In this document: one piece after another, positions 1 through 64,000 of the stretch
Position numbering within the stretch: position 1 is the stretch's first letter
How the letters are laid out: the number at the start of each line of letters is the position of its first letter
Origin: an uncultured Pseudomonadales bacterium
GTDB taxonomy: Bacteria; Patescibacteriota; Microgenomatia; UBA1400; PJMF01
Assembly (NCBI GenBank): GCA_964393205.1
Contig: CAYMSV010000002.1
Span: forward strand, 160,843-224,842
Direction of reading: 5' to 3'
Length of the DNA stretch: 64,000 bases
The notes under the pieces: model-generated
The model's database searches: none
The model's input: the letters and a program-made list of their open reading frames with translations, nothing else
Told to the model about the DNA's origin: nothing
Program-made: the position numbers and the translations under genes

Positions 1-1
1 A

Positions 2-400
2 GCTTGTGAATTGTTTAGCTATTTTGAGACACAATGGATAAAACTAAAACCAAGTTTAGTGATTATTAATCTCTCAAGTAATGATGAACAGCTTGGATTA
101 CAATTTGCTTTTGAAGAGGCACTGGAGGATTTTATTAAAATGAGTAAAGATCATAACTTTAGATTAGTTTTTGTAGCAGAAGCAAATAGTATTGAAATAA
201 GTGCAGAATTAGCAACCCATCGGATTATGGATGATATAGCAAAAAAAAATCAGATCATATTTATTGATATGCATGATCACTTACTTAAATACACAAAAAA
301 TGGAATACTATGGTGGGATTTTGTTCACCCTACAAGTTTTGGTCACGAGATAATTGCTAATCATCTTTTCCAAACTTTAAAACCCATAATACTAGATTGA
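2..400 (+). CDS. SGNH/GDSL-type hydrolase, C-terminal fragment (5' end outside window)
   Basis: ORF track 11..400. The frame stays open back to position 2. It has 'LSSNDEQ' (GxND-like block) and a C-terminal 'DFVHPTSFGHEIIA' (DxxH block) as in SGNH hydrolases. Confidence 0.45.
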   Translation, partial: ACELFSYFETQWIKLKPSLVIINLSSNDEQLGLQFAFEEALEDFIKMSKDHNFRLVFVAEANSIEISAELATHRIMDDIAKKNQIIFIDMHDHLLKYTKNGILWWDFVHPTSFGHEIIANHLFQTLKPIILD

Positions 401-445
401 TTAAATTAATATTTAATTTAATAATAAAGAATACAGATATCAATT

Positions 446-1942
446 ATGTTCAGTAAAAAGAAATTACTAAAAAAAATAATTTCAAAATATCAAAAGAGAG
501 AGAAACTACTTAATACCTTAGTAATTCTTTCAATATTTTGTTTAGGATTTTACATTCGCTTGTATCTCTATCCAACCAACAGTGTATGGGTTGGTGATGC
601 TGCCAGAGATATGCTCATTGGCCACCTAATTACTTTCAAAAACATGAGTTCTAGATACGGACCTTGGAATACTGGCATAAGTTCTACTTATCCACCTATT
701 TATTATTATTTCATTGCAACTTTAACTGCAATTGCTAAAGGCAATCATAATTCACTAGCTGGACTAATAATATTTTATCAATCGATTGGTATTATTCTAA
801 CTTTTTTAATCATCAAAAAAGAATTTTCCAAAGTTATAGCGCTAGCTGCAAGTCTTTTTTATGCTCTCTCATCAGCATTTATATATCTTAGTATGTTACA
901 AATAAGCGTTTCAAATAGCGTGATAATCGTTCTTATATCGTTGCTTTTTCTTCAATCTGCTTTTAAAAAAGATAAAATAATACACTTAGTAATTAGCGCT
1001 GTTTTGCTTTCACTGGCAAGTAGTTTTTGGTATGGAGCTATGTTTATCTGGCCAATCTATTTGTTAATATATTTACTAAATTTTGACTCACAAAAATCAG
1101 AAGTAGGTAACCTCTTAGGTTTAATTGTTTTTGGACTTAGTGCCATTTTATCCTTTTTCATATTTTTTTCACCAGTCATAGAAGTGGTAACTTTATCAAA
1201 TATCCGTCAACAGTTATTTGGCAACGGCATTAACCAACTCAGTTTATCTAATTTTAAAATTGATAATTTTTTAAAAAGCATTGAATTAACGATCAATATA
1301 CTCCATCCTAAATTAACTACTTTTATGTATTTTATATATGGCCTAATAATCCTTGCTGGCTTAAGTAGCAAAAATAAACACTTCAAAAAACTCACGCTCA
1401 TAGCTCTTTTTGCCTTACTTTTTCATTACATTTTTTATAATATTCATGAAAGTCCTTTGGGTCATTATTTAAATAACGTTTATTTTTTCTTAGCTGCCCT
1501 ACTTATTTATGCTTTAAGAATTGTTCTAGAAAAAAACACCTTAGCTTTTTTATCACTATTTCTGATTATTTTAATCAGCAGTAAATCTTTTGAGCAAGAA
1601 AAACTAGATAGTGATATTTCTTATCAACACTATTCGCAGGTCAGTAATCAGATACATCAAAGCTTTCCAGACTCAAGTATTATTGATGGTGGCGAATTTT
1701 GTCAAAATACCACAAATCATGATTATTGGAATTCAAGAGTTTTTTGGTACTTTCAAAAGGAGAAGCCTTATTTTATATTTGATGATGTATTTACTCAAGT
1801 AGATCTAACGAATACTAATACCGTTTTGTTGTGTTGGCAAAATCTAAACTCTAATCAAATAGACAGTGATTATCTCAACAGGGAAGATGATTTATTAAAA
1901 TTTCAGTTACAAGGTATTGAATATAAAATTTTTGAAAATTGA
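446..1942 (+). CDS. polytopic membrane protein, GT-C fold (ArnT/PMT-like) glycosyltransferase candidate
   Basis: 498 aa with more than 10 predicted TM helices. An early loop 'VGDAARDM...YPPIYYY' resembles the ArnT/GT39-GT83 N-terminal region. It sits in a glycan cluster and overlaps the next gene by 4 nt. Confidence 0.4.
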   Translation: MFSKKKLLKKIISKYQKREKLLNTLVILSIFCLGFYIRLYLYPTNSVWVGDAARDMLIGHLITFKNMSSRYGPWNTGISSTYPPIYYYFIATLTAIAKGNHNSLAGLIIFYQSIGIILTFLIIKKEFSKVIALAASLFYALSSAFIYLSMLQISVSNSVIIVLISLLFLQSAFKKDKIIHLVISAVLLSLASSFWYGAMFIWPIYLLIYLLNFDSQKSEVGNLLGLIVFGLSAILSFFIFFSPVIEVVTLSNIRQQLFGNGINQLSLSNFKIDNFLKSIELTINILHPKLTTFMYFIYGLIILAGLSSKNKHFKKLTLIALFALLFHYIFYNIHESPLGHYLNNVYFFLAALLIYALRIVLEKNTLAFLSLFLIILISSKSFEQEKLDSDISYQHYSQVSNQIHQSFPDSSIIDGGEFCQNTTNHDYWNSRVFWYFQKEKPYFIFDDVFTQVDLTNTNTVLLCWQNLNSNQIDSDYLNREDDLLKFQLQGIEYKIFEN

Positions 1943-3468
1943 AGATGGAAACTAAAACAAAAAAAAATATAAAAATAGCTAAAGTATTTAATCTTCTTTT
2001 TCAAATAATTATTCTTTTGTATTTTGTCTTGTTGTTGAGATTGATTACTCCACAGCGTCAAGTTGATCCAGATTTTTTTCAGTTTTTAAGAGATAGTAAA
2101 TATTATTTAAGATTAGAATTACCACCTTTAATTCAATCTTTACCGGCGAATCCAATTTTAATTGGCGTTTTTTCAAAATTATTTTCTGATGTTTTAACAG
2201 AAATAGAAATAGCCTTACTAATAAATGCCATTTCAATGAGTACAGCAATTTATGTACTTTACTCAATTTTAAAAAGAGAAAAAGGTATATGGCACGCTGG
2301 CTTAGGCATATTGTTTCTAATAACAAACCCTATAATTTTCGACTCAGCTATTTCTAGTAACTCTGAGGTGTTGTTTACTGCGTTTAGCTTACTAATATTT
2401 TATTTAATATGGAAAAATAAAACTCTATTGGCTAGTTGCTTAAGTGCTTTGGGCATATTGATTAGATATGAATCTATCTTATTATTTTTAAGTCTTATCT
2501 TAATTGACTTTTTAGACAGGCGTGACTTAAAAGATCTATTAAAAAAAGTTTTAATATTTTTAATTCCAGCCATGATTTTATTAAGCATATTAATGACTAG
2601 AAATCCATCCAACAGTTTTTTTGGTACTCCTTTCTTAGTAGAAGTGTCTCAAAGGTCGAGTGATATTCCTGAGTTAAGATTTATAATTAATTTTCCATTC
2701 GCTTTTTTTTACAAACAAAGATTGTTGTTTAGTAGAGTAAGTTTTATAAAAATCACTGTTGCCTTTGTTTTTTATTTATTAGTCTTTTTTTTACAAAAAA
2801 ATAATAAAAAAAGCAATAATTTAATCAAAAGTTCTCTGTTATTTACCTGCCTATTCTTAATTTTTCATACTTTTTTCCCTGCCTATTTGGAGAGATATTT
2901 TGTGCCCGCTCTTTTTAGTTTCGTCTTATCAATTAGCCTGAGTATAAAAAACTCAAGCAGCAATCTTAAGAAAGTATTTATTTTTATTTTGTTAATAATT
3001 ATCACCACTAATTTTTGGAAAGGTCTTCAAAAATTTTTTATCAATGAATATAACATTTTCTACAGTCATGATTATTTCACGGCACAAAGCATTAAAAATA
3101 AAATCACAATAGACCAGCAAAAATATATTATCTTATCCCCCTATCCAGAAACACTTGAGTACTATTACAGCGACCGTCAAGATATTTCTTTAATAACTGT
3201 AGAAGAAATAGAACAAAACAATGTTTACAGTAATTTAGCAGATGCCATTGCTAAATATGAAGAAATAAATAATATTAAAATCTTAATACCCTACAACAAT
3301 ATATTTGATTGGGGAATTCATGGAAAATATGATAATTCTTTAAGAAAATGGTATGAAACAATAGGCTTATATAGGTTGGGAGATTTCATTAATTCGGATA
3401 AAAGTTGTTTGTGGTATGAAGAGGGACCATCGCACAATTTTACCAAGGTATATATACTTTGCCCTTAA
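1939..3468 (+). CDS. polytopic membrane protein (second GT-C-like candidate)
   Basis: 509 aa, many TM helices, ATGA overlap with the upstream gene. No diagnostic motif was recognised. Confidence 0.3.
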   Translation: MKMETKTKKNIKIAKVFNLLFQIIILLYFVLLLRLITPQRQVDPDFFQFLRDSKYYLRLELPPLIQSLPANPILIGVFSKLFSDVLTEIEIALLINAISMSTAIYVLYSILKREKGIWHAGLGILFLITNPIIFDSAISSNSEVLFTAFSLLIFYLIWKNKTLLASCLSALGILIRYESILLFLSLILIDFLDRRDLKDLLKKVLIFLIPAMILLSILMTRNPSNSFFGTPFLVEVSQRSSDIPELRFIINFPFAFFYKQRLLFSRVSFIKITVAFVFYLLVFFLQKNNKKSNNLIKSSLLFTCLFLIFHTFFPAYLERYFVPALFSFVLSISLSIKNSSSNLKKVFIFILLIIITTNFWKGLQKFFINEYNIFYSHDYFTAQSIKNKITIDQQKYIILSPYPETLEYYYSDRQDISLITVEEIEQNNVYSNLADAIAKYEEINNIKILIPYNNIFDWGIHGKYDNSLRKWYETIGLYRLGDFINSDKSCLWYEEGPSHNFTKVYILCP

Positions 3469-3485
3469 AAAAATTGTAAAAAATA

Positions 3486-4484
3486 TTATTTACTTCTTTC
3501 TTTTTCCTCTATCCATCTATAAGTTTTTTTCATACCCTCGTGCAAATCAACTTCTGGCTCCCAATTAAGATATTTTTTTATCAAGCTGTTATCGCTACTT
3601 CTACCACGAACCCCTTGTGGAGCATCTAAATTATACTGACGATTCAATTTAATTTCAGCAATTTTTTCTATTATTGACAGCAATTCATTGATTGTTACCA
3701 ATTCACTTCTACCTAAATTAATTGGCTCATCAATTTCACTATGCATGATTAAATCAATACCTTTAACACAATCATCAATATACATAAAAGTTCTTGTCTG
3801 TTGACCGTCACCCCAAATTTCGATATTTTTCTTTTTATTAATTTTAGCTTCTATTACTTTCCTGCATAAAGCAGCCGGTGCTTTTTCTCGACCACCTTTG
3901 TACTCACCAAAAGGTCCATAAACATTGTGAAAACGAGCCACTCTTGTTACTAAATTAAAATCTTCACTAAAATGACGACACATTCGTTCGGAAAAAAGCT
4001 TTTCCCAACCATATCCATCTTCTGGCATGGCCGGATAAGCATCGCTCTCCTTCAATTCAATAACATTACTGTTGGATTGTTTATTCAAAGGATAAATACA
4101 AGCTGAAGAAGAGTAGAAAAATCTTTTTACTCCAAATTTAGCTGCTGCCATCAACATGTGGGTATTAATTAAAACATTAAGCATACACAAGCCCTTATTG
4201 TTTTCAATAAAACCCATACCACCCATGTCAGCAGCCAAATTATAAACTTCGTCGATACCCTTGCTGACAATTTGGCAATTTTTGAAATCCTTCAGATCGG
4301 AAACTACATTTTCTGCATTTCTATTAACTTGTTGCCACTCAGCCAGAGGTTTAATATCTACCGCTCTAATTTCTGTATTTTGTTGAAGATCAAAATAATT
4401 GACTAAATGACCACCAATAAAACCACCAGCCCCAGTAATTAAAATTTTTGTTTTTTTAGCATTGTTGTTTTTATTATGTTTCAT
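3486..4484 (-). CDS. NAD-dependent sugar-nucleotide epimerase, GDP-mannose 3,5-epimerase (GME)-like
   Basis: N-terminal Rossmann 'ILITGAGGFIGGHL'. Motifs 'AADMGGMGFI', 'RFFYSSSACIYP', 'LKESDAYPA', 'RFHNVYGPFG', 'KGGREKAPAA', 'WGDGQQTRTF' and 'GVRGRSSDNSLIK' match those I remember from plant GME along almost the whole length. Confidence 0.7.
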   Translation of the reverse strand: MKHNKNNNAKKTKILITGAGGFIGGHLVNYFDLQQNTEIRAVDIKPLAEWQQVNRNAENVVSDLKDFKNCQIVSKGIDEVYNLAADMGGMGFIENNKGLCMLNVLINTHMLMAAAKFGVKRFFYSSSACIYPLNKQSNSNVIELKESDAYPAMPEDGYGWEKLFSERMCRHFSEDFNLVTRVARFHNVYGPFGEYKGGREKAPAALCRKVIEAKINKKKNIEIWGDGQQTRTFMYIDDCVKGIDLIMHSEIDEPINLGRSELVTINELLSIIEKIAEIKLNRQYNLDAPQGVRGRSSDNSLIKKYLNWEPEVDLHEGMKKTYRWIEEKERSK

Positions 4485-4492
4485 TTTATCTT

Positions 4493-5611
4493 TTAATCGA
4501 TAACAGACATTATCTCATTCAATTTATTTTCCCAAGAATTTACTAAAGCTATTTTCCTTTGCTTTTGCTGTTGTTTTTTTGACCAATCCTGATTTAGTAG
4601 CTGAAAAATCAGCTTTTGCCAATCATCTCGTGAATAAGCAATTTTAACAAAATTAGGAAATTTTTGTAGCTCCTTAATATTACTGCTGATCACCGGCTTA
4701 CCAGCATAAAAATATTCGAATAATTTCATTGGATAACAATAGCGATTAAATACTAAAGATGCATCATAAGGAATAATTGCAAGATCAAAGGTCTCAATAA
4801 AAGACAAGATTTTATTTCTCTCTTGCTTATCATAATGGAAAAAATTTGGATGAGTTAAAAGCTGATTAAATTTTTCTTTTAAAAGTAATAAATCAGAGTC
4901 TTGACTAACGTTGGGCTCATAGTGCAAAGGACCAATAAAAACAAAGCTTAAATTTGGGTTATTTTTAAGCAAATCATCTAACAATAAAAAATCTAAACGC
5001 ATACTTATCTGTCCCACAAAACCTATAATTGGCTTGTTATCAGGTACCTTAACACTCTTTTTGGCTCTTTTTTTGAAAGTTTGATAATCGAACCCTTGTT
5101 TTACCAAGTGAATTTCTTTATCAGTTTCATTTTCATATAATTTTTTTAAACTTTTCGATATAGAAAAAATATAATCAGCGCTGTCCAGTATTTTTTTCTT
5201 TTGTGTTTGTAGTTTTTGATAAGCATCAGAATCAAAAGAAAAGTGAAAATCAACAATATCAAAAACAATTGAAAAAGCAAAAAATCTCAAACTTAATAAA
5301 TCTGCCAATTGAGGAAAAAAGATCCATAGATAACGTCTCTTTAAAGGAAATTTCAAAGAAAACCAAAGTCCTAATAAGAATTTGTATAAATGCTGATTTA
5401 TTTTTTTAATAAGAGTAAATCTACTAAATGGCAAACAATTAAAAGGCTTTATCTGCCTTATGTTTTTATTTTTCTTAAACTCTTGCTGATTAAAATTAAT
5501 AATATAAACTTGATTGTTTTTAGATAAACCCAGTGCTGTTTGCCAAACAAAATCACAAACTTGTTGCCCTCCAGATAAATCAGGAATTAAGATTAAAGCA
5601 TTCTTTAGCAT
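4493..5611 (-). CDS. glycosyltransferase family 1 (GT4-like)
   Basis: C-terminal 'FVGQISMRLD...FIGP' and 'KLFEYFYAGKPVISS', the E-x7-E type GT1 motif. Confidence 0.7.
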   Translation of the reverse strand: MLKNALILIPDLSGGQQVCDFVWQTALGLSKNNQVYIINFNQQEFKKNKNIRQIKPFNCLPFSRFTLIKKINQHLYKFLLGLWFSLKFPLKRRYLWIFFPQLADLLSLRFFAFSIVFDIVDFHFSFDSDAYQKLQTQKKKILDSADYIFSISKSLKKLYENETDKEIHLVKQGFDYQTFKKRAKKSVKVPDNKPIIGFVGQISMRLDFLLLDDLLKNNPNLSFVFIGPLHYEPNVSQDSDLLLLKEKFNQLLTHPNFFHYDKQERNKILSFIETFDLAIIPYDASLVFNRYCYPMKLFEYFYAGKPVISSNIKELQKFPNFVKIAYSRDDWQKLIFQLLNQDWSKKQQQKQRKIALVNSWENKLNEIMSVID

Positions 5612-5640
5612 TGGTTTATTATATTATAATAACAATTCTA

Positions 5641-6540
5641 ATGAAAAATTCAGTCTTACCAGTCAGCATTGCTATCATAACCAAAAATAGACCAATCAAG
5701 TTAAAGAGATGTTTATTAAGCTTAAAAGAACAGAGTTTTAAATTGTTCACCATCATTATTGTGGATAATGATGATAAGCAATCTGCACTTCCAATTACCC
5801 AAGACAAATTGTTCAACAAGTTAAAAATTGAATACCATCATTTACCCAAAAAAACTGTACCTGCTTGCCGTAATCAAGCAATGAAGTTTAACCAAAATCC
5901 TTATTTGGCTTTTATTGATGATGATTGTGTAGCAGACAAAAACTGGCTTAAAAAAGCTCTAGAAACAGTCTCTGATACAAAATCAAAATATGTCTTAGGA
6001 GTTACTAAATTATTAAATACCCAAAATATTTTTGCTATTGCTCAACACGCTAGAGATAATTTTTGGAAAGAATACAATGGCCAATTATTAGATACTAAAA
6101 ATTTATTGCTTGACGCTACTTTTTTCAAAAAAAAGAAATTAAAGTTTGATGAAAAATGTCAAAGCTTATATTATGATTCAGCCGATTTTGATTTAGATTT
6201 TCAAGTTAAAAAAGAAGAGATCAAAGGAGCTTACACATCAGAAATGTTGGTTTATCATGAAGAAACTGATTCTTTTGCTAAATTTAAATGCCGAGCTTTT
6301 CACCGTGGGAAATTAGCCAAATATTTAAACGGTAAGTGGAAGCTCAACGATAACTTGGTTAATCTAAAAGACCAATTGTTCTTATTATTTTTTTTACGTG
6401 TCATTAAAAATTTTGTTAAAGATTATCAAAAATATAAAGAACACATGGAATGTAATGCTTTTTTAAAAAAAATTTTTGCTACTTGCTTGATTAAAAACTT
6501 TGAAAGACACTACTTACTAGGTTATGTGGCAAAAAATTAA
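5641..6540 (+). CDS. glycosyltransferase family 2
   Basis: 'VSIAIITKNRP...IIIVDNDD' and a 'FIDDDC' DXD motif. The ORF track starts at 5533, but the M at 5641 (MKNSV) avoids overlap with the convergent GT1 and sits just before the GT2 fold. Confidence 0.75.
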   Translation: MKNSVLPVSIAIITKNRPIKLKRCLLSLKEQSFKLFTIIIVDNDDKQSALPITQDKLFNKLKIEYHHLPKKTVPACRNQAMKFNQNPYLAFIDDDCVADKNWLKKALETVSDTKSKYVLGVTKLLNTQNIFAIAQHARDNFWKEYNGQLLDTKNLLLDATFFKKKKLKFDEKCQSLYYDSADFDLDFQVKKEEIKGAYTSEMLVYHEETDSFAKFKCRAFHRGKLAKYLNGKWKLNDNLVNLKDQLFLLFFLRVIKNFVKDYQKYKEHMECNAFLKKIFATCLIKNFERHYLLGYVAKN

Positions 6541-8005
6541 AAAATCAACTGATTTACTTGCGGTTTTATCCTGCTTGCTATTTTTATTAGTCACCAGCCT
6601 GTTGCCTAATGTAAAAAGTTTTTTTGCCCTATCTTTTGTATTTCTATTTTTTTTAACTTGGCGTTATTCTTTTAGTAAAGCAATCATTTATGTCGCCCCT
6701 ATATTAACTACTCTTTGGATAGGTCAATCCCATTCGACTCTAGTTGTCCCTGCAAAAGCCATAGTTGTTCATCAGTATTTTGAAGGTCGACACTTATCTT
6801 GGACTTTTACTCCTTATTTAATGATTGCCACTGTCGCTCTACTTCTAATTCCATTTTGGCAAAGAATATACAAAAACAAAGTGAAATTGTTAATTCATGA
6901 GAAACTAATAATTATTGTAGCTGCTAGTGGGTTTTTATCTGCTATTTATGGGGCCGTATTATTAGAAATTAGTCTTTTTTTTGTTTTTAATAGTTTTTTA
7001 TCAGTGATTTGGACCTATTATTTGATCTTATTAAAAAATAATTTAAATAAAAAAGAGTTTTATAGATTGCTCACTACTTTTTTATTTATATGGCTCATTT
7101 TAGTCAACTACGAAAGCATTCTTGTTTTAGCACAAGTATTATTTAAACGACCAATTGGCTTAATCGTAGAAACTACAAAAACAGCTCCGATTTTTGGCCT
7201 AGGAGCAGACGAAGGCTCAGGCGGATTTCGTCCTTTCGGTCTAGCTTACCACCCCAATGGCTTAGCTAACAAACATCTCATTTACATATTCTTATTGGCT
7301 TTTATTAAATTTTATTTAAAAAAGCTAACAGCTCCCTTTAAAGACTTTGTTAATTGGACAATCTTAGGTTCAATAATTGTTATATTACTTACTTTAAGTA
7401 GGGCCGCTTATTTGGCTTTAATTATCAGTGTTCTGTTTATCTATTTTAGACACTCAAAATTTTTTAATAATCAACTCTCAACTTGGAAAAAAAAGCTAAA
7501 CAAGATTAGCAGGGTTCATAAGTTTTTGTTTTTATTAATTGCACTTTTTCTATTTAGTAAATTTAGCAGTCGCCTACTTAATTCAATTTACAGTTTTAGT
7601 GGTTGGGGAGGTTTTAGCACCAGATTAATACAATATCAAGAAGCTTGGGAAATATTTAAAAAAAGTCCATTTTTAGGTATTGGTGATCAAATGTTTGTTC
7701 CTATTGCTTACCAGCTTTTCCCAAAAGGAGTTGTCACCTACTTTCCAGAAAATGTTCATCAAGGATTCTTATTATTTATGATAGAAAGGGGCATTTTTGG
7801 TTTATTAGTATATTTATTGTTTTTTTATTATTTTTTAAAACATCTAATAAAATTAGATACTATTAGCAGCATCAATAAAACAATGTTATACTCTGGAATA
7901 ATAGGAAGTTTTATAATAATGTTTTTTCATCCAGAAAGAAATTTATTGAATACTTTATTCCTAATTGGAATCTCACTAACACACTATGAAAAAAAAACTA
8001 TTTAA
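6524..8005 (+). CDS. O-antigen ligase/polymerase-like (Wzy_C) membrane protein
   Basis: About 12 TM helices. A periplasmic loop 'GFRPFGLAYHPNGLANKH' is followed by 'LTLSRAAYLALII', the Wzy_C-type SR(A/G) motif. Confidence 0.5.
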   Translation: MWQKIKKSTDLLAVLSCLLFLLVTSLLPNVKSFFALSFVFLFFLTWRYSFSKAIIYVAPILTTLWIGQSHSTLVVPAKAIVVHQYFEGRHLSWTFTPYLMIATVALLLIPFWQRIYKNKVKLLIHEKLIIIVAASGFLSAIYGAVLLEISLFFVFNSFLSVIWTYYLILLKNNLNKKEFYRLLTTFLFIWLILVNYESILVLAQVLFKRPIGLIVETTKTAPIFGLGADEGSGGFRPFGLAYHPNGLANKHLIYIFLLAFIKFYLKKLTAPFKDFVNWTILGSIIVILLTLSRAAYLALIISVLFIYFRHSKFFNNQLSTWKKKLNKISRVHKFLFLLIALFLFSKFSSRLLNSIYSFSGWGGFSTRLIQYQEAWEIFKKSPFLGIGDQMFVPIAYQLFPKGVVTYFPENVHQGFLLFMIERGIFGLLVYLLFFYYFLKHLIKLDTISSINKTMLYSGIIGSFIIMFFHPERNLLNTLFLIGISLTHYEKKTI

Positions 8006-8852
8006 GAAAACCAATAAAAATAAACATAAAGTCTTTGACTTAATAGCTTTATTTGCTATCTTTTTTATTACAGCTAGTATTTATTTTTTATTTAGTAGGA
8101 AAACAGAATATTTATATATCACCATTAGACTTTTTAATCATGAATACCCTGAAAATTACATTGATACCAACCAACCAAAGGCATGGTATGTAGAGCAAAT
8201 TGTTCCAGGAAAATCACAGAAAAATCAACTAGGTGAAACTCTAATAGAGGTTGCTGATGTTTATAGCTACCCCAGCGCTTATGTTTTTAATGATGTTTAT
8301 GTTACTTTAAAGGTTAAAGCTATTCAAAATAAAGTAACTAAACAATATCTTTACGAAGGCGTTCCACTGTTAATACATGATGTTAGATCTTTTAAAGTAA
8401 AGGATCTACTTATCAGTGGAGAAATTATTGATCTTTTTGAAAGAAAAAGAGATTTAAAAAGTTTTAAATTAGTTTTAAAAATCAAAGCAAATGAAAAAAA
8501 CATTGATTACATCAATAACAGTCAATTATTGATTAAAGGAATAGACAATCACATCGCTAATTTACTAAAAGAAGGTAACACAGTAAAAGATAGTGAAAAC
8601 ACTACTTTGGTAGAAGTCACTAAGGTAGAAAAAAAGCCTGGAGAAAGAGAGCTTGCCAGTACAAATGGCATTATAAAGATAATAGATCCGGAAAGAACTC
8701 AAGTTTATTTACATGTGAATTTATTAGCTGAAAATATTAATGACTATTATTTTTATCGCAAAAAAGAAAGCTTATTGGTTGGTGAAAACCTGTGGTTAAA
8801 TTTTGATCAGGTAACTGTTATTGGTGAAATTATATCAATTGAAGAAAATTGA
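7986..8852 (+). CDS. hypothetical N-terminally anchored protein (glycan locus)
   Basis: 288 aa. One N-terminal TM helix after a basic stretch. No known motif. Confidence 0.4.
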   Translation: MKKKLFKKTNKNKHKVFDLIALFAIFFITASIYFLFSRKTEYLYITIRLFNHEYPENYIDTNQPKAWYVEQIVPGKSQKNQLGETLIEVADVYSYPSAYVFNDVYVTLKVKAIQNKVTKQYLYEGVPLLIHDVRSFKVKDLLISGEIIDLFERKRDLKSFKLVLKIKANEKNIDYINNSQLLIKGIDNHIANLLKEGNTVKDSENTTLVEVTKVEKKPGERELASTNGIIKIIDPERTQVYLHVNLLAENINDYYFYRKKESLLVGENLWLNFDQVTVIGEIISIEEN

Positions 8853-8877
8853 TATCTGTTATTAGAAACACTTTTCT

Positions 8878-9741
8878 ATGAAGAAATTACCAAAAATTTC
8901 TATTGTTACTCCATCTTACAATCAAGGAAAATTTATTGAAGAAACGATTCAATCAGTTTTAAATCAAGACTATCCTAATTTCGAATACCTAATAATAGAC
9001 GGAGGTTCGAGTGATCAAAGTTTGGAAATTATCAAAAAATATCAAAAGAAAATTGATTATTTTGAAAGCAAAAAAGACCGAGGACAATCCCATGCCATTA
9101 ATAAAGGTTTTGCAAAAACTGATGGTGAGATTATGGCTTGGATTAATAGCGACGATATCATTAGACCAGGCACTCTTAAGCTAGTGGCTAGTATTTTTGC
9201 AAAATTTCCAGAAATAGATTGGTTGACAAGTTTACCATCTACCATAAACGAAACTGGACATCTCATATATTTAGCTAAAAAGCCTTTATATATAAGATTT
9301 CTAATTAAAAAAGGATTATATACCAGAAAATTATTAGGTTTCATTATGCAAGAAGGAACCTTTTGGCGAAGATCACTATGGGAAAAAACTGGCAGTAAAT
9401 TAGATGAGGTGCCTTATTCAATGGACATGAAGCTTTGGCAGAAATTTGCACAACATAGTCAACTCTATTGCGTTGATGCCTGTTTAGCTTCATATCGACT
9501 TAATCCTAATCGAAAAAACAATGATCAGCACCGAAAATATTACGCCGAAATAAATGATAAAACACCAATTGTCTTAGCAACAATAATCAAAGTTATATGG
9601 AGACAGATAGCAAAACTTATTCACTTATGTAAATTAAGTCCAAGCATATACTTCAATCAAGAAAAAAACACTTGGTTTTTTAGAAAAAACTTATTTAATG
9701 TAAAAGGCTTCAAGCTCTTGAGCAATAGTGCGCCAAGATAG
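8878..9741 (+). CDS. glycosyltransferase family 2
   Basis: 'ISIVTPSYNQGKFIEETIQSVLNQDYPNFEYLIIDGGSSD' and 'AWINSDD'. Confidence 0.75.
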   Translation: MKKLPKISIVTPSYNQGKFIEETIQSVLNQDYPNFEYLIIDGGSSDQSLEIIKKYQKKIDYFESKKDRGQSHAINKGFAKTDGEIMAWINSDDIIRPGTLKLVASIFAKFPEIDWLTSLPSTINETGHLIYLAKKPLYIRFLIKKGLYTRKLLGFIMQEGTFWRRSLWEKTGSKLDEVPYSMDMKLWQKFAQHSQLYCVDACLASYRLNPNRKNNDQHRKYYAEINDKTPIVLATIIKVIWRQIAKLIHLCKLSPSIYFNQEKNTWFFRKNLFNVKGFKLLSNSAPR

Positions 9742-10857
9742 TTTATCAGCTAATGACCTAGCATTTTTGCCCAGTTGTTTTAATTTATTTGTTTGTTTAA
9801 GACTTTTATCTATCGCGGAAGCAAACTTTTTGGGTGTCTCTGGTGCTAAAATGCCAACTTTTTCCTGAGTCAACAATTTCTTAACTTCGCCAGTTGGATT
9901 AGCAATTGTAGGTCTACCAACTGCCAAATAATCTCCTAGTTTATTGGGAAATTTACCCCTATTGATTTCTTTATCTGCAAAGGGTAAAAGCATTAAATCA
10001 CCAGTCGACAAATATAAACTTAACAAATCTCTATCAACAACTCCTTGATATATGACCTTATTATTTAAATTTTTATGAACCTTTATTTGCCTCTCGAAAG
10101 CTGGTATTGGAGGACCCAATAACATTAATAGCACGTCTTTCCTTAAACAATTTAATTCTATAAAGGTTTTAGCTAATAATTCTTCATCATAAGTACCAAC
10201 ATATAAATAAACCAATATTTTCTTTGTTTGACTCAAACCCAGTTTGCGTCTTGCAACGAATTTTGACATGGTTTTGATACCCTTAATATTAGCCCCAACA
10301 CCTAGAAAAAATACATTATCTTTGTTTTTTCTAATTAATTTAGCTTTTTTAACTAAATCATCACTAATTGCTGTAACAGCAAAAGCTAAACGAATAAAAA
10401 GACGCTCAGCGTAATGATCAAAATTAGCTGTTAAAAAACTAAAAGGTCCATAGCGACGATCAGCTATACCTCCTCTTCCCCAAAGGTCGGCCCAGTCCAA
10501 AAACCACTTTGTTTTTGGAAAAAAGCAAGATTTAATCAAAGCAGGAATAGTCGCTGCTGGCCGGTGATTGAAACTTTGAATAACATCACATTTTGAAAAG
10601 AAAATAGCCACACTTCTAAAACAAATATCAAAAATATCATTTCCTCCTTTTCGAAAACGATAAGGCATTAAACCTATTGATTCTACGACCTTCACACCCT
10701 TTTCATAACTTACTTTTGGTAAAAAACTAATTTTTTTGGCACTAGTCCACAAAGTTACTTGGTGCCCTAGCTCAGTTAATCCCTGCGCTAAAGATAGGGA
10801 GCGCAAATAACTTCCACCAATTTCTTTAGCCTCATAGGTTAAAAAAACTATTTTCAT
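9691..10857 (-). CDS. glycosyltransferase family 1 (GT4-like)
   Basis: 'MKIVFLTYEAKEIGGSY' N-terminus (start at the internal M; the ORF track gives 10887). C-terminal 'KLGDYLAVGRPTIANPTGE'. Confidence 0.7.
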   Translation of the reverse strand: MKIVFLTYEAKEIGGSYLRSLSLAQGLTELGHQVTLWTSAKKISFLPKVSYEKGVKVVESIGLMPYRFRKGGNDIFDICFRSVAIFFSKCDVIQSFNHRPAATIPALIKSCFFPKTKWFLDWADLWGRGGIADRRYGPFSFLTANFDHYAERLFIRLAFAVTAISDDLVKKAKLIRKNKDNVFFLGVGANIKGIKTMSKFVARRKLGLSQTKKILVYLYVGTYDEELLAKTFIELNCLRKDVLLMLLGPPIPAFERQIKVHKNLNNKVIYQGVVDRDLLSLYLSTGDLMLLPFADKEINRGKFPNKLGDYLAVGRPTIANPTGEVKKLLTQEKVGILAPETPKKFASAIDKSLKQTNKLKQLGKNARSLADKLSWRTIAQELEAFYIK

Positions 10858-10957
10858 CTGCTTGATTATAAAGCGCAATCGCAACATTGCACAACATAAA
10901 GTAAAAGAATTTCATCTAGCCAGTGACTAAATAAACAAAATCACTTATCATAAGATC

Positions 10958-11647
10958 ATGTTTGGCATTAAAACTTTTATTAAAGATTATTTGTATATTA
11001 AAGTTAGCTCAAAATTGAGTAATGATTGGTTTATTAAAAAATTGATGACAACTTTTCAAGCTGATCAACCAGGTCATAGAGCTAATATTGCCAAAGCTGA
11101 TATGGGTTATGGCTGGATTCATTACGGTTTCATACGTCAACAAAAACCAAAAAAACTTTTGTGCGTTGGATCACGACACGGTTTCATTCCCGCAATTATG
11201 GCACAAGCCTGCAAAGACAATGGTTTTGGAAAAGTGGATTTTGTTGATGCTGGCTTCGATTCAACAAGTGAAAATCACTGGACAGGAGTTGGTTATTGGC
11301 TTACTGAAAAAGGGAAAAACTGTTTTAAAGAATTTAAATTAAAAAAACATATTAAGCTTTTCGTTCAAACAACAGAAACTTTTGCTAAAAATTATCCAAA
11401 AAACAAATACGATTACATATATGTTGACGGAGATCATTCATACAAGGGGGTTAAAACTGATTTTAAATTATTTTGGCCAAAACTAAATCAAGGAGGTTTT
11501 ATGCTTTTTCATGATATTAGCGTTACTCAAACCTTAAATGAAGGAGAGTATGGTGTCTGGAAACTATTTGAAGAACTAAAAGAAAAAAATCCTTACATTG
11601 CTTTCGATTATTCCAAATCAGGACTGGGAATTATACAAAAAAAATAA
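10958..11647 (+). CDS. class I SAM-dependent methyltransferase (TylF/CmcI-like, probable sugar O-methyltransferase)
   Basis: 'YIYVDGDHSYKGVKTDFKLFWPKLNQGGFMLFHDI' is characteristic of the macrocin-O-methyltransferase/CmcI family. Confidence 0.55.
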   Translation: MFGIKTFIKDYLYIKVSSKLSNDWFIKKLMTTFQADQPGHRANIAKADMGYGWIHYGFIRQQKPKKLLCVGSRHGFIPAIMAQACKDNGFGKVDFVDAGFDSTSENHWTGVGYWLTEKGKNCFKEFKLKKHIKLFVQTTETFAKNYPKNKYDYIYVDGDHSYKGVKTDFKLFWPKLNQGGFMLFHDISVTQTLNEGEYGVWKLFEELKEKNPYIAFDYSKSGLGIIQKK

Positions 11648-11696
11648 TTATTTAACTCTATAGACAAAAATATTAAAACTTTAAAAATACATTTTT

Positions 11697-12254
11697 ATGA
11701 AAATTAATATTTTTAAATTACTTGCTTTAAAGAAACAAAAAAATCAAATCATTATTATTACTGGTCCGTCTGGTGTAGGTAAAACTACAATTTCCAAAAA
11801 GCTTTCTCAAGCTTTAGATAATAGTGTTTATATTTCTCTAGATACACTTAGGTCATTTGTTAAAAATGGATATCAAAGTCCAGCAACTTTCAAACAAACA
11901 GCGGCCGTTATTAAACAAAGCTCCTTAGCTAGAAACTGTGCTCTTTTTATTGCAAAAGCTTACTATAAAAACGGATTCAACATTATTGTTGATGATGTTT
12001 TGTATAAAAAAAGCTTCGTTTTTTGGACTAAGAAACTAAAAAACTATAATTTTAAAATTATAGTCTTGAAAGAAGAACTAAAAACAATTATTAAGAGAAA
12101 TACACTAAAAAAAACAGGACGTTTAGATGAAGAAATAATAATTTACTTAAAAAAACAATTTGATGAGTTGGGTCCAAATAAAGATTTATACTTCATAAAA
12201 AACGAAAACACAGATAAAACAGTCAAAAGTATAAAAAAAATTATAGCTAATTAA
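11697..12254 (+). CDS. P-loop NTPase/kinase (AAA_33/zeta-toxin-like small kinase)
   Basis: Walker A 'ITGPSGVGKTT'. Its 185 aa size is typical of small nucleotide/sugar kinases. Confidence 0.5.
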   Translation: MKINIFKLLALKKQKNQIIIITGPSGVGKTTISKKLSQALDNSVYISLDTLRSFVKNGYQSPATFKQTAAVIKQSSLARNCALFIAKAYYKNGFNIIVDDVLYKKSFVFWTKKLKNYNFKIIVLKEELKTIIKRNTLKKTGRLDEEIIIYLKKQFDELGPNKDLYFIKNENTDKTVKSIKKIIAN

Positions 12255-12255
12255 A

Positions 12256-13383
12256 TTAGATACGCGGAATATTTTCTAGATTCGTATTATCAGAAATTAA
12301 AACTAATCGCGCCTTTTCCTGTAATTCAGCTATATCATGAGCTCCTTGATACCACAATGATCTTCTTAGCCCACCAGTTAATTTGTTTAATATAGGCTTA
12401 ACACTTCCTTTATATTCCACTAAGGCTTCAACACCCTCCTCCAAAGCTTCATTTCCTGGTGTTAAAGATTGAGACTTGTTAGAAAATACTATGTTTTTTA
12501 CTTTACTCTTTAACAAATGAAGGTTTTTTTCTAAGAAATTCTTATTATCTGAGTCGTTAGAAGTTATAGCTTTTTTACTACACATTCCCCAAGTATTTTT
12601 ATATTTCTTCCCATCAATTTTAATTATTTCTCCAGGAGATTCTTCTGTTCCACTAAACATACCTCCTATCATTACTGCCGAAGCACCAAAGGCCAAAGCT
12701 TTAGCAAGGTCTCCGGGATACTTAATTCCACCTTCAGAAATAATTGGTATTTTATATTTTTTAGCTGCTTTAGAACATTCAAGAACAGCACTTAATTGAG
12801 GCCTACCAACCCCAGTTACTAAACGGGTAGTACAATGTGATCCTGGCCCAATTCCTACATTTAAACTATCTATTCCTGATTTTGCCAGCTCTACAACAGC
12901 CTCTTTGGTAGCAATGGGGCCAGTGCTTAATTGAGCTTTTGGATATTTTTTTCTGACTTCTTTGATAAACTTTAAAGTAGGCGTATTCAAAGAATGATAG
13001 GTATAAATGCAAATAATATCAGTGCCTAAATTTAATAAATCACCAATATGTTTGAGGCCACTTACTGACAACTCTCCAACTGTCGCCGCTACCTTAATTT
13101 TTTTGCTTTTAGCTTCAGCCACCTGTTTGAGTTGATTTTCAAAACCATCAAAACCATGGATATAACCCATACCACCCATTTCAGCCATAGCTATCGCCAT
13201 TTGCGCCTCAGTAACCCCAGGCATTGGAGAGGATAATATTGGTATATCAATTTCAATTTTCTTAGACACCTTAGTTTTCAAATTAATCTTTGTTTTTTCC
13301 TCACTCATATCAAAATCGGCTTTCTGAGCTAAAAACAAAACATCATCAAAAGTTACTTCTGGATTTGTGGAAATTATTTTCAT
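12256..13383 (-). CDS. IMP dehydrogenase/GMP reductase family protein lacking the CBS subdomain
   Basis: Catalytic loop 'GIGPGSHCTTRLVTGVGRPQLSAV', 'MAIAMAEMGGMGYIH' and 'ISEGGIKYPGD' indicate an IMPDH-family TIM barrel of about 375 aa. Confidence 0.75.
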   Translation of the reverse strand: MKIISTNPEVTFDDVLFLAQKADFDMSEEKTKINLKTKVSKKIEIDIPILSSPMPGVTEAQMAIAMAEMGGMGYIHGFDGFENQLKQVAEAKSKKIKVAATVGELSVSGLKHIGDLLNLGTDIICIYTYHSLNTPTLKFIKEVRKKYPKAQLSTGPIATKEAVVELAKSGIDSLNVGIGPGSHCTTRLVTGVGRPQLSAVLECSKAAKKYKIPIISEGGIKYPGDLAKALAFGASAVMIGGMFSGTEESPGEIIKIDGKKYKNTWGMCSKKAITSNDSDNKNFLEKNLHLLKSKVKNIVFSNKSQSLTPGNEALEEGVEALVEYKGSVKPILNKLTGGLRRSLWYQGAHDIAELQEKARLVLISDNTNLENIPRI

Positions 13384-13411
13384 AAAGCAAAATATACCAT
13401 ATCTAAAAAAT

Positions 13412-14041
13412 TTATAAAATTATTTTTTTAAACTTATCAATGTGTATGGCTTTAAAACCAAAATTAGTGGCTGGCTCTATATCACTATGAAAGGAATCAC
13501 CTATCATAAGATGTTCTGATTTTTTCAAACCAGTTAAATCAATCACTTTTTTTAGAAGATCTACAGAAGGTTTAAGTTTTCCTTCGGTATCTCTAGCTAT
13601 AATTTCTTCAAAGGGATGATACGATTCTTTTTTCTTCTTAAATCCTATCGCTTTTAAACATAAAAGAACATCTTTTTTTCTAGAATTTGTTAAAATAATG
13701 TGTTTAAAAGATGATAGCTCTTCAATTGCTTTAACTAAGCCTGGATCTTTATTTAAAAAACGATGCTTGTTTAATATGTCTTCAATTTGATCGATAATTT
13801 TAATTTCATTTTTTAAAGAGGAATTTTCTGTAATAGTCCTACTCCAACTACCATGTTTTTTGGAAAGTTCACGAAATTCTTCTATGGTAACAGTAAAACA
13901 ATGCTTGTTAAAAAATTTAAGAAATTCTTTTTCCATTGCTTCGCCAACAGAAAAATTTTGATATAAAGTCCCATCTAAATCCCAAACTAAGGCTTTAATA
14001 TCTTTGAATAGAATGTTTTTTTTTATTTTTTTAATCAACAT
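13412..14041 (-). CDS. HAD-superfamily hydrolase
   Basis: Motif I 'LVWDLDGTLY'. C-terminal 'MIGDSFHSDIE' is motif IV-like. Confidence 0.65.
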   Translation of the reverse strand: MLIKKIKKNILFKDIKALVWDLDGTLYQNFSVGEAMEKEFLKFFNKHCFTVTIEEFRELSKKHGSWSRTITENSSLKNEIKIIDQIEDILNKHRFLNKDPGLVKAIEELSSFKHIILTNSRKKDVLLCLKAIGFKKKKESYHPFEEIIARDTEGKLKPSVDLLKKVIDLTGLKKSEHLMIGDSFHSDIEPATNFGFKAIHIDKFKKIIL

Positions 14042-14177
14042 AATGTGTAACCAGTTTTAAAAATTTAAATATCAATAATTATAATAAGCAAAAGGACACA
14101 ACTAATAAATTATAACTTGCTTATAATAAATAAACAGACTATCTTTCTTATTTTTTTTAGATAAAATATCCTAGATA

Positions 14178-14837
14178 ATGTTACAGAAAAATAAAAAAGC
14201 TAAAATTTTTATTCACAGCAGTTTCTTTGGGCACTTCAAACTAATCATTGATCTCTTATTGACCATATTTATATTAATCCTGATATCACCTTTAATTATT
14301 ATTTCTTTTCCTTTTTTACTGTGGCAAATCGGCCAACCAATCATCTTTAAACAGAAAAGAACTGGTAAAGGCGCTCAAAATTTCGAGCTTTATAAGCTAC
14401 GCACTATGGTAAAAAATGCTGAACTACTTCGTTCTAAAAACCAAAAACATTTTGCTGAATTAAACTATGCTCCAGCTCCTATGTTTAAAATTAAAAATGA
14501 TCCACGTTTTTTAAAAATTGGCAAATTTCTATCCCATAGCGGCCTAGATGAATTGCCACAATTGATTAATATTTTAAAGGGTCAAATGTCTTTAGTGGGT
14601 CCAAGACCGCTACCAACTAATGAAGCTCAAACTTTAAAAAAAATTGATCCTGATTGGTATTTTTGGAGACATCAAGTAAAACCAGGCTTGTTTTCCCTAT
14701 GGGTATTAAATAACGAAAGACACAAAAACTTGGAGGCTTGGAGGGGGCTTGAAAAAAAAACACTTGCTTTAAATTTGAAACAACAATATTTCTTGATTTT
14801 TCAAATTATTTGGAGTCAATTGTTAAAAATGCTTTAA
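14178..14837 (+). CDS. polyprenyl-phosphate sugar phosphotransferase (PglC/WbaP C-terminal-domain-type 'bacterial sugar transferase')
   Basis: N-terminal re-entrant helix. 'PIIFKQKRTGKGAQNFELYKLRTM' and 'DELPQLINILKGQMSLVGPRP' are diagnostic. Confidence 0.75.
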   Translation: MLQKNKKAKIFIHSSFFGHFKLIIDLLLTIFILILISPLIIISFPFLLWQIGQPIIFKQKRTGKGAQNFELYKLRTMVKNAELLRSKNQKHFAELNYAPAPMFKIKNDPRFLKIGKFLSHSGLDELPQLINILKGQMSLVGPRPLPTNEAQTLKKIDPDWYFWRHQVKPGLFSLWVLNNERHKNLEAWRGLEKKTLALNLKQQYFLIFQIIWSQLLKML

Positions 14838-14960
14838 ATCCTTGCTTAAAAACAATCAATTAAATGTATCAAAACATAACAACAATGATTTTTCTACTTG
14901 CTAAACCTTACTTTTGTATATTAAGCTAAAAGCAACTATTTTTATTGTGTCAAACAATTT

Positions 14961-15992
14961 ATGTCTAATTTAAACAAATATTTGCCTAACAAATATCAAC
15001 AAAAATCCATTGACAATCAACTTAGTCAGCCTGAGGAAATTTTAACAAAATCTATTCCTTCTTCTGAGAATTTAAATCCAACTACTCAAATAAACTCAAC
15101 AAAAACTACTCAAACCACAAATAACAATAATAATTCTGTTAAAGTTTCCTCAAAAAACAAGACAAAACAATCTCCTAAAAAAAAGAAAGTAATTTTTTTA
15201 AGTATATTGTTATTTCTTTTACTAGCTGGAACCCTAACCTCTCTGTTTTTGATCAGAAGGGCCCAAGATATAAGACAGCAGGCTGCTTATCCAACTCCCA
15301 CTATCACTCCCAGACCTACTACGAGACCTACTACGGAACCAACTACAGAACCGACTACGGAACCTACAATCAGTCCCACTATAGGACCTACTGAAACTCC
15401 AATAATTGCTTGTGCTGACATTGGCTGTGCTGATGATAATGATTGTCAAGAAGGCTATGCTTGCATACAAGGCGCACCAGATGAAGGAGCAGCTATCACA
15501 GTTGGAATTTGTGGTCTAGCTTCATTGGCTGATGAGTGTCGCAACAATCGTGATTATGATTCTTGTTGTGTAGAACCAACTATCACTACCACTCCTTCTC
15601 CCACCTTAAGCTTAGAACCAACTACAAAACCAACTGACTCTCCAGGAGAGCCAACTGATTCCCCAGAAGAACCAACTGACTCTCCAGAAGAGCCAACTGA
15701 TTCCCCAGAAGAACCAACTCCAGTTGTAACCACAGTTATTACTACTGTTGGCTGTAATGAAAGCTGTAGTGAAAATGCTGATTGTGCCAATATTAGCCAT
15801 ATCTGTTATGAAGGATTTTGCCGTCTAGACGTTTATCCAACAGATGTTAATTGTCGTCTGCCAGATGGAAATACTATTATCGAACGAGCAGTAGAAATAC
15901 CAACCGAAACAGGATTTGCTGACTGGTTTAATTTCCTTAAAATTGGTTTAGGCGCATTAGGACTCGGCACCTTACTATTGCTTCTCTTTTAA
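14961..15992 (+). CDS. Cys-rich surface protein paralog A: N-terminal cytoplasmic low-complexity tail, TM, Pro/Thr linkers, two Cys modules, C-terminal hydrophobic tail
   Basis: A TM helix 'VIFLSILLFLLLAGTLTSLFLI' is followed by 'RRAQDIRQQA'. The linkers are PTTEPTTEPT/EPTDSPEE repeats. The Cys modules are 'CADIGCADDNDCQEGYACIQ...CRNNRDYDSCC' and 'GCNESCSENADC...CRLPDGN'. It ends '...GFADWFNFLKIGLGALGLGTLLLLLF*'. Confidence 0.6.
   Translation: MSNLNKYLPNKYQQKSIDNQLSQPEEILTKSIPSSENLNPTTQINSTKTTQTTNNNNNSVKVSSKNKTKQSPKKKKVIFLSILLFLLLAGTLTSLFLIRRAQDIRQQAAYPTPTITPRPTTRPTTEPTTEPTTEPTISPTIGPTETPIIACADIGCADDNDCQEGYACIQGAPDEGAAITVGICGLASLADECRNNRDYDSCCVEPTITTTPSPTLSLEPTTKPTDSPGEPTDSPEEPTDSPEEPTDSPEEPTPVVTTVITTVGCNESCSENADCANISHICYEGFCRLDVYPTDVNCRLPDGNTIIERAVEIPTETGFADWFNFLKIGLGALGLGTLLLLLF
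15631..15714 (+). repeat. in-frame tandem repeat, 21 nt x4 (encodes PTDSP(G/E)E)
   Basis: ccaactga(c/t)tc(t/c)cca(g/a)(g/a)aga(g/a) is repeated head-to-tail four times. Confidence 0.8.
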
Positions 15993-16082
15993 TCAGTTCT
16001 AAAAAATTACTCTTGCTAAACTTTTAAAAAATAGAGTATGCTTATTGAAGGTAGTGCCGTAATAGCGCAACTATAGCCTTTT

Positions 16083-17117
16083 ATGAGTGAAATTAATATT
16101 TCTTCTTCATCAGCTCGCAACCAAGCCATACCAAGCAAGCCTGAACAATCAGACTCTAATAATCTTTTTCTTAATAAGAATTCTAATTCTGACAAAAATT
16201 CTGGTTCTAAAAATTCACAAAGTAACTTTAGCAAAAATAAAAATAATATTTTAGCTATTGTTTTACTCTTCTTTCTATTAATCAGTAGCGCCGCTGGTTT
16301 GGTTCTAATGAAACAGCGTCAAGACACTAGACAGCAAGCTTATAGTTCTGGTTTTAGCTGTAATAGCTACCACTACGGAAGTTCTTGTCGTAATACTTCA
16401 GGTACCTGGGAAGGAAGATGTGTATTAATCAACTGTCCCAAAGGTATTTTAGTTCCCGGAAAATGTTCTGAATCCGATCCCAGTGCTTATTGGGAGTTTG
16501 GAAATTGTTCCACCCTATTAAATAAAGCTAGAAGCTCAAATTACCCTCAGTGTTGGCAAATTGATGCTGTTAATAATTCGAACACCTATTGCAATGTTGA
16601 TTCTAGCTGCCAACATTATGAAACTTCACTGAGAGAGTGTGGTAACACCCCTCAACCAACTAATACACCACGCCCTCCAACACCTACACCAACCATTGGT
16701 CCTAGCCCCACTCCCAATCCCACACCAACTACTGGTCCCACACCAACTACTGGTCCAACTCCTAGCCCAGCCCCAATGTGTCGAAAAATTGAAATTCTAG
16801 ATCAAAATAACAAAGTCTTAACAGGCGACGCAGACCAAGATCTCATTCCTGAAGTTAGCGTTGTTAGATTTAGATGTTTTGGTAAACTTGAATCTAGCGA
16901 AAATCTCGACAGCTTGATTGAACGTTTTGACTTTGCTGTCTTAGAACCAAGTGGAGAAGTAGTCTTTCTTGAAGAAAGGATGAGCGTCGCTAATACTTCT
17001 GAAGATTATTTAATCAAAGAAGGTGGGGATTTCATTGCCGAATGTCGTCTATGTACAGCTTTAGACACTTGTCAAGAATGGACTAATCCAGTAATTAAAG
17101 AAGCAAGTTTGGAATAA
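16083..17117 (+). CDS. Cys-rich secreted/anchored protein paralog B (N-terminal anchor, PT linker, no C-terminal tail)
   Basis: N-terminal N/S/K-rich tail, a TM helix 'ILAIVLLFFLLISSAAGLVLM' followed by 'KQRQDTRQQAY' (the same post-TM motif as the neighbours), a 12-Cys domain, and a linker 'PTPTPTIGPSPTPNPTPTTGPTPTTGPTPSPAP'. Confidence 0.55.
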   Translation: MSEINISSSSARNQAIPSKPEQSDSNNLFLNKNSNSDKNSGSKNSQSNFSKNKNNILAIVLLFFLLISSAAGLVLMKQRQDTRQQAYSSGFSCNSYHYGSSCRNTSGTWEGRCVLINCPKGILVPGKCSESDPSAYWEFGNCSTLLNKARSSNYPQCWQIDAVNNSNTYCNVDSSCQHYETSLRECGNTPQPTNTPRPPTPTPTIGPSPTPNPTPTTGPTPTTGPTPSPAPMCRKIEILDQNNKVLTGDADQDLIPEVSVVRFRCFGKLESSENLDSLIERFDFAVLEPSGEVVFLEERMSVANTSEDYLIKEGGDFIAECRLCTALDTCQEWTNPVIKEASLE

Positions 17118-17140
17118 AAATATAGAACTAAATTATAAAA

Positions 17141-18043
17141 ATGGCTAAAACTAATAATTATCAACCAGTTAAATATGCAAAAGCACCAAGTGCTAATAGT
17201 TTGCAGAACAAAAACAACAAAAATTCACTAAAAATATTGTATTTAGTTTTTGCTCTATTGCTTTTTATTGTGGGGTCAGCCAGCGTAGTTTTAATTAGCC
17301 GCAAACAAGAGTTAGAACCAGGACCAGTAGCCCCCAATGTTCCACAATCTAAACCAGAAGCATATATACCGGTCGAAGAATCCTGTGTTACAAGTTTTAA
17401 TGTGCCTTTAAATCTAGCTTGTTCAGATAGTGGCTGTGCTGATGATAATGATTGTCAAAAAGGCTATGTTTGCATACAAGGAGCACCAGATGAAGGAGCG
17501 GCGATCACTGTTGGAATTTGTGGTCTAGCTTCCTTAACTGATGAATGTCGCAACAATCGTGATTATGATTCTTGTTGTATAGAGCCTACCAGTACTCCCT
17601 CTCCAACACCAACAACTGAACCAACTGGAACTCCAGAGCCAACTAGTACTCCTGAACCCACTGGAACTCCAGAACCAACTAGTACTCCTTCTCCAACACC
17701 AACTCCTGAACCAACTGGAACTCTAGAGCCAACTGAAACCCCTAAATCTACTCCTACTGAAGAACCGACTCCTGTTTTAACCCAGGTAATTACTACTGTT
17801 GGTTGCAATGAAAGTTGTAAGGAAAATACTGACTGTAGCAATGTTAGTCATATTTGTTATGAGGGAGTGTGTCGCTTAGACGTTAATCCAAACGATGTTA
17901 ATTGTCGCCTACCTAATGGCAACAACATGATTGAACGACCGGCTGTTGTACCTACTGAGTCAGGTTTTGCGGATTGGTTTAATTATCTAAAAGCAGGACT
18001 CGGTATTCTAGGTTTTGGCGCGCTACTATTACTACTTTTGTAA
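17141..18043 (+). CDS. Cys-rich surface protein paralog C (close paralog of 14961..15992)
   Basis: It has the same Cys modules, about 90% identical at the nucleotide level over about 150 bp ('CADDNDCQKGYVCIQGAPDEGAAITVGICGLAS..CRNNRDYDSCC'). It has EPTGTPEPTSTP repeats and the same C-terminal tail 'GFADWFNYLKAGLGILGFGALLLLLL*'. Confidence 0.6.
   Translation: MAKTNNYQPVKYAKAPSANSLQNKNNKNSLKILYLVFALLLFIVGSASVVLISRKQELEPGPVAPNVPQSKPEAYIPVEESCVTSFNVPLNLACSDSGCADDNDCQKGYVCIQGAPDEGAAITVGICGLASLTDECRNNRDYDSCCIEPTSTPSPTPTTEPTGTPEPTSTPEPTGTPEPTSTPSPTPTPEPTGTLEPTETPKSTPTEEPTPVLTQVITTVGCNESCKENTDCSNVSHICYEGVCRLDVNPNDVNCRLPNGNNMIERPAVVPTESGFADWFNYLKAGLGILGFGALLLLLL
17618..17689 (+). repeat. in-frame tandem repeat, 36 nt x2 (EPTGTPEPTSTP) plus degenerate copies to about 17745
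   Basis: 'gaaccaactggaactccagagccaactagtactcct' is followed by a near-identical copy. Confidence 0.75.
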
Positions 18044-18064
18044 AGTTAGTTTTCCCTAGTTTTT

Positions 18065-18073
18065 TGTTATAAT
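18065..18073 (+). promoter_or_regulatory. extended -10 element TGTTATAAT upstream of the tRNA
   Basis: TGnTATAAT lies 11 nt before the tRNA 5' end. Confidence 0.3.
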
Positions 18074-18084
18074 GCATATCAAGC

Positions 18085-18161
18085 GCGTGTGTAGCTCAAT
18101 TGGTTAGAGCTCCAAGCTTATACCTTGGGGGTTCTAGGTTCAAGTCCTAGCACACGCACCA
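18085..18161 (+). tRNA. tRNA with anticodon UAU (tRNA-Ile(UAU) by standard decoding), encoded CCA
   Basis: Hand-folded cloverleaf. Acceptor GCGTGTG/CACACGC 7 bp. D-arm GCTC-AATTGGTTA-GAGC. Anticodon stem CCAAG/CTTGG with loop C-T-TAT-A-C. 5-nt variable loop. T-arm CTAGG-TTCAAGT-CCTAG. Discriminator A, then CCA. Confidence 0.75.
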
Positions 18162-18631
18162 TGATAAAACTTATTTTTAAAATAATAAAATTATTAATTT
18201 TTATTTTAATCTTATTAACTTTAAGTGTTTTTGCCTACCAAAAAGGTTGGCTTAAAAACCATCCTCTTCACGCCCAAATTGAAAATTTTCAATCAGGAGA
18301 AATTAAAAATTGGCAAGATTTTATTAGCTCTTTTCAAGATCAGGAAAAATTAAATTTACAGTTAAACGAATTGAGTAATGATGCTGGAAAACAAATTAAA
18401 ATCAGTGCACAGAAAGCCTTAGAAGCTGGAAAAGTAGCTCAAGAGTTTATGTCAGAGTCTGTTCAAACAGACGAATTCGAAGACAAAAAAATCGGTGAAA
18501 AGGCTTTCGAATATGGTCAATATATTTATTGCAAAGCAGTGGTAGATGATTGGCAAGAAAGACTTATTGAAGATAATTCAGAAAAAGAAGAAGATATTTT
18601 AGATCAAGACGAAATAAAAACTAACGAATAG
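18161..18631 (+). CDS. hypothetical N-terminally anchored acidic protein
   Basis: The ORF track starts at 18125 inside the tRNA. The start is more likely M at 18161 (MIKLIFKII...), with a TM helix then an acidic helical region. Confidence 0.35.
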   Translation: MIKLIFKIIKLLIFILILLTLSVFAYQKGWLKNHPLHAQIENFQSGEIKNWQDFISSFQDQEKLNLQLNELSNDAGKQIKISAQKALEAGKVAQEFMSESVQTDEFEDKKIGEKAFEYGQYIYCKAVVDDWQERLIEDNSEKEEDILDQDEIKTNE

Positions 18632-19421
18632 TGGTGCCAACACAATCTTGACCACTGAGCGCCCAAAACAAATTGTCTTTCATCATTCCAGAAATAATTA
18701 CTGATTCAATCCCTTTTTTTGCCAGATCCAGTGATTCCTCAATTTTTAAACCCATGCCGCCAGTTACATCAAAACCTCTGGTATGACGCAAATCTCTGCT
18801 AATTTTAGGCCAAGTACTAGCCGTAATTTCTGGTACAAGCTGACCTTGCTTGTCTAAAAAACCAGCTACCTCTGTTACATGAATGATTTTATTTACTTGC
18901 ACTTTTTTTTCTAAAAAATAATCGGCCAAAAAAGCTAAGATTTTTTCTGTTGACCAAATAGTACAACCTTGATCACTATCAACTAAAACATCACCACAGG
19001 TAACTGGTAACAAACCTTTTTGCAAATACTGATCGATGGCATCAGCACAAAAATTCAATAATTTTCTTTTTTTAGTAACAATCGTATTACTGGCATAAAA
19101 AGAGACTGCCGGTAATTCGTGTTTTAAAAACTCATGCACCACTAAACGATTAAGGGCAGCAGCACTATCTTGAACAATAGCCATACCTAAAAGACTCTCA
19201 TCGTTAATAAATCCAGCCATTGTTTTATATTTACTAGCTGGAACATGAGCAAAACTGCCCTGACCATGACCAACAATTAACAACTGATCTGGCTTCTCCT
19301 GCTTAGCACTTGCAATTTCACCAACTAAACGTTTTAGAACCGCTCCTCTCAGAGACATAGGAATTTCTTTATCAGTAATAATGGAACCACCCAATTTAAT
19401 CAAAGTAAGATTTTTTTTCAT
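18621..19421 (-). CDS. isopentenyl phosphate kinase (amino-acid-kinase fold)
   Basis: 'LIKLGGSIITDK', 'VGHGQGSFAH' (GGGxFGH-like) and 'DVTGGMGLKIE' match the IPK family of the alternative mevalonate pathway. Confidence 0.65.
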   Translation of the reverse strand: MKKNLTLIKLGGSIITDKEIPMSLRGAVLKRLVGEIASAKQEKPDQLLIVGHGQGSFAHVPASKYKTMAGFINDESLLGMAIVQDSAAALNRLVVHEFLKHELPAVSFYASNTIVTKKRKLLNFCADAIDQYLQKGLLPVTCGDVLVDSDQGCTIWSTEKILAFLADYFLEKKVQVNKIIHVTEVAGFLDKQGQLVPEITASTWPKISRDLRHTRGFDVTGGMGLKIEESLDLAKKGIESVIISGMMKDNLFWALSGQDCVGTTIR

Positions 19422-19430
19422 TTTAATTTT

Positions 19431-20327
19431 CTAATTAATTTCTACGTGTTGGGGTAATAAGCTAAGTAATTCTTCTTGGGGAATTTTGCCCTCTTCTGCT
19501 AAAAATAATAAAGCTGCTGGCAAAAAGTCTAAAACTGCTAAAGTCGCTTTACGAAACTCTTTTTGGTCAATGTTGGATAATTCTTGCGCAGAATAAAGTC
19601 GCCAACCCTCCCTCTCAATTTTTGCCAAATCTTGTTCATCAATTAAAATTGCCAAGACAAAGACAATAAAGTTATAAAGTGCCAACTCTTGATTAGAACC
19701 ATCAACTGGTCTAATTTGTTCAATCCTAAAAGATGACTTTGAAAAAAAATGCACCTTATCTTTTAAATCAGCCGATGATAAGCCCGGCACTTCTTCTTCA
19801 ATTTCGCGTAACATACTAAAAAACAGTGCATTAACAAAAGCTGGTGGTAACTCCTTAAAACTTAAAGATTCAAGTTCTTCGTTGTTGTCTAAAAAATCCA
19901 ATAATGCTTGAGTCTGATCACTTTCTACCTTACCAGTTACCGTATTAATGCCAGTTGGCCTGGTAAAAACATCTTGTCTGTTAAACAATGGTTTACTAGG
20001 AAGACCCTGGTTAATTTCAGTCTTATTCTCAGGATAAATAACTCTTTCTTTCTTTTTGCTTTCATCATCTGAATGATTGCTATCAACATCATCAAAAAAT
20101 AAAAGTTTTAAACCATTTTCTGTAGCTACAAAAGTTAAAGCTCCCACTCCCACAGCATCTGATCGAAAAACAATATTTTCTGTCATTGAAGAACTACAAT
20201 GAGTACAAACTGGCCGATTTGCTGGAAATATTTTTTCACCACACACTGGACAGACAGCTAATTTTAGCTCTCCCTCTCCATTACCATAACGAATTTTTTG
20301 CAAACGCCAATGTCTTGGAACCTCCAT
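19431..20327 (-). CDS. hypothetical protein with N-terminal C4 zinc ribbon (CPVC...CTHC), degenerate Nudix-like 'REIEEE' segment
   Basis: 'CPVCGEKIFPANRPVCTHC'. It lies between IPK and the polyprenyl synthase. Confidence 0.35.
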   Translation of the reverse strand: MEVPRHWRLQKIRYGNGEGELKLAVCPVCGEKIFPANRPVCTHCSSSMTENIVFRSDAVGVGALTFVATENGLKLLFFDDVDSNHSDDESKKKERVIYPENKTEINQGLPSKPLFNRQDVFTRPTGINTVTGKVESDQTQALLDFLDNNEELESLSFKELPPAFVNALFFSMLREIEEEVPGLSSADLKDKVHFFSKSSFRIEQIRPVDGSNQELALYNFIVFVLAILIDEQDLAKIEREGWRLYSAQELSNIDQKEFRKATLAVLDFLPAALLFLAEEGKIPQEELLSLLPQHVEIN

Positions 20328-20392
20328 AACAGTTTATTAGTCGTATTTTTTAAGAAAATCACGCAAAACTGCTTAATTAGTAATTTCATAGT

Positions 20393-21487
20393 ATGATACT
20401 TAACATGACTAAATCGATGTCCATTTTAAGCAAATATAGAACAAATATTAGTGAATATCTAAAAAAATTCTTAGATGAAGAAAAACAAGCACTTAAGAAG
20501 ATAAGTTTAGACGACGACGCCTTTGAAACTTTAAAAAATTTTGTGGTACGAGGAAAAATGGCAAGAGCCAATCTGTTCATTCTCACTTATGGAATCCTTG
20601 AGCCACAGAAAGAAAAAGAAATTTTTGAAAAAGTTTTATTACCCTTAGCAAGCACCCTCGAACTAATTCAGGCTGGTTTATTAATTCATGATGATATTAT
20701 CGATCAAGATCAGCAACGAAGAGGACAAGATTCTATTTGGCAATATTACTCAAAACAAAACCAAAGCTCAGATCAACATTATGGGGAAAGTCAGGCAATT
20801 TGCTTGGGTAATCTATGTTTTTTCTTAGCCGATCAACTAATTTTAGAAGCCGTTAATAATCTAGATTCACAATTAAATAAAAAACAACTGTTAGATGTCC
20901 AACAACTAATTAACCGAGAAATTAGCCAAGTAATCTTGGCTGAAATGCTTGATAGCCAGTTAGCCATGCAAGATAAATTACCCTCACTAGAGAAAATTTT
21001 AGAAATGAACATTTATAAAACTGCTCGCTATAGTTTTTCTCTACCACTAATGCTCGCTGGAAAACTAAGTAATAAGTCTGAAAATATTAATCTACTTAGT
21101 AAAATTGGAGAAAAAATAGGCCTTATCTTTCAGATTAGAGATGATTATCTGGGTATTTTTGGCGATAGTGAAAAAACTGGCAAACCAATCCTATCTGATG
21201 TAAAAGAAGGTAAAAAAACTATTTTTTATTATTATTTAGCTCAAAACAAATCTCTCACTGATCAAGAAAAACACTTATTAAATAGCTGTTTTGCCAAAAA
21301 AAACATCAAACAAGAGCAAATATTAGATATTCAAAATTTGTTTGAGCGCTATAGCCTTCAAACAGTTGACAGTTTACTAGACCAACTAAAACTTGAAACA
21401 CAAATAATGACAAATCAGCTAAAGAATAAAAAAATACAGAACCTGTTAATGAAAATTCTAAATTTTGCTTCTTGTCGTCAATGTTAA
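20393..21487 (+). CDS. trans-polyprenyl diphosphate synthase (FPP/GGPP synthase family)
   Basis: FARM 'LIHDDIIDQDQQRRG' and SARM 'QIRDDYLG'. Confidence 0.85.
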   Translation: MILNMTKSMSILSKYRTNISEYLKKFLDEEKQALKKISLDDDAFETLKNFVVRGKMARANLFILTYGILEPQKEKEIFEKVLLPLASTLELIQAGLLIHDDIIDQDQQRRGQDSIWQYYSKQNQSSDQHYGESQAICLGNLCFFLADQLILEAVNNLDSQLNKKQLLDVQQLINREISQVILAEMLDSQLAMQDKLPSLEKILEMNIYKTARYSFSLPLMLAGKLSNKSENINLLSKIGEKIGLIFQIRDDYLGIFGDSEKTGKPILSDVKEGKKTIFYYYLAQNKSLTDQEKHLLNSCFAKKNIKQEQILDIQNLFERYSLQTVDSLLDQLKLETQIMTNQLKNKKIQNLLMKILNFASCRQC

Positions 21488-21495
21488 CTGAAAAA

Positions 21496-22731
21496 CTAAA
21501 ACTTGGGGTCTTGATGTTCTTTAACTAGTAAAGTTAATAAAACACCAACTGCAGCTATCACAAACAAACTCGTCCAGGCATTACCAAAGAAATAAAATAA
21601 GAAAAAAACTAAAGACCAAAAGACAATCGCTGCCACACTACTAATCATTTGCCGATAAGTAAAATAAGAAAGACCCTCTCGACCCTTACCCCTCACCATC
21701 CACACTCGATCAAAAAACAACCAGTGAAAGCTGGATGCCACACGATCTAAAGTATTAACAACCACAATTGACCAAAAGCCTACCACAAAAGATCTTATTA
21801 TCCAAAAAAAGGATAAAATACTAGCCGACATCATAAAAGGCTTGCGACTCTGACGCTTATCTATTATTGCTCCAACAAAATAACTAATACCCATCGCCAT
21901 TAGCAAAGAAAAACTGTACAAAAGACCAACTTTTGCACTAGTACCCAATAAAATAAAGATATAAAGCGGCCAAAGATTCAACATCCCATCGTTAAAATAG
22001 CGACCAGCAAAAGTTAAACCTAGTCGCCGAAAACCCGGCTCACTCATCCAGGAAGCAAACTCTTCCCAAGATATTTTATCTCTAACTTTTACGTTATCTA
22101 ATAAAATTGTAAAAATTAAACCCACTCCAATTAATAATAAACCCATTAAAAATAAGTTGCCGTATCCCAAAACAGCAATCACTAAACCTCCAAGGGCTGG
22201 CGAAATCATTGTTACTAAATTAAGTAAAAAATTAATAATACCTAAATTACTACCCATTTTATGATGATTGCTATTACGACTCAGTGAATAATGATAGCTA
22301 TTCCAAAAGTAATTTATCTGTAAACCATCTATCATTACTGCTAAAAATATCCAGTAAGGATTACCTTGTGATAAAAATAGAAAAATTACAAATAAGGCAT
22401 ATAAAATATGCCCCATAACAAAGGCATGTTTTGTTCCTAACTTAATAGTTCGCTGGGCCACCCAAATAGCAGAAATAAAAGCTACCAGACGCGAGAGAAG
22501 ATGTAAAATAGCTATATTAAAAATACCTATTTGCAAAGTAGATAAAGGATCTTGTCCTCGCTGATTTAGTGCCCAGTTAATTTGATCCCAAAAAGGTAAA
22601 TGCAAATTAAAAAAATAAATTGGTAAAAAAAACATTACCAACTTATTGACCAACTCACGAAACAAACGCATCGCATAAAGATGTTTTAAATTCTGATTTT
22701 TCTGGAAAGATAACTTAGGCAGTTTCATCAA
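21496..22731 (-). CDS. MFS-type transporter (12-TM membrane protein)
   Basis: 411 aa with about 12 hydrophobic helices arranged as 6+6. Confidence 0.45.
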   Translation of the reverse strand: MMKLPKLSFQKNQNLKHLYAMRLFRELVNKLVMFFLPIYFFNLHLPFWDQINWALNQRGQDPLSTLQIGIFNIAILHLLSRLVAFISAIWVAQRTIKLGTKHAFVMGHILYALFVIFLFLSQGNPYWIFLAVMIDGLQINYFWNSYHYSLSRNSNHHKMGSNLGIINFLLNLVTMISPALGGLVIAVLGYGNLFLMGLLLIGVGLIFTILLDNVKVRDKISWEEFASWMSEPGFRRLGLTFAGRYFNDGMLNLWPLYIFILLGTSAKVGLLYSFSLLMAMGISYFVGAIIDKRQSRKPFMMSASILSFFWIIRSFVVGFWSIVVVNTLDRVASSFHWLFFDRVWMVRGKGREGLSYFTYRQMISSVAAIVFWSLVFFLFYFFGNAWTSLFVIAAVGVLLTLLVKEHQDPKF

Positions 22732-22749
22732 TAGTTTAGTATAAGCTAG

Positions 22750-23283
22750 CTAGAGCAATTCCTGCAAAAGCATTTTTATCGTTTTATGTAAAAGCTGATC
22801 TTCAGTTGGTGACATAGTCTGCAACACATAATCTGCTGGAGGAACATTTCTTGAGCCTTTTCTAGAATCTATACCCAGGCGTAAATGCCAAAAATCTTTA
22901 GTACCCAAATGTTGATAAATAGACTGTAAGCCATTGTGCTCCTTCGGCCCCACTGCTTTTTGTAATTTATAAGTACCTAATTCCAAATCTAAATCATCAT
23001 GAACCACAATTAAGTCTTCTGGACCAGACAATGAATTTTGCAAGTCAATTTTTAAGTAATCTAGAAAAGCTCTTAGTGCTTGCCCGGAATTGTTCATGAA
23101 GGTTTGAGGCTTAAGTAAGAAAAGATCATCTCTTTTGACAGCTAATTCTGAATTAAATTTTTTTTCAAATTTGAAAGATAGACCCAACTCTTCAGCAATA
23201 GCATCAATAAACATAAAACCTGCGTTATGACGTGTTTTTTGATATTTTTCTCCAGGATTACCTAGTCCCACATAAATCTTCAT
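22750..23283 (-). CDS. pth: peptidyl-tRNA hydrolase
   Basis: 'MKIYVGLGNPGEKYQKTRHNAGFMFID' is the canonical Pth N-terminus. Confidence 0.9.
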   Translation of the reverse strand: MKIYVGLGNPGEKYQKTRHNAGFMFIDAIAEELGLSFKFEKKFNSELAVKRDDLFLLKPQTFMNNSGQALRAFLDYLKIDLQNSLSGPEDLIVVHDDLDLELGTYKLQKAVGPKEHNGLQSIYQHLGTKDFWHLRLGIDSRKGSRNVPPADYVLQTMSPTEDQLLHKTIKMLLQELL

Positions 23284-23329
23284 AGTTCCTATTTTAACAT
23301 TTTATCCTTTTTAAACTTTTGCAGTTATA

Positions 23330-24454
23330 ATGCAGATGATGAAAAAAAATATCGGTATTTTTAGCACTAAACAAGGTCATCAAAGCATTGCTGAAACAAT
23401 AAAAGAAAAAATAGAAAGCCAGGCAGGAGATCGTTATCGAGTAGATATTTTTTATACTAAACAAATTTTTGAAACATTTTACGAATCTCTCTACCGATTG
23501 GCTCCCAGTGTCTTAAAAGTACCTTATGATTTAAGCGTAAAAGCAATAGAAAAAGATGCAGAACTAAGTAAACTAATTTTTAACATTTTTTTTCAATACA
23601 CCTATGAGCCAAGCAATCAATTTATTAAGGATAAAAAAATTGATTTGGCCATTAATTGTTATTTTCCATTCGTTCCTACTCTAGAAAAGATTAGAGAGAG
23701 AAAAGACATGCCTTGTCTTAACATTATTACTGATCCACGAACTATTCACCCCTGGCAAATTTTCCAAAAAGCTGAAGCTAATTTCTTTTTTGAAAATAAA
23801 AATTTAACAGATTATCAAAAAGATTGCGAAGCTAAAGTTTCGGGCTGGTTTGTTGGTAAAAGATTTGAAGAGGCATATCAAAAAGAAGAGATAAAGAAAA
23901 AATTAAAAATTACTGAAGACCTAGTTTTTTTAATTGCCTCTGGATCAGATGGCTCAGCAGCGATATTAAAAATTTTAGCCGCACTAATTAATTGTTCTAA
24001 GTCTGTAAAGGTTTTTATTGCTTGTGGCAATAATCGCAACCTTTACAACAATATTTTAGGTATTAAAAAAAGTTTAAACATGTTTAGTCAGTCAAAGGCC
24101 GTTATTACACCTTTGCCTTTTACTAAAGAGTTACATTTATACATGCAAGCCGCGGATCTAATTATTGGTAAAGCTGGCCCTAACACCCTATTTGAAAGTG
24201 TAGCAACACTTACTCCATTTTTTGCCATTACCCACATTGCTCAAGAAGCTGGCAATCTAGAAATTATTAAAGAATATAAGTTGGGATTTGTAGAGGAAAA
24301 AACTAAAGCCGCTAATCAAAAATTACTAGAAATCATCGACAAACCCCAAGCACTTGAAAAATTCCAAGTCAGTTTAAAAAAACTTAAAGAACATAATCAA
24401 GAGTCGATCAATATCTTAATTAAAGAAATTAATCAATTATTTCAACAAAAATAA
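23330..24454 (+). CDS. GT28-family glycosyltransferase (MGDG synthase/MurG-like; probable glycolipid synthase)
   Basis: C-terminal 'MQAADLIIGKAGPNTLFESVATLTPFFAI' matches the MurG/UgtP C-domain. N-terminal 'IGIFSTKQGHQSIAETI' is MGDG-synthase-like. Confidence 0.5.
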   Translation: MQMMKKNIGIFSTKQGHQSIAETIKEKIESQAGDRYRVDIFYTKQIFETFYESLYRLAPSVLKVPYDLSVKAIEKDAELSKLIFNIFFQYTYEPSNQFIKDKKIDLAINCYFPFVPTLEKIRERKDMPCLNIITDPRTIHPWQIFQKAEANFFFENKNLTDYQKDCEAKVSGWFVGKRFEEAYQKEEIKKKLKITEDLVFLIASGSDGSAAILKILAALINCSKSVKVFIACGNNRNLYNNILGIKKSLNMFSQSKAVITPLPFTKELHLYMQAADLIIGKAGPNTLFESVATLTPFFAITHIAQEAGNLEIIKEYKLGFVEEKTKAANQKLLEIIDKPQALEKFQVSLKKLKEHNQESINILIKEINQLFQQK

Positions 24455-24478
24455 GCTTAAGAAAAATATAAAGAACCA

Positions 24479-26305
24479 TTAACCTTGACTGATATTTTTT
24501 AATTCCTGAAGAGTAGTTGCTTGTTGCCAATCTTTATCAACCCTGATTTTTATCAAACGAGGGAAACGCAAAGCTACGCCAGCAGTGTGACTCGGAGATT
24601 TAGAAATTTCATCAGCTGCAATTTCCAAAACTAAATTTGGCTCAATCCACACGTCGGCCACCAACTCTTTTTTGAAATCATATTTAGAATTAGCTTGATT
24701 TTTAGAACTCTTGTGTTCATCCGCTAATTTTTTAATTTCTTTAAATTGCTTATCTGTTAAACCTGTGCCAATTTTCGAAAGAGTTTTGATGTCGCCACTT
24801 TTTTGATCTAAAACCCCAACCAATAAAGCTCCAATGCCAAAACTTTGTCTCTTACCTCTACCTCGATAGTAGCCCATCATAATGCAGTCGACAGTATCAT
24901 TTAACTTACCTCGCGTACCCTCGACTTCCTTTATTTTTACCCAACGCCAACCCTTACGACCAGCAACATAGGCTGACTCTGGCTTTTTCATTACAGCCCC
25001 CTCCAAACCGAGCTTCAATTGCTCTTCATGGTAAGCACTTAAATCAGTCGGATCACTAATAATTTGACAATCGGTTACTTTAATCACTTTTGAATCTTTA
25101 ACAGCATCATTAAGCTTTTTTTTACGATCAAGTAACTGTTCATCAATTAATGTTTCACCATCAAGATACAGCAAGTCAAAAACATAAAAGCGAATTGGTA
25201 ACTCTTCTGCTTTAGTCTTAATTTCATATTTGCGTTTGCGAGAAATAGTTTCTTGAAAAGCAACAAACTTCCCAGAATCAGGATCAATACCAACAGCCTC
25301 ACTATCTAAAATAGCTGTTTCTCCCTGAAATTCTTCCAATAATTGGTCTAATTCAGGAAACATAGCTGACACTTCTTCTAAATTACGAGTATAAGCTTTA
25401 TATTGGCTACCATCAGCAAAACCAGCTTTGTTGAGATGAATTTGGATGCGTAAACCATCATATTTTGGCTCAGCTATCACTTCACCCATTTTGTCAATAA
25501 TTTCTTGCCCACTATTAAGTCGCTGACATAAGGCTGGCACAACTGGAATACCCAACTCCATCTGATAGTTTTTAGCTAATTCTTTAGCACTTAGATTTTC
25601 TTCAAACAAATAGAGTTGTGCTAACAATCCGAAATCAGCTTTTTTTTGAAAAGCCTCCTCCAATAAGGATGACTGGCTTTTACCCCCTGTTTTTACCCAA
25701 GACAGAGCGTCTAACATGGTCATTGTAGAAAAGCCCAAACGCATTTTACCTAAAACAATTCTTGCTATAAATTTAGCCGACACAGCACTAACTTGATCTA
25801 ATAAATCGGCCAATAAATTAATTTTTCTATCCTGAGAACCTTCTCCACCCTCATAAGCAATTTCTTCTAGCTGCTGATGAACTTCTATAATGCTGAGCCT
25901 AACTTCTTGATCAGAAGAATCTGTTAAATCTGTTAAATCAGCGACAACTTGATAGAACAATTCGCCCAAATCTCCTAGCTCTTTATATTTTTTATTTAAC
26001 TCTCCAACAACTACTTCTTGATTAACATCATCAAACAAACCTTGTTTTAAAAATGATTTGTTTTCAACCGAGGCTGAATGACGATTATAAAAATTAGCTA
26101 AAGAGCGAATTAACATCTTACTAGATAACTGAAATTCTAAAGACTCATAGTTAGCCACCAGACTTCCCTGCATTAAATAGCTGGCGGGTACTATCTCATC
26201 TTTATCTAATTCTTTAAATAATTTAGCCAATAATTTAGTCATCTCTAAACGAGAGTTAAGTTCTTCCAAATCAAGTAAATATTGAGTGAATTGATTAAAA
26301 AGCAT
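24479..26305 (-). CDS. ATP-dependent DNA ligase
   Basis: Motif I 'AEPKYDGLRIQIH' (KxDG), then a nucleotidyltransferase domain and an OB domain. Confidence 0.85.
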   Translation of the reverse strand: MLFNQFTQYLLDLEELNSRLEMTKLLAKLFKELDKDEIVPASYLMQGSLVANYESLEFQLSSKMLIRSLANFYNRHSASVENKSFLKQGLFDDVNQEVVVGELNKKYKELGDLGELFYQVVADLTDLTDSSDQEVRLSIIEVHQQLEEIAYEGGEGSQDRKINLLADLLDQVSAVSAKFIARIVLGKMRLGFSTMTMLDALSWVKTGGKSQSSLLEEAFQKKADFGLLAQLYLFEENLSAKELAKNYQMELGIPVVPALCQRLNSGQEIIDKMGEVIAEPKYDGLRIQIHLNKAGFADGSQYKAYTRNLEEVSAMFPELDQLLEEFQGETAILDSEAVGIDPDSGKFVAFQETISRKRKYEIKTKAEELPIRFYVFDLLYLDGETLIDEQLLDRKKKLNDAVKDSKVIKVTDCQIISDPTDLSAYHEEQLKLGLEGAVMKKPESAYVAGRKGWRWVKIKEVEGTRGKLNDTVDCIMMGYYRGRGKRQSFGIGALLVGVLDQKSGDIKTLSKIGTGLTDKQFKEIKKLADEHKSSKNQANSKYDFKKELVADVWIEPNLVLEIAADEISKSPSHTAGVALRFPRLIKIRVDKDWQQATTLQELKNISQG

Positions 26306-26368
26306 AGAATTCCTTCAAATATATTATGTCAAATCAGCTAGAAAAACCAAGTCAAATTAATCAAGAAA

Positions 26369-27481
26369 TTAATTGAGGCTATAACTAACACCCTTGGTTA
26401 CCCCATGTTTCTTAACCACTCCCTTAGCAATTAAGTCTTTGAGATCTCGCAGAATAGTATCAACCGAAACATTAGGTAAGACTTTTTGGGCATCGTCAGA
26501 AGTCATAGTACCCTGATTTTGTAATAGCTCTAATAGAATAATTTGTCGCTCAGATAGTGCTACTTGTTGTCCAAGCTCACGTTTAAGCTTTAAATCTTGT
26601 GAAAGCTTAGCTACTTTTAGTTTAACCTTATCAATTTCTAAGGCTAAACCATAGGTAAAATATTCCAACCAATAAGTTAGGTCTTGCTTAGCATTTTGTT
26701 GAACAGATAAAAGCGCCTGATAATAAGCATCAACATCGCTATCAAAATATTCTTCAATTGAAAAAAAACGCTTAAAATCGTATCCAGACTCATAAAGAGC
26801 AAGAGTGGCAAAAGCTCGAGCACTACGACCATTTCCCTCTACATAAGGATGAATATAAACTAATTGATAATGGAGAATAGCTGCTCGTAAAATTGGGTGT
26901 AACTTTTGACTCTTTTCTCCTTTTAACCAAGCAAAAAGATCATCTAATAAAAAAGGAACTTCAGCAGCCACCGGTGGACGAAAAACTACCTGTCCATCTC
27001 TTGCACCTCTGACAATAACTTGTTTGTCACGTAAAGTGGCAATCTTTTCTTCTTCTAACAAATTATTCATGGTTAAACGATGCAATAAATTTAAAGTTGT
27101 TAGATTAAGTAAAGAGTCATCTTGGCTTTGAGTTTTTTTCAACAAGGGCTGTTGATCAATCCAAGCTAATACATTGCGATAATTAATAACCTCTTGAATG
27201 TCCCTTTCTCTAGCAATAATGCCAGTTTGGTCAAGAACTGATTGCACATTGTCAATTTTTTCTAAAGATAAAACCTGTCCGGCCTGAGCAGCGCTCAAGT
27301 CATTGCCCTCAATTCTGGTACCGTAATGAACACTGCGAGCTAAAGCTTCATCACGAAACTTAGCTTCCCAAGCAGGAACAAGTGGTGAGTTGTCAATTAC
27401 CGCCTTGGCTGATTCAATTGCAGAAATATAACTAAGTAAATTATTACTGATTTGAAATTGAGGTTCGTACATTAAAGTCAT
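26369..27481 (-). CDS. Fic-family protein (putative AMPylator), class II with N-terminal inhibitory motif and C-terminal wHTH
   Basis: Fic motif 'HPYVEGNGRSARA'. 'TRIEGN' fits the (S/T)xxxE(G/N) inhibitory helix. Confidence 0.85.
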   Translation of the reverse strand: MTLMYEPQFQISNNLLSYISAIESAKAVIDNSPLVPAWEAKFRDEALARSVHYGTRIEGNDLSAAQAGQVLSLEKIDNVQSVLDQTGIIARERDIQEVINYRNVLAWIDQQPLLKKTQSQDDSLLNLTTLNLLHRLTMNNLLEEEKIATLRDKQVIVRGARDGQVVFRPPVAAEVPFLLDDLFAWLKGEKSQKLHPILRAAILHYQLVYIHPYVEGNGRSARAFATLALYESGYDFKRFFSIEEYFDSDVDAYYQALLSVQQNAKQDLTYWLEYFTYGLALEIDKVKLKVAKLSQDLKLKRELGQQVALSERQIILLELLQNQGTMTSDDAQKVLPNVSVDTILRDLKDLIAKGVVKKHGVTKGVSYSLN

Positions 27482-27595
27482 ATTTTGGCATAGTTTGATC
27501 GCTAAAACAAGCGTTATTTTTGCAAATTATGCAAATTTATTTTAAAAACATAGTAAAAAACACAGAAAGATAAAACATAGTAAAATAAGAGCGCA

Positions 27596-28474
27596 ATGCA
27601 GAATCAAGAACAAAAGTCAAAATCTCAAAAAATAATTGAGCAAGCTTTTAAAAAGCTTAAAATTGCTAAAGAAGATTCTCATAAAGGCCAAAACGGCAAA
27701 CTACTAATTATTGGTGGTTCAGAATTATTTCATGCTGCCAGTAAATGGAGTCTTGATATTGCTAGCAAAATAGTTGATATGGTTTTTTATAGCTCTGTTC
27801 CTAGCAATAATATTCTGATTAGGCGCTGGCAAAAAAATGAGCTAGATCAAAAACTTAATCAAGAAGCAAAAGCGAATTTTTGGCAAGGAATTGTGGTTGA
27901 TCGTAAAGAAATTGAGCCTTATTTAAAAGAAGCTGACTGTATTTTATTAGGACCAGGGATGGAAAGAAGTTCTTATACTGCTCGACTGAGTGACCGATTA
28001 TTGAGCAAATATCCACAAAAAAAATGGGTAATTGACGCAGGAGCTTTACAAATGATTAACCCCAATCTTCTCAACAGTAATTGTATTATTACCCCTCACC
28101 ATCAAGAAATGGAAGTTTTACTTAAAAAAAATAATAGTTTCAACCCTAAAAACTATCAAGCTGAAGCAATTTGTTTACTGAAAGGCCCAGTCGATCAAAT
28201 TTTTCCAGGAATAAATCATCCACAACAAAAAACAATCAAAATTGAGGGTGGTAATGCAGGAATGACTAAAGGAGGCACAGGAGATGTTTTAGCTGGCCTA
28301 CTAGCTGCTCTTTATTGCAAAAATGACGCCTTAACTAGCACCATTGTTGCTAGCCATATTAATAAAAAAACTGGAGACTCTCTTTATAAAAAAGTTGGTC
28401 CTTATTTTAATGCCAGTGATTTGGTAGACGCAATTCCTCAAGTACTTTGGAATACTTTCCAAGCAAAAACTTGA
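27596..28474 (+). CDS. ADP/ATP-dependent NAD(P)H-hydrate dehydratase (YjeF C-terminal domain)
   Basis: 'NAGMTKGGTGDVLAGLLAAL' and 'LLIIGGSELFHAA'. Confidence 0.75.
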   Translation: MQNQEQKSKSQKIIEQAFKKLKIAKEDSHKGQNGKLLIIGGSELFHAASKWSLDIASKIVDMVFYSSVPSNNILIRRWQKNELDQKLNQEAKANFWQGIVVDRKEIEPYLKEADCILLGPGMERSSYTARLSDRLLSKYPQKKWVIDAGALQMINPNLLNSNCIITPHHQEMEVLLKKNNSFNPKNYQAEAICLLKGPVDQIFPGINHPQQKTIKIEGGNAGMTKGGTGDVLAGLLAALYCKNDALTSTIVASHINKKTGDSLYKKVGPYFNASDLVDAIPQVLWNTFQAKT

Positions 28475-28561
28475 AAATTCTCAAAAATTAGGTAAAATCA
28501 CCAGGTTCAGTGAAAAAATATTGGCAAACTTACCTATATTTTTACCTTTGACAGAAATAAT

Positions 28562-28945
28562 ATGACGAAAAAAGAGCATAAACCTATATCTAGTGCTGAG
28601 AATTCAGGCAAAACAGAAGAAACTCGTTTGGGAGATTTTTTAAGTGATTTAAAACTTTTCGACAATAGATATAAAAACCTATCGCTTTCTGAGTTTGAAA
28701 AAGTAGCTAATAGTGCTGATACTAAAAAAGTAGATGAGGATTTAGCAATTATTACCGATCTATTAATTGGTCTAACAGAATCAATTAACATTTGTAACAA
28801 AACTAGTCCAAAAACTGAATTTTATAATTATCATGCTTCAAGAATAAAACATTTGAGTAAAATTTTAGAAAATTTCGCTTGGTTTGAAAAATTAAGAAAA
28901 AAGCAGGACTCCCTCTTTTTTTATGATAACTTGCAATTGGATTAA
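28562..28945 (+). CDS. hypothetical protein
   Basis: 127-aa ORF with no known motif. The antisense ORF 28534..28800 is the less likely of the two. Confidence 0.3.
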   Translation: MTKKEHKPISSAENSGKTEETRLGDFLSDLKLFDNRYKNLSLSEFEKVANSADTKKVDEDLAIITDLLIGLTESINICNKTSPKTEFYNYHASRIKHLSKILENFAWFEKLRKKQDSLFFYDNLQLD

Positions 28946-28955
28946 TTGAATAAAA

Positions 28956-30077
28956 TTAGACTAATTCAATAGTTGCTGAATTTTTAAATGTTTTTTTAAG
29001 TTCCCTGGCTAAATTTCTATCGGCCGTGGTCAATATAGTTTGATAATTTTCTAATAAGCTCAAAACCATTGCCTTGCTGTCTTGATCTAATTCAGACATA
29101 ATGTCGTCCAAAAGTAAAATAGGTTGATAGTCTATTCGACTATGTAAAAATTGTAATTCAGCAATCTTAAGCCATAAAACTCCTAAACGCTGTTGACCTC
29201 GTGATCCATAAGCTAGCAAACTCAAATCTTCAATTCCTTTTTCTGGCAAAGAAAACTTAACTAAAAAATCATCCTTATGAGGACCAATAAGAGTGTGTCC
29301 AGCAGCTATTTCTCTATTTAAATATTTTTTTAAACGATCATCGCTAATTATTGAAGGCAAGTATTTAATATTTAGCTCAAAAGGAAAAATTACTTCTCTA
29401 ATAAAATCAATAAACTTAATTCTCTCTTGCTGTAAAAACTGACCATGCTTTGCTAAATTTAAATTCCAAAAAGACAAAATATTCTTTTTTTCTTCTCCTT
29501 CACGCACTTTTTGTAGTAACAGATTGCGACGTTTCAAAGTTCGTTCATACTGTTGCAGAGAGCGTTGATATTGCCAATCCAACATTGATAAGGTTTGGTC
29601 AAGAAATAAGCGGCGGCGGCGCGGGCTACCCTCCACCAAACGTAAATCTTCAGGACGAAAAACTACTACTGATAAATTTTTGACAAAATCAGCACGCCGC
29701 CGCCTAATATCATTAACAGTAAACAAACGATATTGACTCTTTTTACCACCCACCATGCCCCTGGTAAGCATTATTTCTAATTTTAGTTCTTCTGAAACCT
29801 GAGACTCTTGATTAGGTTTTTCATTTTTCCCCTCTTGAGGAGCAAAGCTCTCCATTTCAAAAAGAGCCTGCACTCTGCCCAATTCTGCTCCCAAACGAAT
29901 CATTTCCTCAATGCGATTAGCTCGAAAACTATCACTGCTAGCCAAAAGATTTATTGCCTCTACAACAGTCGTTTTGCCACTGCCATTGTCCCCAAGAATA
30001 ATTGTGGTTTTTTTAAAATCCCAATTTTTATTAGCAAAATTTCGAAAATTTTGCAAAGCTAATTTGCGCAACAACAT
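28956..30077 (-). CDS. recF: DNA replication/repair protein RecF
   Basis: 'LALQNFRNF', Walker A 'GDNGSGKTT', Walker B 'LLLDDIMSELD'. Confidence 0.85.
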   Translation of the reverse strand: MLLRKLALQNFRNFANKNWDFKKTTIILGDNGSGKTTVVEAINLLASSDSFRANRIEEMIRLGAELGRVQALFEMESFAPQEGKNEKPNQESQVSEELKLEIMLTRGMVGGKKSQYRLFTVNDIRRRRADFVKNLSVVVFRPEDLRLVEGSPRRRRLFLDQTLSMLDWQYQRSLQQYERTLKRRNLLLQKVREGEEKKNILSFWNLNLAKHGQFLQQERIKFIDFIREVIFPFELNIKYLPSIISDDRLKKYLNREIAAGHTLIGPHKDDFLVKFSLPEKGIEDLSLLAYGSRGQQRLGVLWLKIAELQFLHSRIDYQPILLLDDIMSELDQDSKAMVLSLLENYQTILTTADRNLARELKKTFKNSATIELV

Positions 30078-30098
30078 AAAGTTAAAAGCATTTTATAA

Positions 30099-30407
30099 CT
30101 ATTCACGAAAAGCACGTCTAAAACGATAAAATAAATAAATTAATAAAATCTGCCAAAAGAAAAAGAAAAAGAAAAAAGAACGATAAACTAATCTAAATAT
30201 CACTGACCCATCATAAAATAATGTTAACAACCACCAGGCAAACAAAATATAAAAAATACCTGCTAAAAGCGTGGGTAAAAACATTAGTGGAATAAAAACT
30301 TGATCGCGAACTAAATTTTGCATACTTTGATAAGGATGCAAAAATAAACCCAAAGTAATTTGACCTAATGAATAAATTATTGATTTAACAATTCCTATTT
30401 TATCCAT
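30099..30407 (-). CDS. small membrane protein (3 TM) with Phe7 run
   Basis: Overlaps the upstream ORF by 8 nt. A (GAAAAA)n tract encodes FFFFFFF. Confidence 0.35.
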   Translation of the reverse strand: MDKIGIVKSIIYSLGQITLGLFLHPYQSMQNLVRDQVFIPLMFLPTLLAGIFYILFAWWLLTLFYDGSVIFRLVYRSFFFFFFFWQILLIYLFYRFRRAFRE

Positions 30408-30609
30408 TGTTTCCTTGGTAGAGTAATAATTCCCAAAACAAAGATGTAATAAAAGCTAAAACTAATAAAATCTGCCAAGCGTGAGTGGCGATAAAATTAG
30501 CCACAACACTTAAACGGTCTGGAACAAATTTATCTTTTTCCAAAGAACTGATTAGTTTAGCTTCGTTTTTTAGTTTGATTAAAAACTCTTGACTGTCATT
30601 TTTTTTCAT
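30400..30609 (-). CDS. small single-pass membrane protein immediately downstream of the ECF sigma (anti-sigma candidate)
   Basis: 69 aa. Cytoplasmic N-terminus plus one TM helix. Its position in the sigma operon supports the call. Confidence 0.3.
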   Translation of the reverse strand: MKKNDSQEFLIKLKNEAKLISSLEKDKFVPDRLSVVANFIATHAWQILLVLAFITSLFWELLLYQGNNG

Positions 30610-30637
30610 GGATTTTTTAATTCAATCAATCATTTAA

Positions 30638-31201
30638 TTAGTCAACTGCCTGATTAATGTTTGCCCATAGTAAGCGAAATTCTTTTCTAGCTCTAAACAA
30701 TTCTGACTCAATCGCCTTTTCAGTCTTCCCTAATTCTTTAGCTAAATCTTTTATGCGCTTTTTATCCACATATTTTTGCATCAGCAGTTCTCTTGACCGC
30801 TTAGCCATTTTTTTCAAAACCAATTTGACCATAACGGCAGTTTCATGAGCATCTTTAAATTCATGTTCTAAAAAAACTTCAGAAAGAGGAATAGTTTTAA
30901 TAAATTTTTTTGCATAACGTTTACGGTAAAAATCGTTAATTTCGTGACGCATAATGCTCTGCATATATGTCAATAAAGAACTGTTTCCCTTAAAAAGATT
31001 GATTGCTCTTAGACAATTAACAAAAGTTTCTTGGACAATTTCTTCGGCCACTGAAGCATTAGGTAGTTTTTGTAAAGCCAGAGTTAATAGTTTTTTATAA
31101 TAATGCTTAAACCAATACTCAATTGCCAATTCATCACCCCTTCTTATGGCTTCAATTAAAACAAGCTCGTCTTTAAATCCAACAAAACGTTTCATGATCA
31201 A
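30638..31201 (-). CDS. ECF-type RNA polymerase sigma-70 family factor
   Basis: Region 2 'EEIVQETFVNCLRAINLF'. Region 4 HTH 'IKDLAKELGKTEKAIESELFRARKEF'. Confidence 0.75.
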   Translation of the reverse strand: MIMKRFVGFKDELVLIEAIRRGDELAIEYWFKHYYKKLLTLALQKLPNASVAEEIVQETFVNCLRAINLFKGNSSLLTYMQSIMRHEINDFYRKRYAKKFIKTIPLSEVFLEHEFKDAHETAVMVKLVLKKMAKRSRELLMQKYVDKKRIKDLAKELGKTEKAIESELFRARKEFRLLWANINQAVD

Positions 31202-31242
31202 ACTACCCTATCATATCAGAAAATTTTATTTTATAATTAGCT

Positions 31243-31659
31243 TTGATGAAAAAAATCTTGATATTAACCACACTGATTTTATCAATTTTACTTTCTCAAT
31301 TTTTTATTTTTAAGTTTTCAGCTATTGAATTAAGGGCCAGAGCCAGTACTGGGGATGTTGAAATAGATCTCTCAGAATACATGGTTCTCAGTGACGGACA
31401 AAAAGTTAGTGATGTTTTTAGCACACCAGCAGATATGGTAAATCTCCTGATAAGAGTTGTTTTTGTTCTCGTCGGTTTAATTTTATTTGCGATGATTGTT
31501 TTTTCTGGTCTAGCTATGATTTCAGGAAGTGAATCAGAAAGTAAAGAAAAAGCTAAAACGACTATGACTTCAGCCTTAATCGGGTTTCTGGTTATTTTTG
31601 CTGCTTATTGGATTATGCAAATTATTAGAACCTTTACTGGAGCAGATATTGGCTTTTAA
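31243..31659 (+). CDS. VirB2/TrbC-like small double-TM protein, paralog 1 (most divergent)
   Basis: Signal/anchor, then TM1 'LLIRVVFVLVGLILFAMIVF', a loop 'SGSESESKEKAKTT' and TM2. Confidence 0.45.
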   Translation: MMKKILILTTLILSILLSQFFIFKFSAIELRARASTGDVEIDLSEYMVLSDGQKVSDVFSTPADMVNLLIRVVFVLVGLILFAMIVFSGLAMISGSESESKEKAKTTMTSALIGFLVIFAAYWIMQIIRTFTGADIGF

Positions 31660-31688
31660 AAAAGAGCCAGGTATAATGAAAAATTGAA

Positions 31689-32126
31689 ATGAAAAAAATA
31701 ATTTTAAGCCTACTTTCCTTATTTGCCTTATCAACCCTCTTTTTAAACAATTATATTTTTGCTCAAACTCCAGTCGTACAACCAAACTCTGTCTTCGGCA
31801 ATATTGAGGCACCTCCTGGAGTAGCTGAGTTAAATCAACAATCAACCAGCGGCATTGGTCTCATTCTCTTTTTTTCCAACCTTATTAAACTGATCTCAGT
31901 TGTAGCCGGGTTATGGACCATGTTTAATTTTATCTTAGCTGGCTTTACCTATATCACTAGTGCTGACAACTCAGGAGCTATAGAAAAAATTGGCACCAAA
32001 CTCACTCTGAGCGTAGTTGGACTAGCCATTATTGTTGCTTCTTACACTATTGCGGCAATTATCGGCTTAATTATTTTTGGCGATGCTAGTTTTATCATTA
32101 ATCCGCAAATACCAAGTCCGATATAG
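31689..32126 (+). CDS. VirB2/TrbC-like pilin candidate, paralog 2
   Basis: Sec signal peptide 'LFLNNYIFA|QTP'. Two TM helices separated by the loop 'TSADNSGAIEKIGTK'. Confidence 0.5.
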   Translation: MKKIILSLLSLFALSTLFLNNYIFAQTPVVQPNSVFGNIEAPPGVAELNQQSTSGIGLILFFSNLIKLISVVAGLWTMFNFILAGFTYITSADNSGAIEKIGTKLTLSVVGLAIIVASYTIAAIIGLIIFGDASFIINPQIPSPI

Positions 32127-32149
32127 TATATAAATAAAATAATAAAATT

Positions 32150-32539
32150 ATGTCAAAAATTAATAATTTGTTAGCTCAAAGTGTCGATATTGGTTCAATA
32201 AAACCAGTGAATGATGCTCGACAGCCAAGCAATTTAAGCAATACCACCGTTTTATCAACCTTTGAATTGTGGATCAGCGACATTATTGGAGTTATTACCA
32301 TTTTAGGTACATTGTTTTTCATTGTTTATGCTTTCATCGCAGCCTTTAATTGGATTACTGCTGCTGGTGACAAAGGAAAAATTGAAAAAGCTAAAGATCG
32401 CCTAGTTTGGAGCACCCTGGGTCTTATTTTAATTGTTGCTACCTACGCAATTATTGGCCTAATTGGCGGTATTATTGGTTTGGAATTATTAGAACCAGCA
32501 AAAATGATACAAGAAATTATTCCTGGAGCCAGTCCATAA
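32150..32539 (+). CDS. VirB2/TrbC-like pilin candidate, paralog 3
   Basis: 'FNWITAAGDKGKIEKAKDRL' loop between two TM helices. Confidence 0.5.
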   Translation: MSKINNLLAQSVDIGSIKPVNDARQPSNLSNTTVLSTFELWISDIIGVITILGTLFFIVYAFIAAFNWITAAGDKGKIEKAKDRLVWSTLGLILIVATYAIIGLIGGIIGLELLEPAKMIQEIIPGASP

Positions 32540-32541
32540 CT

Positions 32542-32967
32542 ATGAAAAAAAGATTAAGCAACTTATATCAAAAATTAGGTTTTTTTTATTTATATTTATT
32601 AAACTTACTTATTCATCCTAAAATAGCCAGGGCACAAATTAATAACCCAGTTATTGGTGATCTTGGACAAAATGACCCCTCAGTGCCCAGTGGCGGTAAA
32701 TTTATTCAATATACTGTTTATTTGTGGAGAGCTTCCATAACTATTGGCTCTTTAGCAGTTATCGCCTATTTTTTACTAGGTGCATTTAGTTGGATTACCT
32801 CTGGAGGAGATAAAACTAAGGTAGAAACAGCGCGTAATCAAATGACTCACGCTATTATTGGTTTATTGCTATTAGTTAGCTCTTTTGTGTTACTTAGCTT
32901 TATGAGTAAATTACTTTTCGGGGGAGAATTTGATTTATTAAAACTTACCATACCCGGTGTAAATTAA
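32542..32967 (+). CDS. VirB2/TrbC-like pilin candidate, paralog 4
   Basis: Start at internal M 32542 (the ORF track's 32407 overlaps paralog 3). Signal peptide '...IARA|QIN'. 'FSWITSGGDKTKVETARNQM'. Confidence 0.5.
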   Translation: MKKRLSNLYQKLGFFYLYLLNLLIHPKIARAQINNPVIGDLGQNDPSVPSGGKFIQYTVYLWRASITIGSLAVIAYFLLGAFSWITSGGDKTKVETARNQMTHAIIGLLLLVSSFVLLSFMSKLLFGGEFDLLKLTIPGVN

Positions 32968-32991
32968 AATTAACAAATTAAAAAAATAAAT

Positions 32992-33333
32992 ATGAATAGA
33001 CAAATCGCACAAGTTACTTTAGACATAGCAGATGAAGCTATTAAGCAAGGCCTCTATGGCGCTGAGCAATCTCAAACACCTGATGGTGGATTTGGTGTTT
33101 GGCTTAGCAATATTTTAAGAGTAGCTATGATTCTCGGAGTTGTTGCTTGTTTGGGTTTGATTGTTTGGGGAGCTATCGAATGGATTACATCCTCTGGCGA
33201 TAAACAAAAAACTGAAGAGGCACGTAATAAAATTACTACAGCCATTATTGGTTTAATAGTTTTAGCAGCCACCATGGCTATTTTTAGTCTGGTAGCTAGT
33301 TTCTTGGGCATTACTGTTATTAAATTCGTCTAG
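32992..33333 (+). CDS. VirB2/TrbC-like pilin candidate, paralog 5
   Basis: 'IEWITSSGDKQKTEEARNKI' between two TM helices. Confidence 0.5.
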   Translation: MNRQIAQVTLDIADEAIKQGLYGAEQSQTPDGGFGVWLSNILRVAMILGVVACLGLIVWGAIEWITSSGDKQKTEEARNKITTAIIGLIVLAATMAIFSLVASFLGITVIKFV

Positions 33334-33403
33334 ATTTTTTTGCTAAAGACTAATAAACTTGATATAATAAAAATTAGATAGAAAAATTTAAAAGGAGACT
33401 TTT

Positions 33404-33808
33404 ATGAAATTAACTAAAAAAATTGCTCTGGCTAGCGGCAGCGCTTTCAGCGGGATTCTTCTTCAAGCCAAAATGGTGATGGCAGCTTTCGATGACATTG
33501 AGGTTAATCCAGGCACGGGCTATGCTACAGATTTTGGCAAAATGTTTAGTTCTATTTTAAACGTAGTAATGCTAATTGCTGCTGTTTTAGTTTTTGCTTA
33601 TCTTATCTTTGGAGGCATCCAGTGGATTACCTCTGGAGGAGATAAAGGAAAAGCTGAAGAAGCACGCAATAAAATTACAGCCGCCATTATTGGATTAATT
33701 ATTGTAGCGGCTTCCTATGCAGTAATTAACTTAATTGTGAACTTCTTGGGCTTTGGTAGCTTTAATGAAGTTTTTCAAAATGTAGGTACCATTAATAAAC
33801 CTAATTAA
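33404..33808 (+). CDS. VirB2/TrbC-like pilin candidate, paralog 6
   Basis: Strong SD AAGGAG 8 nt upstream. 'IQWITSGGDKGKAEEARNKI'. Confidence 0.55.
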   Translation: MKLTKKIALASGSAFSGILLQAKMVMAAFDDIEVNPGTGYATDFGKMFSSILNVVMLIAAVLVFAYLIFGGIQWITSGGDKGKAEEARNKITAAIIGLIIVAASYAVINLIVNFLGFGSFNEVFQNVGTINKPN

Positions 33809-33840
33809 TTTTAGATACTAAAAACTCTCTTTTCATTTGC

Positions 33841-34266
33841 TTGGAAAGAGAGTTTTTTATTGCTATAATCAGAATTATTATGATTCAAATCTTTTCGTTT
33901 TTTTCCATTGTTAAACCTGTTCAAGCACAGACTAAAAGCTGGGATCAAATAAATGACAATTGTGTTATAGAAGGAGTAGCAAGTATTCAGGGTATTGGTT
34001 GCTTGCTAGCCAACATTCTTTCTGTGGTTTTAACTTTAATTGGTATAGCGGGATTTGTGATGATTATTTATGCGGCTTTTAATTTATTATTATCAGCTGG
34101 AAAAAGCCAAGAGGTAGAAAAATCTAAAAACACTATTACTTTTGCTATTATTGGTTTAATTTTAGCTCTATCTGCTTTCATAATTATTAATCTCATTTCT
34201 AGCTTTACAGGCATTGATTTTATTAAGTCTTTTGTTATTCCAGGATCACAAAAAGACTGGTTCTAA
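33841..34266 (+). CDS. VirB2/TrbC-like pilin candidate, paralog 7
   Basis: Signal peptide '...VQA|QTK'. Two TM helices with the loop 'SAGKSQEVEKSKNT'. Confidence 0.45.
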   Translation: MEREFFIAIIRIIMIQIFSFFSIVKPVQAQTKSWDQINDNCVIEGVASIQGIGCLLANILSVVLTLIGIAGFVMIIYAAFNLLLSAGKSQEVEKSKNTITFAIIGLILALSAFIIINLISSFTGIDFIKSFVIPGSQKDWF

Positions 34267-34298
34267 AATCATTTTCAAAATAATTAAGAAATCAGCAA

Positions 34299-35015
34299 TC
34301 ATTGTCCAAAACGTCGTTGCCGACTATCAAATTCAGATAGCGCTTTCGCAAACTCTTTCTCATTGAAGTCTGGCATTAGTGTCGAACAAAAATATAATTC
34401 ACTATATACCCCCTGCCAAGGCAAATAACCGGACAAACGCTGTTCCCCACCAGGTCTAATAATTAAATCTGGATCAGGCAAATCAAGCTCAAACTTGGTA
34501 TCAAGATATTTCTCTAAAAGCTCTGGAACAATCTCTTTTTCTGTTAAGTTTTTTTCTTGAACAATCAAACGTTTAACAGCCCTTATTATTTCATCTCGAC
34601 CACCATAGTTAAGGGCAAAGGTAACAACAAGCTTCTTATTGTTAAGAGTCTCTTTCTTCCAATGCTCAACTCCCTCTCTAATATCTTGGGGAAAGCGACC
34701 CAAATCACCAATGGTGTGCACTCTCACCCCTTTTTTATGTAAACGCTCAGCAGCCGTACTAAAGGTTTCACGAAATAAACCCATTATTCCTTCTAATTCT
34801 TTGCTGTCACGCTGCCAATTTTCAGTACTAAAAGCCCAAAGAGTTAAAAACTCAATACCAACACTAATCGCATAATCGGCTAGTTTTTCTATTGTTTCCT
34901 CGGCAGTTTTGCGGTGACCTTTAATAATTGATAAACCTTGTTTTCTTGCCCATCGTCGATTGCCATCCATAATGATAGCAACGTGTTGAGGAATTTTGTC
35001 TGTTTTCATACTCAT
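34299..35015 (-). CDS. uppS: undecaprenyl diphosphate synthase (cis-isoprenyl transferase)
   Basis: 'HVAIIMDGNRRWARKQGL' and 'ALNYGGRDEI'. Confidence 0.9.
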   Translation of the reverse strand: MSMKTDKIPQHVAIIMDGNRRWARKQGLSIIKGHRKTAEETIEKLADYAISVGIEFLTLWAFSTENWQRDSKELEGIMGLFRETFSTAAERLHKKGVRVHTIGDLGRFPQDIREGVEHWKKETLNNKKLVVTFALNYGGRDEIIRAVKRLIVQEKNLTEKEIVPELLEKYLDTKFELDLPDPDLIIRPGGEQRLSGYLPWQGVYSELYFCSTLMPDFNEKEFAKALSEFDSRQRRFGQ

Positions 35016-35028
35016 ATTTCTATATTAA

Positions 35029-35640
35029 TTATATTGTTACATTTTCTAAAAAGCGATTAATAGTTTTTTCTAATTGCTCATTGTCTAAAAAGAGTTTAAA
35101 CCATGGAGTTAATTCTCCATCTTCTAATCTTTTTTGATCAATTAACTTATACCAGTCAATCCAGAGTAAATCAGCAACTTCTTGAGGATTTTTGTCTAGC
35201 TCTAAACTTTTTGCTTCCTGATCGTTTAAAAATAGGGCAAAAACGTGGTCAATTTCTTTTTCACTATAGCGCTGATTACAAAGCACTTGATAATTTAAAA
35301 TAAAAATCTCTTTCACGCTTTGGCAAAGATTCTTAGATAGGCTTATTCCTAATTCTTCTTTCAATCGCCTCAAGACACATTCCCTATGACTTTCCCCCAT
35401 CGCTACATTGCCACAAACTGTATTAGCCCACTGACTAGCTCCTACAATTTTTTTATCACTACGTTTTTGTATTAATAATTGAAAACGGCCAACTTTACTT
35501 TTTCTAAACAAAAATAAAGAAATTGCTTGATGGAGCATGGCTTCTCCCGAATGAGCCTCAAATTTATCAGCACTAGCGATAATCTCATCTTGATCATTAA
35601 CTAAATTTACCCGGCTATAATCCACTAAGGTTTTATTCAT
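35029..35640 (-). CDS. idi: isopentenyl-diphosphate delta-isomerase, type 1 (Nudix fold)
   Basis: 'LHQAISLFLF...LLIQKRSDKKIVGASQWANTVCGNVAMGESHRECVLRRLKEELGI' matches IDI-1 including the catalytic Cys in 'TVCGN'. The ORF track start 35718 would overlap the valS ATG head-on, so the internal M at 35640 (MNKTL) is preferred. Confidence 0.7.
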   Translation of the reverse strand: MNKTLVDYSRVNLVNDQDEIIASADKFEAHSGEAMLHQAISLFLFRKSKVGRFQLLIQKRSDKKIVGASQWANTVCGNVAMGESHRECVLRRLKEELGISLSKNLCQSVKEIFILNYQVLCNQRYSEKEIDHVFALFLNDQEAKSLELDKNPQEVADLLWIDWYKLIDQKRLEDGELTPWFKLFLDNEQLEKTINRFLENVTI

Positions 35641-35716
35641 CTCCGTTATTTTAACAGACAAAGAATTGAAGTTATAAACTAGAGTCAAGCCTGCTTCGGT
35701 GCTATAATTAACGGTC

Positions 35717-38044
35717 ATGGATAAACATTATCAACCACAAGATTACGAAGAAAAAATCTATCAACTTTGGGAAAAAGCTGATGCTTTCAATCCTGATAGT
35801 GAGATAAATCAACGGTTAAAAAATGAAGATTTATCAAGTTTTTCCATTATTATGCCTCCTCCAAATGCCAACGATCCACTACATTTGGGTCACGGCTGTG
35901 TTGTAACTCTAGAAGACATCATGGTTCGCTTCGCTCGAATGAGGGGTCATGACACTCTTTGGCTCCCTGGCACCGATCACGCTGGTATTGAAACACAATT
36001 TGTTTTTGAAAAGAAACTCAAAAAAGAAAAAAAGAGTCGTTTTAATTTTGATCGCCAAACTCTTTATCAAATGATCTGGGATTATGTTGAAAAAAATAGT
36101 CAAATAGCTGTTCAGCAAATTAAACAATTAGGCGCCAGCGCTGACTGGAGTCGCTTTAAGTTTACTCTAGATCCAGATATTGTTGAAGACGTCATCAAAA
36201 CTTTTGAGCAAATGGCAAAAGATGACTTAATCTATCGAGCCAACCGATTAGTAAATTACTGTCCTAAATGTGGCACTGGTTTTAGTAATTTAGAAGTTAA
36301 TCATGTTGAAGAAAAAAACCCCCTTTATTATTTAAAATATGGGCCAATTAATATTGCCACAACTAGACCAGAAACCATCTTTGCCGATGTGGCAATTGCT
36401 GTCCACCCTAAAGATAAACGTTATCGTGCTTATCATGGAAAAACTATCGAGTTTCAAGGATTATTAGGCTTGGTCAAACTTAAAGTAATTGCTGATGATT
36501 TTGTTGATCCGGAATTTGGCACCGGTGCAGTTAAAATTACCCCCTTCCATGATTTTAATGATTTTGCTTTTTGGCAAAAACATCAAGATCAATTACAAGA
36601 AGCTATTAATAATAATGAGCTTGGCTACATTGATTTAAAAGAACAATTAATAAAGGAAAAAAATCTAAGCAATGAAGAAGAAAAATTACCTGCTATAGCA
36701 GTTAATTTTGATGGTCGACTCACTAAATTTACCGGCAAATATGCTGGACTCAAAACGCATATAGCTCGAGAAAATATTGTTAAAGATTTAGAACAAAATC
36801 AATTATTAGAAAAAATTGACGAACAATATCAACATAGTTTAGCCAAATGCTATCGCTGTAATAAACCCATAGAACCCCTTCCTCTCCCCCAATTTTATGT
36901 TCGAGTTAAATCATTAACAGAAGCTGTTTTACAGAAAATTAAGAAAAAAGAACTGACAATATATGGCGCTGGTTATGACAAAATTCTTAAACATTGGTTA
37001 GAAAACTTAGAAGATTGGAATATTAGTCGACAGATTGTTTGGGGTATTCGTATGCCAGTCTGGTATGAAGTTGACAATAATCCAAATTTACGAATTACTT
37101 TTTTAGATAAAGATGGACAAAGAATTACTGATCTCATCAAAAACTTACTTAAAAAATATTCTTTTGAGGAGATAGAAAAAGGTTTACAAAACCTCGCTGC
37201 CCCCATTGACGCTCAATATTTACTTGGCACCACTAAACCAGATGATACTAAGCAATATTTACAAGAAACCGACACTTTTGACACTTGGTTTTCTTCAAGC
37301 CAGTGGCCAGTAGTTGCTCTAAAAAATAATAAACCTGGAGACTTTGAGCGTTTTTATCCGACTAGCATTATGGAAACCGCCTATGACATTTTAATGTTTT
37401 GGGTAATGCGCATGCTAATGATGGGTTTGTATAGCACTCAACAATTACCATTTAAAAAAATTTATTTGCACGGCCTTATTAGAGATGGCAAAGGCCAGAA
37501 AATGAGTAAGAGTAAGGGCAATGTTGTTAATCCACTAGAAATTGGCGAAAAATACGGTATAGATGCGCTTAGAATGGCTATTGTTATTCGCTCTAGTGCT
37601 GGATTAGACAAAAGTATTAGCGATGCTGATTTTAAAGCAATGCGCAATCTTAATAATAAGCTTTGGAATGCGACTCGTTTTATTTTGTTGCAAAGAGAAT
37701 CGCCCACTTATTCAGACAATAATAAGCAAGGACAGCTAGACAAAAAATTTGATAAAAAACTCAAACAGCTTGAGTCTGTAATCACTCGTAATCTAGAACA
37801 GCAACAACTGGGTTTAGCCGCTGAAACTTTGCATAATGAATTTTGGCATTGGTTTTGTGACGAGTGTATAGAAGAGTCAAAAAATGGATTGATAAGTCAA
37901 GAAAAAATCTTAAACGGTCTAATAATTTTTTTGAAGATGTTTCACCCATTTATCCCTTTTGTAACTGAAGCCATTTGGCAAATTTTATATCAAGAAAAAT
38001 TAGTAAAAGAAAAAATACTAATGAGTAGTCCTTGGCCAATTTAA
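35717..38044 (+). CDS. valS: valyl-tRNA synthetase (compact, lacks long C-terminal coiled coil)
   Basis: HIGH region 'PPPNANDPLHLGHG', 'DWNISRQIVWGIRMPVW' and KMSKS 'KMSKSKGNVV'. Confidence 0.8.
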   Translation: MDKHYQPQDYEEKIYQLWEKADAFNPDSEINQRLKNEDLSSFSIIMPPPNANDPLHLGHGCVVTLEDIMVRFARMRGHDTLWLPGTDHAGIETQFVFEKKLKKEKKSRFNFDRQTLYQMIWDYVEKNSQIAVQQIKQLGASADWSRFKFTLDPDIVEDVIKTFEQMAKDDLIYRANRLVNYCPKCGTGFSNLEVNHVEEKNPLYYLKYGPINIATTRPETIFADVAIAVHPKDKRYRAYHGKTIEFQGLLGLVKLKVIADDFVDPEFGTGAVKITPFHDFNDFAFWQKHQDQLQEAINNNELGYIDLKEQLIKEKNLSNEEEKLPAIAVNFDGRLTKFTGKYAGLKTHIARENIVKDLEQNQLLEKIDEQYQHSLAKCYRCNKPIEPLPLPQFYVRVKSLTEAVLQKIKKKELTIYGAGYDKILKHWLENLEDWNISRQIVWGIRMPVWYEVDNNPNLRITFLDKDGQRITDLIKNLLKKYSFEEIEKGLQNLAAPIDAQYLLGTTKPDDTKQYLQETDTFDTWFSSSQWPVVALKNNKPGDFERFYPTSIMETAYDILMFWVMRMLMMGLYSTQQLPFKKIYLHGLIRDGKGQKMSKSKGNVVNPLEIGEKYGIDALRMAIVIRSSAGLDKSISDADFKAMRNLNNKLWNATRFILLQRESPTYSDNNKQGQLDKKFDKKLKQLESVITRNLEQQQLGLAAETLHNEFWHWFCDECIEESKNGLISQEKILNGLIIFLKMFHPFIPFVTEAIWQILYQEKLVKEKILMSSPWPI

Positions 38045-38463
38045 TGTTAAAAAAAATCAGCAACTATTTATTGCTTCTTATCTTAATTATAAGACTTCTT
38101 TACAAACTCTGTATTTTCAGCATTCAATATTTATTTCTTAAACTTAAATTAAAAGGAGAAATAACTCCTGTTTTATTATTTCTTTTATTATTAATTTGGC
38201 TAATTAATTGGCAGCTATGGCAAAAAAACAAGATCCCTCAGATTGAATTAAAAGAGGCACCAAGTCAAAACCCTGGAGAAATTTTGCTTACTCTTGATCA
38301 GGTAGAAATTGAAACGCTAAAAAATTTTTATTTAAAACTGGAAACAAAACAAAAACACAGTCGAGACATATTTTTTAACCTTGCTAAGTTATTAGAACTT
38401 GAAGATTTAAAAATAGCTCAAGAAAAATTTCAACAATCTTGGGAACTAGACCCCAATTATTAA
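38032..38463 (+). CDS. hypothetical small membrane protein
   Basis: 143-aa ORF overlapping the valS end. Two hydrophobic helices. Weak support. Confidence 0.25.
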   Translation: MANLMLKKISNYLLLLILIIRLLYKLCIFSIQYLFLKLKLKGEITPVLLFLLLLIWLINWQLWQKNKIPQIELKEAPSQNPGEILLTLDQVEIETLKNFYLKLETKQKHSRDIFFNLAKLLELEDLKIAQEKFQQSWELDPNY

Positions 38464-38511
38464 ACAGCTTGTCTTAAAAATTAAAATATTGCTGTAATAA
38501 ACCCTATTGTT

Positions 38512-39234
38512 TTATTTAGAATCAGTTGGTTTTTCTTCAACTGTAGCCTGATCTTCACTGACTGTTTTTTCAGACTGAGACTCTTCACCACCCTCAGTTT
38601 TTTCAGCTTTTTCATCTTCGCCAACTAGTTCTGGCTCAACTAACTCATCAGGTGTCTCTACAACCTCCTCTTCTTCTTGAGCTTGAACAGAAATCAACAC
38701 TCTTTCGCTTGGATTTTCGTCTTCGGTCAAAACCAATTCAACCTTATCTTTGTCATAATCTAAATCAGCTAAAGTAAAAGCATCACCAATAGCTTTTAAG
38801 TTGCTAACATCAAAAACAAACTTTTCTGGAAGATTGGCTGGTAAAGCCTCAACCTCAACTTCGTCTTGAACAGTGATTAAAACTGCTTCTGCGACATCAA
38901 ACTCCCCTATCACTTCAACTGGCACATTAGCAGTAATTTTTTCCTTTAAGTTTACTCCTCTAAAAACCACATGCTCAAAATTAGCACCTAAATAATCCAT
39001 ATCGACCTGATCAATTAAGGCTGGTACGGCTTGAGATTCTCCTCCAATGTTTAAATAAATTAAGCCAGTTTCTCCTGCTTCACTATAAAGTTTAGCAAAA
39101 TCTATGGGATCAAGCTCTAGAGCTATTGAGTCTTTTTTTGGGATATAAACATTGGCTGGTAATCTACCCTCTCGGCGCAGTTGTTTAGCTTTTTTATTTG
39201 AACGCTTGTCTACTTTAAAAGTAATTTTTGTCAT
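38512..39234 (-). CDS. rplY: 50S ribosomal protein L25 (general stress protein Ctc form) with acidic C-terminal extension
   Basis: 'MTKITFKVDKRSNKKAKQLRREGRLPANVY' is the L25/Ctc N-terminal fold. The tail is E/D-rich. Confidence 0.8.
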   Translation of the reverse strand: MTKITFKVDKRSNKKAKQLRREGRLPANVYIPKKDSIALELDPIDFAKLYSEAGETGLIYLNIGGESQAVPALIDQVDMDYLGANFEHVVFRGVNLKEKITANVPVEVIGEFDVAEAVLITVQDEVEVEALPANLPEKFVFDVSNLKAIGDAFTLADLDYDKDKVELVLTEDENPSERVLISVQAQEEEEVVETPDELVEPELVGEDEKAEKTEGGEESQSEKTVSEDQATVEEKPTDSK

Positions 39235-39446
39235 AAGTAACTTTTCTATATTTTAAAAATATATATTTCTAGAAGCAAAATAGGTTCTCATTCTACCACA
39301 AAGCTCAAAAAATCTCTAAAAGAGCTTGAACCAAAATAAGGCCGAAAGAAAGTGATCATTTAAAAAAAAATAATCTAAAAAAAAGTAGCTTAAAAAGCTT
39401 AATAAATCAATATATTTTCTTAAAAAAGGCCTTTTTACACGTGAAA

Positions 39447-42400
39447 CTAAAAAGCAACCGCAAATAAAAAGTTGTCTTGATTGTCGTTCTTAAACTCAAT
39501 TACTTTATCTTGATAATTGGCTTGGGGAGCAATAAGACTGGGAGAAAAATCTTCAGCAAATAAAACTTTATAATGAGTTTGTTTGTTAAACAAACCAGCC
39601 TGTTTTTGATCTAAAAACACATAAGAAAATGGAGTCTTCAATTGATGAGGAACAAGATAAATTATCTCCAGAGTTACATTAGAAAGTATTGGAACAGTAA
39701 ATCTATGAGCCAAAACTCGCTTATTTTTTTCTTCAAACCATTTGTAGACGTTTCGATTAACAGCCTTTCCATTAAAAGTTATTCTTTCTAAACTGGCATT
39801 TTTTGGCAAATAAAATTTTAGATAAGCTTGATAGTTTCCTTCTGGCCAAAAGTTTTGGCGACCAAGATTTTCTAAACGGATTACGCGCTTATGACGAATA
39901 AACTTTTCGCTAATTCCTATACTATGATTTATTTCTTGAGTAATTAAACGATTAACTTTATTTAAGCCCACGTTGTTTTCTAACTGATAAATTCCATCCG
40001 TAAAGCATTGATCACCAACACCAGCAAATTCAGTTGGACAAGGAGTTTCTAGAATCTCTCCAGACCACAAATTGTTTTTTAAGATCTCTGATAATTCTTG
40101 ATCATCACTGTACAAAAAAGCTTCTCTTTTATCTAAAGCTAAATTTAGTTTAGTTAAAATAAAAATAACTTCTTCTTTAGAAAGTTTTGATAAACGCTCA
40201 AAAAAACTATTCAAAACAGAATTAAAATCAACATTTTCTTGGCGCAATAGTTCTTCAAAAAAGTTATTTTGATTTAATTCAAATTCATTAATCATAAGAG
40301 GGGAGAGCACTTCTAGAAAATCATAAACCTCTTTGCTGTTTAAAGTTAAAATAAGATCAGGACGCATATTTAAACTTTGCTCTATAAACCAAGTAATATC
40401 TGAGCTAGCATCGGCAAAACTAGCCGGCCAATTAGCATCTCTCAATAGCAATCTGTTGGCTACCAACATACTTCTTAATTCTTCAGGAGCCTCTCTTTCA
40501 CCATAAATCCTTTTGTCTAGATCGCTTACATCATAAACCCGCCAATTTAATAAATGACTATTCTCAAAACTTAAATTAACCACAGAAACCAAAAACCCCC
40601 CACTTGATCTCAACTCATTGCTATCTTGAATTAAAACTACAAGATTACTTCTTGCAGGACTTAACAAAAACCTACTTAGAGATTCTAAAAACATTGTTGA
40701 ACGTTGCTGAGACGCCAACTCTTTTAGGGTTTTTGCTTTATATTGAGCTAAAATTTCTGCCTGTGCTTTTGGCAAAATTTCAGGATTCAATTGATCTAAA
40801 AGGCTGCTTAACTCCTGCTTAAACTGATAAAATTCTTGATTTTTTGTCAAATAATTTGCCCAATCAACGCTCACATCACCATCTGTTTTTAATACTGCTT
40901 GATAAAGCTTAAATGTTTCATCGTCTAGCTCCTGTGCTAAAACTGCTTGTTTTTTTAAATGCTCAAAAATTTGCCAATAATTATTAGGTGTTGAGAAAAT
41001 TTCCTCACCAATTAGTTCTCCATAATTATCTAATTGCCACTTTAAAAAATGGTAATCTCTTTTACCCTGAAAATTATTCTTATCAGTTAAATTAGCCTGA
41101 ATAACAGCCAGCAAGTCTTTTTCAAAAAGTTTTTGAGTAAAATAAAAATTAGCAAACAAAACTAAAACCAAGGTGCCTATTAGAGATAAAAAAATGCCAA
41201 AGTAAAAAGAGAGGCGGCGATATTTACTCTTTTTTACAATTTTTTTTGCACCTTTTAGATTTTGTTTAAAACGCTGCTGATGCCTATTTTTTTGTTCTTT
41301 ACGAAAAATGTCTTGGAGGGTTTTATCAATATTGTTTGATTCATCAATCTTATTTTTATCTTTTACCGTTAAATCATCAGTTTTTTGTAAATTTTGTTCT
41401 AAATTATTTTCAAGCTGATTGGTTCTGCTTACATTTTTATTAAGCTCAGAGGCTCTCTCAGCATCATTTTCCAGCTTTTCATCATCGTTTGTTGTAGTTA
41501 TTTTTGACAGTGACTCTTTGGCTATTTTTTGCGCCTCAATCACTTGCAGATTGTTTTTATCTAAAAGCATTTCTTTATTAAGAGAAAGAGGAAGTTGGCG
41601 GATTTTTTCATCTAAAACTTCAAGTACCTTTTTGTCAGAGTTATAAACCCTTATAAAATCTGCTAAAAAATAATTTTCTTCTCTCGGTTGTAAAAATAGC
41701 TCTAAAACATCAAATTTTTGCAAAAAATATCGACTACATAAGTCCTTGGCTTTTAACAAAAATTTTGTACTGTGAGTTTTTTGTCCTCTTAACAAGTGTT
41801 TTTCACTTGGCTTGCTTTGAAAAAATAAAGTTTTAAAACTTCTTAAAAAACCATCTTGAGTCTGCCAGTAGCAATTATTTTGACTGTCTAAAAGAAATTG
41901 TTTTTTAAAGGGGCTAAAAAACAAATTAAATTTTAAATTAAAATCAAAATCTAAATTTAAAATATCTTCTACTAAACAAAATTGAGCTAAGGGAAAAGCC
42001 TTGAGCGCTTGATTTAAAAAGCTATTTTGTTTAGACCAAAAATTTTTAAAATTGCTTAGCTCAAAATCCATGGGTGAAATTGGGGTAGAGTAGTTTAATA
42101 AAAAGAATATTGCTATCAACCGACCATCTTCTGCAAAACCTCGTTCAAAAGCTCGTAATACCTGCAAAAGAAAATCTGGGTTTTCTATATATGTTTTTTT
42201 AAAACCGCCTACGACCAAAAATTTATAAACCTCAGTGTTTTTAATTGCTTTATATTGTTTTAGGGCCTCACTTGGATCTGTAAAAGATTCTAATAACAAT
42301 AACCTTGCATCTAAAGCACAGTGCTTAAAAAAAAGTATTAAACCATCAATAAAGAGATTATTTTCTTCAGCTAATAAAAAAACTACAGGTCTATCATCAA

Positions 42401-42494
42401 TTAGTTCGCTTGTTAAATGTTGTTTTTGACCTATCATTTCTAAACAACATTGTAAATTAAAGCCCAAGTAATTAACAAGCTCGATCCATAGCAT
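39447..42494 (-). CDS. large bitopic membrane protein: ~430-aa cytoplasmic N-domain, one TM, ~570-aa extracytoplasmic domain (unknown function)
   Basis: 1015 aa with a TM helix 'LSFYFGIFLSLIGTLVLVLFANFYF'. The start may be the internal M at 42437 (MIGQKQ), which removes the 23-nt overlap with rnhA. Confidence 0.45.
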   Translation of the reverse strand: MLWIELVNYLGFNLQCCLEMIGQKQHLTSELIDDRPVVFLLAEENNLFIDGLILFFKHCALDARLLLLESFTDPSEALKQYKAIKNTEVYKFLVVGGFKKTYIENPDFLLQVLRAFERGFAEDGRLIAIFFLLNYSTPISPMDFELSNFKNFWSKQNSFLNQALKAFPLAQFCLVEDILNLDFDFNLKFNLFFSPFKKQFLLDSQNNCYWQTQDGFLRSFKTLFFQSKPSEKHLLRGQKTHSTKFLLKAKDLCSRYFLQKFDVLELFLQPREENYFLADFIRVYNSDKKVLEVLDEKIRQLPLSLNKEMLLDKNNLQVIEAQKIAKESLSKITTTNDDEKLENDAERASELNKNVSRTNQLENNLEQNLQKTDDLTVKDKNKIDESNNIDKTLQDIFRKEQKNRHQQRFKQNLKGAKKIVKKSKYRRLSFYFGIFLSLIGTLVLVLFANFYFTQKLFEKDLLAVIQANLTDKNNFQGKRDYHFLKWQLDNYGELIGEEIFSTPNNYWQIFEHLKKQAVLAQELDDETFKLYQAVLKTDGDVSVDWANYLTKNQEFYQFKQELSSLLDQLNPEILPKAQAEILAQYKAKTLKELASQQRSTMFLESLSRFLLSPARSNLVVLIQDSNELRSSGGFLVSVVNLSFENSHLLNWRVYDVSDLDKRIYGEREAPEELRSMLVANRLLLRDANWPASFADASSDITWFIEQSLNMRPDLILTLNSKEVYDFLEVLSPLMINEFELNQNNFFEELLRQENVDFNSVLNSFFERLSKLSKEEVIFILTKLNLALDKREAFLYSDDQELSEILKNNLWSGEILETPCPTEFAGVGDQCFTDGIYQLENNVGLNKVNRLITQEINHSIGISEKFIRHKRVIRLENLGRQNFWPEGNYQAYLKFYLPKNASLERITFNGKAVNRNVYKWFEEKNKRVLAHRFTVPILSNVTLEIIYLVPHQLKTPFSYVFLDQKQAGLFNKQTHYKVLFAEDFSPSLIAPQANYQDKVIEFKNDNQDNFLFAVAF

Positions 42495-42900
42495 CGTTAG
42501 CTAGTTGATCAGCAATTTTATTTTTTTCTCTCAGCAGGTGTTTAATAAAAATCGGATAGGGTAGAGTACTTAAATTTTTCCAAGAAGCTTCTGCTAATTT
42601 TCTTAATTCCGCTTTCTTAATTTTCCAGCGTCGATTAATTTGTTCAACAAGTAGTTTAGAATCTGAATAAAGCTCAGCACTCTCTATCAAGCCAGGATTT
42701 TTAATTTCATAACGTAATAAAAAATTTAAGGCCTCTAAAAAAGCTAAATATTCAGCCTCATTATTTGTCTTAGTACCTAAAAATTTAGCCTCATGGTAAA
42801 TTTCTTTAGCACTAGAATCTTCTATATAAATTCCAGCGCCTGCTATTCCAGGGTTACCCCTCGACCCACCATCAGTATAAATTCTTATTTTTTTTCCCAT
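42472..42900 (-). CDS. rnhA: ribonuclease HI
   Basis: 'IRIYTDGGSRGNPGIAGAGIYIE' is the RNase H catalytic N-terminus. Confidence 0.85.
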   Translation of the reverse strand: MGKKIRIYTDGGSRGNPGIAGAGIYIEDSSAKEIYHEAKFLGTKTNNEAEYLAFLEALNFLLRYEIKNPGLIESAELYSDSKLLVEQINRRWKIKKAELRKLAEASWKNLSTLPYPIFIKHLLREKNKIADQLANDAMDRAC

Positions 42901-42957
42901 ACCAAAAATTTTAAAATTAAATTATTAATGCATAATTAACGCATAATTATTGCAACC

Positions 42958-43422
42958 TCAAGCGTCTTGATTCTTGACCTCAATAATTAAAACTCTTCCC
43001 AAATCTCTATCCTCAGAATGAGTGTATATTTTTTCCAAACCAACTTCTTTAGCAATTGCCTCGTGGACCAAATGTCTTTCATAGGAATTTAGGTAACGAA
43101 ACTCATAGGACCGTCCAGTTTCCAAAACTCTTTGAGCTAAATCTAAAGCTTTTTCTTTCAACCGTTCTTCTTGTCGTAACTTATAATCATTAATGTCTAG
43201 GCTTATACGCTTATCTTCATAGTCATCTTTAAAACTTAATTTAGTTAACAATTCGATAGCGCTTAGAGTTTCCCCTCTGCTACCAATTAACAAAGCAGTA
43301 TCTTTTTCATCAGTTTTAATGTTTATTTGAACTCTTTCCTCTCCCTCCTCAACTTTAATTTCAATTTCTCCTTCAACTCCCAAATATTCAATTAATTTAC
43401 TCAGGTATTCTTCGATTTTCAT
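42958..43422 (-). CDS. jag: Jag/KhpB RNA-binding protein (KH + R3H)
   Basis: 'LIGSRGETLSAIELL' is the KH GxxG-type segment. 'ERHLVHEAI' is the R3H. It sits downstream of yidC as usual. Confidence 0.7.
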   Translation of the reverse strand: MKIEEYLSKLIEYLGVEGEIEIKVEEGEERVQINIKTDEKDTALLIGSRGETLSAIELLTKLSFKDDYEDKRISLDINDYKLRQEERLKEKALDLAQRVLETGRSYEFRYLNSYERHLVHEAIAKEVGLEKIYTHSEDRDLGRVLIIEVKNQDA

Positions 43423-43432
43423 AATTAGTCTT

Positions 43433-44455
43433 TCAAGAGCGCTTCTTTTTTTTGGCTGCTCGTTTTTTTTGCTGACGACTTTTTTTAATTTTTTCTTGTT
43501 TTTTCACTTTAGTGGCCCTGGTATTTTTAGTTGGTAAAGACTCTGTACTTGCACCTCTTTTCATCAAAAGTTCAGCTAATTCTGTATTTTTTTTATTACT
43601 ATCTTTTGTTTTTAATATTTTCTTTAAAGGAGTCTCCTTAACTATTTTTTGCTTTTTATTTTCTTCTATCAAAATATTTTTACCTTGCTCTTCCGACAAA
43701 AGTTTAGCTCCAAAAAGACCTTTCTTTGCGACATGATTATTCCAAAAAACAGCAATTCCTCCTAAACCAGAAACAAAATATTGAGTAACAATACTAAAAA
43801 CTGTTCCCATAATCCAATATAAAGCTAAACCAGAGGGTAATCTTAAAGCAATTATACCAGTCATAATTGGCATTAAAAACATCATTTGTTGCTGCATGGT
43901 AGAAGCCATTTCAGCTATGTCTTCTTCTTTCTCATTAGCTTTCTTTAACAACTCGTCTTGGGTTTTATTCGGCACCACATCTCTGGTTTGAGTAGCAGGA
44001 GAGATCATTAAAGATAAAATAAATTGGCTAAGAGCTGCTAAAATTGGAAAAATATATAATCCATCTGGTTGACTAAGATCAGTCCATAAAAAATTAAAAT
44101 TTAATCCATTTGACTGATCAAATAAACCAATAATTGCTCGATACAAAATAATTAAAATCACTAATTGAATTAATTGAGGTAAACAACCAGCTAGAGGATT
44201 AATATTATAGCTTTTATAAAGTTGAGATTGAGCAAGAGCATATCCTTGTTTATCTCCCTTATATTTTTCTTTAAGTTTTTTTAATTCTGGCTGGAGTTTT
44301 TTAATTTTTTGACTCGACTTAATGCTTGGTAAGGTTAAGGGTAAAATTAATAAACGAATAATTATAGTAAAAACTATAAGAGCTAACCCAACACTACCTA
44401 AAGCACTATTAAAAAACAATAAAACTTCGCTAAAAAAAGTAATTAAAAATCCCAT
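43433..44455 (-). CDS. yidC: membrane protein insertase YidC (short monoderm type) with basic C-tail
   Basis: 'LALYWIMGTVFSIVTQYF' and a K/R-rich C-terminus. Confidence 0.85.
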   Translation of the reverse strand: MGFLITFFSEVLLFFNSALGSVGLALIVFTIIIRLLILPLTLPSIKSSQKIKKLQPELKKLKEKYKGDKQGYALAQSQLYKSYNINPLAGCLPQLIQLVILIILYRAIIGLFDQSNGLNFNFLWTDLSQPDGLYIFPILAALSQFILSLMISPATQTRDVVPNKTQDELLKKANEKEEDIAEMASTMQQQMMFLMPIMTGIIALRLPSGLALYWIMGTVFSIVTQYFVSGLGGIAVFWNNHVAKKGLFGAKLLSEEQGKNILIEENKKQKIVKETPLKKILKTKDSNKKNTELAELLMKRGASTESLPTKNTRATKVKKQEKIKKSRQQKKRAAKKKKRS

Positions 44456-44462
44456 AAATTTC

Positions 44463-44645
44463 TTAGTGGCGACAATTAAGCGCTCGCCAAATTCCTTTCG
44501 CTAACCCGATAATTGTACCATTCTTTTTTATTTCCAGAGTAGTATATTGACTACAGCTTGGCACCTGACCGCACACTGAAGAGTAACCAAAAACACTATA
44601 CATAATATTATGCCGAATCGTACTTAAAAACTTATATACTTTCAT
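44463..44645 (-). CDS. yidD: membrane protein insertion efficiency factor YidD
   Basis: 'CGQVPSCSQY' fits the YidD C-x-x-x-P-x-C-S-x-Y motif. 60 aa. Overlaps rnpA by 4 nt. Confidence 0.7.
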   Translation of the reverse strand: MKVYKFLSTIRHNIMYSVFGYSSVCGQVPSCSQYTTLEIKKNGTIIGLAKGIWRALNCRH

Positions 44646-44998
44646 ATTTGTTTTAAAAATGTATTTAAATCTTCTTCTAAACCACTCACTTTGAAATCTC
44701 GATTTTTATAAACAATAATTAAATCAAAATTTTTATTGAACAAGCTTTCTTTTTTAACCTCTAACATCTCTTTGTTTTTTTTAATAATTAGGTTATAGAG
44801 TAATCGCCTATGATGGTTGCGCTGATGGGCTTTGGGGAAAAGTCTTGAGGGGGCTAGAGCAGTAGTTTTTAATCCGCTTTTGTTTGGTCGATAATAAAAT
44901 AATAAATCCTTGCCCACATATTGTTGACTCAAACCACTCTTAAACATTTGACTATTTTCTGTCAAAGTTAAATTGAGGCGGTGTTTTTTTGCCAACAT
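44642..44998 (-). CDS. rnpA: ribonuclease P protein component
   Basis: Basic 118-aa protein. 'KAHQRNHHRRLLYNLI' matches the RnpA RNR-motif region. Its position after rpmH supports the call. Confidence 0.75.
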   Translation of the reverse strand: MLAKKHRLNLTLTENSQMFKSGLSQQYVGKDLLFYYRPNKSGLKTTALAPSRLFPKAHQRNHHRRLLYNLIIKKNKEMLEVKKESLFNKNFDLIIVYKNRDFKVSGLEEDLNTFLKQI

Positions 44999-45041
44999 TA
45001 AGTTTAATTTTACTCTAAAAAAAAGAAAAAGTGTTAAAAAT

Positions 45042-45188
45042 TTAAGCTTTTTTAATTACAGTTAGTTTTTTGCGTTTTTTCGCTCTACGTCTAGCTAAAG
45101 TTTTTCGTCCTCCTAAAGTAGACATTCTTTTTAAAAAGCCGTGCATTCTTAAGCGCTTCTTTTTTTTAGGATTCCAGGTTCTTTTCAT
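45042..45188 (-). CDS. rpmH: 50S ribosomal protein L34
   Basis: Not in the ORF track (under 60 aa). The hand translation is [48 protein letters not shown], a canonical L34. Confidence 0.8.
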
Positions 45189-45209
45189 AAGCGATTATTA
45201 TAACATGAC

Positions 45210-46349
45210 TTATTCGTTGACTCTAAAGGGCATGCTAATATATAAATAATTTTTATCACTCGGATTGGTAAACTTTGCTGGTTTCAAACTTTCATTCACA
45301 CTTAAAAATATTTTTTCTGCATCAACAGCATTAACAAAATCAATTAAATACAAAACGTTGAAGGCTATTTGTAGCTCATTTAACTCTTCTTTTGAAATTT
45401 CCGTATCTATCTCAATAGGCATTTCTCCAACATATTCTCCATAGGTTGGAGAAATAGATTTTATTATTAAATAATTATTTTTGTTTTCATTTTTAAATGA
45501 TAAACGAACAATGTTTGAACTCTCTCTTGAAAAAATTTGTGCTCTTTTAAGTTGATCTAAAAATTCTTCGCTACCAATATGTGCTTTTAATTTAAAGTTT
45601 GGTGGAATAATTTTTTGATAGGGTGGGTAGTCTCCTTCAATTAATCTAACAAAAAATTCAATACCATCAACTTTAAACAAAAGTTGTTTAAGTTCTTCAG
45701 CCACAATTATTTCCACTTCATCGCTCTGACATTGTTTGGCTATTCTCAATAGTTCACTTAGCGCTTTAGCTGGAACCATTAAATTTTTAGTAAAAGAAAA
45801 TTTAAGTTTATTAAGCTCAATATTAGCTAATCTAAATCCATCTGTTCCAACAACGGTTAATCCTTTTTCAGAAAATTTCATTAACAGTGATGTCAATACT
45901 GGTCTTGTTTGATCGGTGCTCGTAGCAAAAATTACTAACTTCTGAATCTTTTCCAAGTCTGATGTTTGTAATTTAAAAGAATCACCGCTAACTTCAGGAA
46001 ATTTAGGATATTCTTCTGTTGATTGACAACTTAATTTAATTTTTGTTTTTCCTTGAGTTATTTTTAAAACAGAATCTACTAATTCTAAAGTAATTTTCCC
46101 AGGAGAAAGAGAGAAAATTAAACTACGAAAAGTATCTCCATCTACCACTAAAGATCCTTTTTCTTTAACTTCAACAACTGTGCTCGACCTCATACCTAAA
46201 TATAAGTCTGTTGCGGCTAAAATCAACTTATTATCTTGGGCTTTAAGAAAAATAGATGACAAGATTGGCAATTGTGGCCTGCTTGGTATAATTTTTTGTA
46301 AATAAACAAGTTCTTGTTTAATGTTTTCTTGTAAGGCAATTATTTTCAT
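45210..46349 (-). CDS. dnaN: DNA polymerase III beta sliding clamp
   Basis: 379 aa. 'MKIIALQENIKQELVYLQKII' N-terminus and a three-domain length. It sits immediately downstream of dnaA. Confidence 0.9.
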   Translation of the reverse strand: MKIIALQENIKQELVYLQKIIPSRPQLPILSSIFLKAQDNKLILAATDLYLGMRSSTVVEVKEKGSLVVDGDTFRSLIFSLSPGKITLELVDSVLKITQGKTKIKLSCQSTEEYPKFPEVSGDSFKLQTSDLEKIQKLVIFATSTDQTRPVLTSLLMKFSEKGLTVVGTDGFRLANIELNKLKFSFTKNLMVPAKALSELLRIAKQCQSDEVEIIVAEELKQLLFKVDGIEFFVRLIEGDYPPYQKIIPPNFKLKAHIGSEEFLDQLKRAQIFSRESSNIVRLSFKNENKNNYLIIKSISPTYGEYVGEMPIEIDTEISKEELNELQIAFNVLYLIDFVNAVDAEKIFLSVNESLKPAKFTNPSDKNYLYISMPFRVNE

Positions 46350-46717
46350 AAACTTTATTGTAACTGATAAATTTTAATTTCTATAATTAATATATATAAA
46401 AATAGTAATAGTAGTAGTAGGCGTGGTGGAAAAGTGTAAAAGCGAAACCTACTTTAAGATTTTTACTCAAAAAAAATGTTTTTTTATAGAATATTTTTTT
46501 TGTTAATAAACGATTTAAAACGGTGAATTTTTTTGTGAATTTTTTAGAACACTTTTGTATAAGTTAGAAACTAATAAACAAAGTGATAAAAGATATTTCC
46601 TTTTTTTCACAGCTTATTCAGATTTTATCCACAGAGTTTTTCAGGTTTGTGGAAAACTCTCTGTTAATATTTGTTTTATTAACAAAAAGCAGGTATTTAT
46701 CAGCTTTTTTAATGTGC
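46350..46717. other. candidate oriC (dnaA-dnaN intergenic): DnaA boxes plus AT-rich unwinding region
   Basis: Perfect TTATCCACA at 46625..46633. TGTGGAAAA (reverse complement of TTTTCCACA) at 46648..46656. A degenerate box sits near 46424..46437. The AT-rich segment 46350..46420 carries (TA)4 and (AGT)n. 368 bp with no ORF. Confidence 0.55.
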
Positions 46718-48226
46718 CTACTTAGAAATAGCCACTAAAGACATTTTTAAGGCAGAAACATCTTGAATGGTTGTTTCGTCAACTAAAAGTTCTTTTTCAA
46801 TCTTTTTAACTGCGTGAATGACGCTGGTGTGGTCTCGACCACTAAACCACTGACCGATTTCTTCAAGAGAGCTATTTAGTTCTTGTCTTAAAAGGTACAT
46901 AGCAATATGACGAGCTCTAACTAACTCTTTATTGCGTCTACCACCCTTAATAGCACTTTGTTTGAGGTGAAAATGATTGCTAACACTTTGAATAATATCT
47001 TGAGGTTTAACTTTAAGCATTTTTTTATGATTTTGTCTAATTTCTTTTTTAAGAATTAAATCAATTAATTCAACATTGATTTCTGCTCCCTGTAATTCAA
47101 CGGCACTACGAATTTTTTTGATAATTCCTTCAATTCTTCTGGCACTGTCAACTTGAGCTGCAATTCTTTGAGCTAAATGATTGGGAATATTGATATGATT
47201 TGATTGAGCCTTGAGTAATAAAATTGCAGTGCGAAGCTCTAGGGTTGGTTGTTGAATATCAATCATTAGACCAGCTTCAAAGCGCGAGCGAATTCTGTCT
47301 TCCAGCAAACTAATTTCATGAGGAGGAAGGTCGGAGGTTAAAATAACTTGTGAGTTGTTTCCAGTTAGAGCATTAAATGTATGAAAAAATTCTTCCTGAA
47401 CACTTTTTTTACCAGCAATAAACTGAATGTCATCTAAGAGTAATAATTCAGCTCTTCGATATTTGTTGCGAAATTGAGCTGAATTTTTATTTTGAATGGA
47501 TCGAATAATTTCATTAGTGAATTGCTCGCCGGTACAAAAAACAATGTTGGTGTCTGGATCATTTTTTAATATGTAATTGGCGATAGCGTGCATAAGATGT
47601 GTTTTTCCTACACCAACACCTCCATATAGAAAGAGGGGGTTGTAGCTTGAGCCGGGACTGCTAGCGACTTTGGTAGCGGCTGCATGAGCCATTTGATTGC
47701 TAGGATCAACAGCAAAATTATTAAAGGTAAAATCATTCTTAAGACCAATTTGTTTTGCTCTTAAATTAAACCTGTCAACAGCATTATTTTCAATATTTGA
47801 ATAAGAAAAGAGCTCATCTACCGTGGGAGAAACGAGTTCTAGACCATTAGTGCTTTTATCTGTTTTTTGAGACTGCTTTTTTTTAGAATTCAAACGTTGG
47901 TCGGTTTGAACAAAACTATTATTTTGTTTTTCTGTTTTTTTACTGTTACCTACTACAAAGTTTATTTCCAGCGGTCTGTTTACGTATTTTTCTAAGGCTG
48001 TTTTGATTGGCAAATAAAGATTAGATTTTAAATTAGTTGCATGAAACGCAGTCATGCAATTAATGGTTGCTTCAGCTTTTAATTCATCAATAACTCGTAA
48101 TTGAGTGAGTGGGCTGGGGAGAATCCAGGTATTAAAAATTGCTGGACTTAAGCTACTTTCCAGATCGTTTTTAGCCATTTGCCAAATTTGTTCAATGGTT
48201 TGAGAGTCATAAGCTTGTTCTGACAT
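46718..48226 (-). CDS. dnaA: chromosomal replication initiator DnaA
   Basis: AAA+ Walker A 'LFLYGGVGVGKTHLMHAI', sensor regions, and a C-terminal domain IV 'RNKELVRARHIAMYLLRQ'. Confidence 0.95.
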   Translation of the reverse strand: MSEQAYDSQTIEQIWQMAKNDLESSLSPAIFNTWILPSPLTQLRVIDELKAEATINCMTAFHATNLKSNLYLPIKTALEKYVNRPLEINFVVGNSKKTEKQNNSFVQTDQRLNSKKKQSQKTDKSTNGLELVSPTVDELFSYSNIENNAVDRFNLRAKQIGLKNDFTFNNFAVDPSNQMAHAAATKVASSPGSSYNPLFLYGGVGVGKTHLMHAIANYILKNDPDTNIVFCTGEQFTNEIIRSIQNKNSAQFRNKYRRAELLLLDDIQFIAGKKSVQEEFFHTFNALTGNNSQVILTSDLPPHEISLLEDRIRSRFEAGLMIDIQQPTLELRTAILLLKAQSNHINIPNHLAQRIAAQVDSARRIEGIIKKIRSAVELQGAEINVELIDLILKKEIRQNHKKMLKVKPQDIIQSVSNHFHLKQSAIKGGRRNKELVRARHIAMYLLRQELNSSLEEIGQWFSGRDHTSVIHAVKKIEKELLVDETTIQDVSALKMSLVAISK

Positions 48227-48303
48227 ACTAATCCTTAAACGTCTTTCTGGGGCAGAATTTAAAATTACAAAAGAAAATTAACACCCATAGTTATACACAG
48301 TGT

Positions 48304-48312
48304 TTTCCACAT
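48304..48312 (+). promoter_or_regulatory. DnaA box TTTTCCACA in the dnaA upstream region
   Basis: Exact 9-mer, about 80 bp upstream of the dnaA start, within the 104-bp gap to the VirB4-like gene. Confidence 0.45.
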
Positions 48313-48330
48313 TTGACAAGGGGCAGTTTT

Positions 48331-50526
48331 TTATTTTGGAGCTTGGTAGTCGTCAATTGAATAAGCAAAATGTTGTTTATTGTTTGATTCTTCAGCCCGT
48401 GTATTTTCTGCTTGGTCGGAATTTTTGTTTTGATTTTCAATGTTTGTGTTTTGAGGTTTTTGTTGTTTATAATTTTCACCATCAAATATATTTTTAATCT
48501 GAGGCAATACCGGGTTTTGTTTTAACTTATTTTCTGCTTTTTGTTTTGCATTTTCTAAAACATCTTTTGTAAAATCAAGTTTTTCTCCTTGCCAAGGAAT
48601 TTTGTTTGGTTTATCAAAAGAGCCAACTTTTTCTTTTTGAGCTTCTGTTGACGAGCTTTGTTCAAGTCTTTGACGACGCAATTCTCTTTCAGCATTAGCT
48701 TGTTTTTTTTGACTTAAAATTTCTTCTGGATCAGTGGTAATTACTTGATGTTCTTTGTCAGAAGCAATTACTCGCAGCGCCACATGATTTTGTCCAGCAA
48801 AAAAGATTCCTTCACCAACATCTGATGTGACTAAAAGTTGTCTTTCACCTTCAGATAGATAAAAAGTTTGGGCTAAAAGGGGGACTGAAGATGTGGATTG
48901 TTTCATCAAAAATTGAATGGAAGAGTTCGAAACAATGGCTCGTCCATAGTCGTTACGTAAAAAGTCTTCAACGTCTTGGGTGATAGTAGTAATTCCCAAA
49001 TAATATTTACGTGCTCTTTTAACCATTGAATAAACAAAAGCTGAGCTATCTTGATGCATCATAAAATACCAGGCTTCATCAATAACCAAAATACGCCTTT
49101 TAAGATCTTTTTTAATTTTTGTCCAGATAAAATCAAGAATTACATACATTGCAATTGGTCTTAATTCTTCTTCCATTTCTTTAACACTGAATACGGTAAA
49201 AGGTGACTTAATATCTATGTTAGAAGCTTTGTCAAAAATACCACGAAAAGAACCGGTAATAAATTTTTCTAAGCGAGCAGCTAAATCAGCGCTTTCATCT
49301 TGTTCCATGCCAATTAAGGCTTTATAAAGATCTTCCATTAACGGAGGAGTGTTGGTTTGAGTATTTGGGTCTGGGGTTATGCCTTTAGCCTTATAACTAG
49401 CGACAATAGCACGATCTAATATAGCCTCTTGTTGAGGAGTCATTTCACCCAACATTACTTTTAACAAACCATGAAGTGAAAGAATTTTTTGTCCCAGTTC
49501 GTTTTCGCCCTCTTCATACAAATTAGATAGGTCAAAGGGGTTAATTTTAGCTTTCGAGCCGAAAGTAAAATTAATATATTCTCCATCAACCATTTTGCAG
49601 AGTTCTTCATATTCGTGTTCTGGATCTAAAACAATGATTTCTGTGTCAAACATTAGTTGTCGCAAAATTTCTAGCTTGACTGTATAAGATTTACCAGCTC
49701 CAGATTTAGCAAAAATAACCATGTTAGCGTTTTCCATCTTAAAGCGATCAAATATTACCAGAGAATCGTTATGTTCATTAATTCCATAAACAATGCCTGT
49801 TTCCATAGTTAATTCTGAGGAAGTAAAAGGAAAAGTTGTAGCTAAAGAGGTGGTATCCATGTTTCTGGTAACGAGTAGCCGGTCTACACCCATAGGAATG
49901 GTCGTTTTAAAGCCTTCGTCCATTTGTAGAGCTGATTTCTTAGAGACGATTAATAAAGACCCTAGGGCAGACTGAATGGCCTTGGTGGTTTTTTCCAATT
50001 GTTCTCTGCTTTCGCTCTTAATAGTGACATATAAACTAAACTGAAAAAATCTTTCTGATCCAGCAGCAAGTTGCTCACGCATCACTCGAGCGTCATTTAG
50101 TTTAATTTCGGTATTAATATTACTAATTTTACCCGCTCTAACATCAGAGGTAATTTCCGCCTCCATTTCAGTAATTTTTCTTTTTAAATTATCTAAAATT
50201 TCACTAGTATCAGAGGGAAAAATAAACATCGAGATATTGGCTTGGGTGGGAAAGTTAATTAGTGGGGATAGCCAGTTAGCGGGAACACTTCTAGGATAGC
50301 CAGCTACGAAGAGAGTTCTTGTGTAGGTGGAATTAATTTTTTGATAGGTAAAATCAACTTCAATTGCCTCTGGAGCAATAATATCTTGAATGGTAACAAG
50401 ACCTCGGGAAAAATCTCTCAATTTTTCTTGGGTATATTGTTCTGCATCGATCTGTTTTTGCTCCACAGGATCAGCGTTGGTTTTTTTCTTATTAATAAAT
50501 GGTAGGTTAAAATCTAAAATTGACAT
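48331..50526 (-). CDS. type IV secretion system ATPase VirB4/TrbE/TraE family (monoderm-type)
   Basis: Walker A 'VIFAKSGAGKSYTVK'. Walker B 'RILVIDEAWYFM'. The N-terminal region 'YTRTLFVAGYPRSVPANWLSPLIN' is typical of Gram-positive-type VirB4. 731 aa. Confidence 0.85.
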   Translation of the reverse strand: MSILDFNLPFINKKKTNADPVEQKQIDAEQYTQEKLRDFSRGLVTIQDIIAPEAIEVDFTYQKINSTYTRTLFVAGYPRSVPANWLSPLINFPTQANISMFIFPSDTSEILDNLKRKITEMEAEITSDVRAGKISNINTEIKLNDARVMREQLAAGSERFFQFSLYVTIKSESREQLEKTTKAIQSALGSLLIVSKKSALQMDEGFKTTIPMGVDRLLVTRNMDTTSLATTFPFTSSELTMETGIVYGINEHNDSLVIFDRFKMENANMVIFAKSGAGKSYTVKLEILRQLMFDTEIIVLDPEHEYEELCKMVDGEYINFTFGSKAKINPFDLSNLYEEGENELGQKILSLHGLLKVMLGEMTPQQEAILDRAIVASYKAKGITPDPNTQTNTPPLMEDLYKALIGMEQDESADLAARLEKFITGSFRGIFDKASNIDIKSPFTVFSVKEMEEELRPIAMYVILDFIWTKIKKDLKRRILVIDEAWYFMMHQDSSAFVYSMVKRARKYYLGITTITQDVEDFLRNDYGRAIVSNSSIQFLMKQSTSSVPLLAQTFYLSEGERQLLVTSDVGEGIFFAGQNHVALRVIASDKEHQVITTDPEEILSQKKQANAERELRRQRLEQSSSTEAQKEKVGSFDKPNKIPWQGEKLDFTKDVLENAKQKAENKLKQNPVLPQIKNIFDGENYKQQKPQNTNIENQNKNSDQAENTRAEESNNKQHFAYSIDDYQAPK

Positions 50527-51650
50527 TAAAGTTCCACTGGACCCGGTTCATTTTTATTTAATATTTGATTGGTTGAGTTTGGTGGCATTGTTTTTTGATT
50601 TAAAGTGTTGTCTTGGGTATTTAAATCTGTTTTTTTGGTTTCATCATTTGCTTGTAAACTCTGTTCTTGCTCGGGATTCGTTGTTTGTAAATGAACAATT
50701 TCTTCGCTAAAGTTTGGTGAAGGGTTTATTTGTAATTTTAAATCCGCTATTTTGTTTAAATCTTGAGAAACAAATTGAGTTTTTTTATTTGGCTCTTGAT
50801 TACTTGTTTGATTTTTTTTTGAGATCTCTTCATCAACAGTTATTGATTGAGGTGTTTTAGTTAAAGTGGGAGTTTCGCTTGGTTCAATATTTAGCTCTGG
50901 TGCGGGTGTTGGTGCTGGTGCTGGTGCCTGATTAACGACTTGATCCATTTCGTTAAAATTTTGATTACTTGTCAAACTAGCTCTAACCATAGGAGTCGTA
51001 TAACTCTCGCTATTGGTAACTTCTTGACCTTCTGTCGACTCTGGATTGTAATTGATGTAAAAATTTTGAATAATTTCTTGAGTGTCTAGTTGTCTAGCAA
51101 ACAAGCCAATTCTATTAAATTGAGCAATTAAATGATCTCTACGAGGATCTAATATTGTAGAGGCTTTTTCAATTAGAATGGTTTTTTCAAAATTATTAAT
51201 ATTAAATTTAGTTTTACCAGGTAAAACACTTTCCGCAGTATAAAGACCCATTTCTCCAGCATTGGTAGGAATAACTACAAAAAATTTTTTTTCTAAAACA
51301 TTTCTCTCACGAATTAGATTGGCCACGAATTCTCGGTATTCTTCAATTAATTTAGCTTTTTCTCTAGATTTGGCTTGTTTTGCTTGGTTTTCAAGTAGTC
51401 TTAGATATCTTGTTGCATCTTTAATATTAGACTGAATGTTAATTTGAATGGGAAAGTTAAGAGAATTAAGCAGGGCACCATAGGTATACATAATGGCGTC
51501 TTGTTCTTGCTCTGCTAACAGACTAAAGTTCATGGTGCCTATTTGCATAATGATGGATATTACACCATCTTTAAGAATTACCATGTCGTTGGTAATATCA
51601 TAAACATCAAGAAACTCTTGTGTGGTAGAACTAATAGTGTTGTCGCTCAT
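50526..51650 (-). CDS. T4SS-associated protein; N-terminal ~150 aa resemble the non-ATPase N-domain of VirB4/TrbE; Q/P/T-rich tail
   Basis: 'FLDVYDITNDMVILKDGVISIIMQIGTMNFSLLAEQEQDAIMYTYGALLNSLNFPIQINIQSN'. TAATG overlap with VirB4 suggests translational coupling. Confidence 0.4.
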   Translation of the reverse strand: MSDNTISSTTQEFLDVYDITNDMVILKDGVISIIMQIGTMNFSLLAEQEQDAIMYTYGALLNSLNFPIQINIQSNIKDATRYLRLLENQAKQAKSREKAKLIEEYREFVANLIRERNVLEKKFFVVIPTNAGEMGLYTAESVLPGKTKFNINNFEKTILIEKASTILDPRRDHLIAQFNRIGLFARQLDTQEIIQNFYINYNPESTEGQEVTNSESYTTPMVRASLTSNQNFNEMDQVVNQAPAPAPTPAPELNIEPSETPTLTKTPQSITVDEEISKKNQTSNQEPNKKTQFVSQDLNKIADLKLQINPSPNFSEEIVHLQTTNPEQEQSLQANDETKKTDLNTQDNTLNQKTMPPNSTNQILNKNEPGPVEL

Positions 51651-51704
51651 GAGTCTTGTTTAAGTTTACTAGATTTTGACCCTTAGTAAAAGAGTCTTAA
51701 TTTT

Positions 51705-52658
51705 CTAATCAGCAATAATTTCTATTGTTGGTACTAATTTTCCAGTCAATCTAATGCTTAGTGGGGTAAATATTAAATCCTCTGCTTCGGTTTTAATTAA
51801 ATATTCTCCGTTAGGGAGTGCTGTTTTAATATAAAATTGACCAGCAGTATTAGTTTTAATGATGCGTAAAGCTTGGTTCTGATCGGCAGCAAATACTTCG
51901 ATCAAAGCGTTTTTAACTCCTTGACCACTTGTATTCTTTACCAAGCCAACTAATTGATTAGCTTGTTGTGCTTCTAATTTATTATTACCTTCGTTTTTAT
52001 TTTCTGAAGTGACTGGTTCTTTGTTCGCTTCCACTGTGTTTTGTAAGTTGTCTTGTGCATTTTTTTCCCGAACTTCTTCTAAATTTTTTAGTTTACGAAT
52101 TCTTGTTTTTAATTGTGGTTTGTTTCTTTCTTGTTCTGGTTTAACGGAAATATTTTCAGCTCTAACTTTAACCTGATCATAGTTGGCAATAAGATCTTGA
52201 GTTTTTTGTTTGTAATGATAGTCCCAGTCATCAAGTTCTTCATCATTTTCTGGAATACTCTTTAAATATTCTTGAATGCGTTTTTTTCTAGCAGGTGAAT
52301 AATTAACCTCTGGATTAACTTCAAGATTTTGATTTAATCCTGGTTTATAGTTAAAGAAATCAGGAACCTTTGGAGTTCTTTTCCAAAAAAATTTAGTAGG
52401 TTTCCAAAGATTTTTAAAAAAAGTGACGATCCAAAAATCAAGAGGTCTCTCTTCTATGGGGACGAAGGCAATCATAATTGACAATAAAACTATAAAAATA
52501 AATAAAGGCCATCTAACTACGCCAATTAGATTACTTTTATAAACAATAAAAGCAATGAGTGCTCCAACTGCTAGTTCGGCAAATTGTTTAAGGGTCATGC
52601 TACCGATTAGATGGAATTTATAACCAGTGATGTCTTGAGGAATTGGGTGTTGTTTCAT
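51705..52658 (-). CDS. VirB3-like two-TM protein fused to a C-terminal prealbumin-like (CarboxypepD_reg-like) beta-sandwich domain
   Basis: Two N-terminal TM helices ('LAVGALIAFIVY', 'WPLFIFIVLLSIMIAFV') precede VirB4, as in Gram-positive T4SS. The C-terminal segment 'GVKNALIEVFAADQNQ...TNTAGQFYIKTALPNGEYLIKTEAEDLIF' is prealbumin-like. Confidence 0.4.
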   Translation of the reverse strand: MKQHPIPQDITGYKFHLIGSMTLKQFAELAVGALIAFIVYKSNLIGVVRWPLFIFIVLLSIMIAFVPIEERPLDFWIVTFFKNLWKPTKFFWKRTPKVPDFFNYKPGLNQNLEVNPEVNYSPARKKRIQEYLKSIPENDEELDDWDYHYKQKTQDLIANYDQVKVRAENISVKPEQERNKPQLKTRIRKLKNLEEVREKNAQDNLQNTVEANKEPVTSENKNEGNNKLEAQQANQLVGLVKNTSGQGVKNALIEVFAADQNQALRIIKTNTAGQFYIKTALPNGEYLIKTEAEDLIFTPLSIRLTGKLVPTIEIIAD

Positions 52659-53062
52659 AAGGACAGTTTGTTTGACTGATATTCAAAGCGCTCGCTTTTA
52701 ATATCACCAAAACCTTTTTCATTTAACCATATTTCTAGTGCTTTTTCTGTAGCGCTTAAACCGAGGTCTGATTTAATTATAAAGCCACCAGTTTTATATG
52801 AATACTGAATGTTGAAGTCGGGTGTGGTAACAGGAGTAATGTTTTTTAGTTCAGTTATTAGGCGTAATTGTTCTTCTTCATTTTCACTCAACATTGCTTC
52901 ATCAACGGGAAAAGCGTCTCTAAGAATTATTTCTTCTGGTTCTTTTGTTGGTGGGGGAGTTGGCACGATTACTTCCTCTGCTCTTTGTTTTGCAAACAAA
53001 ATAATTAATAAGATTATTATAAATAAAGTAATAATAAAAATGATTCTGATCTTTTTTTTCAT
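52655..53062 (-). CDS. small N-terminally anchored extracytoplasmic protein (T4SS operon)
   Basis: 135 aa. TM helix 'IIFIITLFIIILLIILF' plus a PTPPPT linker. ATGA overlap with the downstream gene. Confidence 0.35.
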   Translation of the reverse strand: MKKKIRIIFIITLFIIILLIILFAKQRAEEVIVPTPPPTKEPEEIILRDAFPVDEAMLSENEEEQLRLITELKNITPVTTPDFNIQYSYKTGGFIIKSDLGLSATEKALEIWLNEKGFGDIKSERFEYQSNKLSL

Positions 53063-53064
53063 AA

Positions 53065-56000
53065 TTAATTTTTTATTAAATATAGATGTCTAATATAGCT
53101 GTTGTCGGTACCCGAAGTTAAGCCTTCTCCAGAAGTAGACACAACTTTGTGGGTAACATTTTCTCCCCACCAAGGATCATAAGCTGTTAGATAGCCAGGC
53201 TCTTCAACACAGGTAATAACATAATAGTGGCCAAATCCACGAGTGTGGGTGAGAGCAAATAAAAGATTGCCTTCCGCCAAATAATTGGCCAATTCGTCAG
53301 TAATTTGACCAGGGCTGCCAGTGGGTGTAGGTACGGCGGTCGCGCTGACTCCATTATTACTTAGGGTGCTAATAAGGGGGGACAAGGCTGTACCGGCACA
53401 GCTAGTGGCACCACAGCCTCCTGGTACCAAATAACCTTCTCTAGTAGACATTGTTATTGGATCTTCATTGAGGATCATGGCAATGCTGACTGGTCCACAG
53501 GAAGAAGAACCAAAACTACAACCGCCATTACAAATCATAATATTGTTATAGGCTTTTTGGCTATAATAGGTGAGGTTGCCAACGACAACATCGTTACAAA
53601 AAACTGCACTGCCTCCACCACCAAGGCTTCCGCCGGTAGGAAATTGAGTTAAAAAAGCGCTGTTTAGAGTAGTCTGATAAATAAGCATGCTTCCGGCCGC
53701 TAAGCCAAAAGCGGTAAGTACTGCTTGACCAGCGGTAACCATAGCTCCAGAGCCAACTTCAGCTAAGCTAGCTCTAGCTCCAGTTAATTGAGTGCCTCTT
53801 GCTTGTATTTCGCTAGCAGAAACTCTATTTGCTAATTGACCAGCTTCTGAACTCAAGGGTTGAGTAATAGAGTTAGAAGCTTCAGCTTCTAGCGCACTAG
53901 ATAAAATATTGTTTTTTGCAAAAACACCTGTCCCTGTATTGCCAGAAAACAAATTTTTAAAAAAAGATGCAGCTTGTATTCCTAATTTTATGAGAATGCC
54001 TAAAAGTGTGCCTAAAAAAGCAAGTATTGCTAATATGCTTGCAGCTAAAATTTTTAAGAGAGGCTCCAATTTCTTTTTTATTTCACCCCAAGCTATTTTT
54101 TCAATCATTTGCTTGATTGGCTCGGGCAAAGTTTCAAAAGCTCCACCGGTAACATAATCTAACCCAGCTCGAACAGCTTTTTCTCCTAAAAAATCAATTC
54201 CTTTGTTGGCGAGATTTTTTATGCTTTCAAAACCCTCTTTAAGTTGAGATTCAACGGCACCTTCTTCATTAAATTGTCTGACAAAAGGGTATTGTCCATT
54301 CTCGTCTGGACCAAAAGCCTGATTATAATTAATAGCTCCTAAATCATAAGCAGAAAATTGGGGTAGGCTGCTTGATTGCAAATATATATTTTCAACTAAA
54401 AATTCTTCTCGTGGGAGATAGTAGTGTAGGGTGGCTGTTTGTGCCCTAGTCCCACTAATATTAATAACGTCAAGAAAAGTTTGTTGATAAACTAGTCTTA
54501 ATTGTCTGAGTTTTTGATTTTGTTCATCACTAAAAGCATTAAAATTAATCTGATTTTGAGGAAGACCAGCCAAGGTTTTAGTAACGACATCTGCATCGAT
54601 AACATTTAATTGAGATTGTTGTTTGAGTTGTTGAAAATATATGGTTTGTTTTTGTATCGATTTTTTGTCCTTGCTGACAAGCACATCTTCTGCTTCAATT
54701 TTTTCAATATCTTCTGGGCTGTAAATTTCATTAGCAATACCCTCATGAATAGATTGACTCCATTCCGCTCTTTGTGTGCGCCAATAACTAGCAAGCAAAT
54801 CTTTAATGGCTTGTTCGTTAGCTAAAAAAGTATTTTGACTGATAAATTCTTGGCCAAAATGAGCTTGAAAGCGTTGCCAATCAAAACGCTCAATATAATC
54901 GACGGGATAATTTTGTTGAATAAAGGTATCTATGATTGGCAGAATATTTTCTTGTGCAAAGAAAGATTTTTCCAGTCCTCTTTTGTCATCAGCGACAATT
55001 TTTTGCCATTCACTAAGAAAACTCTTTTTGGTAACCCTAGTAAAGCTTTTTCTTATATTTTTTAAAAAATCTTTTTTAAAATCTGCTTGAGAGTCTAATT
55101 TCTTAAAAAATAGCTCAGCCTCTTCACTAGATAAGTTCTGTAGTTGTTCTTGAAGTTCGGGTGGTAAATCTGTAGCATTGATATTTAGTTTTTGGGCTAA
55201 TTGTTCTTGAGTTAAAGCTTGATCTTGATTTTTTTCTAATTGGGCTTGAATTTCTGTTTTATCTTTGTCACTGCTAGTTAAGCTACCGAGTTCTGTGGCA
55301 AAAAGTTGCCCACCCCTGATATCAGTCATTACTTTCAGCGCTACATCTTTGGAAAAGCTGATTCTTTGGGATGGATTATTAATTAAATCTTCTAAATCAT
55401 AGCGGCCACTAGTAAAAAGATTTTCAATTTTACTAAAGCTAATTCCCAATAATTGTTGTCTAGTTTCTAGCGATAGTTGATTAAAATTAGGAATTTGCTC
55501 AAAACCCATTTCTGTCAGTTGTTCTTTCGAGAGATTGGCAAATTGAATTTGTAAGGATTGATTAATGGAAATAATAGCTAAAGAGCGAATATAAAGTTTA
55601 GAGCGATCATCGAGGCGAGCTAAATTAAATTCACTAGAAAAATCTTCGGGAAGGTTTTGTTTGATTTTTTCAGTTTTTTGTTCTTTGTCGGTGTCGTCTC
55701 CGTATTCTTCTGAAGTTTGTTGAGAACTGATGGGTTGTTTTTTATCTTGCGTAGAAGAAGTGGGAGTCTTTTTATCAATTTCCTCTTGAGAATCTTTGGT
55801 TTTTAAATTATCTTCTTGTTGTTGCTCAATGATCTTAATCATTGGTTGAGCTAAATCGGTATTAACTTTTTGCCATAGAGAGAAAGTTTGTTCCAATTTA
55901 CTTAATTCTTTGAGCAAGATTTGATCAGAACCAGGTTTGCTAGCTAGGCCGATGCGGTTAAAAAAATCTCTACCGAGTTTTGCCAAGGCTTGCTTGCCGT

Positions 56001-56412
56001 CCTGATCAATAAATTTAGCTAGTTGAAGGTTGCTTTGTTCTAAAAAAGCAATAAGGTCGCTCAAAAAAAGACTGTTTTGTAAAATTTGATCTTTTTGTCT
56101 ATTTAATTCATCAATAATCTTTTTTTTCTGTTCAGAGTTTATTGCTTTATCTTGAGTGACATCGGCTATTAGTTTTAATTGGGTTTCAATTTTGCTTGCT
56201 TTTTGTAACCTAAAAGTTTTTCCACTAAAACCCCTGACTAAAAATGGCAAATTAAAGCTTTTGCCAAACTTTTGAGGAAGATCTTGATTAAAGAAGTTTC
56301 CACAAAAAGAGATGATGATTTTTAATTCATCAAAGTTAAGATTGTTTTGACTAGCTAGCTGTTTGAGTTCAATACGCAAACTACCATGGTCTTGATCAGC
56401 CATAACACTCAT
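53065..56412 (-). CDS. large bitopic protein: ~860-aa cytoplasmic Q/E-rich domain, TM, extracytoplasmic C39-like papain-fold cysteine peptidase domain (candidate cell-wall hydrolase of the T4SS)
   Basis: TM helix 'ILAASILAILAFLGTLLGILIKL'. Cys motif 'CGPVSIAMILNE' and His motif 'GFGHYYVITCVEE', as in C39/C39-like peptidases. Confidence 0.5.
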   Translation of the reverse strand: MSVMADQDHGSLRIELKQLASQNNLNFDELKIIISFCGNFFNQDLPQKFGKSFNLPFLVRGFSGKTFRLQKASKIETQLKLIADVTQDKAINSEQKKKIIDELNRQKDQILQNSLFLSDLIAFLEQSNLQLAKFIDQDGKQALAKLGRDFFNRIGLASKPGSDQILLKELSKLEQTFSLWQKVNTDLAQPMIKIIEQQQEDNLKTKDSQEEIDKKTPTSSTQDKKQPISSQQTSEEYGDDTDKEQKTEKIKQNLPEDFSSEFNLARLDDRSKLYIRSLAIISINQSLQIQFANLSKEQLTEMGFEQIPNFNQLSLETRQQLLGISFSKIENLFTSGRYDLEDLINNPSQRISFSKDVALKVMTDIRGGQLFATELGSLTSSDKDKTEIQAQLEKNQDQALTQEQLAQKLNINATDLPPELQEQLQNLSSEEAELFFKKLDSQADFKKDFLKNIRKSFTRVTKKSFLSEWQKIVADDKRGLEKSFFAQENILPIIDTFIQQNYPVDYIERFDWQRFQAHFGQEFISQNTFLANEQAIKDLLASYWRTQRAEWSQSIHEGIANEIYSPEDIEKIEAEDVLVSKDKKSIQKQTIYFQQLKQQSQLNVIDADVVTKTLAGLPQNQINFNAFSDEQNQKLRQLRLVYQQTFLDVINISGTRAQTATLHYYLPREEFLVENIYLQSSSLPQFSAYDLGAINYNQAFGPDENGQYPFVRQFNEEGAVESQLKEGFESIKNLANKGIDFLGEKAVRAGLDYVTGGAFETLPEPIKQMIEKIAWGEIKKKLEPLLKILAASILAILAFLGTLLGILIKLGIQAASFFKNLFSGNTGTGVFAKNNILSSALEAEASNSITQPLSSEAGQLANRVSASEIQARGTQLTGARASLAEVGSGAMVTAGQAVLTAFGLAAGSMLIYQTTLNSAFLTQFPTGGSLGGGGSAVFCNDVVVGNLTYYSQKAYNNIMICNGGCSFGSSSCGPVSIAMILNEDPITMSTREGYLVPGGCGATSCAGTALSPLISTLSNNGVSATAVPTPTGSPGQITDELANYLAEGNLLFALTHTRGFGHYYVITCVEEPGYLTAYDPWWGENVTHKVVSTSGEGLTSGTDNSYIRHLYLIKN

Positions 56413-56478
56413 TATAGACAGAAATTTAGTCAGTGACTAGGCAAAAAAAAATAAAAATAGTATAATTTAACCATCAAC

Positions 56479-58725
56479 ATGAACATAAATAGTGAGTTTT
56501 CACCTAAGAAGGGTTTTTTTAGAGAAGTAGATAAAGGTGGGGGTGGTGGTGGTGGTGGTGGTGGAGGTAAAGATGATGAGGGTGAATCTAGTAGCAACAA
56601 CGAACAAGAAGATGCTAAAGGAGCAACAATGAAAACAGAAAAAGAAATCTTAGACAATGTTTTACCAATTCTAGGAGCTGACATCAAAAAAACAGCTCAG
56701 TTAATTGACGACCTTGAAGCTGAAGCAGCCATTGAGGTGCTAGAGCAATCTCGAGACTTAGCTATGTGGTATAAAACTTCTTCTCCTAAAGAAACAGCAG
56801 CATTAGCTTTTCTTAAAAAAAAGTTAGAAGAAAAAGCTGCAGAATTAGGTTATTCTTTTGAAGATGAATTGGAAGAAAGCGAGGGGAGTGTAGGGGGTGC
56901 AGAAAGTGTAGAGAGTGCAGAAGATGGAGAGAGACCTTCTTGGCAAACAAAGTTTGATCGTTTATGGGACGAGTTGCAAGATACCTATAGGGAGAGAGCT
57001 AGTTCTAATCCAGACATTCGTGATTTAACTTCACAACTCACTGAAATTGTTGAAGAACATTTTTCTGAAGAAGAAAAGAGGGCTTATAGAAGAACTCTAT
57101 TAATGAGAGATGTAGCTAACCCCAATGCAGTCTTTAGGCATTTGTGTACTGAAACACCTGAGGAAGCTCGAAAAAAATCTTATCTTAATGAAGCTCATGA
57201 ATTAAGAAAATATATGGATTTAGAAAATGTTTTTGGAGTGTCCATAAAAGAAATCGTTGACTATTTAGAAACAGATGCTTTTGATAATATTGAGCATAAA
57301 ATAACGAGGGGAGACGGAAGTATTGGTGTATTTCATTGGGATTATGCTGCTAATGGTGATCCGGAAGAAGAGCTTTATGCTCCAAGAGAAGATGATGGAA
57401 CTATTGATTTTTCGGGTTTTCCAAATGAAGGAGACGTGATTCCTGATGAGGAGTGGAAGGGGAAAAAGGCCCTAACTCTTCAAGAGTTGATTGAAAATAA
57501 ATTTCCAAAATTAAAAGAAATTCCTAAGTTTGTTTCCGATTCTTTAATAACCTTTGTTATAGTTTCTGAGCTTAGGTATCATAAATTTTATCCATATTAC
57601 AACTATTATCAAAACTCTCCTATTAATGGTATGGATGCCGGTGCTCTTTTACCCTGGGGTATACCAGGCTATTTGGGCTATAAGGCTGCTTCGATTCAAA
57701 AAATTCCTGGATATAGCTCGATTTTGATGTTAACGAGACATCCTAATGAAGAAAAGTTAAAAGAAGTTAATGACTTTGAAGGTACTGACGAGGAGATTGA
57801 AGATTCTATAAATGCCGAATACAGGACTATAAATTTTGAAGAGGACTGGGCGAGAGGGCGCTTTATTTTTAAGAAAAATGACAATGGCGTTGTTGAAAGA
57901 AATCATGGCAGACGTATTAGGGAACACGAATATGTTGAAAATCGTAATGAAAGTTTTGAAGGTGATAGTTTATATGATAAGACATCAAAAAAAAAGAGAT
58001 TTGATAAGGCTCTAGAGAACAGAGAAATAATGGTTATGGTGAGAAATGCTCTTTGCTGGATGTTTTCTCCAGACGTAGATTTTGGTTCGGTTACTCTTAA
58101 TCCTGACATGCAATTGCTACCCAGCCCTTGGAATGTGATTAAGGGTAAATGGAGAGGTGAGTCTATTAACATTACCTTAGATGATCTTTTTGAAGTTTAC
58201 GATCAATTTAATAAATTTGCTGAAGAAATAGATAACGTCCCAAGCATAACTCAGCCAATGCAGGCAATGACTCTACTCTCAGATTTAATAAGCAATACTT
58301 CTAGGTTTAAGGTTATCTTTGGTAAATTAAATAAACCCGTTTTTCAAGAATTATATGATCTCGTTGGATTAATGTATATGTTTTATCTTAAGAAATTATT
58401 TGATCAATATATGAAATTGCCAAAAATGAAGGGTTTGTCTTATGCTACAACCCCAAAACACATGGTTTTTGCTCAAGAGGTAATACATGAGGTAGAATTT
58501 GACAGAACTCTGCCGCCGTTTATCAAAGAAACCATTGTGAAAGCCATGAATCAATTAGGCGTTGTCGCAGATGGAAAATGGGGAGTTATATTCTCTCCAC
58601 CAACTGCGGAAGATGAAACCCCTCTATTTATTAGATTTCAGCAGCTCGTTGGTTCTGGTTTTGCTCAAAATTTAAATCGTTGGCTTAAACCGGCTAGACC
58701 TGAAGAAAAAGATCCAAATCAATAA
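56479..58725 (+). CDS. hypothetical acidic cytoplasmic protein with Gly11 run (embedded antisense in the T4SS-like locus)
   Basis: 748 aa, D/E-rich, no TM helix. It has the Gly run 'GGGGGGGGGGG'. No known motif. Confidence 0.45.
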   Translation: MNINSEFSPKKGFFREVDKGGGGGGGGGGGKDDEGESSSNNEQEDAKGATMKTEKEILDNVLPILGADIKKTAQLIDDLEAEAAIEVLEQSRDLAMWYKTSSPKETAALAFLKKKLEEKAAELGYSFEDELEESEGSVGGAESVESAEDGERPSWQTKFDRLWDELQDTYRERASSNPDIRDLTSQLTEIVEEHFSEEEKRAYRRTLLMRDVANPNAVFRHLCTETPEEARKKSYLNEAHELRKYMDLENVFGVSIKEIVDYLETDAFDNIEHKITRGDGSIGVFHWDYAANGDPEEELYAPREDDGTIDFSGFPNEGDVIPDEEWKGKKALTLQELIENKFPKLKEIPKFVSDSLITFVIVSELRYHKFYPYYNYYQNSPINGMDAGALLPWGIPGYLGYKAASIQKIPGYSSILMLTRHPNEEKLKEVNDFEGTDEEIEDSINAEYRTINFEEDWARGRFIFKKNDNGVVERNHGRRIREHEYVENRNESFEGDSLYDKTSKKKRFDKALENREIMVMVRNALCWMFSPDVDFGSVTLNPDMQLLPSPWNVIKGKWRGESINITLDDLFEVYDQFNKFAEEIDNVPSITQPMQAMTLLSDLISNTSRFKVIFGKLNKPVFQELYDLVGLMYMFYLKKLFDQYMKLPKMKGLSYATTPKHMVFAQEVIHEVEFDRTLPPFIKETIVKAMNQLGVVADGKWGVIFSPPTAEDETPLFIRFQQLVGSGFAQNLNRWLKPARPEEKDPNQ
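56539..56568 (+). repeat. (GGT)n trinucleotide microsatellite, ~10 units, in-frame (poly-Gly)
   Basis: ggtgggggtggtggtggtggtggtggaggt. Confidence 0.8.
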
Positions 58726-58780
58726 AAAAGATAGCAAAATGGAATGGGGTGTTTTAAAAATTTTAAAAAAACTAAAATTA

Positions 58781-60523
58781 TTATTTTTTGTTTTTACCAA
58801 GTACTCTGTTCATTAAATCAATAGAATCCTCAACTTCTTGTTTATGTGTGGCTCTTTCTCTATTTTTTCCAGTCGCAAATCCTTTACCAATTGAGAGTTT
58901 TCCTGGTTCTCCCCCCGGAGTCGTAGGTTTAGTTTTAATTGGTAATTCACCAGTATCAATAAAATGAGTTACTGGGTTGAGTATGTCTGGTTGGTTAAGT
59001 CCCGCAGAGTGTTCTACATTAATTGCTGTATTTACTCCAGTATGAGCTCCTTGTTTCACACCGGTGCCAAATCCTTGTATAATACCTTTGCCAATTGATC
59101 CAAAACCGCCTGATACATCTCCCATTCTCATTTGACCAATAGCTTTAGGTATGTTTTTAAATCCTCCGCCAATTGCGCCAATTGGTCCTCCAGCAAGGGC
59201 GCCAGTTGCACCAAGTCCAACTCTACCACCTAACGGAAAGGCTTTTTTAGTTCTTTCTATGGCCGCTCCTGCTAAGCTACCCATAATTCCTTCTTCCACT
59301 CCAAGTTTCTTTTTTGCCTCTTTCATAATTTCCGGAATAGTTAATAAAATGCCGATGGCTACCAAAGCTGGAAAAGCAGCTCCCTGTCCTTGTCCTAATA
59401 GAAATGGTGGCATAAAACCACCAACCTGTGTTCCTGTGCCAACATATTTGCCAGTTGTGAGCATACTATTAACTAGCAAGCAAATCAAAACTAGTGGCCA
59501 CATAATTAAATTGCCAGTTAGATTTTTTAACCAAGACACGAAGGTATTTTTTCCTGGAATAGCGCCGACCATTAATATGACTGGTGCAAAGACTATTTGC
59601 AAAATAATTGCAATATAAGACTTCAATAGTTCAAAAAAGATTTTAAAACTACTAAATAAAATCGCTAAACCAATGATGACGATGGCAGATAGGGAAGACA
59701 ACCAAGCAACAGCGGTAGATAGCCAACCAGTGCCCAACAAACCGCTTATTAAATTTCGCAGGGTGTTTCTAACATCATTGCCAAAATTATCAAACATCCT
59801 GCCAATCAGGTTAAAAATATTACCTGTAATTAAAGTGGTTTCGCCCCCAATTAAGGTAGTTAACATGTACATTAATAAGTACATTAGATCAATCAAAAAA
59901 CCAGCTATCGCATAGGAAAAAGTGACAGCCAACATTGCTACAATGATGCTGGGAATTGCTTGTTGAACTGTGATTGCAGCTTGACCAATTTTAGCTCTAA
60001 ACATAATCATAAAACCAATTATCAAAAAAATAACTACAAAAAATAAATAGGCAACATTGCGAAAATTTTTCCAAGTTTCAAGAATAGGGTCTAGTGCAGC
60101 AAAACCAAGTCCTTGTGCCTGGGCTTGGGGCATAATTTTAGCGTTTTGTAAAACGTCAGCTACGTAAGTTACTGAACTTGCGGGAGGGTCATACATAGCA
60201 ACAATGCCGCTGTTTACAACACTGATTAGTCCAGAACCAACAGCCTCATTAAACATGCTGGTTTCACCATCCATTTCTTCACCTCCACCCATAATATGGA
60301 GGTTAATAACGTTAAGTAGGTTGGAGGTAGTTTCTGTAACATGTTTTTCACCACTAACTCCCTCTTCAACTAAACTTGAAGCCATATTGGTAGTTGCTTC
60401 TTTAGCACTAAATTGAGTTTTTAGCCAATCCCAAACACTAGCTTGAGCTGGTTTAGTTACTAGAGACCAGGTTAAGAAAAAAGTAATGATAAATATAACA
60501 AATCGAGAAATAGCTTTTCTCAT
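58781..60523 (-). CDS. VirB6/TrbL-like polytopic membrane protein with Gly-rich C-terminal tail
   Basis: Signal peptide '...KPAQA|SV', a ~140-aa extracytoplasmic domain, at least 6 TM helices, and a Gly-rich tail 'GGPIGAIGGGF'. This is the VirB6 topology. Confidence 0.5.
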   Translation of the reverse strand: MRKAISRFVIFIITFFLTWSLVTKPAQASVWDWLKTQFSAKEATTNMASSLVEEGVSGEKHVTETTSNLLNVINLHIMGGGEEMDGETSMFNEAVGSGLISVVNSGIVAMYDPPASSVTYVADVLQNAKIMPQAQAQGLGFAALDPILETWKNFRNVAYLFFVVIFLIIGFMIMFRAKIGQAAITVQQAIPSIIVAMLAVTFSYAIAGFLIDLMYLLMYMLTTLIGGETTLITGNIFNLIGRMFDNFGNDVRNTLRNLISGLLGTGWLSTAVAWLSSLSAIVIIGLAILFSSFKIFFELLKSYIAIILQIVFAPVILMVGAIPGKNTFVSWLKNLTGNLIMWPLVLICLLVNSMLTTGKYVGTGTQVGGFMPPFLLGQGQGAAFPALVAIGILLTIPEIMKEAKKKLGVEEGIMGSLAGAAIERTKKAFPLGGRVGLGATGALAGGPIGAIGGGFKNIPKAIGQMRMGDVSGGFGSIGKGIIQGFGTGVKQGAHTGVNTAINVEHSAGLNQPDILNPVTHFIDTGELPIKTKPTTPGGEPGKLSIGKGFATGKNRERATHKQEVEDSIDLMNRVLGKNKK

Positions 60524-60616
60524 ACAAGGTATATTTTAATTGATTGTGACGCCATGTGTAAAGTGAAGTTTTTTTGCGCTTGACAATCTATCAAAGAATA
60601 TTTAACAATATCAAAG

Positions 60617-61501
60617 ATGATCGATCAAAACCAAATAGTTCGTTTATTAGAGTTTTTCTCTACGAGCGAAAGAATATTTTTTTTATTTTCTAACAGTCAA
60701 CAAAGGGATTTGTCTTTAAGCGCTTTAGCCAGTCATTTATTTTTTGAGGATTTAATTTCATTAAATAAATCAAAATTAAAACTAAAAGAAACAGTTGTTT
60801 TTTCTCCAAGTAAACTGACAGAGTCATTTAAGCAGTGGCCAGAAATTAATAACTATTTAAAACAAAATAATTTATTAGAAAAAATTCAACATGATTTGGG
60901 CAGAGAAAATTTATCAATTGTTTTTCCTTATAAAAAAAACCAAGTAGATAAAGTTTCTTATCATATTGATGACAAGGCCAAGCGCTTCTATTTAAGTATT
61001 AAACCTAAAAAAGGTGTTGCTCCATTAAGTCAAAAAGAAGTGGAATTTTCTTATACTGGTTCTAGTGCTGACTTATTAATTTTATTTGGAGTTAATGATT
61101 TAGAAGACCTCAAAGAATTATATTTTGCTCATGAAGAACTTTATCAAAACACCTCTTTAGTAACAGTTAACACTTTTTTACCAGACTTTGGTACTCTTAA
61201 TTTAGATATTAGTGGAAGCATTGGCTATGGCGAAGCAACTTTTTATTTATTAAAAAGCCTGACCAATTTCTTAGATATCGAATTAAGCTCTTTTACTCAT
61301 ATTGAGCAAATTACTACTTTGTTGTTGACGGGTATTAGTTTGAAGACAGATCAATTTAGCAGTAAACAAATGACGGCCAATAGCTTTTTAGCAGTAGCTG
61401 AATTATTGCAATTAGGCGCTCAGCGCTTAGAACTCAATAAGAACGAGATTACTAAACATAAACAGAAAAAATCTACAGCACACAAAAAATCAAAAAAGTA
61501 A
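60617..61501 (+). CDS. hypothetical cytoplasmic protein with basic C-terminus
   Basis: 294 aa, no TM helix. It ends 'KHKQKKSTAHKKSKK'. Confidence 0.35.
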   Translation: MIDQNQIVRLLEFFSTSERIFFLFSNSQQRDLSLSALASHLFFEDLISLNKSKLKLKETVVFSPSKLTESFKQWPEINNYLKQNNLLEKIQHDLGRENLSIVFPYKKNQVDKVSYHIDDKAKRFYLSIKPKKGVAPLSQKEVEFSYTGSSADLLILFGVNDLEDLKELYFAHEELYQNTSLVTVNTFLPDFGTLNLDISGSIGYGEATFYLLKSLTNFLDIELSSFTHIEQITTLLLTGISLKTDQFSSKQMTANSFLAVAELLQLGAQRLELNKNEITKHKQKKSTAHKKSKK

Positions 61502-61517
61502 AAAAATCCAAGTTTAA

Positions 61518-64000
61518 CTATTGGTTATACATAATAATAGCAGTAGTTAAGACTCCGAGCCTTTGGAAAAGTGGATATTTATTGGTGTTTCCATTAGTGT
61601 CTGTAGCATTACAGACAGTTCCTCCGCCGTCTTTAAAGCAAAGTCTAATCGCTCTCTCTACAAAATCATCAGTAGGGTAGCGACCCATAACGTCAAAATA
61701 GCGATTTCTAATTTTTTCGGCATCGTCTGTATTAGATGGTCGATTACAGGTAAATTCAACTGTATCCATGCAAAAAATTAAATCCATTTCTTGATGTCTA
61801 TCATCGATCCAGTTAACTGGATAAATATGGTCATCTCCTTCCATACTAACTGGACAATATCCAGCCAAACGCCAACGAGTTGGTCTTTCTTGGCCAGTAT
61901 AATCTGAGGTGCAGTTGCCATTACCGGGGCCGTTATAGCGGGCCAAACCCATTAACAAGGTTTCATAATCCAATTGCACCTGTTCTGGTGGTAAGCCGTT
62001 CATACCCATTTTATCTTTTAAGTGTTCCATGGCGATAGTAGCATCTTCCAATAAACTACCGCGCAGAGGACCGCCATCCAATAGTGATTGATCTGGACTC
62101 ATACCACCCTCCATCCAGTGAATTCCCGCAGCAATTTCGCAAGGTATGCCTGTAGTAGCTTCTACTTGCCCATAGACGTCTATTAACTCTGAAGTAACTT
62201 TTGGAACAACATATGCGCTGAAGTCGTTTAAAGCAATTTCTGGTATTTCTTCATAATTGGGTAGTCCTTCAACTTTGCTAAAAGCTAAACCCTCGCAAGT
62301 TGCCTCTAGTTTTCCTTGAGCTCCTTTACAGCGACCTAAAAATAAATCTTCAACTCGCTCACAGGATGCTACATATTCATAGGCATCATCGGCAGTACTG
62401 CGAATAGTTGTTTGTATTTTTCTAATAAACCAACCAAGACCAAAGTCAGGAAACAACAGGCCATGTTCTGGACGACCTGCTGTAGTGACGCCAAAGGCTT
62501 TATCATCACAAACTTGTATATAAACTGGATTGCCCAAGGCATCTACAGCTCCATCGGGATCTGGCTCTAAACGACAATTAGTTTGCCAGCTAAAACCGTC
62601 ACTATCGCTATAAGCCGCATTACTATTCTTAATAGTGTAATATTTAGGAATAGCTCCAGTTTTACCCTCCATATCTACCAAAACGTTATTTTTTATCAAT
62701 TGAAAAAGAGAATCTCTGTTCCAAAAAATACCCAGAGATTTATTAACATCTTTTACGTTTTCTCCAATTGGTAAAACCAAATATGCTTTAACCTGGACTT
62801 TTTCTCCAGCATCAACAATTGGATTACTTACGGTGATGTCCCAAGAGAAATTAGTTTCTGCTTCACTATCTAATCGATCTAATAACTCATTGTTAAGTGG
62901 ATTGTTTTTATAAGGATTACGAGCAGTATCATCAAAATATTTTGTAGCGGGAGTGAAAAGATCTCCAGCTTTTTCAAAATGTATATCATTGGTGTTGACA
63001 ATATCTTCTACGGTAATTTCAGTTTCTGGGTCTTCCAAATCTATAATGCTTACAGCTTCAACTGAACAAGAAGGTTCAGCGCCATTAATAATATCAATCA
63101 GAGCATTTTCTAACATATTGTCAGAGCTTCGTTCGCATTGAGGCATGCCAGCACACTGAATAGTTTTTTCTGATTCAGGCCAAGAATTTGCTTTAGCTGC
63201 TGCACCAATCAACAATTCTCTTTCCCAATTTTGATTATCAAGATCTTGAACATTTTGTGCATGATTTTGTAGAACAAGTTTAGTTAGTTCTAAACTATCT
63301 ACATTATTTAAAATTCGTGATTTATTAGTGGCGAATTCAGGAATTTTAAAGGCAATAAAGATTGGAGCATCTTTTTCATAAGATCCGCCATCTGTTTGTA
63401 AAAACTTTAATTTATTATTAACAGGAGTTTGTTTGGGTACGAGTACCAAAAAGGCCAAACGATAAAGATTGTCTAAATCAAAACTAACTTTTTGAATTGC
63501 TGCTCGGTTGAGAGCTAAAGTTTCAGCTAGAGCTGGACTTTCTTCCTCTGGATATAAGTCTTTACAGATGGCTGAATTTCTTTCAGATCTACTAGCACCT
63601 GCCAAATCAGGCCTCATATTATCCAAACGCTCTTTGATCCCCAAGTAATCAAAATTAGCACTGGGAATTCCTAGCGAAGCATTGGCTTCGATTTCAACTT
63701 CTTTGTTTAAAAAACAGTTGATAAAAAATTTGTCGCATAATTCTCCAATGACGTCTAAATTATTTTTTTTATAAAAACATTGCCAATAAGAACTTAAAAG
63801 GCGTCCTGTTATTCCAGTAGCATTTAAATAATCATCATCGGTGAAAGCCTCTTGTAAGTTAGCGCCAAACATACCCTCAAAAGAGTCGTTTTTATCGGTA
63901 GACTCACTATCTTCCATGCCACGTAGCAGGGGGATTCTAGCGTTTTCTAAATTAAGATATTGGGGGCTGGTGCCACTAAAATATCTAAGAGTATTAGGAA
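61518..64000 (-). CDS. Cys-rich acidic protein with SLT-like lytic transglycosylase motifs (VirB1-like candidate); 5' end beyond window
   Basis: The frame stays open from the ORF-track M (63917) to the window edge. 'IAAGIHWMEGGMSP' (ES-type catalytic Glu) and 'LMGLARYNGPGNGN' (AYNAGPG-like) are about 80 aa apart, as in SLT domains. More than 25 Cys. Confidence 0.45.
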   Translation of the reverse strand, partial: PNTLRYFSGTSPQYLNLENARIPLLRGMEDSESTDKNDSFEGMFGANLQEAFTDDDYLNATGITGRLLSSYWQCFYKKNNLDVIGELCDKFFINCFLNKEVEIEANASLGIPSANFDYLGIKERLDNMRPDLAGASRSERNSAICKDLYPEEESPALAETLALNRAAIQKVSFDLDNLYRLAFLVLVPKQTPVNNKLKFLQTDGGSYEKDAPIFIAFKIPEFATNKSRILNNVDSLELTKLVLQNHAQNVQDLDNQNWERELLIGAAAKANSWPESEKTIQCAGMPQCERSSDNMLENALIDIINGAEPSCSVEAVSIIDLEDPETEITVEDIVNTNDIHFEKAGDLFTPATKYFDDTARNPYKNNPLNNELLDRLDSEAETNFSWDITVSNPIVDAGEKVQVKAYLVLPIGENVKDVNKSLGIFWNRDSLFQLIKNNVLVDMEGKTGAIPKYYTIKNSNAAYSDSDGFSWQTNCRLEPDPDGAVDALGNPVYIQVCDDKAFGVTTAGRPEHGLLFPDFGLGWFIRKIQTTIRSTADDAYEYVASCERVEDLFLGRCKGAQGKLEATCEGLAFSKVEGLPNYEEIPEIALNDFSAYVVPKVTSELIDVYGQVEATTGIPCEIAAGIHWMEGGMSPDQSLLDGGPLRGSLLEDATIAMEHLKDKMGMNGLPPEQVQLDYETLLMGLARYNGPGNGNCTSDYTGQERPTRWRLAGYCPVSMEGDDHIYPVNWIDDRHQEMDLIFCMDTVEFTCNRPSNTDDAEKIRNRYFDVMGRYPTDDFVERAIRLCFKDGGGTVCNATDTNGNTNKYPLFQRLGVLTTAIIMYNQ

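Follow-up and report, generated by a model that had tools for sequence, protein, structure and literature searches.

The 64,000-nucleotide stretch of DNA analysed here (the window) encodes a 332-aa protein that, by all tests run on its sequence and on its modelled structure, belongs to the GDP-mannose 3,5-epimerase family (GM35E/GME, EC 5.1.3.18), and the genes around it are, judging from their products, a surface-glycan locus. We consider it likely that the protein is a functional NAD-dependent GDP-mannose 3,5-epimerase that provides the L-hexose donor for a surface glycan built on polyprenyl phosphate, and it is a reasonable inference that the glycan of this locus may contain one of the rare sugars L-galactose and L-gulose.

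An earlier note on this DNA had placed a 332-aa open reading frame here without giving a strand. The frame was found as described: from its ATG to its stop codon it covers exactly 3486..4484, and it lies on the minus strand; the plus-strand frame over this interval is riddled with stop codons. A phmmer search of the PDB sequences matched residues 10-328 of the protein to Arabidopsis GME (2c59) with 317.8 bits (E=1.1e-93), whereas the best non-GME chain, 4zrm, reached 100.8 bits. Thus, the score drops by about 217 bits from GME to the next solved SDR, and the GME match is far beyond chance. Along its whole length (about 310 residues), the protein shares 48-49% of its residues with two plant GMEs, as compared to 17-25% for RfbB, Fcl, Gmd, GalE, RfaD and RfbD of E. 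coli. The Pfam family PF01370 is matched with 145 bits.

The active site is intact. As a reference, we used eight residues that are important or diagnostic for GME, in the numbering of the A. thaliana enzyme AtGME (S143, C145, Y174, K178, N203, K217, R243 and R306; PMC8787198). All eight are kept in the alignment (S127, C129, Y158, K162, N187, K201, R231 and R295), in agreement with the earlier description of the protein as GME-like motif for motif, and each of the 120 closest homologs retains the complete set. They comprise the catalytic triad [ST]-Y-xxx-K for the oxidation and reduction at C4 (S127, Y158, K162), the Cys/Lys acid-base pair for epimerisation at C5 and C3 (C129, K201), the arginine that acidifies the cysteine (R295, R306 in AtGME), the diphosphate-binding arginine (R231, R243 in AtGME) and a conserved asparagine (N187, N203 in AtGME). 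In the same alignment, the columns of C129 and K201 hold Cys and His in E. coli Fcl and Thr and Gly in GalE, and RfbB has a Glu in the column of C129. The NAD-binding glycine-rich motif GAGGFIGG is located at residues 18-25. The extended-SDR fold with an N-terminal Rossmann domain is found both by PF01370 and by structure prediction: the AF2 model (pLDDT 95, pTM 0.92) superimposes on the GME structure 2c54 with a TM score of 0.92 and an rmsd of 1.4 Å, and in a Foldseek search of the PDB the best 14 matches are all GME (E 1e-41), with the next match only at 5e-28.

Phylogenetic placement, which the earlier note had named as the refuting test, puts the protein with the plant enzymes: in a neighbour-joining tree, i. 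e. by a distance method, the protein, 8 bacterial homologs and 2 plant GMEs form one clade in 500 of 500 bootstraps, with the E. coli proteins GalE, RfbB, RfbD, Gmd, Fcl and RfaD as the only outgroups and with neither a UXS-class outgroup nor the characterized bacterial enzyme MfGM35E in the set. The assignment to some other SDR class could appeal to the public annotation, since Pfam resolves the protein only to Epimerase/GDP_Man_Dehyd, NCBIfam holds no GME model and has Fcl as its top match, and NCBI names the homologs "NAD-dependent epimerase/dehydratase family protein". Yet the NCBIfam matches are far below their cut-offs, and each of the individual classes fails in the active site as well. 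For GDP-L-fucose synthase (GMER/Fcl), the model NF047922 gives 120.7 bits where 500 are required, and the His base and Lys acidifier of this class are replaced by Lys201 and Arg295. RmlB (TIGR01181) scores 92 bits against 365.1, has Glu at the position of Cys129 in RfbB, and RfbB falls outside the clade. GalE (TIGR01179) scores 88.8 bits against 262.3, the E. coli enzyme is 20.6% identical, and the Cys/Lys pair of our protein is missing from GalE as it is from RmlB. Together with the gap of about 217 bits in the PDB search and the separation by full bootstrap support, this leaves next to no room for another SDR class, an assignment that sequence, phylogeny and predicted fold have, within their reach, already ruled out. 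The earlier claim of a GME type rather than a GalE, RmlB or UXS type is supported.

The genes surrounding the GME gene are listed in Table 1.

Table 1. The GME homolog and the genes of the surrounding locus (positions in the window).
Feature	Position	Strand	Remarks
GDSL-family esterase or acyltransferase, C-terminal part	11..400	+	499 aa in the source contig, cut by the window
Polytopic GT-C-type membrane protein	446..1942	+	PF13231 PMT_2, 28.7 bits; about 10 hydrophobic segments
Second polytopic GT-C-type membrane protein	1939..3468	+	PMT_2, 31.4 bits; about 8 hydrophobic segments
GDP-mannose 3,5-epimerase (GM35E/GME) homolog	3486..4484	-	Sequence, active site, tree, AF2 model
GT4-family glycosyltransferase, TuaH-like	4493..5611	-	104 bits, model cut-off 550
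GT2 glycosyltransferase	5641..6540	+	Source gene call, 299 aa
Wzy_C-domain polytopic protein	6524..8005	+	Wzy_C, 72.6 bits
Conserved 288-aa protein	7986..8852	+	One N-terminal hydrophobic segment
GT2 glycosyltransferase	8878..9741	+	102.5 bits
Second GT4 glycosyltransferase	9691..10887	-	Strongly conserved in related loci (500-556 bits)
Class I SAM methyltransferase	10958..11647	+	PF13578 Methyltransf_24, 71.8 bits
Small PglC-type polyprenyl-phosphate phosphoglycosyl transferase, initiating enzyme	14178..14837	+	PF02397, 149.5 bits; one hydrophobic segment
MGDG-synthase-like GT28	23330-24454		About 19 kb from GME

The neighbours named in the earlier note are real: the two PMT_2 proteins, the Wzy_C protein and the Bac_transf/PglC-type initiator were all recovered, and the gene content supports the lipid-linked glycan locus that had been proposed around GME. 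The parts of the pathway that are present include the PglC-type transferase, two GT4 and two GT2 enzymes and the Wzy_C protein, whose domain fits an O-antigen polymerase as well as a ligase or an O-oligosaccharyltransferase. The earlier "O-methyltransferase" is indeed a methyltransferase, and it may O-methylate a sugar. The second GT-C-type protein weakly matches NCBIfam families of cell-surface glycopolymer formation; its gene and that of GME are convergent. For the first GT2 gene, the longest open reading frame, from a GTG at 5533, would overlap the GT4 gene. The conserved 288-aa protein has no match in Pfam or NCBIfam, and in related loci it always follows the Wzy_C protein. Left of the window, the same contig encodes another Wzy_C protein of 723 aa as well as an ABC2_membrane/ABC_tran pair. 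Pfam scans and phmmer found no Wzx-type flippase or Polysacc_synt family protein in the window, phmmer gave no Wzx match in L001 (the 10 kb to the left of the window) either, and GT26 (WecG) is absent from both the window and L001. The glycan may be transferred to protein or form a polymer.

The GT4 gene at 4493..5611 precedes GME with a gap of 8 bp and shares its strand, and because of this short distance and common orientation the two genes are probably co-transcribed. Shuffled sequence yields at least as many promoter- and terminator-like matches as the surroundings of the pair; one 10/12 promoter-like site upstream of the GT4 start is not counted as evidence. The GT4 protein is a candidate for the enzyme that uses the GME product. 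The nearest relatives (L014 and L016) keep the two genes together, and 12 of the 17 closest GT4 homologs are on contigs equal in size to contigs with GME matches. The GT4 protein has no match among the PDB sequences at E<=0.001, and its TuaH match in NCBIfam is below the threshold and hence gives no donor specificity. Since two related loci (L092 and L093) contain the GT4 gene and the same core module with no GME within 6 kb, this GT4 is not obligately dependent on GME. The slot of GME varies as well: it lies next to WecG in L007, after a PMT_2 protein in L094 and after a beta-propeller protein in L005, and in one relative an RGP-family, UDP-arabinose-mutase-like gene occupies the GME slot. 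In all CPR loci inspected, GME is found only among clustered glycan genes. Within this lineage, GME has the character of an accessory gene that is plugged into a conserved core glycan module. Across phyla, the genes adjoining GME mostly encode glycosyltransferases: among the immediate neighbours of 80 bacterial GMEs, WecG accounts for 20 of 140, GT4 for 13 and GT2 for 10, and proteins of the UDP-glucose/GDP-mannose dehydrogenase family for 4. A WecG/TagA-family GT26 stands beside GME in 29 of 83 other loci and is the commonest GME neighbour elsewhere.

Following the mechanism of the plant enzyme, Tyr158, Lys162 and Ser127 would use the bound NAD+ to oxidise GDP-alpha-D-mannose at C4, Cys129, acidified by Arg295, and Lys201 would remove and return protons at C5 and C3, and the 4-keto group would be reduced last, giving GDP-beta-L-galactose and/or GDP-beta-L-gulose. 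The PglC-type transferase would initiate the glycan, the GT4 and GT2 enzymes would elongate it, and the Wzy_C and GT-C proteins would complete it outside the membrane. As for the supply of the substrate, phmmer detected no homolog of ManC, ManB, RfbA, GalF, Gmd or GalE across the window plus L001, which together cover about 74 kb of the 199,750-bp contig, and Pfam and phmmer found no sugar nucleotidyltransferase in these 74 kb, i. e. the window and 10 kb to its left. The Fcl query matched only GME itself in this region. In two alphaproteobacterial loci (L072 and L077) with GMEs 63-64% identical to ours, the gene of a bifunctional CpsB-type ManC (519-546 bits) follows the GME stop codon at a distance of 2-4 bp, and this ties the family indirectly to GDP-mannose as its substrate.

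It is conceivable, but rather unlikely, that we are dealing with a GME-family enzyme of shifted specificity that acts at C5 only and yields GDP-L-gulose, or that converts another GDP-sugar such as GDP-glucose, GDP-mannuronate or GDP-heptose. MfGM35E and AtGME already yield mixtures of L-galactose and L-gulose, and BlmG, which is 42% identical to AtGME, has been proposed to produce L-gulose (PMC6678494); the lack of ManC from the 74 kb examined and the few dehydrogenase-family neighbours of other bacterial GMEs, which hint at uronic-acid chemistry in some loci, point in the same direction. On the other hand, all tested catalytic and substrate-contacting residues are identical to those of AtGME, the protein is as close to plant GME as the characterized bacterial GDP-mannose enzyme is, ManC forms an operon with GME in the two alphaproteobacterial loci, and the window contains no dehydrogenase. 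Still less probable is that the epimerase is real while its product is used outside the adjacent locus, in a glycolipid made by the MGDG-synthase-like GT28 or in another glycoconjugate, the proximity of GT4 being incidental. This idea draws on the presence of the GT28 gene 19 kb away, on the varying position of GME among related loci and on the occurrence of GT4 and the core module without GME; it is opposed by the confinement of GME to glycan-gene blocks in the CPR loci inspected, by the 8 bp gap to a GT4 partner that is kept in the nearest relatives, and by the glycosyltransferases that prevail beside GME across phyla. We favour a GDP-mannose 3,5-epimerase that would serve the glycan of its own locus.

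The earlier note had called bacterial GME homologs uncommon, and this is wrong. Relatives that share 60-74% identity with the protein are encoded by GTDB species representatives of about 12 phyla, in at least 572 stretches of their genomes, more than 8000 homologous proteins are among the matches listed for a 90%-clustered database, and clustering at 50% identity leaves about 1062 groups with E<=1e-30. The identical protein is present on at least 24 contigs from several samples, and in the JGI annotation a protein 95% identical to ours already bears the name GDP-D-mannose 3',5'-epimerase. As the family is common in bacteria, the annotation is sound but no surprise: a good description of the family exists, including one characterized bacterial enzyme, close homologs abound across bacterial phyla, and the annotation is routine.

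The low-GC genome of the host looks like that of Patescibacteria (CPR). An archaeal origin, raised by an isopentenyl-phosphate-kinase-like gene and an ATP-dependent ligase, was rejected because of the bacterial markers DnaA, DnaN, YidC, sigma-70, L25/TL5 and UppS. Our literature searches found no link of GDP-L-galactose or GME to Patescibacteria/CPR, and those for newer work on bacterial GDP-L-galactose transferases yielded plant papers only. It is tempting to speculate, although we would not yet bet on it, that the ultra-small Patescibacteria and many other phyla decorate their surface with GME-made L-galactose or L-gulose, that GME is swapped in and out of a core module, and that the transferases next to GME are the first bacterial GDP-L-hexose glycosyltransferases: the TuaH-like GT4 in this locus, and the WecG/TagA-family GT26 enzymes elsewhere. 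Since GME seems to be swapped in and out of the conserved module, the L-sugar might be an epitope on the surface that differs between strains and perhaps plays a part in attachment to hosts or in escape from phages. The lifestyle of Patescibacteria rests on surface contact with host cells, and if the prediction holds, the L-hexose would be a defined and unusual building block for their almost uncharacterised surface chemistry. Moreover, the locus offers candidates for the GDP-L-galactose/GDP-L-gulose transferases that are sought by glycoengineers (PMC8787198).

Among the known systems, GDP-L-fucose synthase (GMER/Fcl/WcaG) is the nearest other SDR class. It shares the 3,5-epimerisation of a GDP-hexose 4-keto intermediate and a catalytic cysteine, but is only 24.5% identical and differs in its base and acidifier. 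The plant GMEs of A. thaliana (2c54, 2c59, 2c5a, 2c5e) and Myrciaria dubia (8sg0, 8skb) are much closer, with the triad, the Cys/Lys pair, both arginines and the asparagine identical. They differ in their N- and C-terminal extensions (377 aa, as compared to 332 aa), in the motif GxxGxxA of AtGME (PMC6678494) in place of the canonical GxxGxxG, and in their role in ascorbate and cell-wall synthesis rather than in a bacterial polyprenol-linked glycan locus. MfGM35E of Methylacidiphilum fumariolicum SolV is the only biochemically characterized bacterial GME; its gene adjoins a glycosyltransferase gene with a methyltransferase gene nearby, a role in an envelope glycan has been proposed, and it is 50.5% identical to AtGME (PMC6678494), a distance similar to that of our protein, the two being compared via AtGME alone. 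Its host is a diderm thermoacidophile, giving an LPS context, whereas the host of our protein apparently belongs to the Patescibacteria. The latter are generally regarded as lacking LPS. Finally, BlmG of the bleomycin pathway and the epimerase of the A201A pathway are actinomycete GME homologs for which a role as the source of L-gulose or L-galactose for a dedicated glycosyltransferase has been proposed (PMC6678494). By description, these enzymes are set apart by their secondary-metabolite clusters, whereas the GME homolog studied here is part of a surface-glycan locus with a PglC-type initiator, a Wzy_C protein and GT-C proteins.

The 332-aa protein encoded at 3486..4484 of the window very probably belongs to the GDP-mannose 3,5-epimerases (GME, also GM35E). 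In the ORF listing, the gene lies on the minus strand and starts with ATG; the minus strand gives an open translation and the plus-strand frame many stops. Thus, the coordinates 3486-4484 of the earlier note are exact. The N-terminus carries the Rossmann motif KILITGAGGFIGG, and at least 24 contigs, drawn from several metagenome samples, encode the identical protein. When all PDB chains were searched with phmmer, the top five matches were the GDP-mannose 3,5-epimerases 2c59, 2c54, 2c5a and 2c5e of Arabidopsis and 8sg0 of Myrciaria dubia (315-318 bits, E ~1e-93, query residues 10-328 aligned). The first non-GME chain, a Thermotoga UDP-glucose 4-epimerase, scored 100.8 bits, with UXS, the GDP-fucose synthase Fcl, RmlB and other classes below. 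Family models resolve less: Pfam stops at PF01370/PF16363, and the NCBIfam library holds no GME model. The best NCBIfam matches are all well under threshold: Fcl with 120.7 bits (cut-off 500), RmlB with 92 (365) and GalE with 88.8 (262). For this reason, homologs bear the NCBI name "NAD-dependent epimerase/dehydratase family protein".

The active site is intact. Beerens et al. have reviewed the residues that define GM35E as opposed to GalE and GDP-fucose synthase (GMER) (PMC8787198): the triad S143/Y174/K178; the acid-base pair C145/K217, with His in place of Lys in GMER; R306, which acidifies the Cys and has a Lys as its GMER counterpart; the diphosphate-binding R243; and N203 (PMC8787198). 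In pairwise and multiple alignments, all eight are kept in the window protein, as S127, C129, Y158, K162, N187, K201, R231 and R295. These residues discriminate, since the same multiple alignment recovers the published C/H/K pattern for E. coli Fcl, and the Cys/Lys-type pair is absent from GalE, RfbB, Gmd and RfaD. They are also kept in the best 120 of at least 8000 homologs, save for a single Ser-to-Thr exchange permitted by the motif. The window protein is 17-25% identical to E. coli RfbB, Fcl, Gmd, GalE, RfaD and RfbD.

Phylogeny and structure agree with this assignment. The query, eight bacterial homologs (Patescibacteria, Phycisphaerales, Acidobacteriaceae), two plant GMEs taken from the PDB phmmer alignments and six E. 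coli K-12 SDRs (NC_000913.3) were aligned with MAFFT. In a simple neighbour-joining distance tree with few outgroups, built without a UXS-class outgroup and without the Methylacidiphilum fumariolicum enzyme MfGM35E, the query grouped with the plant GMEs in one clade (500/500 bootstraps) and not with UDP-hexose 4-epimerases or dTDP-sugar enzymes, the placement that the earlier note had named as its refutation; the bacterial GME subclade had 95% support. The fold is that of GME: an AlphaFold2 model from a 47-sequence alignment (mean pLDDT 95.0, pTM 0.92) retrieved GME chains as the top 14 Foldseek matches in the PDB, the best being 2c54_A (TM 0.92, rmsd 1.4 Å, E 2.4e-41), followed after a gap by GalE-type and other SDRs at E 5e-28. 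The bit-score gap, the residues, the tree and the fold bear out the proposal of a GME-type enzyme along its length rather than a GalE, RmlB or UXS type.

The epimerase gene is part of a glycan locus, whose genes are listed in the table.

Genes of the glycan locus around the GME gene (window coordinates)
Feature	Coordinates	Strand
Polytopic PMT_2 (GT-C) protein	446-1942	+
Second polytopic PMT_2 (GT-C) protein	1939-3468	+
TuaH-like GT4, same strand as GME, 8 bp upstream of GME	4493-5611	−
GT2	5641-6540	+
Wzy_C protein	6524-8005	+
Conserved 288-aa single-pass protein, without family	7986-8852	+
GT2	8878-9741	+
GT4 (GT4_9691)	9691-10887	−
Methyltransf_24	10958-11647	+
Small P-loop kinase-like protein, AAA_18/AAA_33	11697-12254	+
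CBS-less IMPDH-family protein, 375 aa	12256-13383	−
HAD hydrolase	13412-14041	−
PglC-type phosphoglycosyl transferase, 219 aa	14178-14837	+

Left of the window, the same contig carries a full GDSL protein, a second Wzy_C protein of 723 aa, PGK and an ABC2_membrane/ABC_tran pair. The window and this left extension contain no GT26 gene (local phmmer) and no homologs of ManC, ManB, RfbA, GalF, Gmd, GalE or Wzx. The earlier description of the locus, with two GT-C-like proteins, a PglC-type enzyme, a Wzy-like protein and a methyltransferase, is correct, as these gene types were found around GME; the O-specificity of the methyltransferase and the fate of the glycan, on protein or as a polymer, are inferences. 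The GC content of the window is low (0.29-0.39), with 0.285-0.30 over the glycan locus (window 1-10000) as compared to 0.31-0.39 in the remainder, which fits a variable, exchange-prone locus. At the locus edge, the trio of Methyltransf_24, CBS-less IMPDH-family protein (375 aa) and HAD hydrolase (10958-14041) recurs at L093:9428-12032, a locus with a homolog of the adjacent GT4. This hints at a conserved association, for which guanine-nucleotide supply is one guess.

The GT4 next to GME is a good candidate for the L-hexosyl transferase. Its family is small (117 proteins at E<=1e-30), and 12 of the 17 closest non-identical homologs lie on contigs equally long as a contig with a top GME homolog. 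Co-location was confirmed directly in three loci: L014 (Pacebacteria UBA6180), with a 4-bp overlap of GT4 and GME, L016, and L094, with the order GT4, PMT_2, GME. The core module, divergent from GT4, is [WecG]-GT4-GT2-unknown-Wzy_C-GT2. Since L092 and L093 have the GT4 homolog in the same module with no GME within 6 kb, GME behaves as an accessory addition to a conserved core. In L092, GT4 is followed by two large proteins without Pfam hits; at L093:6001-8171, in a related Patescibacteria (CPR) locus, an RGP-family gene (PF03214, UDP-arabinopyranose-mutase-like) takes the place after GT4 that GME has at window 3486-5611, and it looks as if the sugar-nucleotide-modifying enzyme had been swapped in one slot of the module.

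Three further contigs of Patescibacteria (CPR) have GME among Wzy_C, GT2, GT4, WecG, Bac_transf, GDSL and carbamoyltransferase genes. A Pfam scan of the 140 ORFs directly flanking GME in 80 GTDB loci identified WecG/TagA/CpsF (GT26) as the commonest family (20 ORFs), followed by Glycos_transf_1 (13), Glycos_transf_2 (10), UDPG_MGDP_dh (4) and Wzy_C (4); ManC (NTP_transferase + MannoseP_isomer) accounted for 2. By local phmmer, 35 of 83 GME loci contain a GT26 ORF, in 29 of the 83 at most 300 bp from GME (L007:7249-8987, L020:9986-11724, L017:9986-11718, L058:1646-3411 and 25 further loci), in Patescibacteria, Planctomycetota, Acidobacteriota, Verrucomicrobiota, Spirochaetota and Alphaproteobacteria. 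As the commonest immediate neighbours of GME, GT26 enzymes may transfer GDP-L-galactose or GDP-L-gulose; the widespread GME-GT26 gene pair, a by-product of our work, nominates a transferase family for these sugars. A CpsB-type ManC starts 2-4 bp past the GME stop in Vineibacter terrae and in a Reyranellaceae MAG. This arrangement is the best genomic evidence pointing to GDP-mannose as the bacterial substrate of the family.

Following the established GM35E mechanism (PMC8787198, PMC6678494), Y158, K162 and S127 would carry out the NAD+-dependent oxidation of GDP-mannose at C4, C129, tuned by R295, and K201 would exchange protons at C5 and C3, and reduction would yield GDP-L-gulose and/or GDP-L-galactose. 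The L-hexose may then enter a polyprenyl-diphosphate-linked oligosaccharide that the PglC-type enzyme initiates, be methylated or acylated by the Methyltransf_24 and GDSL proteins, and be exported and processed outside the cytoplasm by the Wzy_C and GT-C proteins. We consider this whole chain, from epimerase step to glycan export, likely. The implied L-hexoses on Patescibacteria surfaces retain a mild interest.

The window also carries dnaA, dnaN, yidC, a sigma-70 factor, L25/TL5 and uppS (34299-35015), and both the syntenic loci and the nearest GME homologs with names come from Patescibacteria. The organism is thus a bacterium and most likely belongs to the CPR, close to Pacebacteria or Microgenomates. 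L013, L015 and L020, GTDB loci titled "uncultured Pseudomonadales bacterium", have a GC content of 31-40%; L015 and L020 share CPR-like glycan-locus synteny with the window, L015 including a GT4_9691 homolog (501 bits), and the three organism labels look wrong. T4SS_pilin (PF18895) was found in five of six tandem small ORFs (31243-34266), and a VirB4/TraG-like ATPase (731 aa) and a PrgI-family protein (48331-52658) lie directly beside dnaA (46718-48226) and dnaN (45210-46349); together these look like a type-IV-secretion-like apparatus in the replication origin region. Very large ORFs (580-1115 aa; 39447-42494, 53065-56412, 56479-58725, 58781-60523, 61518-63917) with no Pfam hit or DUF4012 alone may encode surface or secretion-associated proteins. 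An amino-acid-kinase-family protein (266 aa, isopentenyl-phosphate-kinase size), a zf-ChsH2/DUF35-like protein (298 aa) and a polyprenyl synthetase cluster at 18621-21487 and may be parts of a mevalonate-type isoprenoid route. The DNA ligase at 24479-26305 is of the ATP-dependent (archaeal/eukaryotic) type and has its full set of three domains; it adjoins a Fic/DOC protein that carries a DeoR-like HTH (26369-27481). Finally, ARAGORN predicts a tRNA-Ile with the anticodon TAT (UAU) at 18085-18161. In most bacteria, AUA is read by a CAU tRNA that carries a lysidine modification, and a UAU tRNA-Ile is unusual.

The idea that bacterial GME homologs are uncommon, which had motivated the earlier note, did not hold: the rarity is not real. 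The 90%-clustered protein database contains at least 8000 related proteins at E<=1e-20, the best 120 of them 66-95% identical and with source names such as Patescibacteria, Pacebacteria, Woesebacteria, Phycisphaerales and Acidobacteriaceae. With one genome per GTDB species, at least 572 stretches encode GME homologs. The best 80, which are 60-74% identical, represent Patescibacteria, Planctomycetota, Verrucomicrobiota, Acidobacteriota, Cyanobacteria, Chloroflexota, Alphaproteobacteria, Actinomycetota, Spirochaetota, Rhodothermales, Eremiobacterota and others. When 1.84 billion representatives clustered at 50% identity were searched exhaustively with phmmer, 1062 clusters reached E<=1e-30. The correct annotation already exists in at least one public pipeline, as several homologs, including the 95%-identical P0001, bear the JGI label "GDP-D-mannose 3',5'-epimerase". 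A literature search combining CPR/Patescibacteria with GDP-L-galactose or GME found nothing; a known enzyme family gains a member in a lineage without printed discussion of it. MfGM35E, the sole characterised bacterial GME, is 50.5% identical to the Arabidopsis enzyme (PMC6678494); with 48-49% identity to two plant GMEs, the window protein thus resembles the plant enzyme as closely as a proven bacterial GME does.

Follow-up and report, generated by a model that had tools for sequence, protein, structure and literature searches.

Three adjacent genes on the forward strand of the window (the whole 64-kb stretch of DNA that was analysed, from an ultra-small bacterium of the CPR/Microgenomates type), here named A, B and C, encode paralogous modular Cys-rich proteins with Pro/Thr (PT) linkers, and are followed by a tRNA gene and a small gene D (Table 1). 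The preliminary description had called three open reading frames at this place, and these were indeed found, as was the N-terminal region rich in Asn, Ser and Lys that precedes a hydrophobic helix in all three proteins. The RQD-type motif behind the transmembrane (TM) helix, reported for two of the three, was located in A as RRAQDIRQQAAY and in B as KQRQDTRQQAYS, with PVAPNVPQSKPEA in its place in C. No family in Pfam or NCBIfam matched gene A.

Table 1. Features of the three-gene cassette and its neighbourhood; positions refer to the window.
Feature	Position	Strand	Description
Two PMT_2 (GT-C) genes	446-3468		upstream of the cassette
Gene A	14961..15992	+	343 aa; type-1 leader, PT linker, Cys module 1, PT linker, terminal Cys module, IPTETG, 26-aa tail
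A, N-terminal cytoplasmic motif	14979..15005	+	YLPNKYQQK; recurs at the N-termini of orthologues
A, leader (type 1)	15189..15290	+	TM helix 15189-15254 and post-TM motif RRAQDIRQQAAY
A, Cys module 1	15411..15569	+	8 Cys; 90% nucleotide identity to the copy in C
A, terminal Cys module	15750..15854	+	6 Cys; GCNESCxENxDCxNxSHICYEGxCRLDVxPxDVNC
A, IPTETG	15897..15914	+	position homologous to LPXTG
A, tail	15912..15989	+	26 residues, GFADWFNFLKIGLGALGLGTLLLLLF
Gene B	16083..17117	+	344 aa; type-1 leader, large Cys-rich module, PT linker, without tail
B, leader	16248-16346	+	TM 16248-16310, then KQRQDTRQQAYS 16311-16346
B, C-terminal Cys domain	16776-17087	+	all-beta
Gene C	17141..18043	+	300 aa; type-2 leader, Cys module 1, PT linker, terminal Cys module, VPTESG, 26-aa tail
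C, leader (type 2)	17234..17404	+	TM helix 17234-17296; post-TM motif PVAPNVPQSKPEAYIPVEESCVTSFNV 17324-17404
C, VPTESG and tail	17948-18040	+	VPTESG 17948-17965; 26-residue tail GFADWFNYLKAGLGILGFGALLLLLL 17963-18040
tRNA-Ile	18085..18161	+	anticodon TAT; between genes C and D
Gene D	18161..18631	+	small protein with one TM segment; conserved motif KAFEYGQYIYCKAVVDDW at its C-terminus

Alignment of A and C confirmed that two Cys modules and the tail are common to both proteins and that the PT linkers are not alike. The nucleotide identity of about 90% that had been given for the shared segments holds for module 1 (140/152, or 92%, over the range of the preliminary description; 87% over 15408-15604 in A and 17417-17613 in C) but not for the terminal module plus tail, where 172 of 240 positions (72%) are identical. 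The tail alone shows 66% identity, with 7 codons identical, 16 differing synonymously and 8 non-synonymously; as 16 of the 24 codon changes are synonymous, this points to an old divergence under purifying selection and not to recent conversion. In the AF2 model of C the terminal Cys module is the best-predicted part (pLDDT 82-84), and one continuous helix, residues 276-299, starts right after the G that opens the tail.

The tails of A and C read as previously quoted, without Lys or Arg beyond the LK, and the final 16 residues beyond the conserved K are all hydrophobic or Gly. Directly before the tail we observed the motif (I/V)PTE(T/S)G, which had been missed in the preliminary description; relatives have LPXTG there. 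The LPXTG pentapeptide proper is absent from both proteins, as the P is shifted or a residue inserted, and neither matched the LPXTG_anchor model TIGR01167 even at E ≤ 1. A canonical-tail HMM built solely from LPXTG-bearing tails of other organisms scored 45.8 bits for C and 38.2 bits for A, aligning VPtESG to LP.qtG. The next best score, among the remaining 123 ORFs of the window with 70 aa or more, was 1.5 bits, so the resemblance is not due to chance.

Based on an exhaustive tail-only profile search of 1.84 billion protein representatives, we found 144 protein clusters (50% identity), with every tail at the extreme C-terminus. A lack of conservation beyond A and C had been named beforehand as part of what would refute the signal, and this refutation fails. 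In all there are 177 distinct tails, with exactly 26 residues from G to the end in 170 of them. The cargo ranges from 30 to 1504 aa and carries varied domains, among them the isopeptide-fimbrial RrgB_K2N_iso_D2, DUF11, DUF7927 and AgI_II_C2. Fixed length, C-terminal position and varied cargo bear out the earlier view of the tail as a sorting or anchoring signal and not an incidental second TM helix. The consensus is QPxLPxxLP(Q/E)(T/S)-G-P(E/A)DWxN(W/Y)LKAGLxxLGxGAxLLLLL-stop, and both A and C fit the family pattern (G-[PF]-x-[DEN]-W-x2-[WYF]-L-[KQ]-x-G-L-x2-L-G-x-G-x-LLLLL at the very end of the protein, spanning 26 residues from G). Across the 177 tails G is conserved in 100%, T/S at -1 in 89%, P at -3 in 81% and L at -4 in 77%, and the helix glycines G11, G16 and G18 in 99%, 96% and 98%. 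No Lys or Arg occurs in the last 12 residues of any of 146 family tails. The relatives include, by name, Woesebacteria, which NCBI places in the Microgenomates group, and Pacebacteria.

The tail is homologous to bona fide LPXTG signals, since the profiles retrieve each other in both directions. Profile A3, made from window-type tails alone, retrieved at 47 bits the protein P0008, which ends in ...LPSTLPQTGPEDWLKYLQVGLGVLGIGALLLLFL, has an LPQTG tail and bears the JGI name 'LPXTG-motif cell wall-anchored protein'. Canonical members reach the curated TIGR01167 cut-off of 15.9 bits (P0008 22.2, P0037 21.9, the orthologue of A in locus L054 17.2, P0021 16.2 and P0069 16.1), in matches that span model positions 1 to 27-29 of 34, with the charged-tail positions missing. 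Both results speak against the earlier placement of the tail outside the LPXTG class. Similarly, a new class unrelated to LPXTG is not supported: where the window proteins have PTE[ST]G, just before the conserved G, 103 of the 146 tails (~70%) carry LPx[TS]G and four carry LPxAG. Twelve of the 146 have the window-type PTx[ST]G, and other degenerate branches have QPVAG, PPVSG, EYVTG or LYQAG, next to (V/I)PT(E/Q)(S/T)G in the window clade. Bridging forms were also found, as P0071 and P0046 carry the same terminal Cys module followed by canonical LPQTG, and in L014 and L054 the tail genes of the three-gene cassette have LPQTG and LPVAG at their ends. Apart from the borderline TIGR01167, no NCBIfam or Pfam model covers the family.

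A type-1 or type-2 leader is present on nearly all full-length tail proteins. In these leaders an N-region of 30-130 aa precedes the K-rich region and hydrophobic helix, which is followed by a conserved QD[ILV]RQQA or PVAPNAPxSxPxA. The type-1 pattern (K-rich, TM helix with GxGxG, QD[ILV]RQQA) is common to 84 distinct leaders, and [AT]P[NT]AP.S.P motifs were found in 50 of 122 full-length tail proteins. The counterpart of the N-terminal motif of A is YQPVKYAKA in C and [FY]xPxKYxK in relatives. As read from the sequence, a small residue is absent at -3 and Q or P stands there before the conserved A; on this reading the leaders appear unlike the usual Sec signal peptides that are cleaved off. 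Those of A and C matched no family model in Pfam or NCBIfam. Extended leaders of the YSIRK-G/S and KxYKxGKxW types, specialised signal peptides of Gram-positive bacteria with conserved motifs, occur on LPXTG-anchored, often glycosylated repeat proteins, and the two leader types with [FY]xPxKYxK are analogous to them; however, the motifs differ and sit after the TM helix here, not before it.

In related cassettes, B-type orthologues lie between both tail genes, and 34 loci, the window included, have a D-family ORF downstream of these genes. About 23-26 canonical loci have the order tail genes, HlyD_D23, ABC_tran, MacB_PCD+FtsX and D; in the window clade these MFP/ABC/FtsX genes are absent from this locus and the tail is retained. 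Actinobacterial Pmt enzymes, which are PMT_2/GT-C O-mannosyltransferases, act on Pro/Thr-rich secreted proteins. As in those systems, PMT_2 genes are present in the window (scores of 28.7 and 31.4, just above the cut-off of 26.1), but they lie 11.5 kb upstream of gene A with unrelated genes between. A weak, sub-threshold PMT_2 match was seen directly upstream of the cassette in L054. O-glycosylation is a plausible candidate modification of the PT linkers.

A dedicated processing or anchoring enzyme that recognises the tail had been suggested, and no processing enzyme is co-located in the window or at related loci. No sortase was detected in the window by Pfam, which covered 59 of the 62 ORFs listed with 100 aa or more, nor among all its ORFs by the TLxTC pattern or phmmer. 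The same was true of 67 sequences totalling 807 kb (the window and 66 related loci; TLxTC regular expression and phmmer with SrtA), and no exosortase or rhomboid Pfam family was found within the window. A sortase family has been described as 'near ubiquitous in Microgenomates' (Meheust et al. 2019, PMC6744442). The same study reports an enrichment of MdbA-like disulfide oxidoreductases in CPR.

We consider it probable, at roughly 0.6, that A and C are the tail members of a conserved cell-surface cassette of Microgenomates and that both end in a lineage-specific form derived from the LPXTG sorting signal, which in the window clade may have been reduced to a mere membrane anchor. The cassette comprises A (type-1 leader and tail), B (type-1, tail-less) and C (type-2 and tail), and then D. 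The signal consists of a putative recognition motif (in the window clade (V/I)PT(E/Q)(S/T)G, in most relatives LPx(T/S)G), a box G-P/F-(E/A)-D-W-x-N-(W/Y/F)-L-K that is conserved and interfacial, and a Gly-zipper-like hydrophobic helix without basic residues that ends the protein 26 residues on from the G. The long K-rich leader and its TM helix would direct the protein into the Sec pathway and retain it in the membrane, and the Cys modules would fold outside with disulfides, spaced by PT linkers that are probably O-glycosylated. The C-terminal helix would then position the motif at the outer face of the membrane, where a putative housekeeping sortase, encoded elsewhere in the genome, would cut after T/S and link the protein to the wall. 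Several observations weigh against this reading: A and C have no LPXTG proper and stay below TIGR01167, no family member has a positively charged tail, the segment after the presumed cleavage site is far more conserved, and more length-fixed, than a discarded retention helix needs, no sortase was found in the window or the 807 kb, and the leaders appear unlike ordinary cleavable Sec signal peptides.

Classical LPXTG sorting signals are defined by a positively charged C-terminal tail (Schneewind and Missiakas 2012, PMC3297441). The family described here resembles the signals of TIGR01167 in its C-terminal place, its prevalent LPx(T/S)G and the hydrophobic helix that comes next, and resembles LPXTG substrates in its isopeptide-fimbrial, DUF11 and AgI/II cargo and in a host clade reported to be sortase-rich. 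It differs from them in the missing charge, in the conserved GP(E/A)DWxN(W/Y)LK box past the scissile site, in the fixed 26 residues with a Gly-zipper-like helix ending in LLLLL, and in the long non-canonical leaders. The motifs of class B-E sortases vary (NPQTN, LPNTA, LAXTG, (S/P)PXTG, QVPTG); sortases tolerate such departures from LPXTG or co-evolve with them, and by analogy (V/I)PTE(S/T)G might yet serve as a substrate. However, these variant signals retain a charged tail and usually have the sortase gene next to them, whereas no adjacent sortase was seen in the window or at the related loci. With the PEP-, PGF-, GlyGly- and PEFG-CTERM signals the family shares a tripartite order of motif, TM helix and C-terminus, as well as lineage-restricted occurrence on differing cargo, but those signals have a basic cluster past the helix and other motifs, and the tails of A and C have neither. 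At E ≤ 1, neither A nor C gave a match to any CTERM model of NCBIfam. The sole PEFG-CTERM match among relatives was sub-threshold and fell on a leader TM helix.

The tail could also be an uncleaved membrane anchor and, in the window clade or throughout the family, persist for good as a second TM helix. The leader helix would then be N-in and the tail helix C-in, both ends would be held, and the LPXTG-like pattern would be a relic; the GxGxG face of the leader and the GLxxLGxG face of the tail may pack together or with a partner such as D. This would fit the degenerate motifs of the window clade and other branches, the extreme conservation of helix residues and length, the lack of a sortase nearby and the AF2 helix that is continuous from just after the G, and a charge-less tail makes sense if the K-rich leader already sets the topology. 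We nevertheless regard it as rather unlikely, given that P, T/S and G of the motif are invariant or nearly so across the window clade, that the LPx[TS]G of the family majority is difficult to account for if nothing like a sortase reads it, and that the cargo domains are typical of wall-linked proteins. A GPI-like lipid remodelling signal has formal layout in its favour, as eukaryotic GPI signals have a small residue, a polar spacer and an uncharged hydrophobic stretch to the C-terminus, and the tail has S/T-G, a short polar spacer and such a stretch. The LPXTG homology already accounts for this layout, the window showed no gene resembling a transamidase, and we think this extremely improbable.

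A further alternative is a distinct pathway in which the tail and the two leaders are read by CPR-specific components, for instance the HlyD adaptor, the ABC ATPase, the MacB/FtsX permease or D as a Lol-like tail extractor, or by an unrecognised peptidase. The kept gene order of the canonical loci and the adjacency of D would agree with it, as would the special leader on nearly all full-length tail proteins and a post-G peptide conserved like a ligand. However, synteny could reflect vertical inheritance within one order, D has no Pfam family and no recognisable catalytic features, the tail persists in the window clade where the MFP/ABC/FtsX genes are absent from this locus, and LPXTG itself indicates a sortase; this pathway therefore appears very unlikely to us. 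The boldest proposal, which we regard as unlikely, is a CPR-specific display pathway that goes beyond ordinary sortase anchoring and is marked by the fixed-length, charge-less tail and the two dedicated leaders, with a precursor anchored at both ends and a C-terminal peptide read by a specialised partner, which may be a distinct sortase clade or the MacB-type ABC/HlyD system with D. If so, A, B and C would form a conserved envelope complex that tethers the membrane to the wall and possibly to a host, and the window clade, having lost LPXTG as well as the adjacent ABC operon, would represent a natural derivative that does without sortase.

Attachment to other cells is the presumed way of life of CPR/Patescibacteria, and little is known of how they display surface proteins. 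In our best reading, the tail has branched off from the well-known LPXTG signal as a lineage-specific form without charge and is not a signal of an entirely new kind. It defines a large uncurated family of C-terminal signals that is tied to two leaders and a three-gene envelope cassette. For sortase biology it poses a puzzle, namely how substrates are retained and recognised without a charged tail and why a supposedly discarded peptide is conserved. Proteins like A and C are now annotated as 'hypothetical' and LPXTG models would miss them, and the tail offers a simple sequence handle for cataloguing the surface proteome of Microgenomates.

Genes A, B and C, three adjacent paralogues encoding Cys-rich surface proteins with Pro/Thr linkers, were located exactly where the preliminary description had placed them, in a window of low G+C content (about 0.29-0.39). 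At the N terminus all three have an N/S/K-rich region and then a single hydrophobic helix, which is followed by RRAQDIRQQAAY in A, KQRQDTRQQAYS in B and PVAPNVPQSKPEAYIPVEESCVTSFNV in C. Two modules, one with 8 Cys (module 1) and a terminal one with 6, are common to A and C, as is the tail, meaning the uncharged C-terminal residues counted from a conserved G; the repeats in their Pro/Thr linkers are unrelated. Scanning A, B, C and the downstream gene D with Pfam and NCBIfam gave low-complexity or PT-linker noise and no family, sequence searches of the PDB matched the PT linkers only, and a promoter and terminator scan of 14700-18800 gave a signal no better than that of shuffled sequence. The AlphaFold2 model of C, based on a 15-sequence alignment, had a mean pLDDT of 58, with moderate confidence only for the helices (residues 28-58 in the leader and, without a break, 276-299 in the tail) and for both Cys modules (pLDDT 63-77 for module 1 and 82-84 for the terminal module); the linkers were disordered. 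In a Foldseek comparison with the PDB this model had no match at E < 1; small disulfide knots, among them Dkk and MCoTI, came closest. For the C-terminal domain of B, a single-sequence AlphaFold2 prediction of unusable confidence (pLDDT 43) was all-beta.

The nucleotide identity of about 90% reported earlier for the shared parts of A and C holds for module 1, with 92% (140/152) over the range used then and 90% between the positions in the table, but not for the terminal module plus tail, which are 72% identical (172/240), or 66% for the tail alone. Module 1 appears to have been transferred recently between the two genes. The tail is old and under purifying selection rather than freshly copied, as 16 of its 24 codon changes between A and C are synonymous. 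Cys modules were also swapped among paralogues and orthologues: the A orthologue in the related locus L002 is without module 1, an orthologue in L003 has one extra module, and in L005-L007 the tail is fused to a B-type N-terminal module.

The tail belongs to a large family of C-terminal signals in Microgenomates, which derive from LPXTG and in most cases still contain it. In a scan with one genome per species, the terminal module and tail were found in 12 loci of CPR metagenome-assembled genomes labelled Woesebacteria, Pacebacteria, Paceibacterota and, once, 'TM6'; the NCBI taxonomy places Woesebacteria within the Microgenomates group of Patescibacteria. The close relatives of the window proteins (the window clade) have the consensus R.V.[VI]PT[EQV][ST]G[FP]A[DNE]W[FMI]N[FY].K.G[LF]G.[LF]G.G.LLLLL[LF]-stop. 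Word-indexed homologue searches returned one match for the terminal module and seven short fragments for the tails. A profile made from window-clade tails alone also retrieved P0008 (...LPSTLPQTGPEDWLKYLQVGLGVLGIGALLLLFL), a protein named 'LPXTG-motif cell wall-anchored protein' by JGI. The preliminary description had pointed to relatives as the place to look for the tail, and an exhaustive search of 1.84 billion cluster representatives with a tail-only profile gave 144 matches at E ≤ 1e-3, in proteins of 30-1504 aa and, except for two spurious ones, at the extreme C terminus. The motif preceding the tail (n = 146) was LPx[TS]G in 103 cases, LPxAG in 4 and the window-type PTx[ST]G in 12, the rest being degenerate (QPVAG, PPVSG, EYVTG, LYQAG and similar); none of the 146 tails has K or R in its last 12 residues.

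Addition of a metagenome scan (50 more loci) brought the set to 177 distinct tails, and the length from G to stop was exactly 26 residues in 170 of them. Counted from the conserved G, which is invariant (position 0, 100%), the set has L at -4 (77%), P at -3 (81%), T/S at -1 (89%), P at +1 (80%), D at +3 (77%), W at +4 (93%), L at +8 (82%), K or Q at +9 (73% and 19%, respectively), G at +11 (99%), +16 (96%) and +18 (98%), and L at +21 to +25 (69-96%). Peptide forms spanning the motif and the start of the tail are QPELPQTGPEDWLN and AVEVPTESGFADWFN.

Members with LPx(T/S)G, here called canonical, reach the curated NCBI cut-off of the LPXTG_anchor family TIGR01167 (15.9 bits), with 22.2 for P0008, 21.9 for P0037, 16.2 for P0021 and 16.1 for P0069. 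They align to positions 1 to 27-29 only of its 34 and thus lack those of the charged tail. The gene A orthologue in the L054 cassette scored 17.2, and P0071, in which a window-type terminal Cys module is followed by LPQTG, scored 14.8, under the cut-off; A and C themselves gave no match to TIGR01167 at E ≤ 1. A profile built from canonical LPXTG-bearing tails only (A5) nevertheless gave 45.8 bits for C and 38.2 bits for A, compared to 1.5 for the next best among the 123 other ORFs of the window, so that chance or low complexity is ruled out as the source of the tail; VPtESG lies opposite LP.qtG in this alignment, one residue being inserted. Domains typical of sortase cargo (RrgB-type isopeptide-fimbrial, DUF11, DUF7927 or AgI/II) are present in many canonical members. 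Membership of PEP-CTERM, GlyGly-CTERM or PGF-CTERM was ruled out by an NCBIfam scan of A and C.

In comparison to the classical sorting signal (PMC3297441), the tail family lacks the charged tail, and has a conserved GP(E/A)DW..(W/Y)LK box, a fixed length of 26 residues and dedicated leaders. The earlier proposal of a new sorting signal was thus right in kind and overstated in novelty, since an LPXTG-derived signal is not a new category; the tail is instead a variant, new and uncurated, of the sortase signal. A more classical layout was seen in the same organism as charge-less tails: in L063 the fn3/purple-acid-phosphatase-N protein next to the cassette ends in LPVSG, a hydrophobic helix and a charged end (...WVAQQVRENAND), and gave no match to TIGR01167.

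Two leader types cover nearly all full-length tail proteins. Type 1 has a K-rich region, a TM helix with GxGxG and then QD[ILV]RQQA, and is also present in the tail-less B proteins; type 2 has a TM helix and then [VT]AP[NT]AP[EQ]SxPxA...CxLxFxV. A search with the type-1 profile gave 0 of 2236 candidates significant at E ≤ 1e-3, a 44-column profile being unable to reach significance in 5.8 billion sequences. The extreme cytoplasmic N termini of A and C have a conserved [FY]xPxKYxK, which may be a targeting element; relatives with type-2 leaders have ...EPQAxYxK at this position.

Coordinates of genes and elements in the window and in related loci
Feature	Locus	Position	Strand	Remark
PMT_2 genes	window	446-3468		
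Gene A	window	14961-15992	+	343 aa ORF
[FY]xPxKYxK of A	window	14979-15005		
Module 1 of A	window	15411-15569		
Gene B	window	16083-17117	+	344 aa ORF
Gene C	window	17141-18043	+	300 aa ORF
[FY]xPxKYxK of C	window	17159-17185		
Module 1 of C	window	17420-17578		
tRNA-Ile, anticodon TAT (UAU)	window	18085-18161	+	between C and D
Gene D	window	18161-18631	+	small single-TM protein, no Pfam family
AA_kinase, isopentenyl-phosphate-kinase-like	window	18621-19421	-	
AA_kinase, ChsH2 zinc-ribbon, polyprenyl synthetase	window	18621-21487		
ATP-dependent DNA ligase	window	24479-26305		archaeal/eukaryotic-type
T4SS_pilin array	window	31243-34266	+	PF18895
dnaN	window	45210-46349		
dnaA	window	46718-48226		
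Type IV secretion locus	window	48331-52658	-	monoderm-type
TraG/VirB4-like P-loop ATPase	window	48331-50526	-	
PrgI-family protein	window	51705-52658	-	
Five large ORFs	window	53065-63917		1115, 748, 580, 294, 799 aa
A orthologue	L002	9152-10258		without module 1
Orthologue	L003	698-1741		one extra module
HlyD/ABC/MacB-FtsX genes	L054	10328-13326		
HlyD/ABC/MacB-FtsX genes	L032	14069-17166		
HlyD/ABC/MacB-FtsX genes	L040	11589-14563		
fn3/purple-acid-phosphatase-N protein	L063	4391-5941	+	
ABC ATPase with Peptidase_S24-like domain	L010 (CP011212.1)	5910-6980	-	

The gene order is the same in relatives with canonical motifs, such as L054 and L014; in the latter the tail follows LPQTG in gene 1 and LPVAG in the C-type gene 3, with a tail-less B-type gene 2 between them. 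Clustering of all ORFs of the window and related loci revealed a conserved block of tail genes, HlyD-type adaptor, ABC ATPase, MacB_PCD/FtsX permease and a small single-TM protein, with the AA_kinase farther along. The adaptor, ATPase and permease genes directly follow the tail genes in about 23-26 canonical-LPXTG loci; in the window their slot is taken by tRNA-Ile(TAT). The window clade has lost these genes from the cassette locus as well as LPXTG proper, probably in a single phylogenetic event; this correlation was set aside as evidence. D-family ORFs lie downstream of tail genes in 34 loci and share a conserved C-terminal KA.EYG.Y.YC..VV..[WY]E, in which a single Cys is invariant; D likely starts at the ATG at 18161, because the listed TTG start (18125) overlaps the tRNA. 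Upstream of the cassette in L010, an ABC transporter ATPase with a fused C-terminal Peptidase_S24-like domain (...SGSMEP... motif; 21.4 bits, just under the cut-off of 23.3) adjoins an ABC-2 permease.

Elsewhere in the window we observed five or more small paralogues, arranged in an array, that match T4SS_pilin, a type IV secretion locus adjoining dnaA and dnaN, and an ATP-dependent DNA ligase. The five large ORFs near the window's end had no Pfam match at E ≤ 1e-4. The related locus L001 has mevalonate-pathway genes at the position that the AA_kinase, ChsH2 and polyprenyl synthetase genes have in the window.

A co-occurring sortase-like gene, which the preliminary description suggested looking for, was not found: Pfam scans of 59 of the 62 listed window ORFs of at least 100 aa revealed none of the sortase, exosortase, rhomboid and CPBP families, and searches for TLxTC and, by phmmer, with SrtA of S. 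aureus, which are insensitive to divergent sortases, gave no sortase in 67 sequences (807 kb, window included). Over half of CPR genomes reportedly carry a sortase family, described as 'near ubiquitous in Microgenomates' (Meheust et al. 2019, PMC6744442), and a closed Microgenomates genome is reported to encode a sortase (PMC7143001). The former study also reported MdbA-like disulfide oxidoreductases, in keeping with the Cys modules.

We propose that a housekeeping sortase would process the tail proteins, and that the K-rich leader anchor could stand in for the charged tail as retention and topology determinant. In the window clade, whose (V/I)PT(E/Q)(S/T)G retains P, T/S and G without the LPXTG register, sortase cleavage is less certain, and a topology with two permanent anchors competes seriously as an explanation. 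Additional machinery may also be involved, given how strongly the 'discarded' peptide is conserved and that a MacB-type operon adjoins the tail genes in canonical loci. The PT linkers may be glycosylated; the PMT_2 genes lie 11.5 kb upstream of gene A, with unrelated genes in between. The tail family is useful for annotating the surface proteomes of CPR bacteria, and raises the question of how the signal is recognised without a charged tail.

Follow-up and report, generated by a model that had tools for sequence, protein, structure and literature searches.

The 64-kb window (the whole stretch of DNA analysed here) belongs to a Microgenomatia/Woesebacteria-like chromosome and contains, between recF and uppS and with a NUDIX gene and valS as further neighbours, an array of seven tandem + strand open reading frames at 31246-34266 whose products are 113-145 aa long (Table 1). 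As the original prediction had it, the seven are consecutive paralogs of one architecture: hydropathy places two strongly hydrophobic segments in every copy, with a charged loop of 14-30 aa between them. Copies 3 and 4 are separated by 2 nt, and copy 7 probably starts at ATG 33880 (128 aa) rather than at TTG 33841 (141 aa), as in public gene calls on identical DNA. The array diverges from a sigma factor operon across a gap that had been put at 41 bp; the divergent region is real, but that length assumes TTG starts and becomes 50 bp with the ATG starts of the public gene calls. About 13 housekeeping genes separate the array from a virB4 gene, which lies by dnaA together with PrgI/VirB3-like and weak TrsD-like genes, 14-20 kb from the array. 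No VirB6 homolog, coupling protein or relaxase was recognised in the 64-kb window.

Table 1. [quoted passage not shown]
Feature	Coordinates	Strand	Description
102-aa protein	30099..30407	-	Two hydrophobic segments; last gene of sigma operon
Putative anti-sigma factor	30400..30609	-	69-aa single-pass membrane protein directly downstream of sigma gene; assigned by position only
ECF-type (group 4) sigma-70 family factor	30638..31195	-	185 aa from ATG 31195; alternative TTG 31201
Divergent intergenic region	31196..31245	.	50 bp; TATAAT 31232-31237, 8 nt before ATG 31246
Pilin-like copy 1	31246..31659	+	137 aa, signal peptide; PF18895 32.8 bits; fastest-evolving copy
Pilin-like copy 2	31689..32126	+	145 aa, signal peptide; PF18895 12.2 bits, sub-threshold, same family
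Pilin-like copy 3	32150..32539	+	129 aa; PF18895 29.7 bits; NF045849 37.2 bits
Pilin-like copy 4	32542..32967	+	141 aa from ATG 32542, signal peptide; PF18895 24.8 bits
Pilin-like copy 5	32992..33333	+	113 aa; PF18895 41.9 bits; copy 6 is closest paralog (53%)
Copy 6 promoter	33340..33368	+	Near-consensus sigma-70-type, TTGCTA-17-TATAAT, upstream TG; then leader and strong AAGGAG ribosome-binding site
Pilin-like copy 6	33404..33808	+	134 aa, signal peptide ending VMA/A; PF18895 35.9 bits
Copy 6 intrinsic terminator	33820..33863	+	16-bp stem, 6-nt loop, U tract; inverted repeat I1
Copy 7 promoter-like site	33841..33869	+	TTGGAA-17-TATAAT with TG; 10 nt before ATG 33880, leaderless-like
Pilin-like copy 7	33880..34266	+	128 aa; PF18895 29.2 bits; conserved Cys pair in N-terminal part
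VirB4-like T4SS ATPase	48331..50526	-	CD1110 family, monoderm type; adjoins dnaA
Candidate T4SS component	50526..51650	-	374 aa; weak TrsD/TraD-family match, NF041427 27.4 bits (cutoff 200)
PrgI (VirB3-like) membrane protein	51705..52658	-	PF12666 27.6 bits (GA 27); N-terminal TM segments

On profile evidence the seven copies are one protein family, Pfam PF18895 'Type IV secretion system pilin'. Five of them (copies 1, 3, 5, 6 and 7) pass the gathering threshold of 26.6 bits for the whole-protein score, and copies 4 and 2 fall below it. PF18895 E values are 1e-10 to 2e-5 in six copies, and profiles built from the other six positions recognise all seven window copies at E 1e-12 to 1e-27, copy 4 at 1.4e-20 and copy 2 at 2.4e-18; because of these two sets of values, the relatedness of the copies is not a chance resemblance. 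Pairwise local identity averages 33% and reaches 53% at most (copies 5 and 6). Homologs of copy 6 number 512, and all 120 of those listed belong to PF18895; the named homologs of the array proteins are from Woesebacteria and Pacebacteria. For six copies the best-scoring NCBIfam profile is NF045849 (Mbov_0395 family pilin-like conjugal transfer protein); for copy 2 it ranks second among two weak matches. Its scores, 10.0-37.2 bits, all lie below the equivalog cutoff of 40. HMM comparison thus placed the predicted VirB2/TrbC-like pilins in the T4SS_pilin family but gave no match to PF04956 (TrbC/VirB2) at E <= 1 in any of the seven, although a relative with 17 hairpin units has precomputed matches to PF04956 as well as to PF18895. 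No pilin emerged when PDB sequences, where solved VirB2 and TraA pilins would be expected, were searched with a profile. When the family profile was aligned by hhalign with a VirB2 profile of Agrobacterium type, itself shallow (57-85% identity to its first sequence), the result was a probability of 4.2% and E 0.0098 in a topologically correct register. Sequence and fold links to canonical VirB2 are weak or non-diagnostic.

A Sec signal peptide had been predicted for all seven copies and appears in five: copies 1, 2, 4, 6 and 7 begin with a hydrophobic stretch that resembles a signal peptide and contains an AxA-like site, whereas copies 3 and 5 lack such a stretch in the window and in five relatives (6/6 genomes), in each case as judged by a hydropathy heuristic only. 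The proposed loop consensus, WIT[SA]xGDKxKxExA[RK][ND], is exact in copies 3-6, but three copies (1, 2 and 7) depart from it instead of two; the loop of copy 6 is 92% conserved, and the core and loop are better conserved than the N- and C-terminal tails. The type IV prepilin motif G-[FM]-T-L-I-E is absent from the seven copies (0/7), as had been noted, and Pfam gives no pilin-type T4P match. AlphaFold confidently predicts a two-helix hairpin (AF2, H44-76/H81-114 with pLDDT about 90 in copy 6; H56-90/H95-130 with pLDDT 81-88 in copy 2), which speaks for the family assignment, and the comparison of this fold with known pilins yields a non-diagnostic match.

Small size, five signal peptides and two amphipathic or hydrophobic helices, together with noise-level Pfam matches such as Phage_holin_3_6 (E 0.27), would also suit the non-pilin alternative of the original prediction, in which the array encodes membrane-active peptides (bacteriocin, holin or toxin-like) that are secreted and accompanied by a regulator. 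We regard this as effectively refuted: the copies have no PHROG match and no bacteriocin or holin family match above noise; no ABC exporter, immunity, lysis or transporter genes lie near the array, where the flanks are recF and uppS; and core-genome synteny and housekeeping-like constraint hold over many species.

Elsewhere in the family, two to 17 hairpin units are fused in frame, which suggests that units come together in one assembly. Fused relatives carry up to 17 hairpins behind a single signal peptide, however, and could equally be read as units that stay in the membrane, since such polyproteins would be polytopic membrane proteins. The array might then encode membrane-resident parts of a T4SS channel or another envelope complex that are never extruded, and be pilins in name only. 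The non-diagnostic fold match and the 13 housekeeping genes between the array and virB4 would fit this, as would the fact that no T4SS pilus has been observed so far in any Patescibacterium (PMC12857230). We nevertheless consider it unlikely, while giving it real weight: the family has links to conjugation pilin-like proteins; pili have now been reported for PrgF, a VirB2-like protein encoded on Gram-positive plasmids (bioRxiv 10.64898/2025.12.18.695078); a family member fused to PKD adhesin-like domains suggests surface exposure; and copy 6, as a single-gene unit, has strong expression signals, which suit a structural subunit made in bulk better than a channel component needed in stoichiometric amounts.

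Those signals divide the array into three apparent transcription units: copies 1-5, copy 6 alone, and copy 7. The first unit has a leaderless-like start and a promoter region shared with the sigma gene; most related loci likewise have a TATAAT 7-12 nt ahead of the ATG of the first pilin gene. Of 28 related loci checked for the copy 6 signals, 19 have a TG-extended -10 element (mostly TGATATAAT) by pattern match, and most show, as judged by eye, a -35-like TTGAC/TTGCT and an AAGGAG-like site. The copy 6 terminator has a minimum free energy of -21.9 kcal/mol (z -5.8), and a stable stem-loop lies 3' of copy 6 in 17/17 related loci; these stem-loops are unrelated in sequence, G+C-rich in 14 loci and with a 10-18-bp stem in the rest, and a U-rich run usually follows. 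Copy 6 also has the lowest dN/dS among 16 genes (0.02). On the basis of these regulatory signals and this constraint, copy 6 is a candidate abundant major subunit.

The divergent gene encodes the ECF sigma factor that had been predicted, with Pfam matches to Sigma70_r2 (45 bits), Sigma70_r4_2 (34 bits) and Sigma70_ECF (25.7 bits) and a TIGR02937 sigma70-ECF score of 69.2 bits (cutoff 42.9); the NCBIfam profiles do not place it in any particular ECF subgroup. It has the group 4 composition, regions 2 and 4 only, and at 185 aa is of the expected size (about 180-200). Among 62 species-level loci, 50 have a divergent sigma ortholog next to the array, and among 51 related loci, 36 have a transmembrane ORF of 58-101 aa after the sigma gene. 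The 69-aa membrane protein at this position in the window matches no anti-sigma or other family in Pfam or NCBIfam; the 102-aa gene occupies the same place in all syntenic relatives, and its product likewise has no match in these databases. Such promoters as can be made out in the array resemble the housekeeping type and not the ECF type.

Positional orthology is preserved in five relatives, with identities of 45-93% on the diagonal and 15-48% off it. Judged by these identities, the seven copies are ancient orthogroups that keep a fixed order even in relatives with only about 50% identity (45-56%). Values of dN/dS are 0.02-0.14 for the copies and 0.03-0.20 for flanking genes, with a range of 0.14-0.36 for copy 1; by this measure the array is under purifying selection, like the neighbouring housekeeping genes. 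The original prediction had raised antigenic or host-range variation, as does PMC12102498: the copies would be pilins that can replace one another, with a single one or a few in use at any time, and would diversify fast to escape recognition or to match different host strains. Such a model has a precedent in the VirB2 paralogs of Bartonella and Anaplasma (cited in PMC12102498), and would suit the low identity of the paralogs, the concentration of variation in N- and C-terminal tails that are probably surface-exposed, the range of array sizes across the wider clade (5 to 11 genes), and one close-relative pair in which the array is 82% identical and the flanks 91.5%. That divergence island, however, is confined to the one pair and absent from four other comparisons (win-L014, 82.3 versus 82.4%; L005-L019; L039-L041; L069-L071), and the array is generally not more diverged than its flanks. 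The array contains no long DNA repeats able to drive cassette exchange and no recombination cassettes, which together with dN/dS values not above those of the housekeeping neighbours argues against antigenic-type variation. Conserved position-specific features (positions 3 and 5 without a signal peptide, the Cys pair of position 7, and the promoter and terminator of copy 6) and the fixed order of distinct orthogroups point instead to fixed, distinct roles. The expectation of variable subunits was not borne out, and we consider the model improbable.

The seven-gene array belongs to a kind already published for Patescibacteria, where 441 VirB2-like arrays of 2-11 genes have been described, mainly from Microgenomatia and Saccharimonadia, with a within-array identity of 25% on average and 54% at most (Quinonero-Coronel et al. 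2025, PMC12102498); Southlakia epibionticum ML1 has a pilin series that is essential (Wang et al. 2023, PMC10633639). Our array has the same PF18895 family, seven genes within the published range of 2-11, a mean (33%) and maximum (53%) identity that fit the reported values, and a Microgenomatia-type host, one of the two array-richest classes; its tandem, low-identity pilin genes share a genome with a Patescibacteria-type VirB4. With the systems of both papers it also shares a monoderm VirB4-type T4SS, here by dnaA, and no recognised relaxase or coupling protein, but it lies outside the T4SS cluster, 14 kb off between recF and uppS. The divergent ECF-type sigma partner is a further difference: sigma factors are not mentioned in PMC12102498, and the pairing of a pilin array with a sigma factor was not found in the literature searched. 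Also absent from PMC12102498, and new here, are the fixed order of the orthogroups, the purifying selection on them and the signature of a major subunit in one copy.

Canonical VirB2/TrbC and F-type TraA pilins of Gram-negative T4SSs resemble the array proteins in their small size, the signal-peptide-like segment that most copies have, the pair of hydrophobic helices with a short charged loop, the predicted hairpin and the association with VirB4; the differences here are a monoderm host, seven paralogs rather than one, and two copies without a signal peptide. PrgF (pCF10) and the Mbov_0395-family Mycoplasma ICE protein share a partner ATPase of the monoderm T4SS class: the VirB4 of the window matches P-loop_TraG (90.7 bits), AAA_10, the CD1110 profile NF045971 (388.9 bits, cutoff 325) and the Mbov_0397 family. 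Those proteins, however, are single-copy and carried on mobile conjugative elements, whereas here seven paralogs form a chromosomal core-genome array with no recognised relaxase or coupling protein.

The mixed-subunit reading of the original prediction is viable and is the one we favour. We propose, with a probability of roughly 60%, that the array encodes VirB2-like hairpin subunits for the monoderm-type T4SS by dnaA, with copy 6 as the major subunit and six minor subunits that co-assemble with it. Each subunit would enter the cytoplasmic membrane as a hairpin of two helices, its conserved Lys/Glu-rich loop facing the cytoplasm; copies 3 and 5 would presumably adopt this topology although no signal peptide is cleaved from them. 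The array most likely serves the MPF-FATA-like system 14 kb away; copy 6 would be abundant, the other six specialised, and all seven may co-assemble into one heteromeric pilus or conduit. By analogy with solved conjugative pili, its lumen would be lined by the loop, and the N- and C-terminal tails, which vary more, would be on the outside. The sigma/putative anti-sigma pair may tune expression of copies 1-5 on an envelope or host-contact signal, and, in line with a proposal made for Saccharibacteria, the structure would support not conjugation but epibiotic exchange with a host cell. Several observations count against our reading: virB4 is not an immediate neighbour of the array, the window has no recognised VirB6 homolog or coupling protein, no T4SS pilus has been seen in any Patescibacterium (PMC12857230), solved conjugative pilins and the VirB2 profile gave no significant match, and the visible promoters do not look ECF-type.

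Known conjugative pili are homopolymers. A bolder form of our proposal, possible but doubtful, is that the T4SS filament or conduit of a large Microgenomatia clade is an obligate heteropolymer of one major and six fixed specialised subunits, of which the fused multi-hairpin polyproteins would be the extreme in some relatives, and that its minor-subunit operon is under a dedicated ECF sigma/anti-sigma switch sensing the envelope or host contact. If true, this would be a regulated multi-subunit architecture without counterpart among known conjugative pili. With the major and minor pilin sets of type IV pili the array would share only its logic, a highly expressed major gene with its own promoter and terminator plus low-identity minor paralogs in an operon; the protein family is unrelated, lacks the prepilin peptidase motif and is served by another assembly machine.

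The array of seven paralogs beside an ECF sigma gene that had been described from the sequence is real and lies where it had been placed (seven ORFs, PF18895 and TIGR02937 matches), minor errors aside. Seven + strand ORFs follow one another over 31243-34266. The ATG starts that we consider most likely are also those of the public gene calls for a contig of JGI metagenome 3300033177, which matches the window without a difference over the 3.5 kb compared. Hydropathy profiles of all seven products show two strongly hydrophobic segments with a charged loop between them. Local pairwise identity among the copies averages 33% and reaches 53% at most; the loop motif WIT[SA]xGDKxKxExA[RK][ND], which stands as it had been quoted, is exact in copies 3-6, with deviations in copies 1, 2 and 7. 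The original prediction gave every copy a signal peptide, which does not hold for copies 3 and 5: both lack an N-terminal hydrophobic segment, and in none of the five relatives examined do the orthologs have one, which makes this a conserved property and excludes a start-codon artefact.

Pilin-like copies 1-7, the divergent sigma gene with its neighbours, and candidate T4SS genes, in window positions
Feature	Position	Strand	Remarks
102-aa ORF	30099-30407	-	102 aa
Putative anti-sigma	30400-30609	-	69 aa
Sigma gene	30638-31195	-	185 aa
Copy 1	31246-31659	+	137 aa, most likely ATG start
Copy 2	31689-32126	+	145 aa, most likely ATG start
Copy 3	32150-32539	+	129 aa, most likely ATG start
Copy 4	32542-32967	+	141 aa, most likely ATG start
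Copy 5	32992-33333	+	113 aa, most likely ATG start
Copy 6	33404-33808	+	134 aa, most likely ATG start
Copy 7	33880-34266	+	128 aa, most likely ATG start
VirB4-like	48331-50526	-	
TrsD-like	50526-51650	-	weak
PrgI/VirB3-like	51705-52658	-	

Five copies match Pfam PF18895 ("Type IV secretion system pilin") above threshold, with copy 4 just below it and copy 2 weak. Profiles built from six positions in six genomes picked out the held-out seventh position every time, the window copies scoring E values of 1e-12 to 1e-27, and all seven are therefore true paralogs. For six copies the top NCBIfam match, always below cutoff, was NF045849, a pilin-like conjugal transfer protein of Mycoplasma ICEs, which for copy 2 is the second of two weak NCBIfam matches. 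In the structure prediction proposed at the outset as a check, AlphaFold2 gave confident two-helix hairpins both for copy 6 and for copy 2, the weakest of the seven. Copy 6 has 512 homologs; 120 of 120 among the matches listed are annotated as PF18895, and the named ones belong to Candidatus Woesebacteria or Pacebacteria. When 1.84 billion cluster representatives were searched by profile, 73,039 relatives came up at E <= 1e-3, and by this sequence count the family is very large. We found no phage, holin or bacteriocin family match to the seven copies, which tells against the bacteriocin or holin role once offered as an alternative; the type IV prepilin motif is absent from the array proteins, as had been stated, and no further pilin-like genes were found elsewhere in the window. 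Position 7 (copy 7 and its orthologs, six of six genomes) carries, in its N-terminal part and right before the first helix, a Cys pair spaced by some 13 residues, which may form an extracytoplasmic disulfide unique to the copy 7 paralog.

Placement in a VirB2/TrbC-like pilin family holds as regards PF18895 but could not be shown as regards PF04956, to which none of the seven copies has a match. A search of all PDB sequences with the family profile gave nothing relevant and matched no solved pilin, and hhalign against an Agrobacterium-type VirB2 profile, with a VirB2 homolog set that was too shallow, was not significant (probability 4%, E 0.0098). The array proteins appear VirB2-like in topology and context, any homology to PF04956 being putative.

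The array is a typical member of an already published kind. A survey of 3,035 Patescibacteria genomes by Quinonero-Coronel et al. (2025; PMC12102498), which used PF18895 together with related profiles, reported VirB2-like pilins in 1,948 assemblies. It counted 441 arrays, each with 2-11 pilin genes and most notably in Microgenomatia and Saccharimonadia, with a within-array identity of 25% on average and 54% at most. Patescibacteria account for much of the bacterial diversity that is still uncultivated, and in the sole species tested, Southlakia epibionticum, Tn-seq showed the T4SS and its predicted pilin series to be essential for living on a host cell (Wang et al., 2023; PMC10633639). According to a 2025 review no pilus has been seen so far (PMC12857230), and according to a preprint from the same year a VirB2-like pilus protein, PrgF, is encoded by conjugative plasmids of Gram-positive bacteria as well. 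The window locus leaves this picture of the Patescibacterial T4SS unchanged and supplies concrete, testable handles. What it adds is modest: a conserved sigma linkage, fixed orthogroups, two positions that lack a signal peptide, and a major-subunit signature at copy 6.

Gene order at the locus (recF, 102-aa ORF, 69-aa ORF and sigma gene, then the seven pilin-like genes, uppS, NUDIX and valS) was kept in all relatives retrieved, even where copy 6 is no more than 56% identical. Each window copy always found its best match in the copy at the same position (45-93% identity, against 15-48% elsewhere); the duplications are therefore ancient and their order fixed. Among 80 species-representative loci, arrays complete at both ends hold 5-11 genes, most often seven (26 loci). 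The suggested check for diversifying selection, made by pairwise dN/dS, gave no sign of it: against L014, a related locus from another genome and without mosaicism, the copies have dN/dS values of 0.02-0.14 and flanking genes 0.03-0.20, with copy 6, at 0.02, the most constrained among the 16 genes compared. Conservation is higher in the hairpin and loop than in the N- and C-terminal tails, and reaches 92% in the copy 6 loop. No recombination cassettes were found in the array, where no shared stretch of DNA exceeds 47 nt (70% identical). Fixed-order orthogroups, low dN/dS and the lack of a recombination substrate speak against the variable or antigenic subunits that had been suggested; paralogs this old, fixed and constrained favour co-assembly over antigenic variation.

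Compared with the locus of a close relative, L012 (GCA_964464985.1), the array is 77-86% identical and its flanks 90-99%, with dS of 0.8-1.2 for the pilin genes and 0.1-0.5 for the flanks. The comparison is mosaic over 27400-39900, the sigma gene and valS being 94-99% identical, and the array and 28404-29150 only 70-86%. We considered diversifying selection or allele replacement across populations as the source of this divergence island and rejected it as a general explanation, because in four other close pairs the array is as divergent as its flanks. The L012 contrast may instead reflect recombination or a co-assembly chimera.

In front of copy 6 come a near-consensus promoter (TTGCTA-17-TATAAT, plus an upstream TG), a leader and an AAGGAG site. 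Of 28 related loci checked, 19 gave a pattern match to the TG-extended -10 at the copy 6 ortholog, and by-eye inspection found a -35-like TTGAC or TTGCT and an AAGGAG-like site in most loci. An intrinsic terminator lies 3' of copy 6 (MFE -21.9 kcal/mol, z -5.8); a stable stem-loop also stands after the ortholog in 17 of 17 loci, most often with a U-rich run, although the sequences are unrelated. At copies 1 and 7 a TATAAT stands 8-10 nt before the ATG, which suggests that their transcripts are leaderless. We propose that the array would form three transcription units serving one T4SS-associated assembly, either extruded as a pilus or resident in the membrane, in which copy 6 would be the one major subunit and the other six copies specialised minor subunits. 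Such an arrangement agrees with the mixed subunits of the original prediction and argues against variable or antigenic ones. As a candidate major subunit, copy 6 can now be searched for in proteomes and tomograms.

The divergent gene encodes a sigma factor that has just regions 2 and 4 and passes TIGR02937 (sigma70-ECF); after it come a single-pass membrane protein (69 aa) and a two-segment membrane protein (102 aa). The gap between sigma gene and array had been put at 41 bp, which is correct with TTG starts; with ATG starts it is 50 bp. A divergent sigma ortholog adjoins the array in 50 of the 62 loci with enough upstream sequence, a small membrane ORF lies 3' of the sigma gene in 36 of 51, and a literature search found no paper linking a sigma factor to these arrays. 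The proposed search for a sigma-binding site gave no ECF-type promoter motif upstream of the array, copy 6 or copy 7, all elements found there being TATAAT or TG-extended -10 sequences of housekeeping type, and none of the promoter elements of copies 1, 6 and 7 is ECF-type in appearance. The sigma/putative anti-sigma pair is a conserved neighbour and plausibly a regulator of the copy 1-5 unit, and could give a first regulatory entry point into this system.

Three candidate T4SS genes lie 14 kb from the array and abut dnaA. One encodes a VirB4-like ATPase, assigned to the CD1110 (monoderm) family by a score of 388.9 bits (cutoff 325); the products of the others are PrgI/VirB3-like and, weakly, TrsD-like. 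Pfam and NCBIfam recognised no coupling protein, relaxase or VirB6 in the window; VirB6 has been reported as "scarce" in Microgenomatia. The VirB4 cluster or its vicinity also holds a 580-aa protein with about 7-9 hydrophobic segments (58781-60523, -), a candidate for a highly diverged VirB6, and an 1115-aa protein without family match (53065-56412, -).

The window is AT-rich (G+C 29-39%) and, because it carries core genes (recF, uppS, valS, L25, yidC, rnpA, dnaN, dnaA and an ATP-dependent DNA ligase), chromosomal. Cumulative GC skew has its minimum at about 44-46 kb, adjoining dnaN and dnaA, so that neither the array nor the VirB4 cluster is more than about 15 kb from the probable replication origin, similar to the T4SS genes reported close to dnaA in Patescibacteria (PMC12102498). 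Elsewhere, at 14961-18043, where local G+C (0.39) is the window maximum, three adjoining genes (343, 344 and 300 aa) without Pfam match encode proteins with a low-complexity N-terminus and, after it, a single hydrophobic anchor; genes one and three of the trio are paralogs, 52% identical. Many species-representative MAG records with a Patescibacteria-type locus (L014-L093) are titled "uncultured Pseudomonadales bacterium", and the complete genome CP011212.1, which also has such a locus, "candidate division TM6"; these titles look like taxonomic mislabels.

Many relatives elsewhere are single ORFs of 2-17 in-frame tandem TM-loop-TM hairpin units with one N-terminal signal peptide only, here called polypilins, such as P0241 (552 aa), P0243 (820 aa), P0256 (1775 aa), P0338 (1147 aa) and P0385 (966 aa), all outside the window. 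By hand count about 70 of the best 150 representatives by score are multi-unit, in a ranking that favours multi-unit proteins; a literature search found no mention of polypilins. The fusion of hairpin units suggests that they stand side by side in one structure, and fusions with a single signal peptide leave room for a non-extruded role too. One such gene (L094; GCA_975902405.1, CDLKIH010000037.1, 8001-13328) encodes a 17-unit polyprotein with precomputed matches to both PF04956 (TrbC) and PF18895, and may bridge the two pilin families; its contig is probably archaeal, since it also has ribosomal protein L39e and Cas4/Csa1-type genes. At another locus (L095), an 8-unit polypilin (8001-10463) is followed on its 3' side, at 10751-14557, by genes for a 155-aa T4SS_pilin, a 383-aa T4SS_pilin-PKD fusion and a 718-aa PKD-repeat protein, a neighbourhood that hints at pilin subunits bearing adhesin-like domains.

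Follow-up and report, generated by a model that had tools for sequence, protein, structure and literature searches.

A well-known origin of the kind considered here is that of Bacillus subtilis, where the incC region with its basal unwinding system (BUS) lies between dnaA and dnaN and combines a distal cluster of DnaA boxes with same-orientation tandem boxes, a GC-rich spacer, 3'-GAT-5' DnaA-trios and an AT-rich element before dnaN (Richardson et al. 2016/2019; Pelliciari et al. 2021). The trio motif itself has been defined as 3'-NAN-5', preferably 3'-GAT-5' (PMC6669920, PMC8287927). The dnaA gene can also be controlled by its own product, as at E. coli dnaAp and the B. subtilis dnaA-dnaN operon, whose DnaA boxes overlap the core promoter. 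Patescibacteria are further known for origin-proximal T4SS clusters (PMC12102498; for Southlakia, PMC10633639) which, according to the available excerpts of the former paper, are chromosomal, lie near dnaA, dnaN, rpmH and rnpA, and comprise a VirB4-like ATPase, PrgI/VirB3-like and TraC/TrsD-like proteins and VirB2-like pilins, without a relaxase. The same excerpts (PMC12102498, Microb Genom 2025) place dnaA, dnaN, rnpA and rpmH among the commonest virB4 neighbours in Paceibacteria and Microgenomatia and propose an origin-proximal gene-dosage effect for the T4SS; head-on orientation and cassette inversion go unmentioned in them. The essential T4SS of Southlakia carries locus tags SEML1_0006-0019 (PMC10633639). 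A full-text literature search returned no description of a CPR oriC beyond the T4SS paper PMC12102498.

The locus analysed here lies in a 64-kb stretch of DNA, hereafter the window, with a G+C content of ~0.33, from the compact genome of an ultra-small CPR bacterium that is Pacebacteria-like (Microgenomatia). From the observed motifs, synteny and switch in skew, it is highly probable that this locus combines an incC-like oriC in the dnaA-dnaN spacer, where DnaA would bind and unwind DNA, an upstream promoter through which DnaA would repress its own gene, and a dnaA-oriC-dnaN cassette that would have been inverted in place in an ancestor. While it is on record that the T4SS of Patescibacteria lies close to dnaA (PMC12102498), the new part is modest, namely a base-level origin model for the lineage and a cassette inversion that spans the clade. 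Such a prediction of boxes, trios and unwinding element in an uncultured CPR lineage may serve to orient MAGs, to estimate growth rate from coverage (peak-to-trough) and to design vectors. The window's origin and gene order leave current models unchallenged.

Gene layout and the skew switch beside dnaA

The genes around dnaA, all on one strand, are arranged as follows.

42958-45188, minus strand: rpmH-rnpA-yidD-yidC-jag block, behind dnaN across a 21-bp gap
42958-43422, minus strand: jag/KhpB (Pfam)
43433-44455, minus strand: yidC (Pfam)
44463-44645, minus strand: yidD, 60 aa (gene calls on contigs with identical DnaA, and translation)
44642-44998, minus strand: rnpA (Pfam)
45042-45188, minus strand: rpmH, 48 aa (gene calls on contigs with identical DnaA, and translation)
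45210-46349, minus strand: dnaN, 379 aa (Pfam, three DNA_pol3_beta domains)
46350-46717: dnaA-dnaN spacer, 368 bp
46718-48226, minus strand: dnaA, 502 aa (Pfam Bac_DnaA 1.1e-64, Bac_DnaA_C 6.2e-26)
48227-48330: gap upstream of dnaA, 104 bp

Genes for an RNase H, a DUF4012 protein and L25, identified by Pfam matches, lie on the minus strand like dnaA. An earlier reading of this DNA from its letters only (the sequence-only reading) had called the neighbourhood atypical, with the rpmH-to-jag block downstream of dnaN on the same strand and T4SS-like genes upstream of dnaA. These genes are where it placed them, and the order does depart from the classical layout, in which rpmH and dnaA diverge; unlike at the B. 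subtilis origin, the window's cassette is inverted relative to rpmH.

Total-base GC skew gave an ambiguous picture, with a local minimum at ~46-47 kb and negative values again after 58.7 kb, and was replaced by the skew at third codon positions of each gene (GC3 skew), which removes the coding-strand effect. Of the 50 genes to the left of 46350, 46 gave a negative value, and of the ten to the right of 46718, nine gave a positive one, whichever strand the genes occupy, with dnaN (-0.099) siding with the left replichore and dnaA (+0.365) with the right-hand one. Since two of the last three genes keep a positive GC3 skew, the total-base dip after 58.7 kb looks like a coding-strand effect. A maximum-likelihood fit over the 64-kb window set the change point at 46742 (support interval 45954-46820), with a log-likelihood ratio of 108 that none of 200 shuffles matched. 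The interval takes in the dnaA-dnaN spacer and leaves out the gap upstream of dnaA; within the 64 kb, the negative-to-positive switch on which searches of the Ori-Finder/DoriC type rely thus falls at the spacer. Skew likewise turned from negative to positive across dnaA in Firmicutes control loci with classical origins and in most of the CPR loci examined, among them six of the seven from Pacebacteria, and was weak or uniformly negative in two outgroup loci (L092, L107).

A predicted unwinding module in the dnaA-dnaN spacer

Matches to the DnaA-box pattern TTWTNCACA were counted across the 64-kb window. Of the eight, five are located in the two gaps flanking dnaA (472 bp together), where ~0.06-0.09 would be expected, and these are also all five of the intergenic matches, in gaps that account for 17% of 2833 intergenic bases. 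The count for the window as a whole was not enriched (8 observed vs 11.7 in shuffles). Within the window, then, a box search of the kind that the sequence-only reading had proposed finds clustering beside dnaA above chance, and the boxes adjoin the indicator gene, as Ori-Finder/DoriC-style searches look for. The spacer holds the following elements.

46350-46402: predicted AT-rich unwinding element and dnaN leader, beginning TTTTTATATATATTAATTATAG
~46391-46399: (AT)n repeat
46403-46420, plus strand: six predicted DnaA-trios, TAG TAA TAG TAG TAG TAG, i.e., 3'-GAT GAT GAT GAT AAT GAT-5'
46421-46424: GC-rich spacer of 4 bp (ACGC in the dnaA sense) that separates the first trio from the proximal DnaA box
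46425-46441, minus strand: tandem DnaA boxes of the predicted unwinding module, TTTTACAC then TTTTCCACC, 8-mers at an 8-nt offset
46603-46656: distal cluster of three DnaA boxes towards the dnaA 3' end, detailed in the next three lines
46603, plus strand: degenerate DnaA box TTTTTCACA
46625-46633, plus strand: DnaA box TTATCCACA
46648-46656, minus strand: DnaA box TTTTCCACA, 14 nt from the TTATCCACA box

The perfect, opposite-strand and degenerate boxes that had been noted in the spacer are all present, as is the AT-rich segment described as containing a microsatellite, with a (TAG)n microsatellite at 46403-46420 and the (AT)n repeat. In dnaA orientation, the end of the spacer nearest dnaN runs TTTTACAC-TTTTCCACC-ACGC-CTA CTA CTA CTA TTA CTA-TTTTTATATATATTAATTATAG, the CTA repeats being the complement of 3'-GAT-5' DnaA-trios. 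The published search rules for a BUS call for a DnaA box with at most two mismatches, 0-16 bp from at least three consecutive trios, together with a second box in tandem, and the spacer conforms to them. Its proximal box, TTTTCCACC, carries two mismatches and stands 4 bp from the six trios, its partner TTTTACAC has three mismatches and lies in the same orientation at the 8-nt offset, and the AT-rich element extends beyond the trios. By these motifs, the "microsatellite" is the predicted trio track, a predicted single-strand binding track for a DnaA filament, and the "degenerate box" is part of the predicted module.

The arrangement recurs in related genomes. The tandem pair is found in relatives too, with a clade consensus of TTTTCCAC-TTATCCACA at its position; their GC-rich spacer measures 4-5 nt (ccgc, cccc, aaac, gtgc and others), and in every relative compared the trios give way to an AT-rich stretch. 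Clusters similar to the distal one occur 50-130 nt past the dnaA stop codon in four of them (L007-L010). The order of tandem boxes, 4-5 nt GC-rich spacer, three to eight trios and AT-rich stretch is kept in ~20 CPR loci from Pacebacteria, Amesbacteria, Magasanikbacteria, Saccharibacteria and further Patescibacteria, 16-90 nt before dnaN in these loci and 135 nt before it in one. A Bacillus-type unwinding module thus appears, on motif order, to reach several Patescibacteria classes.

Like its B. subtilis counterpart, the window's candidate origin sits between dnaA and dnaN and has every part of the incC/BUS order, from distal cluster to AT-rich element. It differs in preferring TTTTCCACA over TTATCCACA and in the greater degeneracy of its proximal pair. 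In B. subtilis incC, likewise, the boxes are offset by 8 nt and the spacer measures 4 nt, and that origin employs DnaD/DnaB-type helpers.

A hairpin 3' of the dnaA stop codon (z = -2.8) and many AT-rich inverted repeats were also recorded.

The skew, the DnaA boxes and the unwinding module, as three independent kinds of evidence, agree with one another, so the dnaA-dnaN spacer is very probably oriC, the skew minimum being judged within 64 kb; the change point, the box clustering and the module bear out the earlier proposal that this region is a replication origin. At such an origin, DnaA would bind the distal cluster and the tandem boxes, and a filament growing from the latter would cross the 4-bp GC spacer and extend along the six 3'-GAT-5' trios. 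This would open the neighbouring AT-rich stretch immediately before dnaN, and forks would depart in both directions.

DnaA boxes in the predicted dnaA promoter

Further boxes lie in the gap upstream of dnaA.

48290-48319, minus strand: predicted dnaA promoter with DnaA operator, TTGTCA-AA-TGTGGAAAA-CAC-TGTGTATAAC in the dnaA sense
48291-48299: DnaA box TTATACACA
48303-48311: DnaA box TTTTCCACA

The sequence-only reading had reported one box in this gap, TTTTCCACA, which is indeed there, and had missed the second, TTATACACA. The two are 3 nt apart, one between the -35 and the -10 and the other overlapping the -10. A generic promoter scan passed over this promoter, whose -10 ends in C, and it came to light through comparison with relatives: the layout is near base-for-base the same in the four relatives L007-L010, and three more distant CPR loci (L012, L031, L081) have a single box directly after TTGACA. 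As at E. coli dnaAp and the B. subtilis promoter, DnaA boxes overlap the core promoter; unlike there, the arrangement is very compact, the -35/-10 spacer containing one box and the other covering the -10, and the stop codon of the co-oriented gene upstream directly adjoins the promoter, with no terminator-like site detected. The same generic scan found no terminator-like sites between virB4 and dnaN.

Given their place within a conserved dnaA promoter, the upstream boxes most likely form an autoregulatory operator, at which the two of them would mediate repression of dnaA by DnaA. An alternative that we consider unlikely, yet the most credible of those weighed, is that the origin is bipartite, as in B. 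subtilis with its incA/B and incC, and that the pair at 48291-48311 is a working part of it and not an operator only. That the gap holds two good boxes 3 nt apart, conserved in the clade, would suit such an origin, as would the description of B. subtilis oriC as bipartite with distal boxes acting through looping. However, the position of the boxes exactly between -35 and -10 is what autoregulation would be expected to produce without any origin role, the outgroups keep one box only, always beside TTGACA, and the change-point interval places the unwinding site outside the upstream gap.

Gene order in relatives and the T4SS-like operon

The T4SS-like genes of the window are listed below.

31243 and 33404: matches to T4SS_pilin PF18895 (VirB2-like)
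48331-56412, minus strand: T4SS-like operon (Pfam), transcribed towards oriC
48331-50526, minus strand: VirB4-like ATPase (P-loop_TraG/AAA_10, 1e-25)
50526-51650, minus strand: TraC-like protein, 374 aa (precomputed PF26593)
51705-52658, minus strand: PrgI/VirB3-like protein (PrgI 27.6 bits vs cut-off 27)
within the operon, minus strand: a 135-aa protein and a 1115-aa protein, the latter with no Pfam match

With a VirB4-type ATPase alongside PrgI/VirB3-like and TraC/TrsD-like proteins and VirB2-like pilins, the window has the gene set of the Patescibacteria T4SS clusters. It differs from them in that virB4 lies directly upstream of dnaA on the same strand, a consequence of the flipped cassette. 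The proteins of 580, 748, 799, 294 and 1115 aa had no Pfam match at permissive thresholds; the topology of the 580-aa membrane protein prompts a guess, to which Pfam lends no support, that it is VirB6-like. If tags are numbered conventionally from dnaA, as we assume, the low SEML1 numbers suggest that the Southlakia T4SS lies near the genome start.

Clade loci were gathered by a DnaA search of species-representative genomes and three look-ups of more distant homologues, the first homologue search giving only proteins at least 51% identical. The order found in the window is identical in all seven other clade genomes (L007-L010, L087-L089; DnaA 51-64% identical), of which those with a taxon label are given as Pacebacteria, Paceibacterota or Patescibacteria: large protein, small protein, PrgI, TraC, VirB4, dnaA, dnaN, rpmH, rnpA, yidD, yidC, jag, RNase H, DUF4012 and L25, then valS on the other strand. 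Further outgroup contexts came from a metagenome scan seeded with an Amesbacteria DnaA. In the outgroups L012, L090, L092, L094 and L107, valS is followed on the opposite strand by L25, DUF4012, RNase H, jag, yidC and rpmH, then by dnaA and dnaN in the direction of valS and, further on, by VirB4, TraC and PrgI pointing back. The block from valS/L25 to rpmH, with rpmH divergent from dnaA-dnaN, is shared by the outgroup Microgenomatia L011, L012, L031, L090-L093 and L107, and in four outgroups (L090, L092, L094, L107) VirB4-TraC-PrgI lies 2.7-4 kb past dnaN and converges on it.

Both flanks are therefore ancestral neighbours, given that the rpmH...L25 block and VirB4-TraC-PrgI flank dnaA-dnaN in outgroups too. 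On this synteny, the simplest change would be an inversion in place of the ~3-kb dnaA-oriC-dnaN cassette in the clade ancestor, falling between these two standing neighbours. The flip would have taken the dnaA promoter along, set dnaA directly behind virB4 and joined rpmH-rnpA-yidD-yidC-jag behind dnaN, while the T4SS operon would have stayed head-on as before. As dnaN and rpmH are only 17-40 bp apart in relatives, a fusion of dnaN and the rpmH block into one operon is implied. In the outgroups, two genes separate dnaN from VirB4, one for a large hydrolase-like membrane protein and one for a small protein. Genes analogous to these stand upstream of PrgI in the window's clade; the outgroup pair corresponds to the window's 1115-aa and 135-aa genes in architecture only, and BLAST of the pair against the window found no similarity. 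A two-breakpoint inversion does not explain these genes, which calls for at least one further rearrangement or loss.

The orientation of the operon was borne out as head-on: its minus-strand genes have GC3 skews of +0.19 to +0.36, which puts them on the lagging strand, and it is head-on in all seven relatives as well. The accompanying claim that this is unusual did not hold, with only 50% of coding bases co-directional in the left arm of the window and the T4SS operon pointing towards oriC, on either side of it, in nearly all CPR arrangements seen (L011 is the exception). The head-on orientation is ancestral, and inheritance suffices to account for it, since inversions that span the origin preserve it. 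It is improbable, though conceivable, that transcription towards oriC has been selected. By running on into dnaA and through the origin, transcription of the T4SS, the host-interaction machine, would then tie the supply of initiator or the opening of the origin to T4SS expression, and thereby to host contact. The flip would have produced a single co-oriented array of ~18 kb, from the T4SS operon through dnaA, oriC, dnaN and rpmH to L25. If selection were at work, T4SS orientation near oriC would be neither a passive gene-dosage effect nor a historical accident.

The gene-order comparison among relatives, which the sequence-only reading had itself named as a refuting test, told against its suggestion that the T4SS-like block had been inserted or rearranged beside the origin; instead, it is the cassette that appears to have moved. 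Insertion of an acquired or mobile, ICE-like segment, which would explain why the entire block of conjugation-type proteins (VirB4, PrgI, TraC) is on the lagging strand, was rejected as extremely unlikely, because the block keeps its site in the seven clade relatives, whose DnaA identity goes as low as 51%, and lies beyond dnaN in outgroup Microgenomatia and less than 10 kb from dnaA in Saccharibacteria and other CPR, because a Pfam search detected no integrase, relaxase or coupling-protein family and its G+C (0.32-0.38) is inside the window's range, and because the T4SS is vertically widespread and often near dnaA (PMC12102498) and essential in a Saccharibacterium (PMC10633639). The apparent anomaly of a T4SS beside dnaA is thereby removed, as this is an ancestral feature of the phylum.

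There is hardly any likelihood, either, that the skew switch marks a breakpoint left in the spacer by a large and recent inversion, with the boxes only regulating dnaA and dnaN: although an inversion would have occurred at exactly these boundaries, the inverted segment is only ~3 kb and skew differs across 46 kb to the left and 17 kb to the right, the same switch is present in un-inverted outgroups (L090, L081, L066, L073) and in the Firmicutes controls, and a module of boxes, trios and AT-rich DNA has no known purely regulatory role.

The recF-like gene of the window (28956-30077, minus strand; SMC_N 1.2e-21) is located away from dnaN, at ~15-17 kb, in keeping with the distance first noted for it, and is 29-31% identical to the gene directly 3' of dnaN in three Saccharibacteria loci (L066, L080, L086).

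VirB4-associated genes and a probable second rearrangement

In the outgroup Microgenomatia, a protein of 660-950 amino acids and a small membrane protein are encoded between dnaN and VirB4, at the following positions:

L090, 7457-10251: dnaN-VirB4 interval genes
L092, 12682-15800: dnaN-VirB4 interval genes
L094, 2996-6947: dnaN-VirB4 interval genes
L107, 12760-15260: dnaN-VirB4 interval genes

The larger outgroup protein has a coiled N-terminal part, followed by a Gly/Ala-rich membrane segment and a Cys-rich, hydrolase-like C-terminus. In the window's clade, the analogous genes, encoding proteins of 1115 and 135 amino acids (with Peptidase_M23 present in the relatives' counterparts), lie at the opposite end of the VirB4 operon, which implies a second rearrangement beyond the proposed in-place flip of the dnaA-oriC-dnaN cassette. 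In one outgroup genome (L011), the rpmH-side block contains a VirB4 homologue (5483-7180, 65% identical), flanked by DUF4012 and RNase H. Transcription of this homologue leads away from dnaA, which makes it the sole co-directional case among the arrangements seen.

The two arms flanking the predicted origin

To the left of the predicted oriC, seven small membrane-protein genes are arrayed in tandem, 12-15 kb from the origin, with a divergent sigma factor gene beside them:

30638-34266, + strand: seven small membrane-protein genes (region includes the sigma factor gene)
30638-31201, - strand: ECF-type sigma factor gene

T4SS_pilin (PF18895) was matched by two of the seven proteins. The array is transcribed towards oriC, as is the VirB4 operon located across the origin from it. 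To the right of the origin, only two + strand genes were found within 17 kb, a 294-aa ORF (60617-61501) and the following gene:

56479-58725, + strand: gene for a 748-aa protein

This gene has a strong G skew (+0.23), and its product, which lacked any family match, bears an eleven-glycine run close to the N-terminus and an acidic region. Further features of the left arm include two adjoining genes:

24479-26305: ATP-dependent DNA ligase (all three domains present)
26369-27481: Fic-domain protein with a DeoR-type HTH

The sole RNA gene found in the 64 kb encodes tRNA-Ile with anticodon TAT (UAU; 18085-18161); reading of AUA by a UAU anticodon is uncommon in bacteria. Three neighbouring + strand genes (14961-18043) have a G+C content of 0.39-0.40, clearly higher than the ~0.30-0.35 of the remaining window.

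A motif at dnaA and the labels of relatives

Two copies of CTGCCCC were found at dnaA, one in the leader, ~26 nt ahead of the ATG, and the second immediately 5' of the -35 element:

48249-48260, - strand: CTGCCCC
48320-48331, - strand: CTGCCCC

TCTGCCC(C) was also found in the dnaA leaders of three relatives sharing the window's gene order (L007, L008 and L009), of the outgroup L011 and of a more distant CPR locus (L081).

The public records of L007, L010 and L031 (CAZEEV010000002.1, CAZYNM010000002.1 and CAZZNI010000001.1, respectively) are MAG contigs titled 'uncultured Pseudomonadales' or 'Gammaproteobacteria'. Given that these contigs are syntenic with the window and that their DnaA proteins are 44-64% identical to that of the window's Pacebacteria-like genome, these taxonomic labels look wrong.
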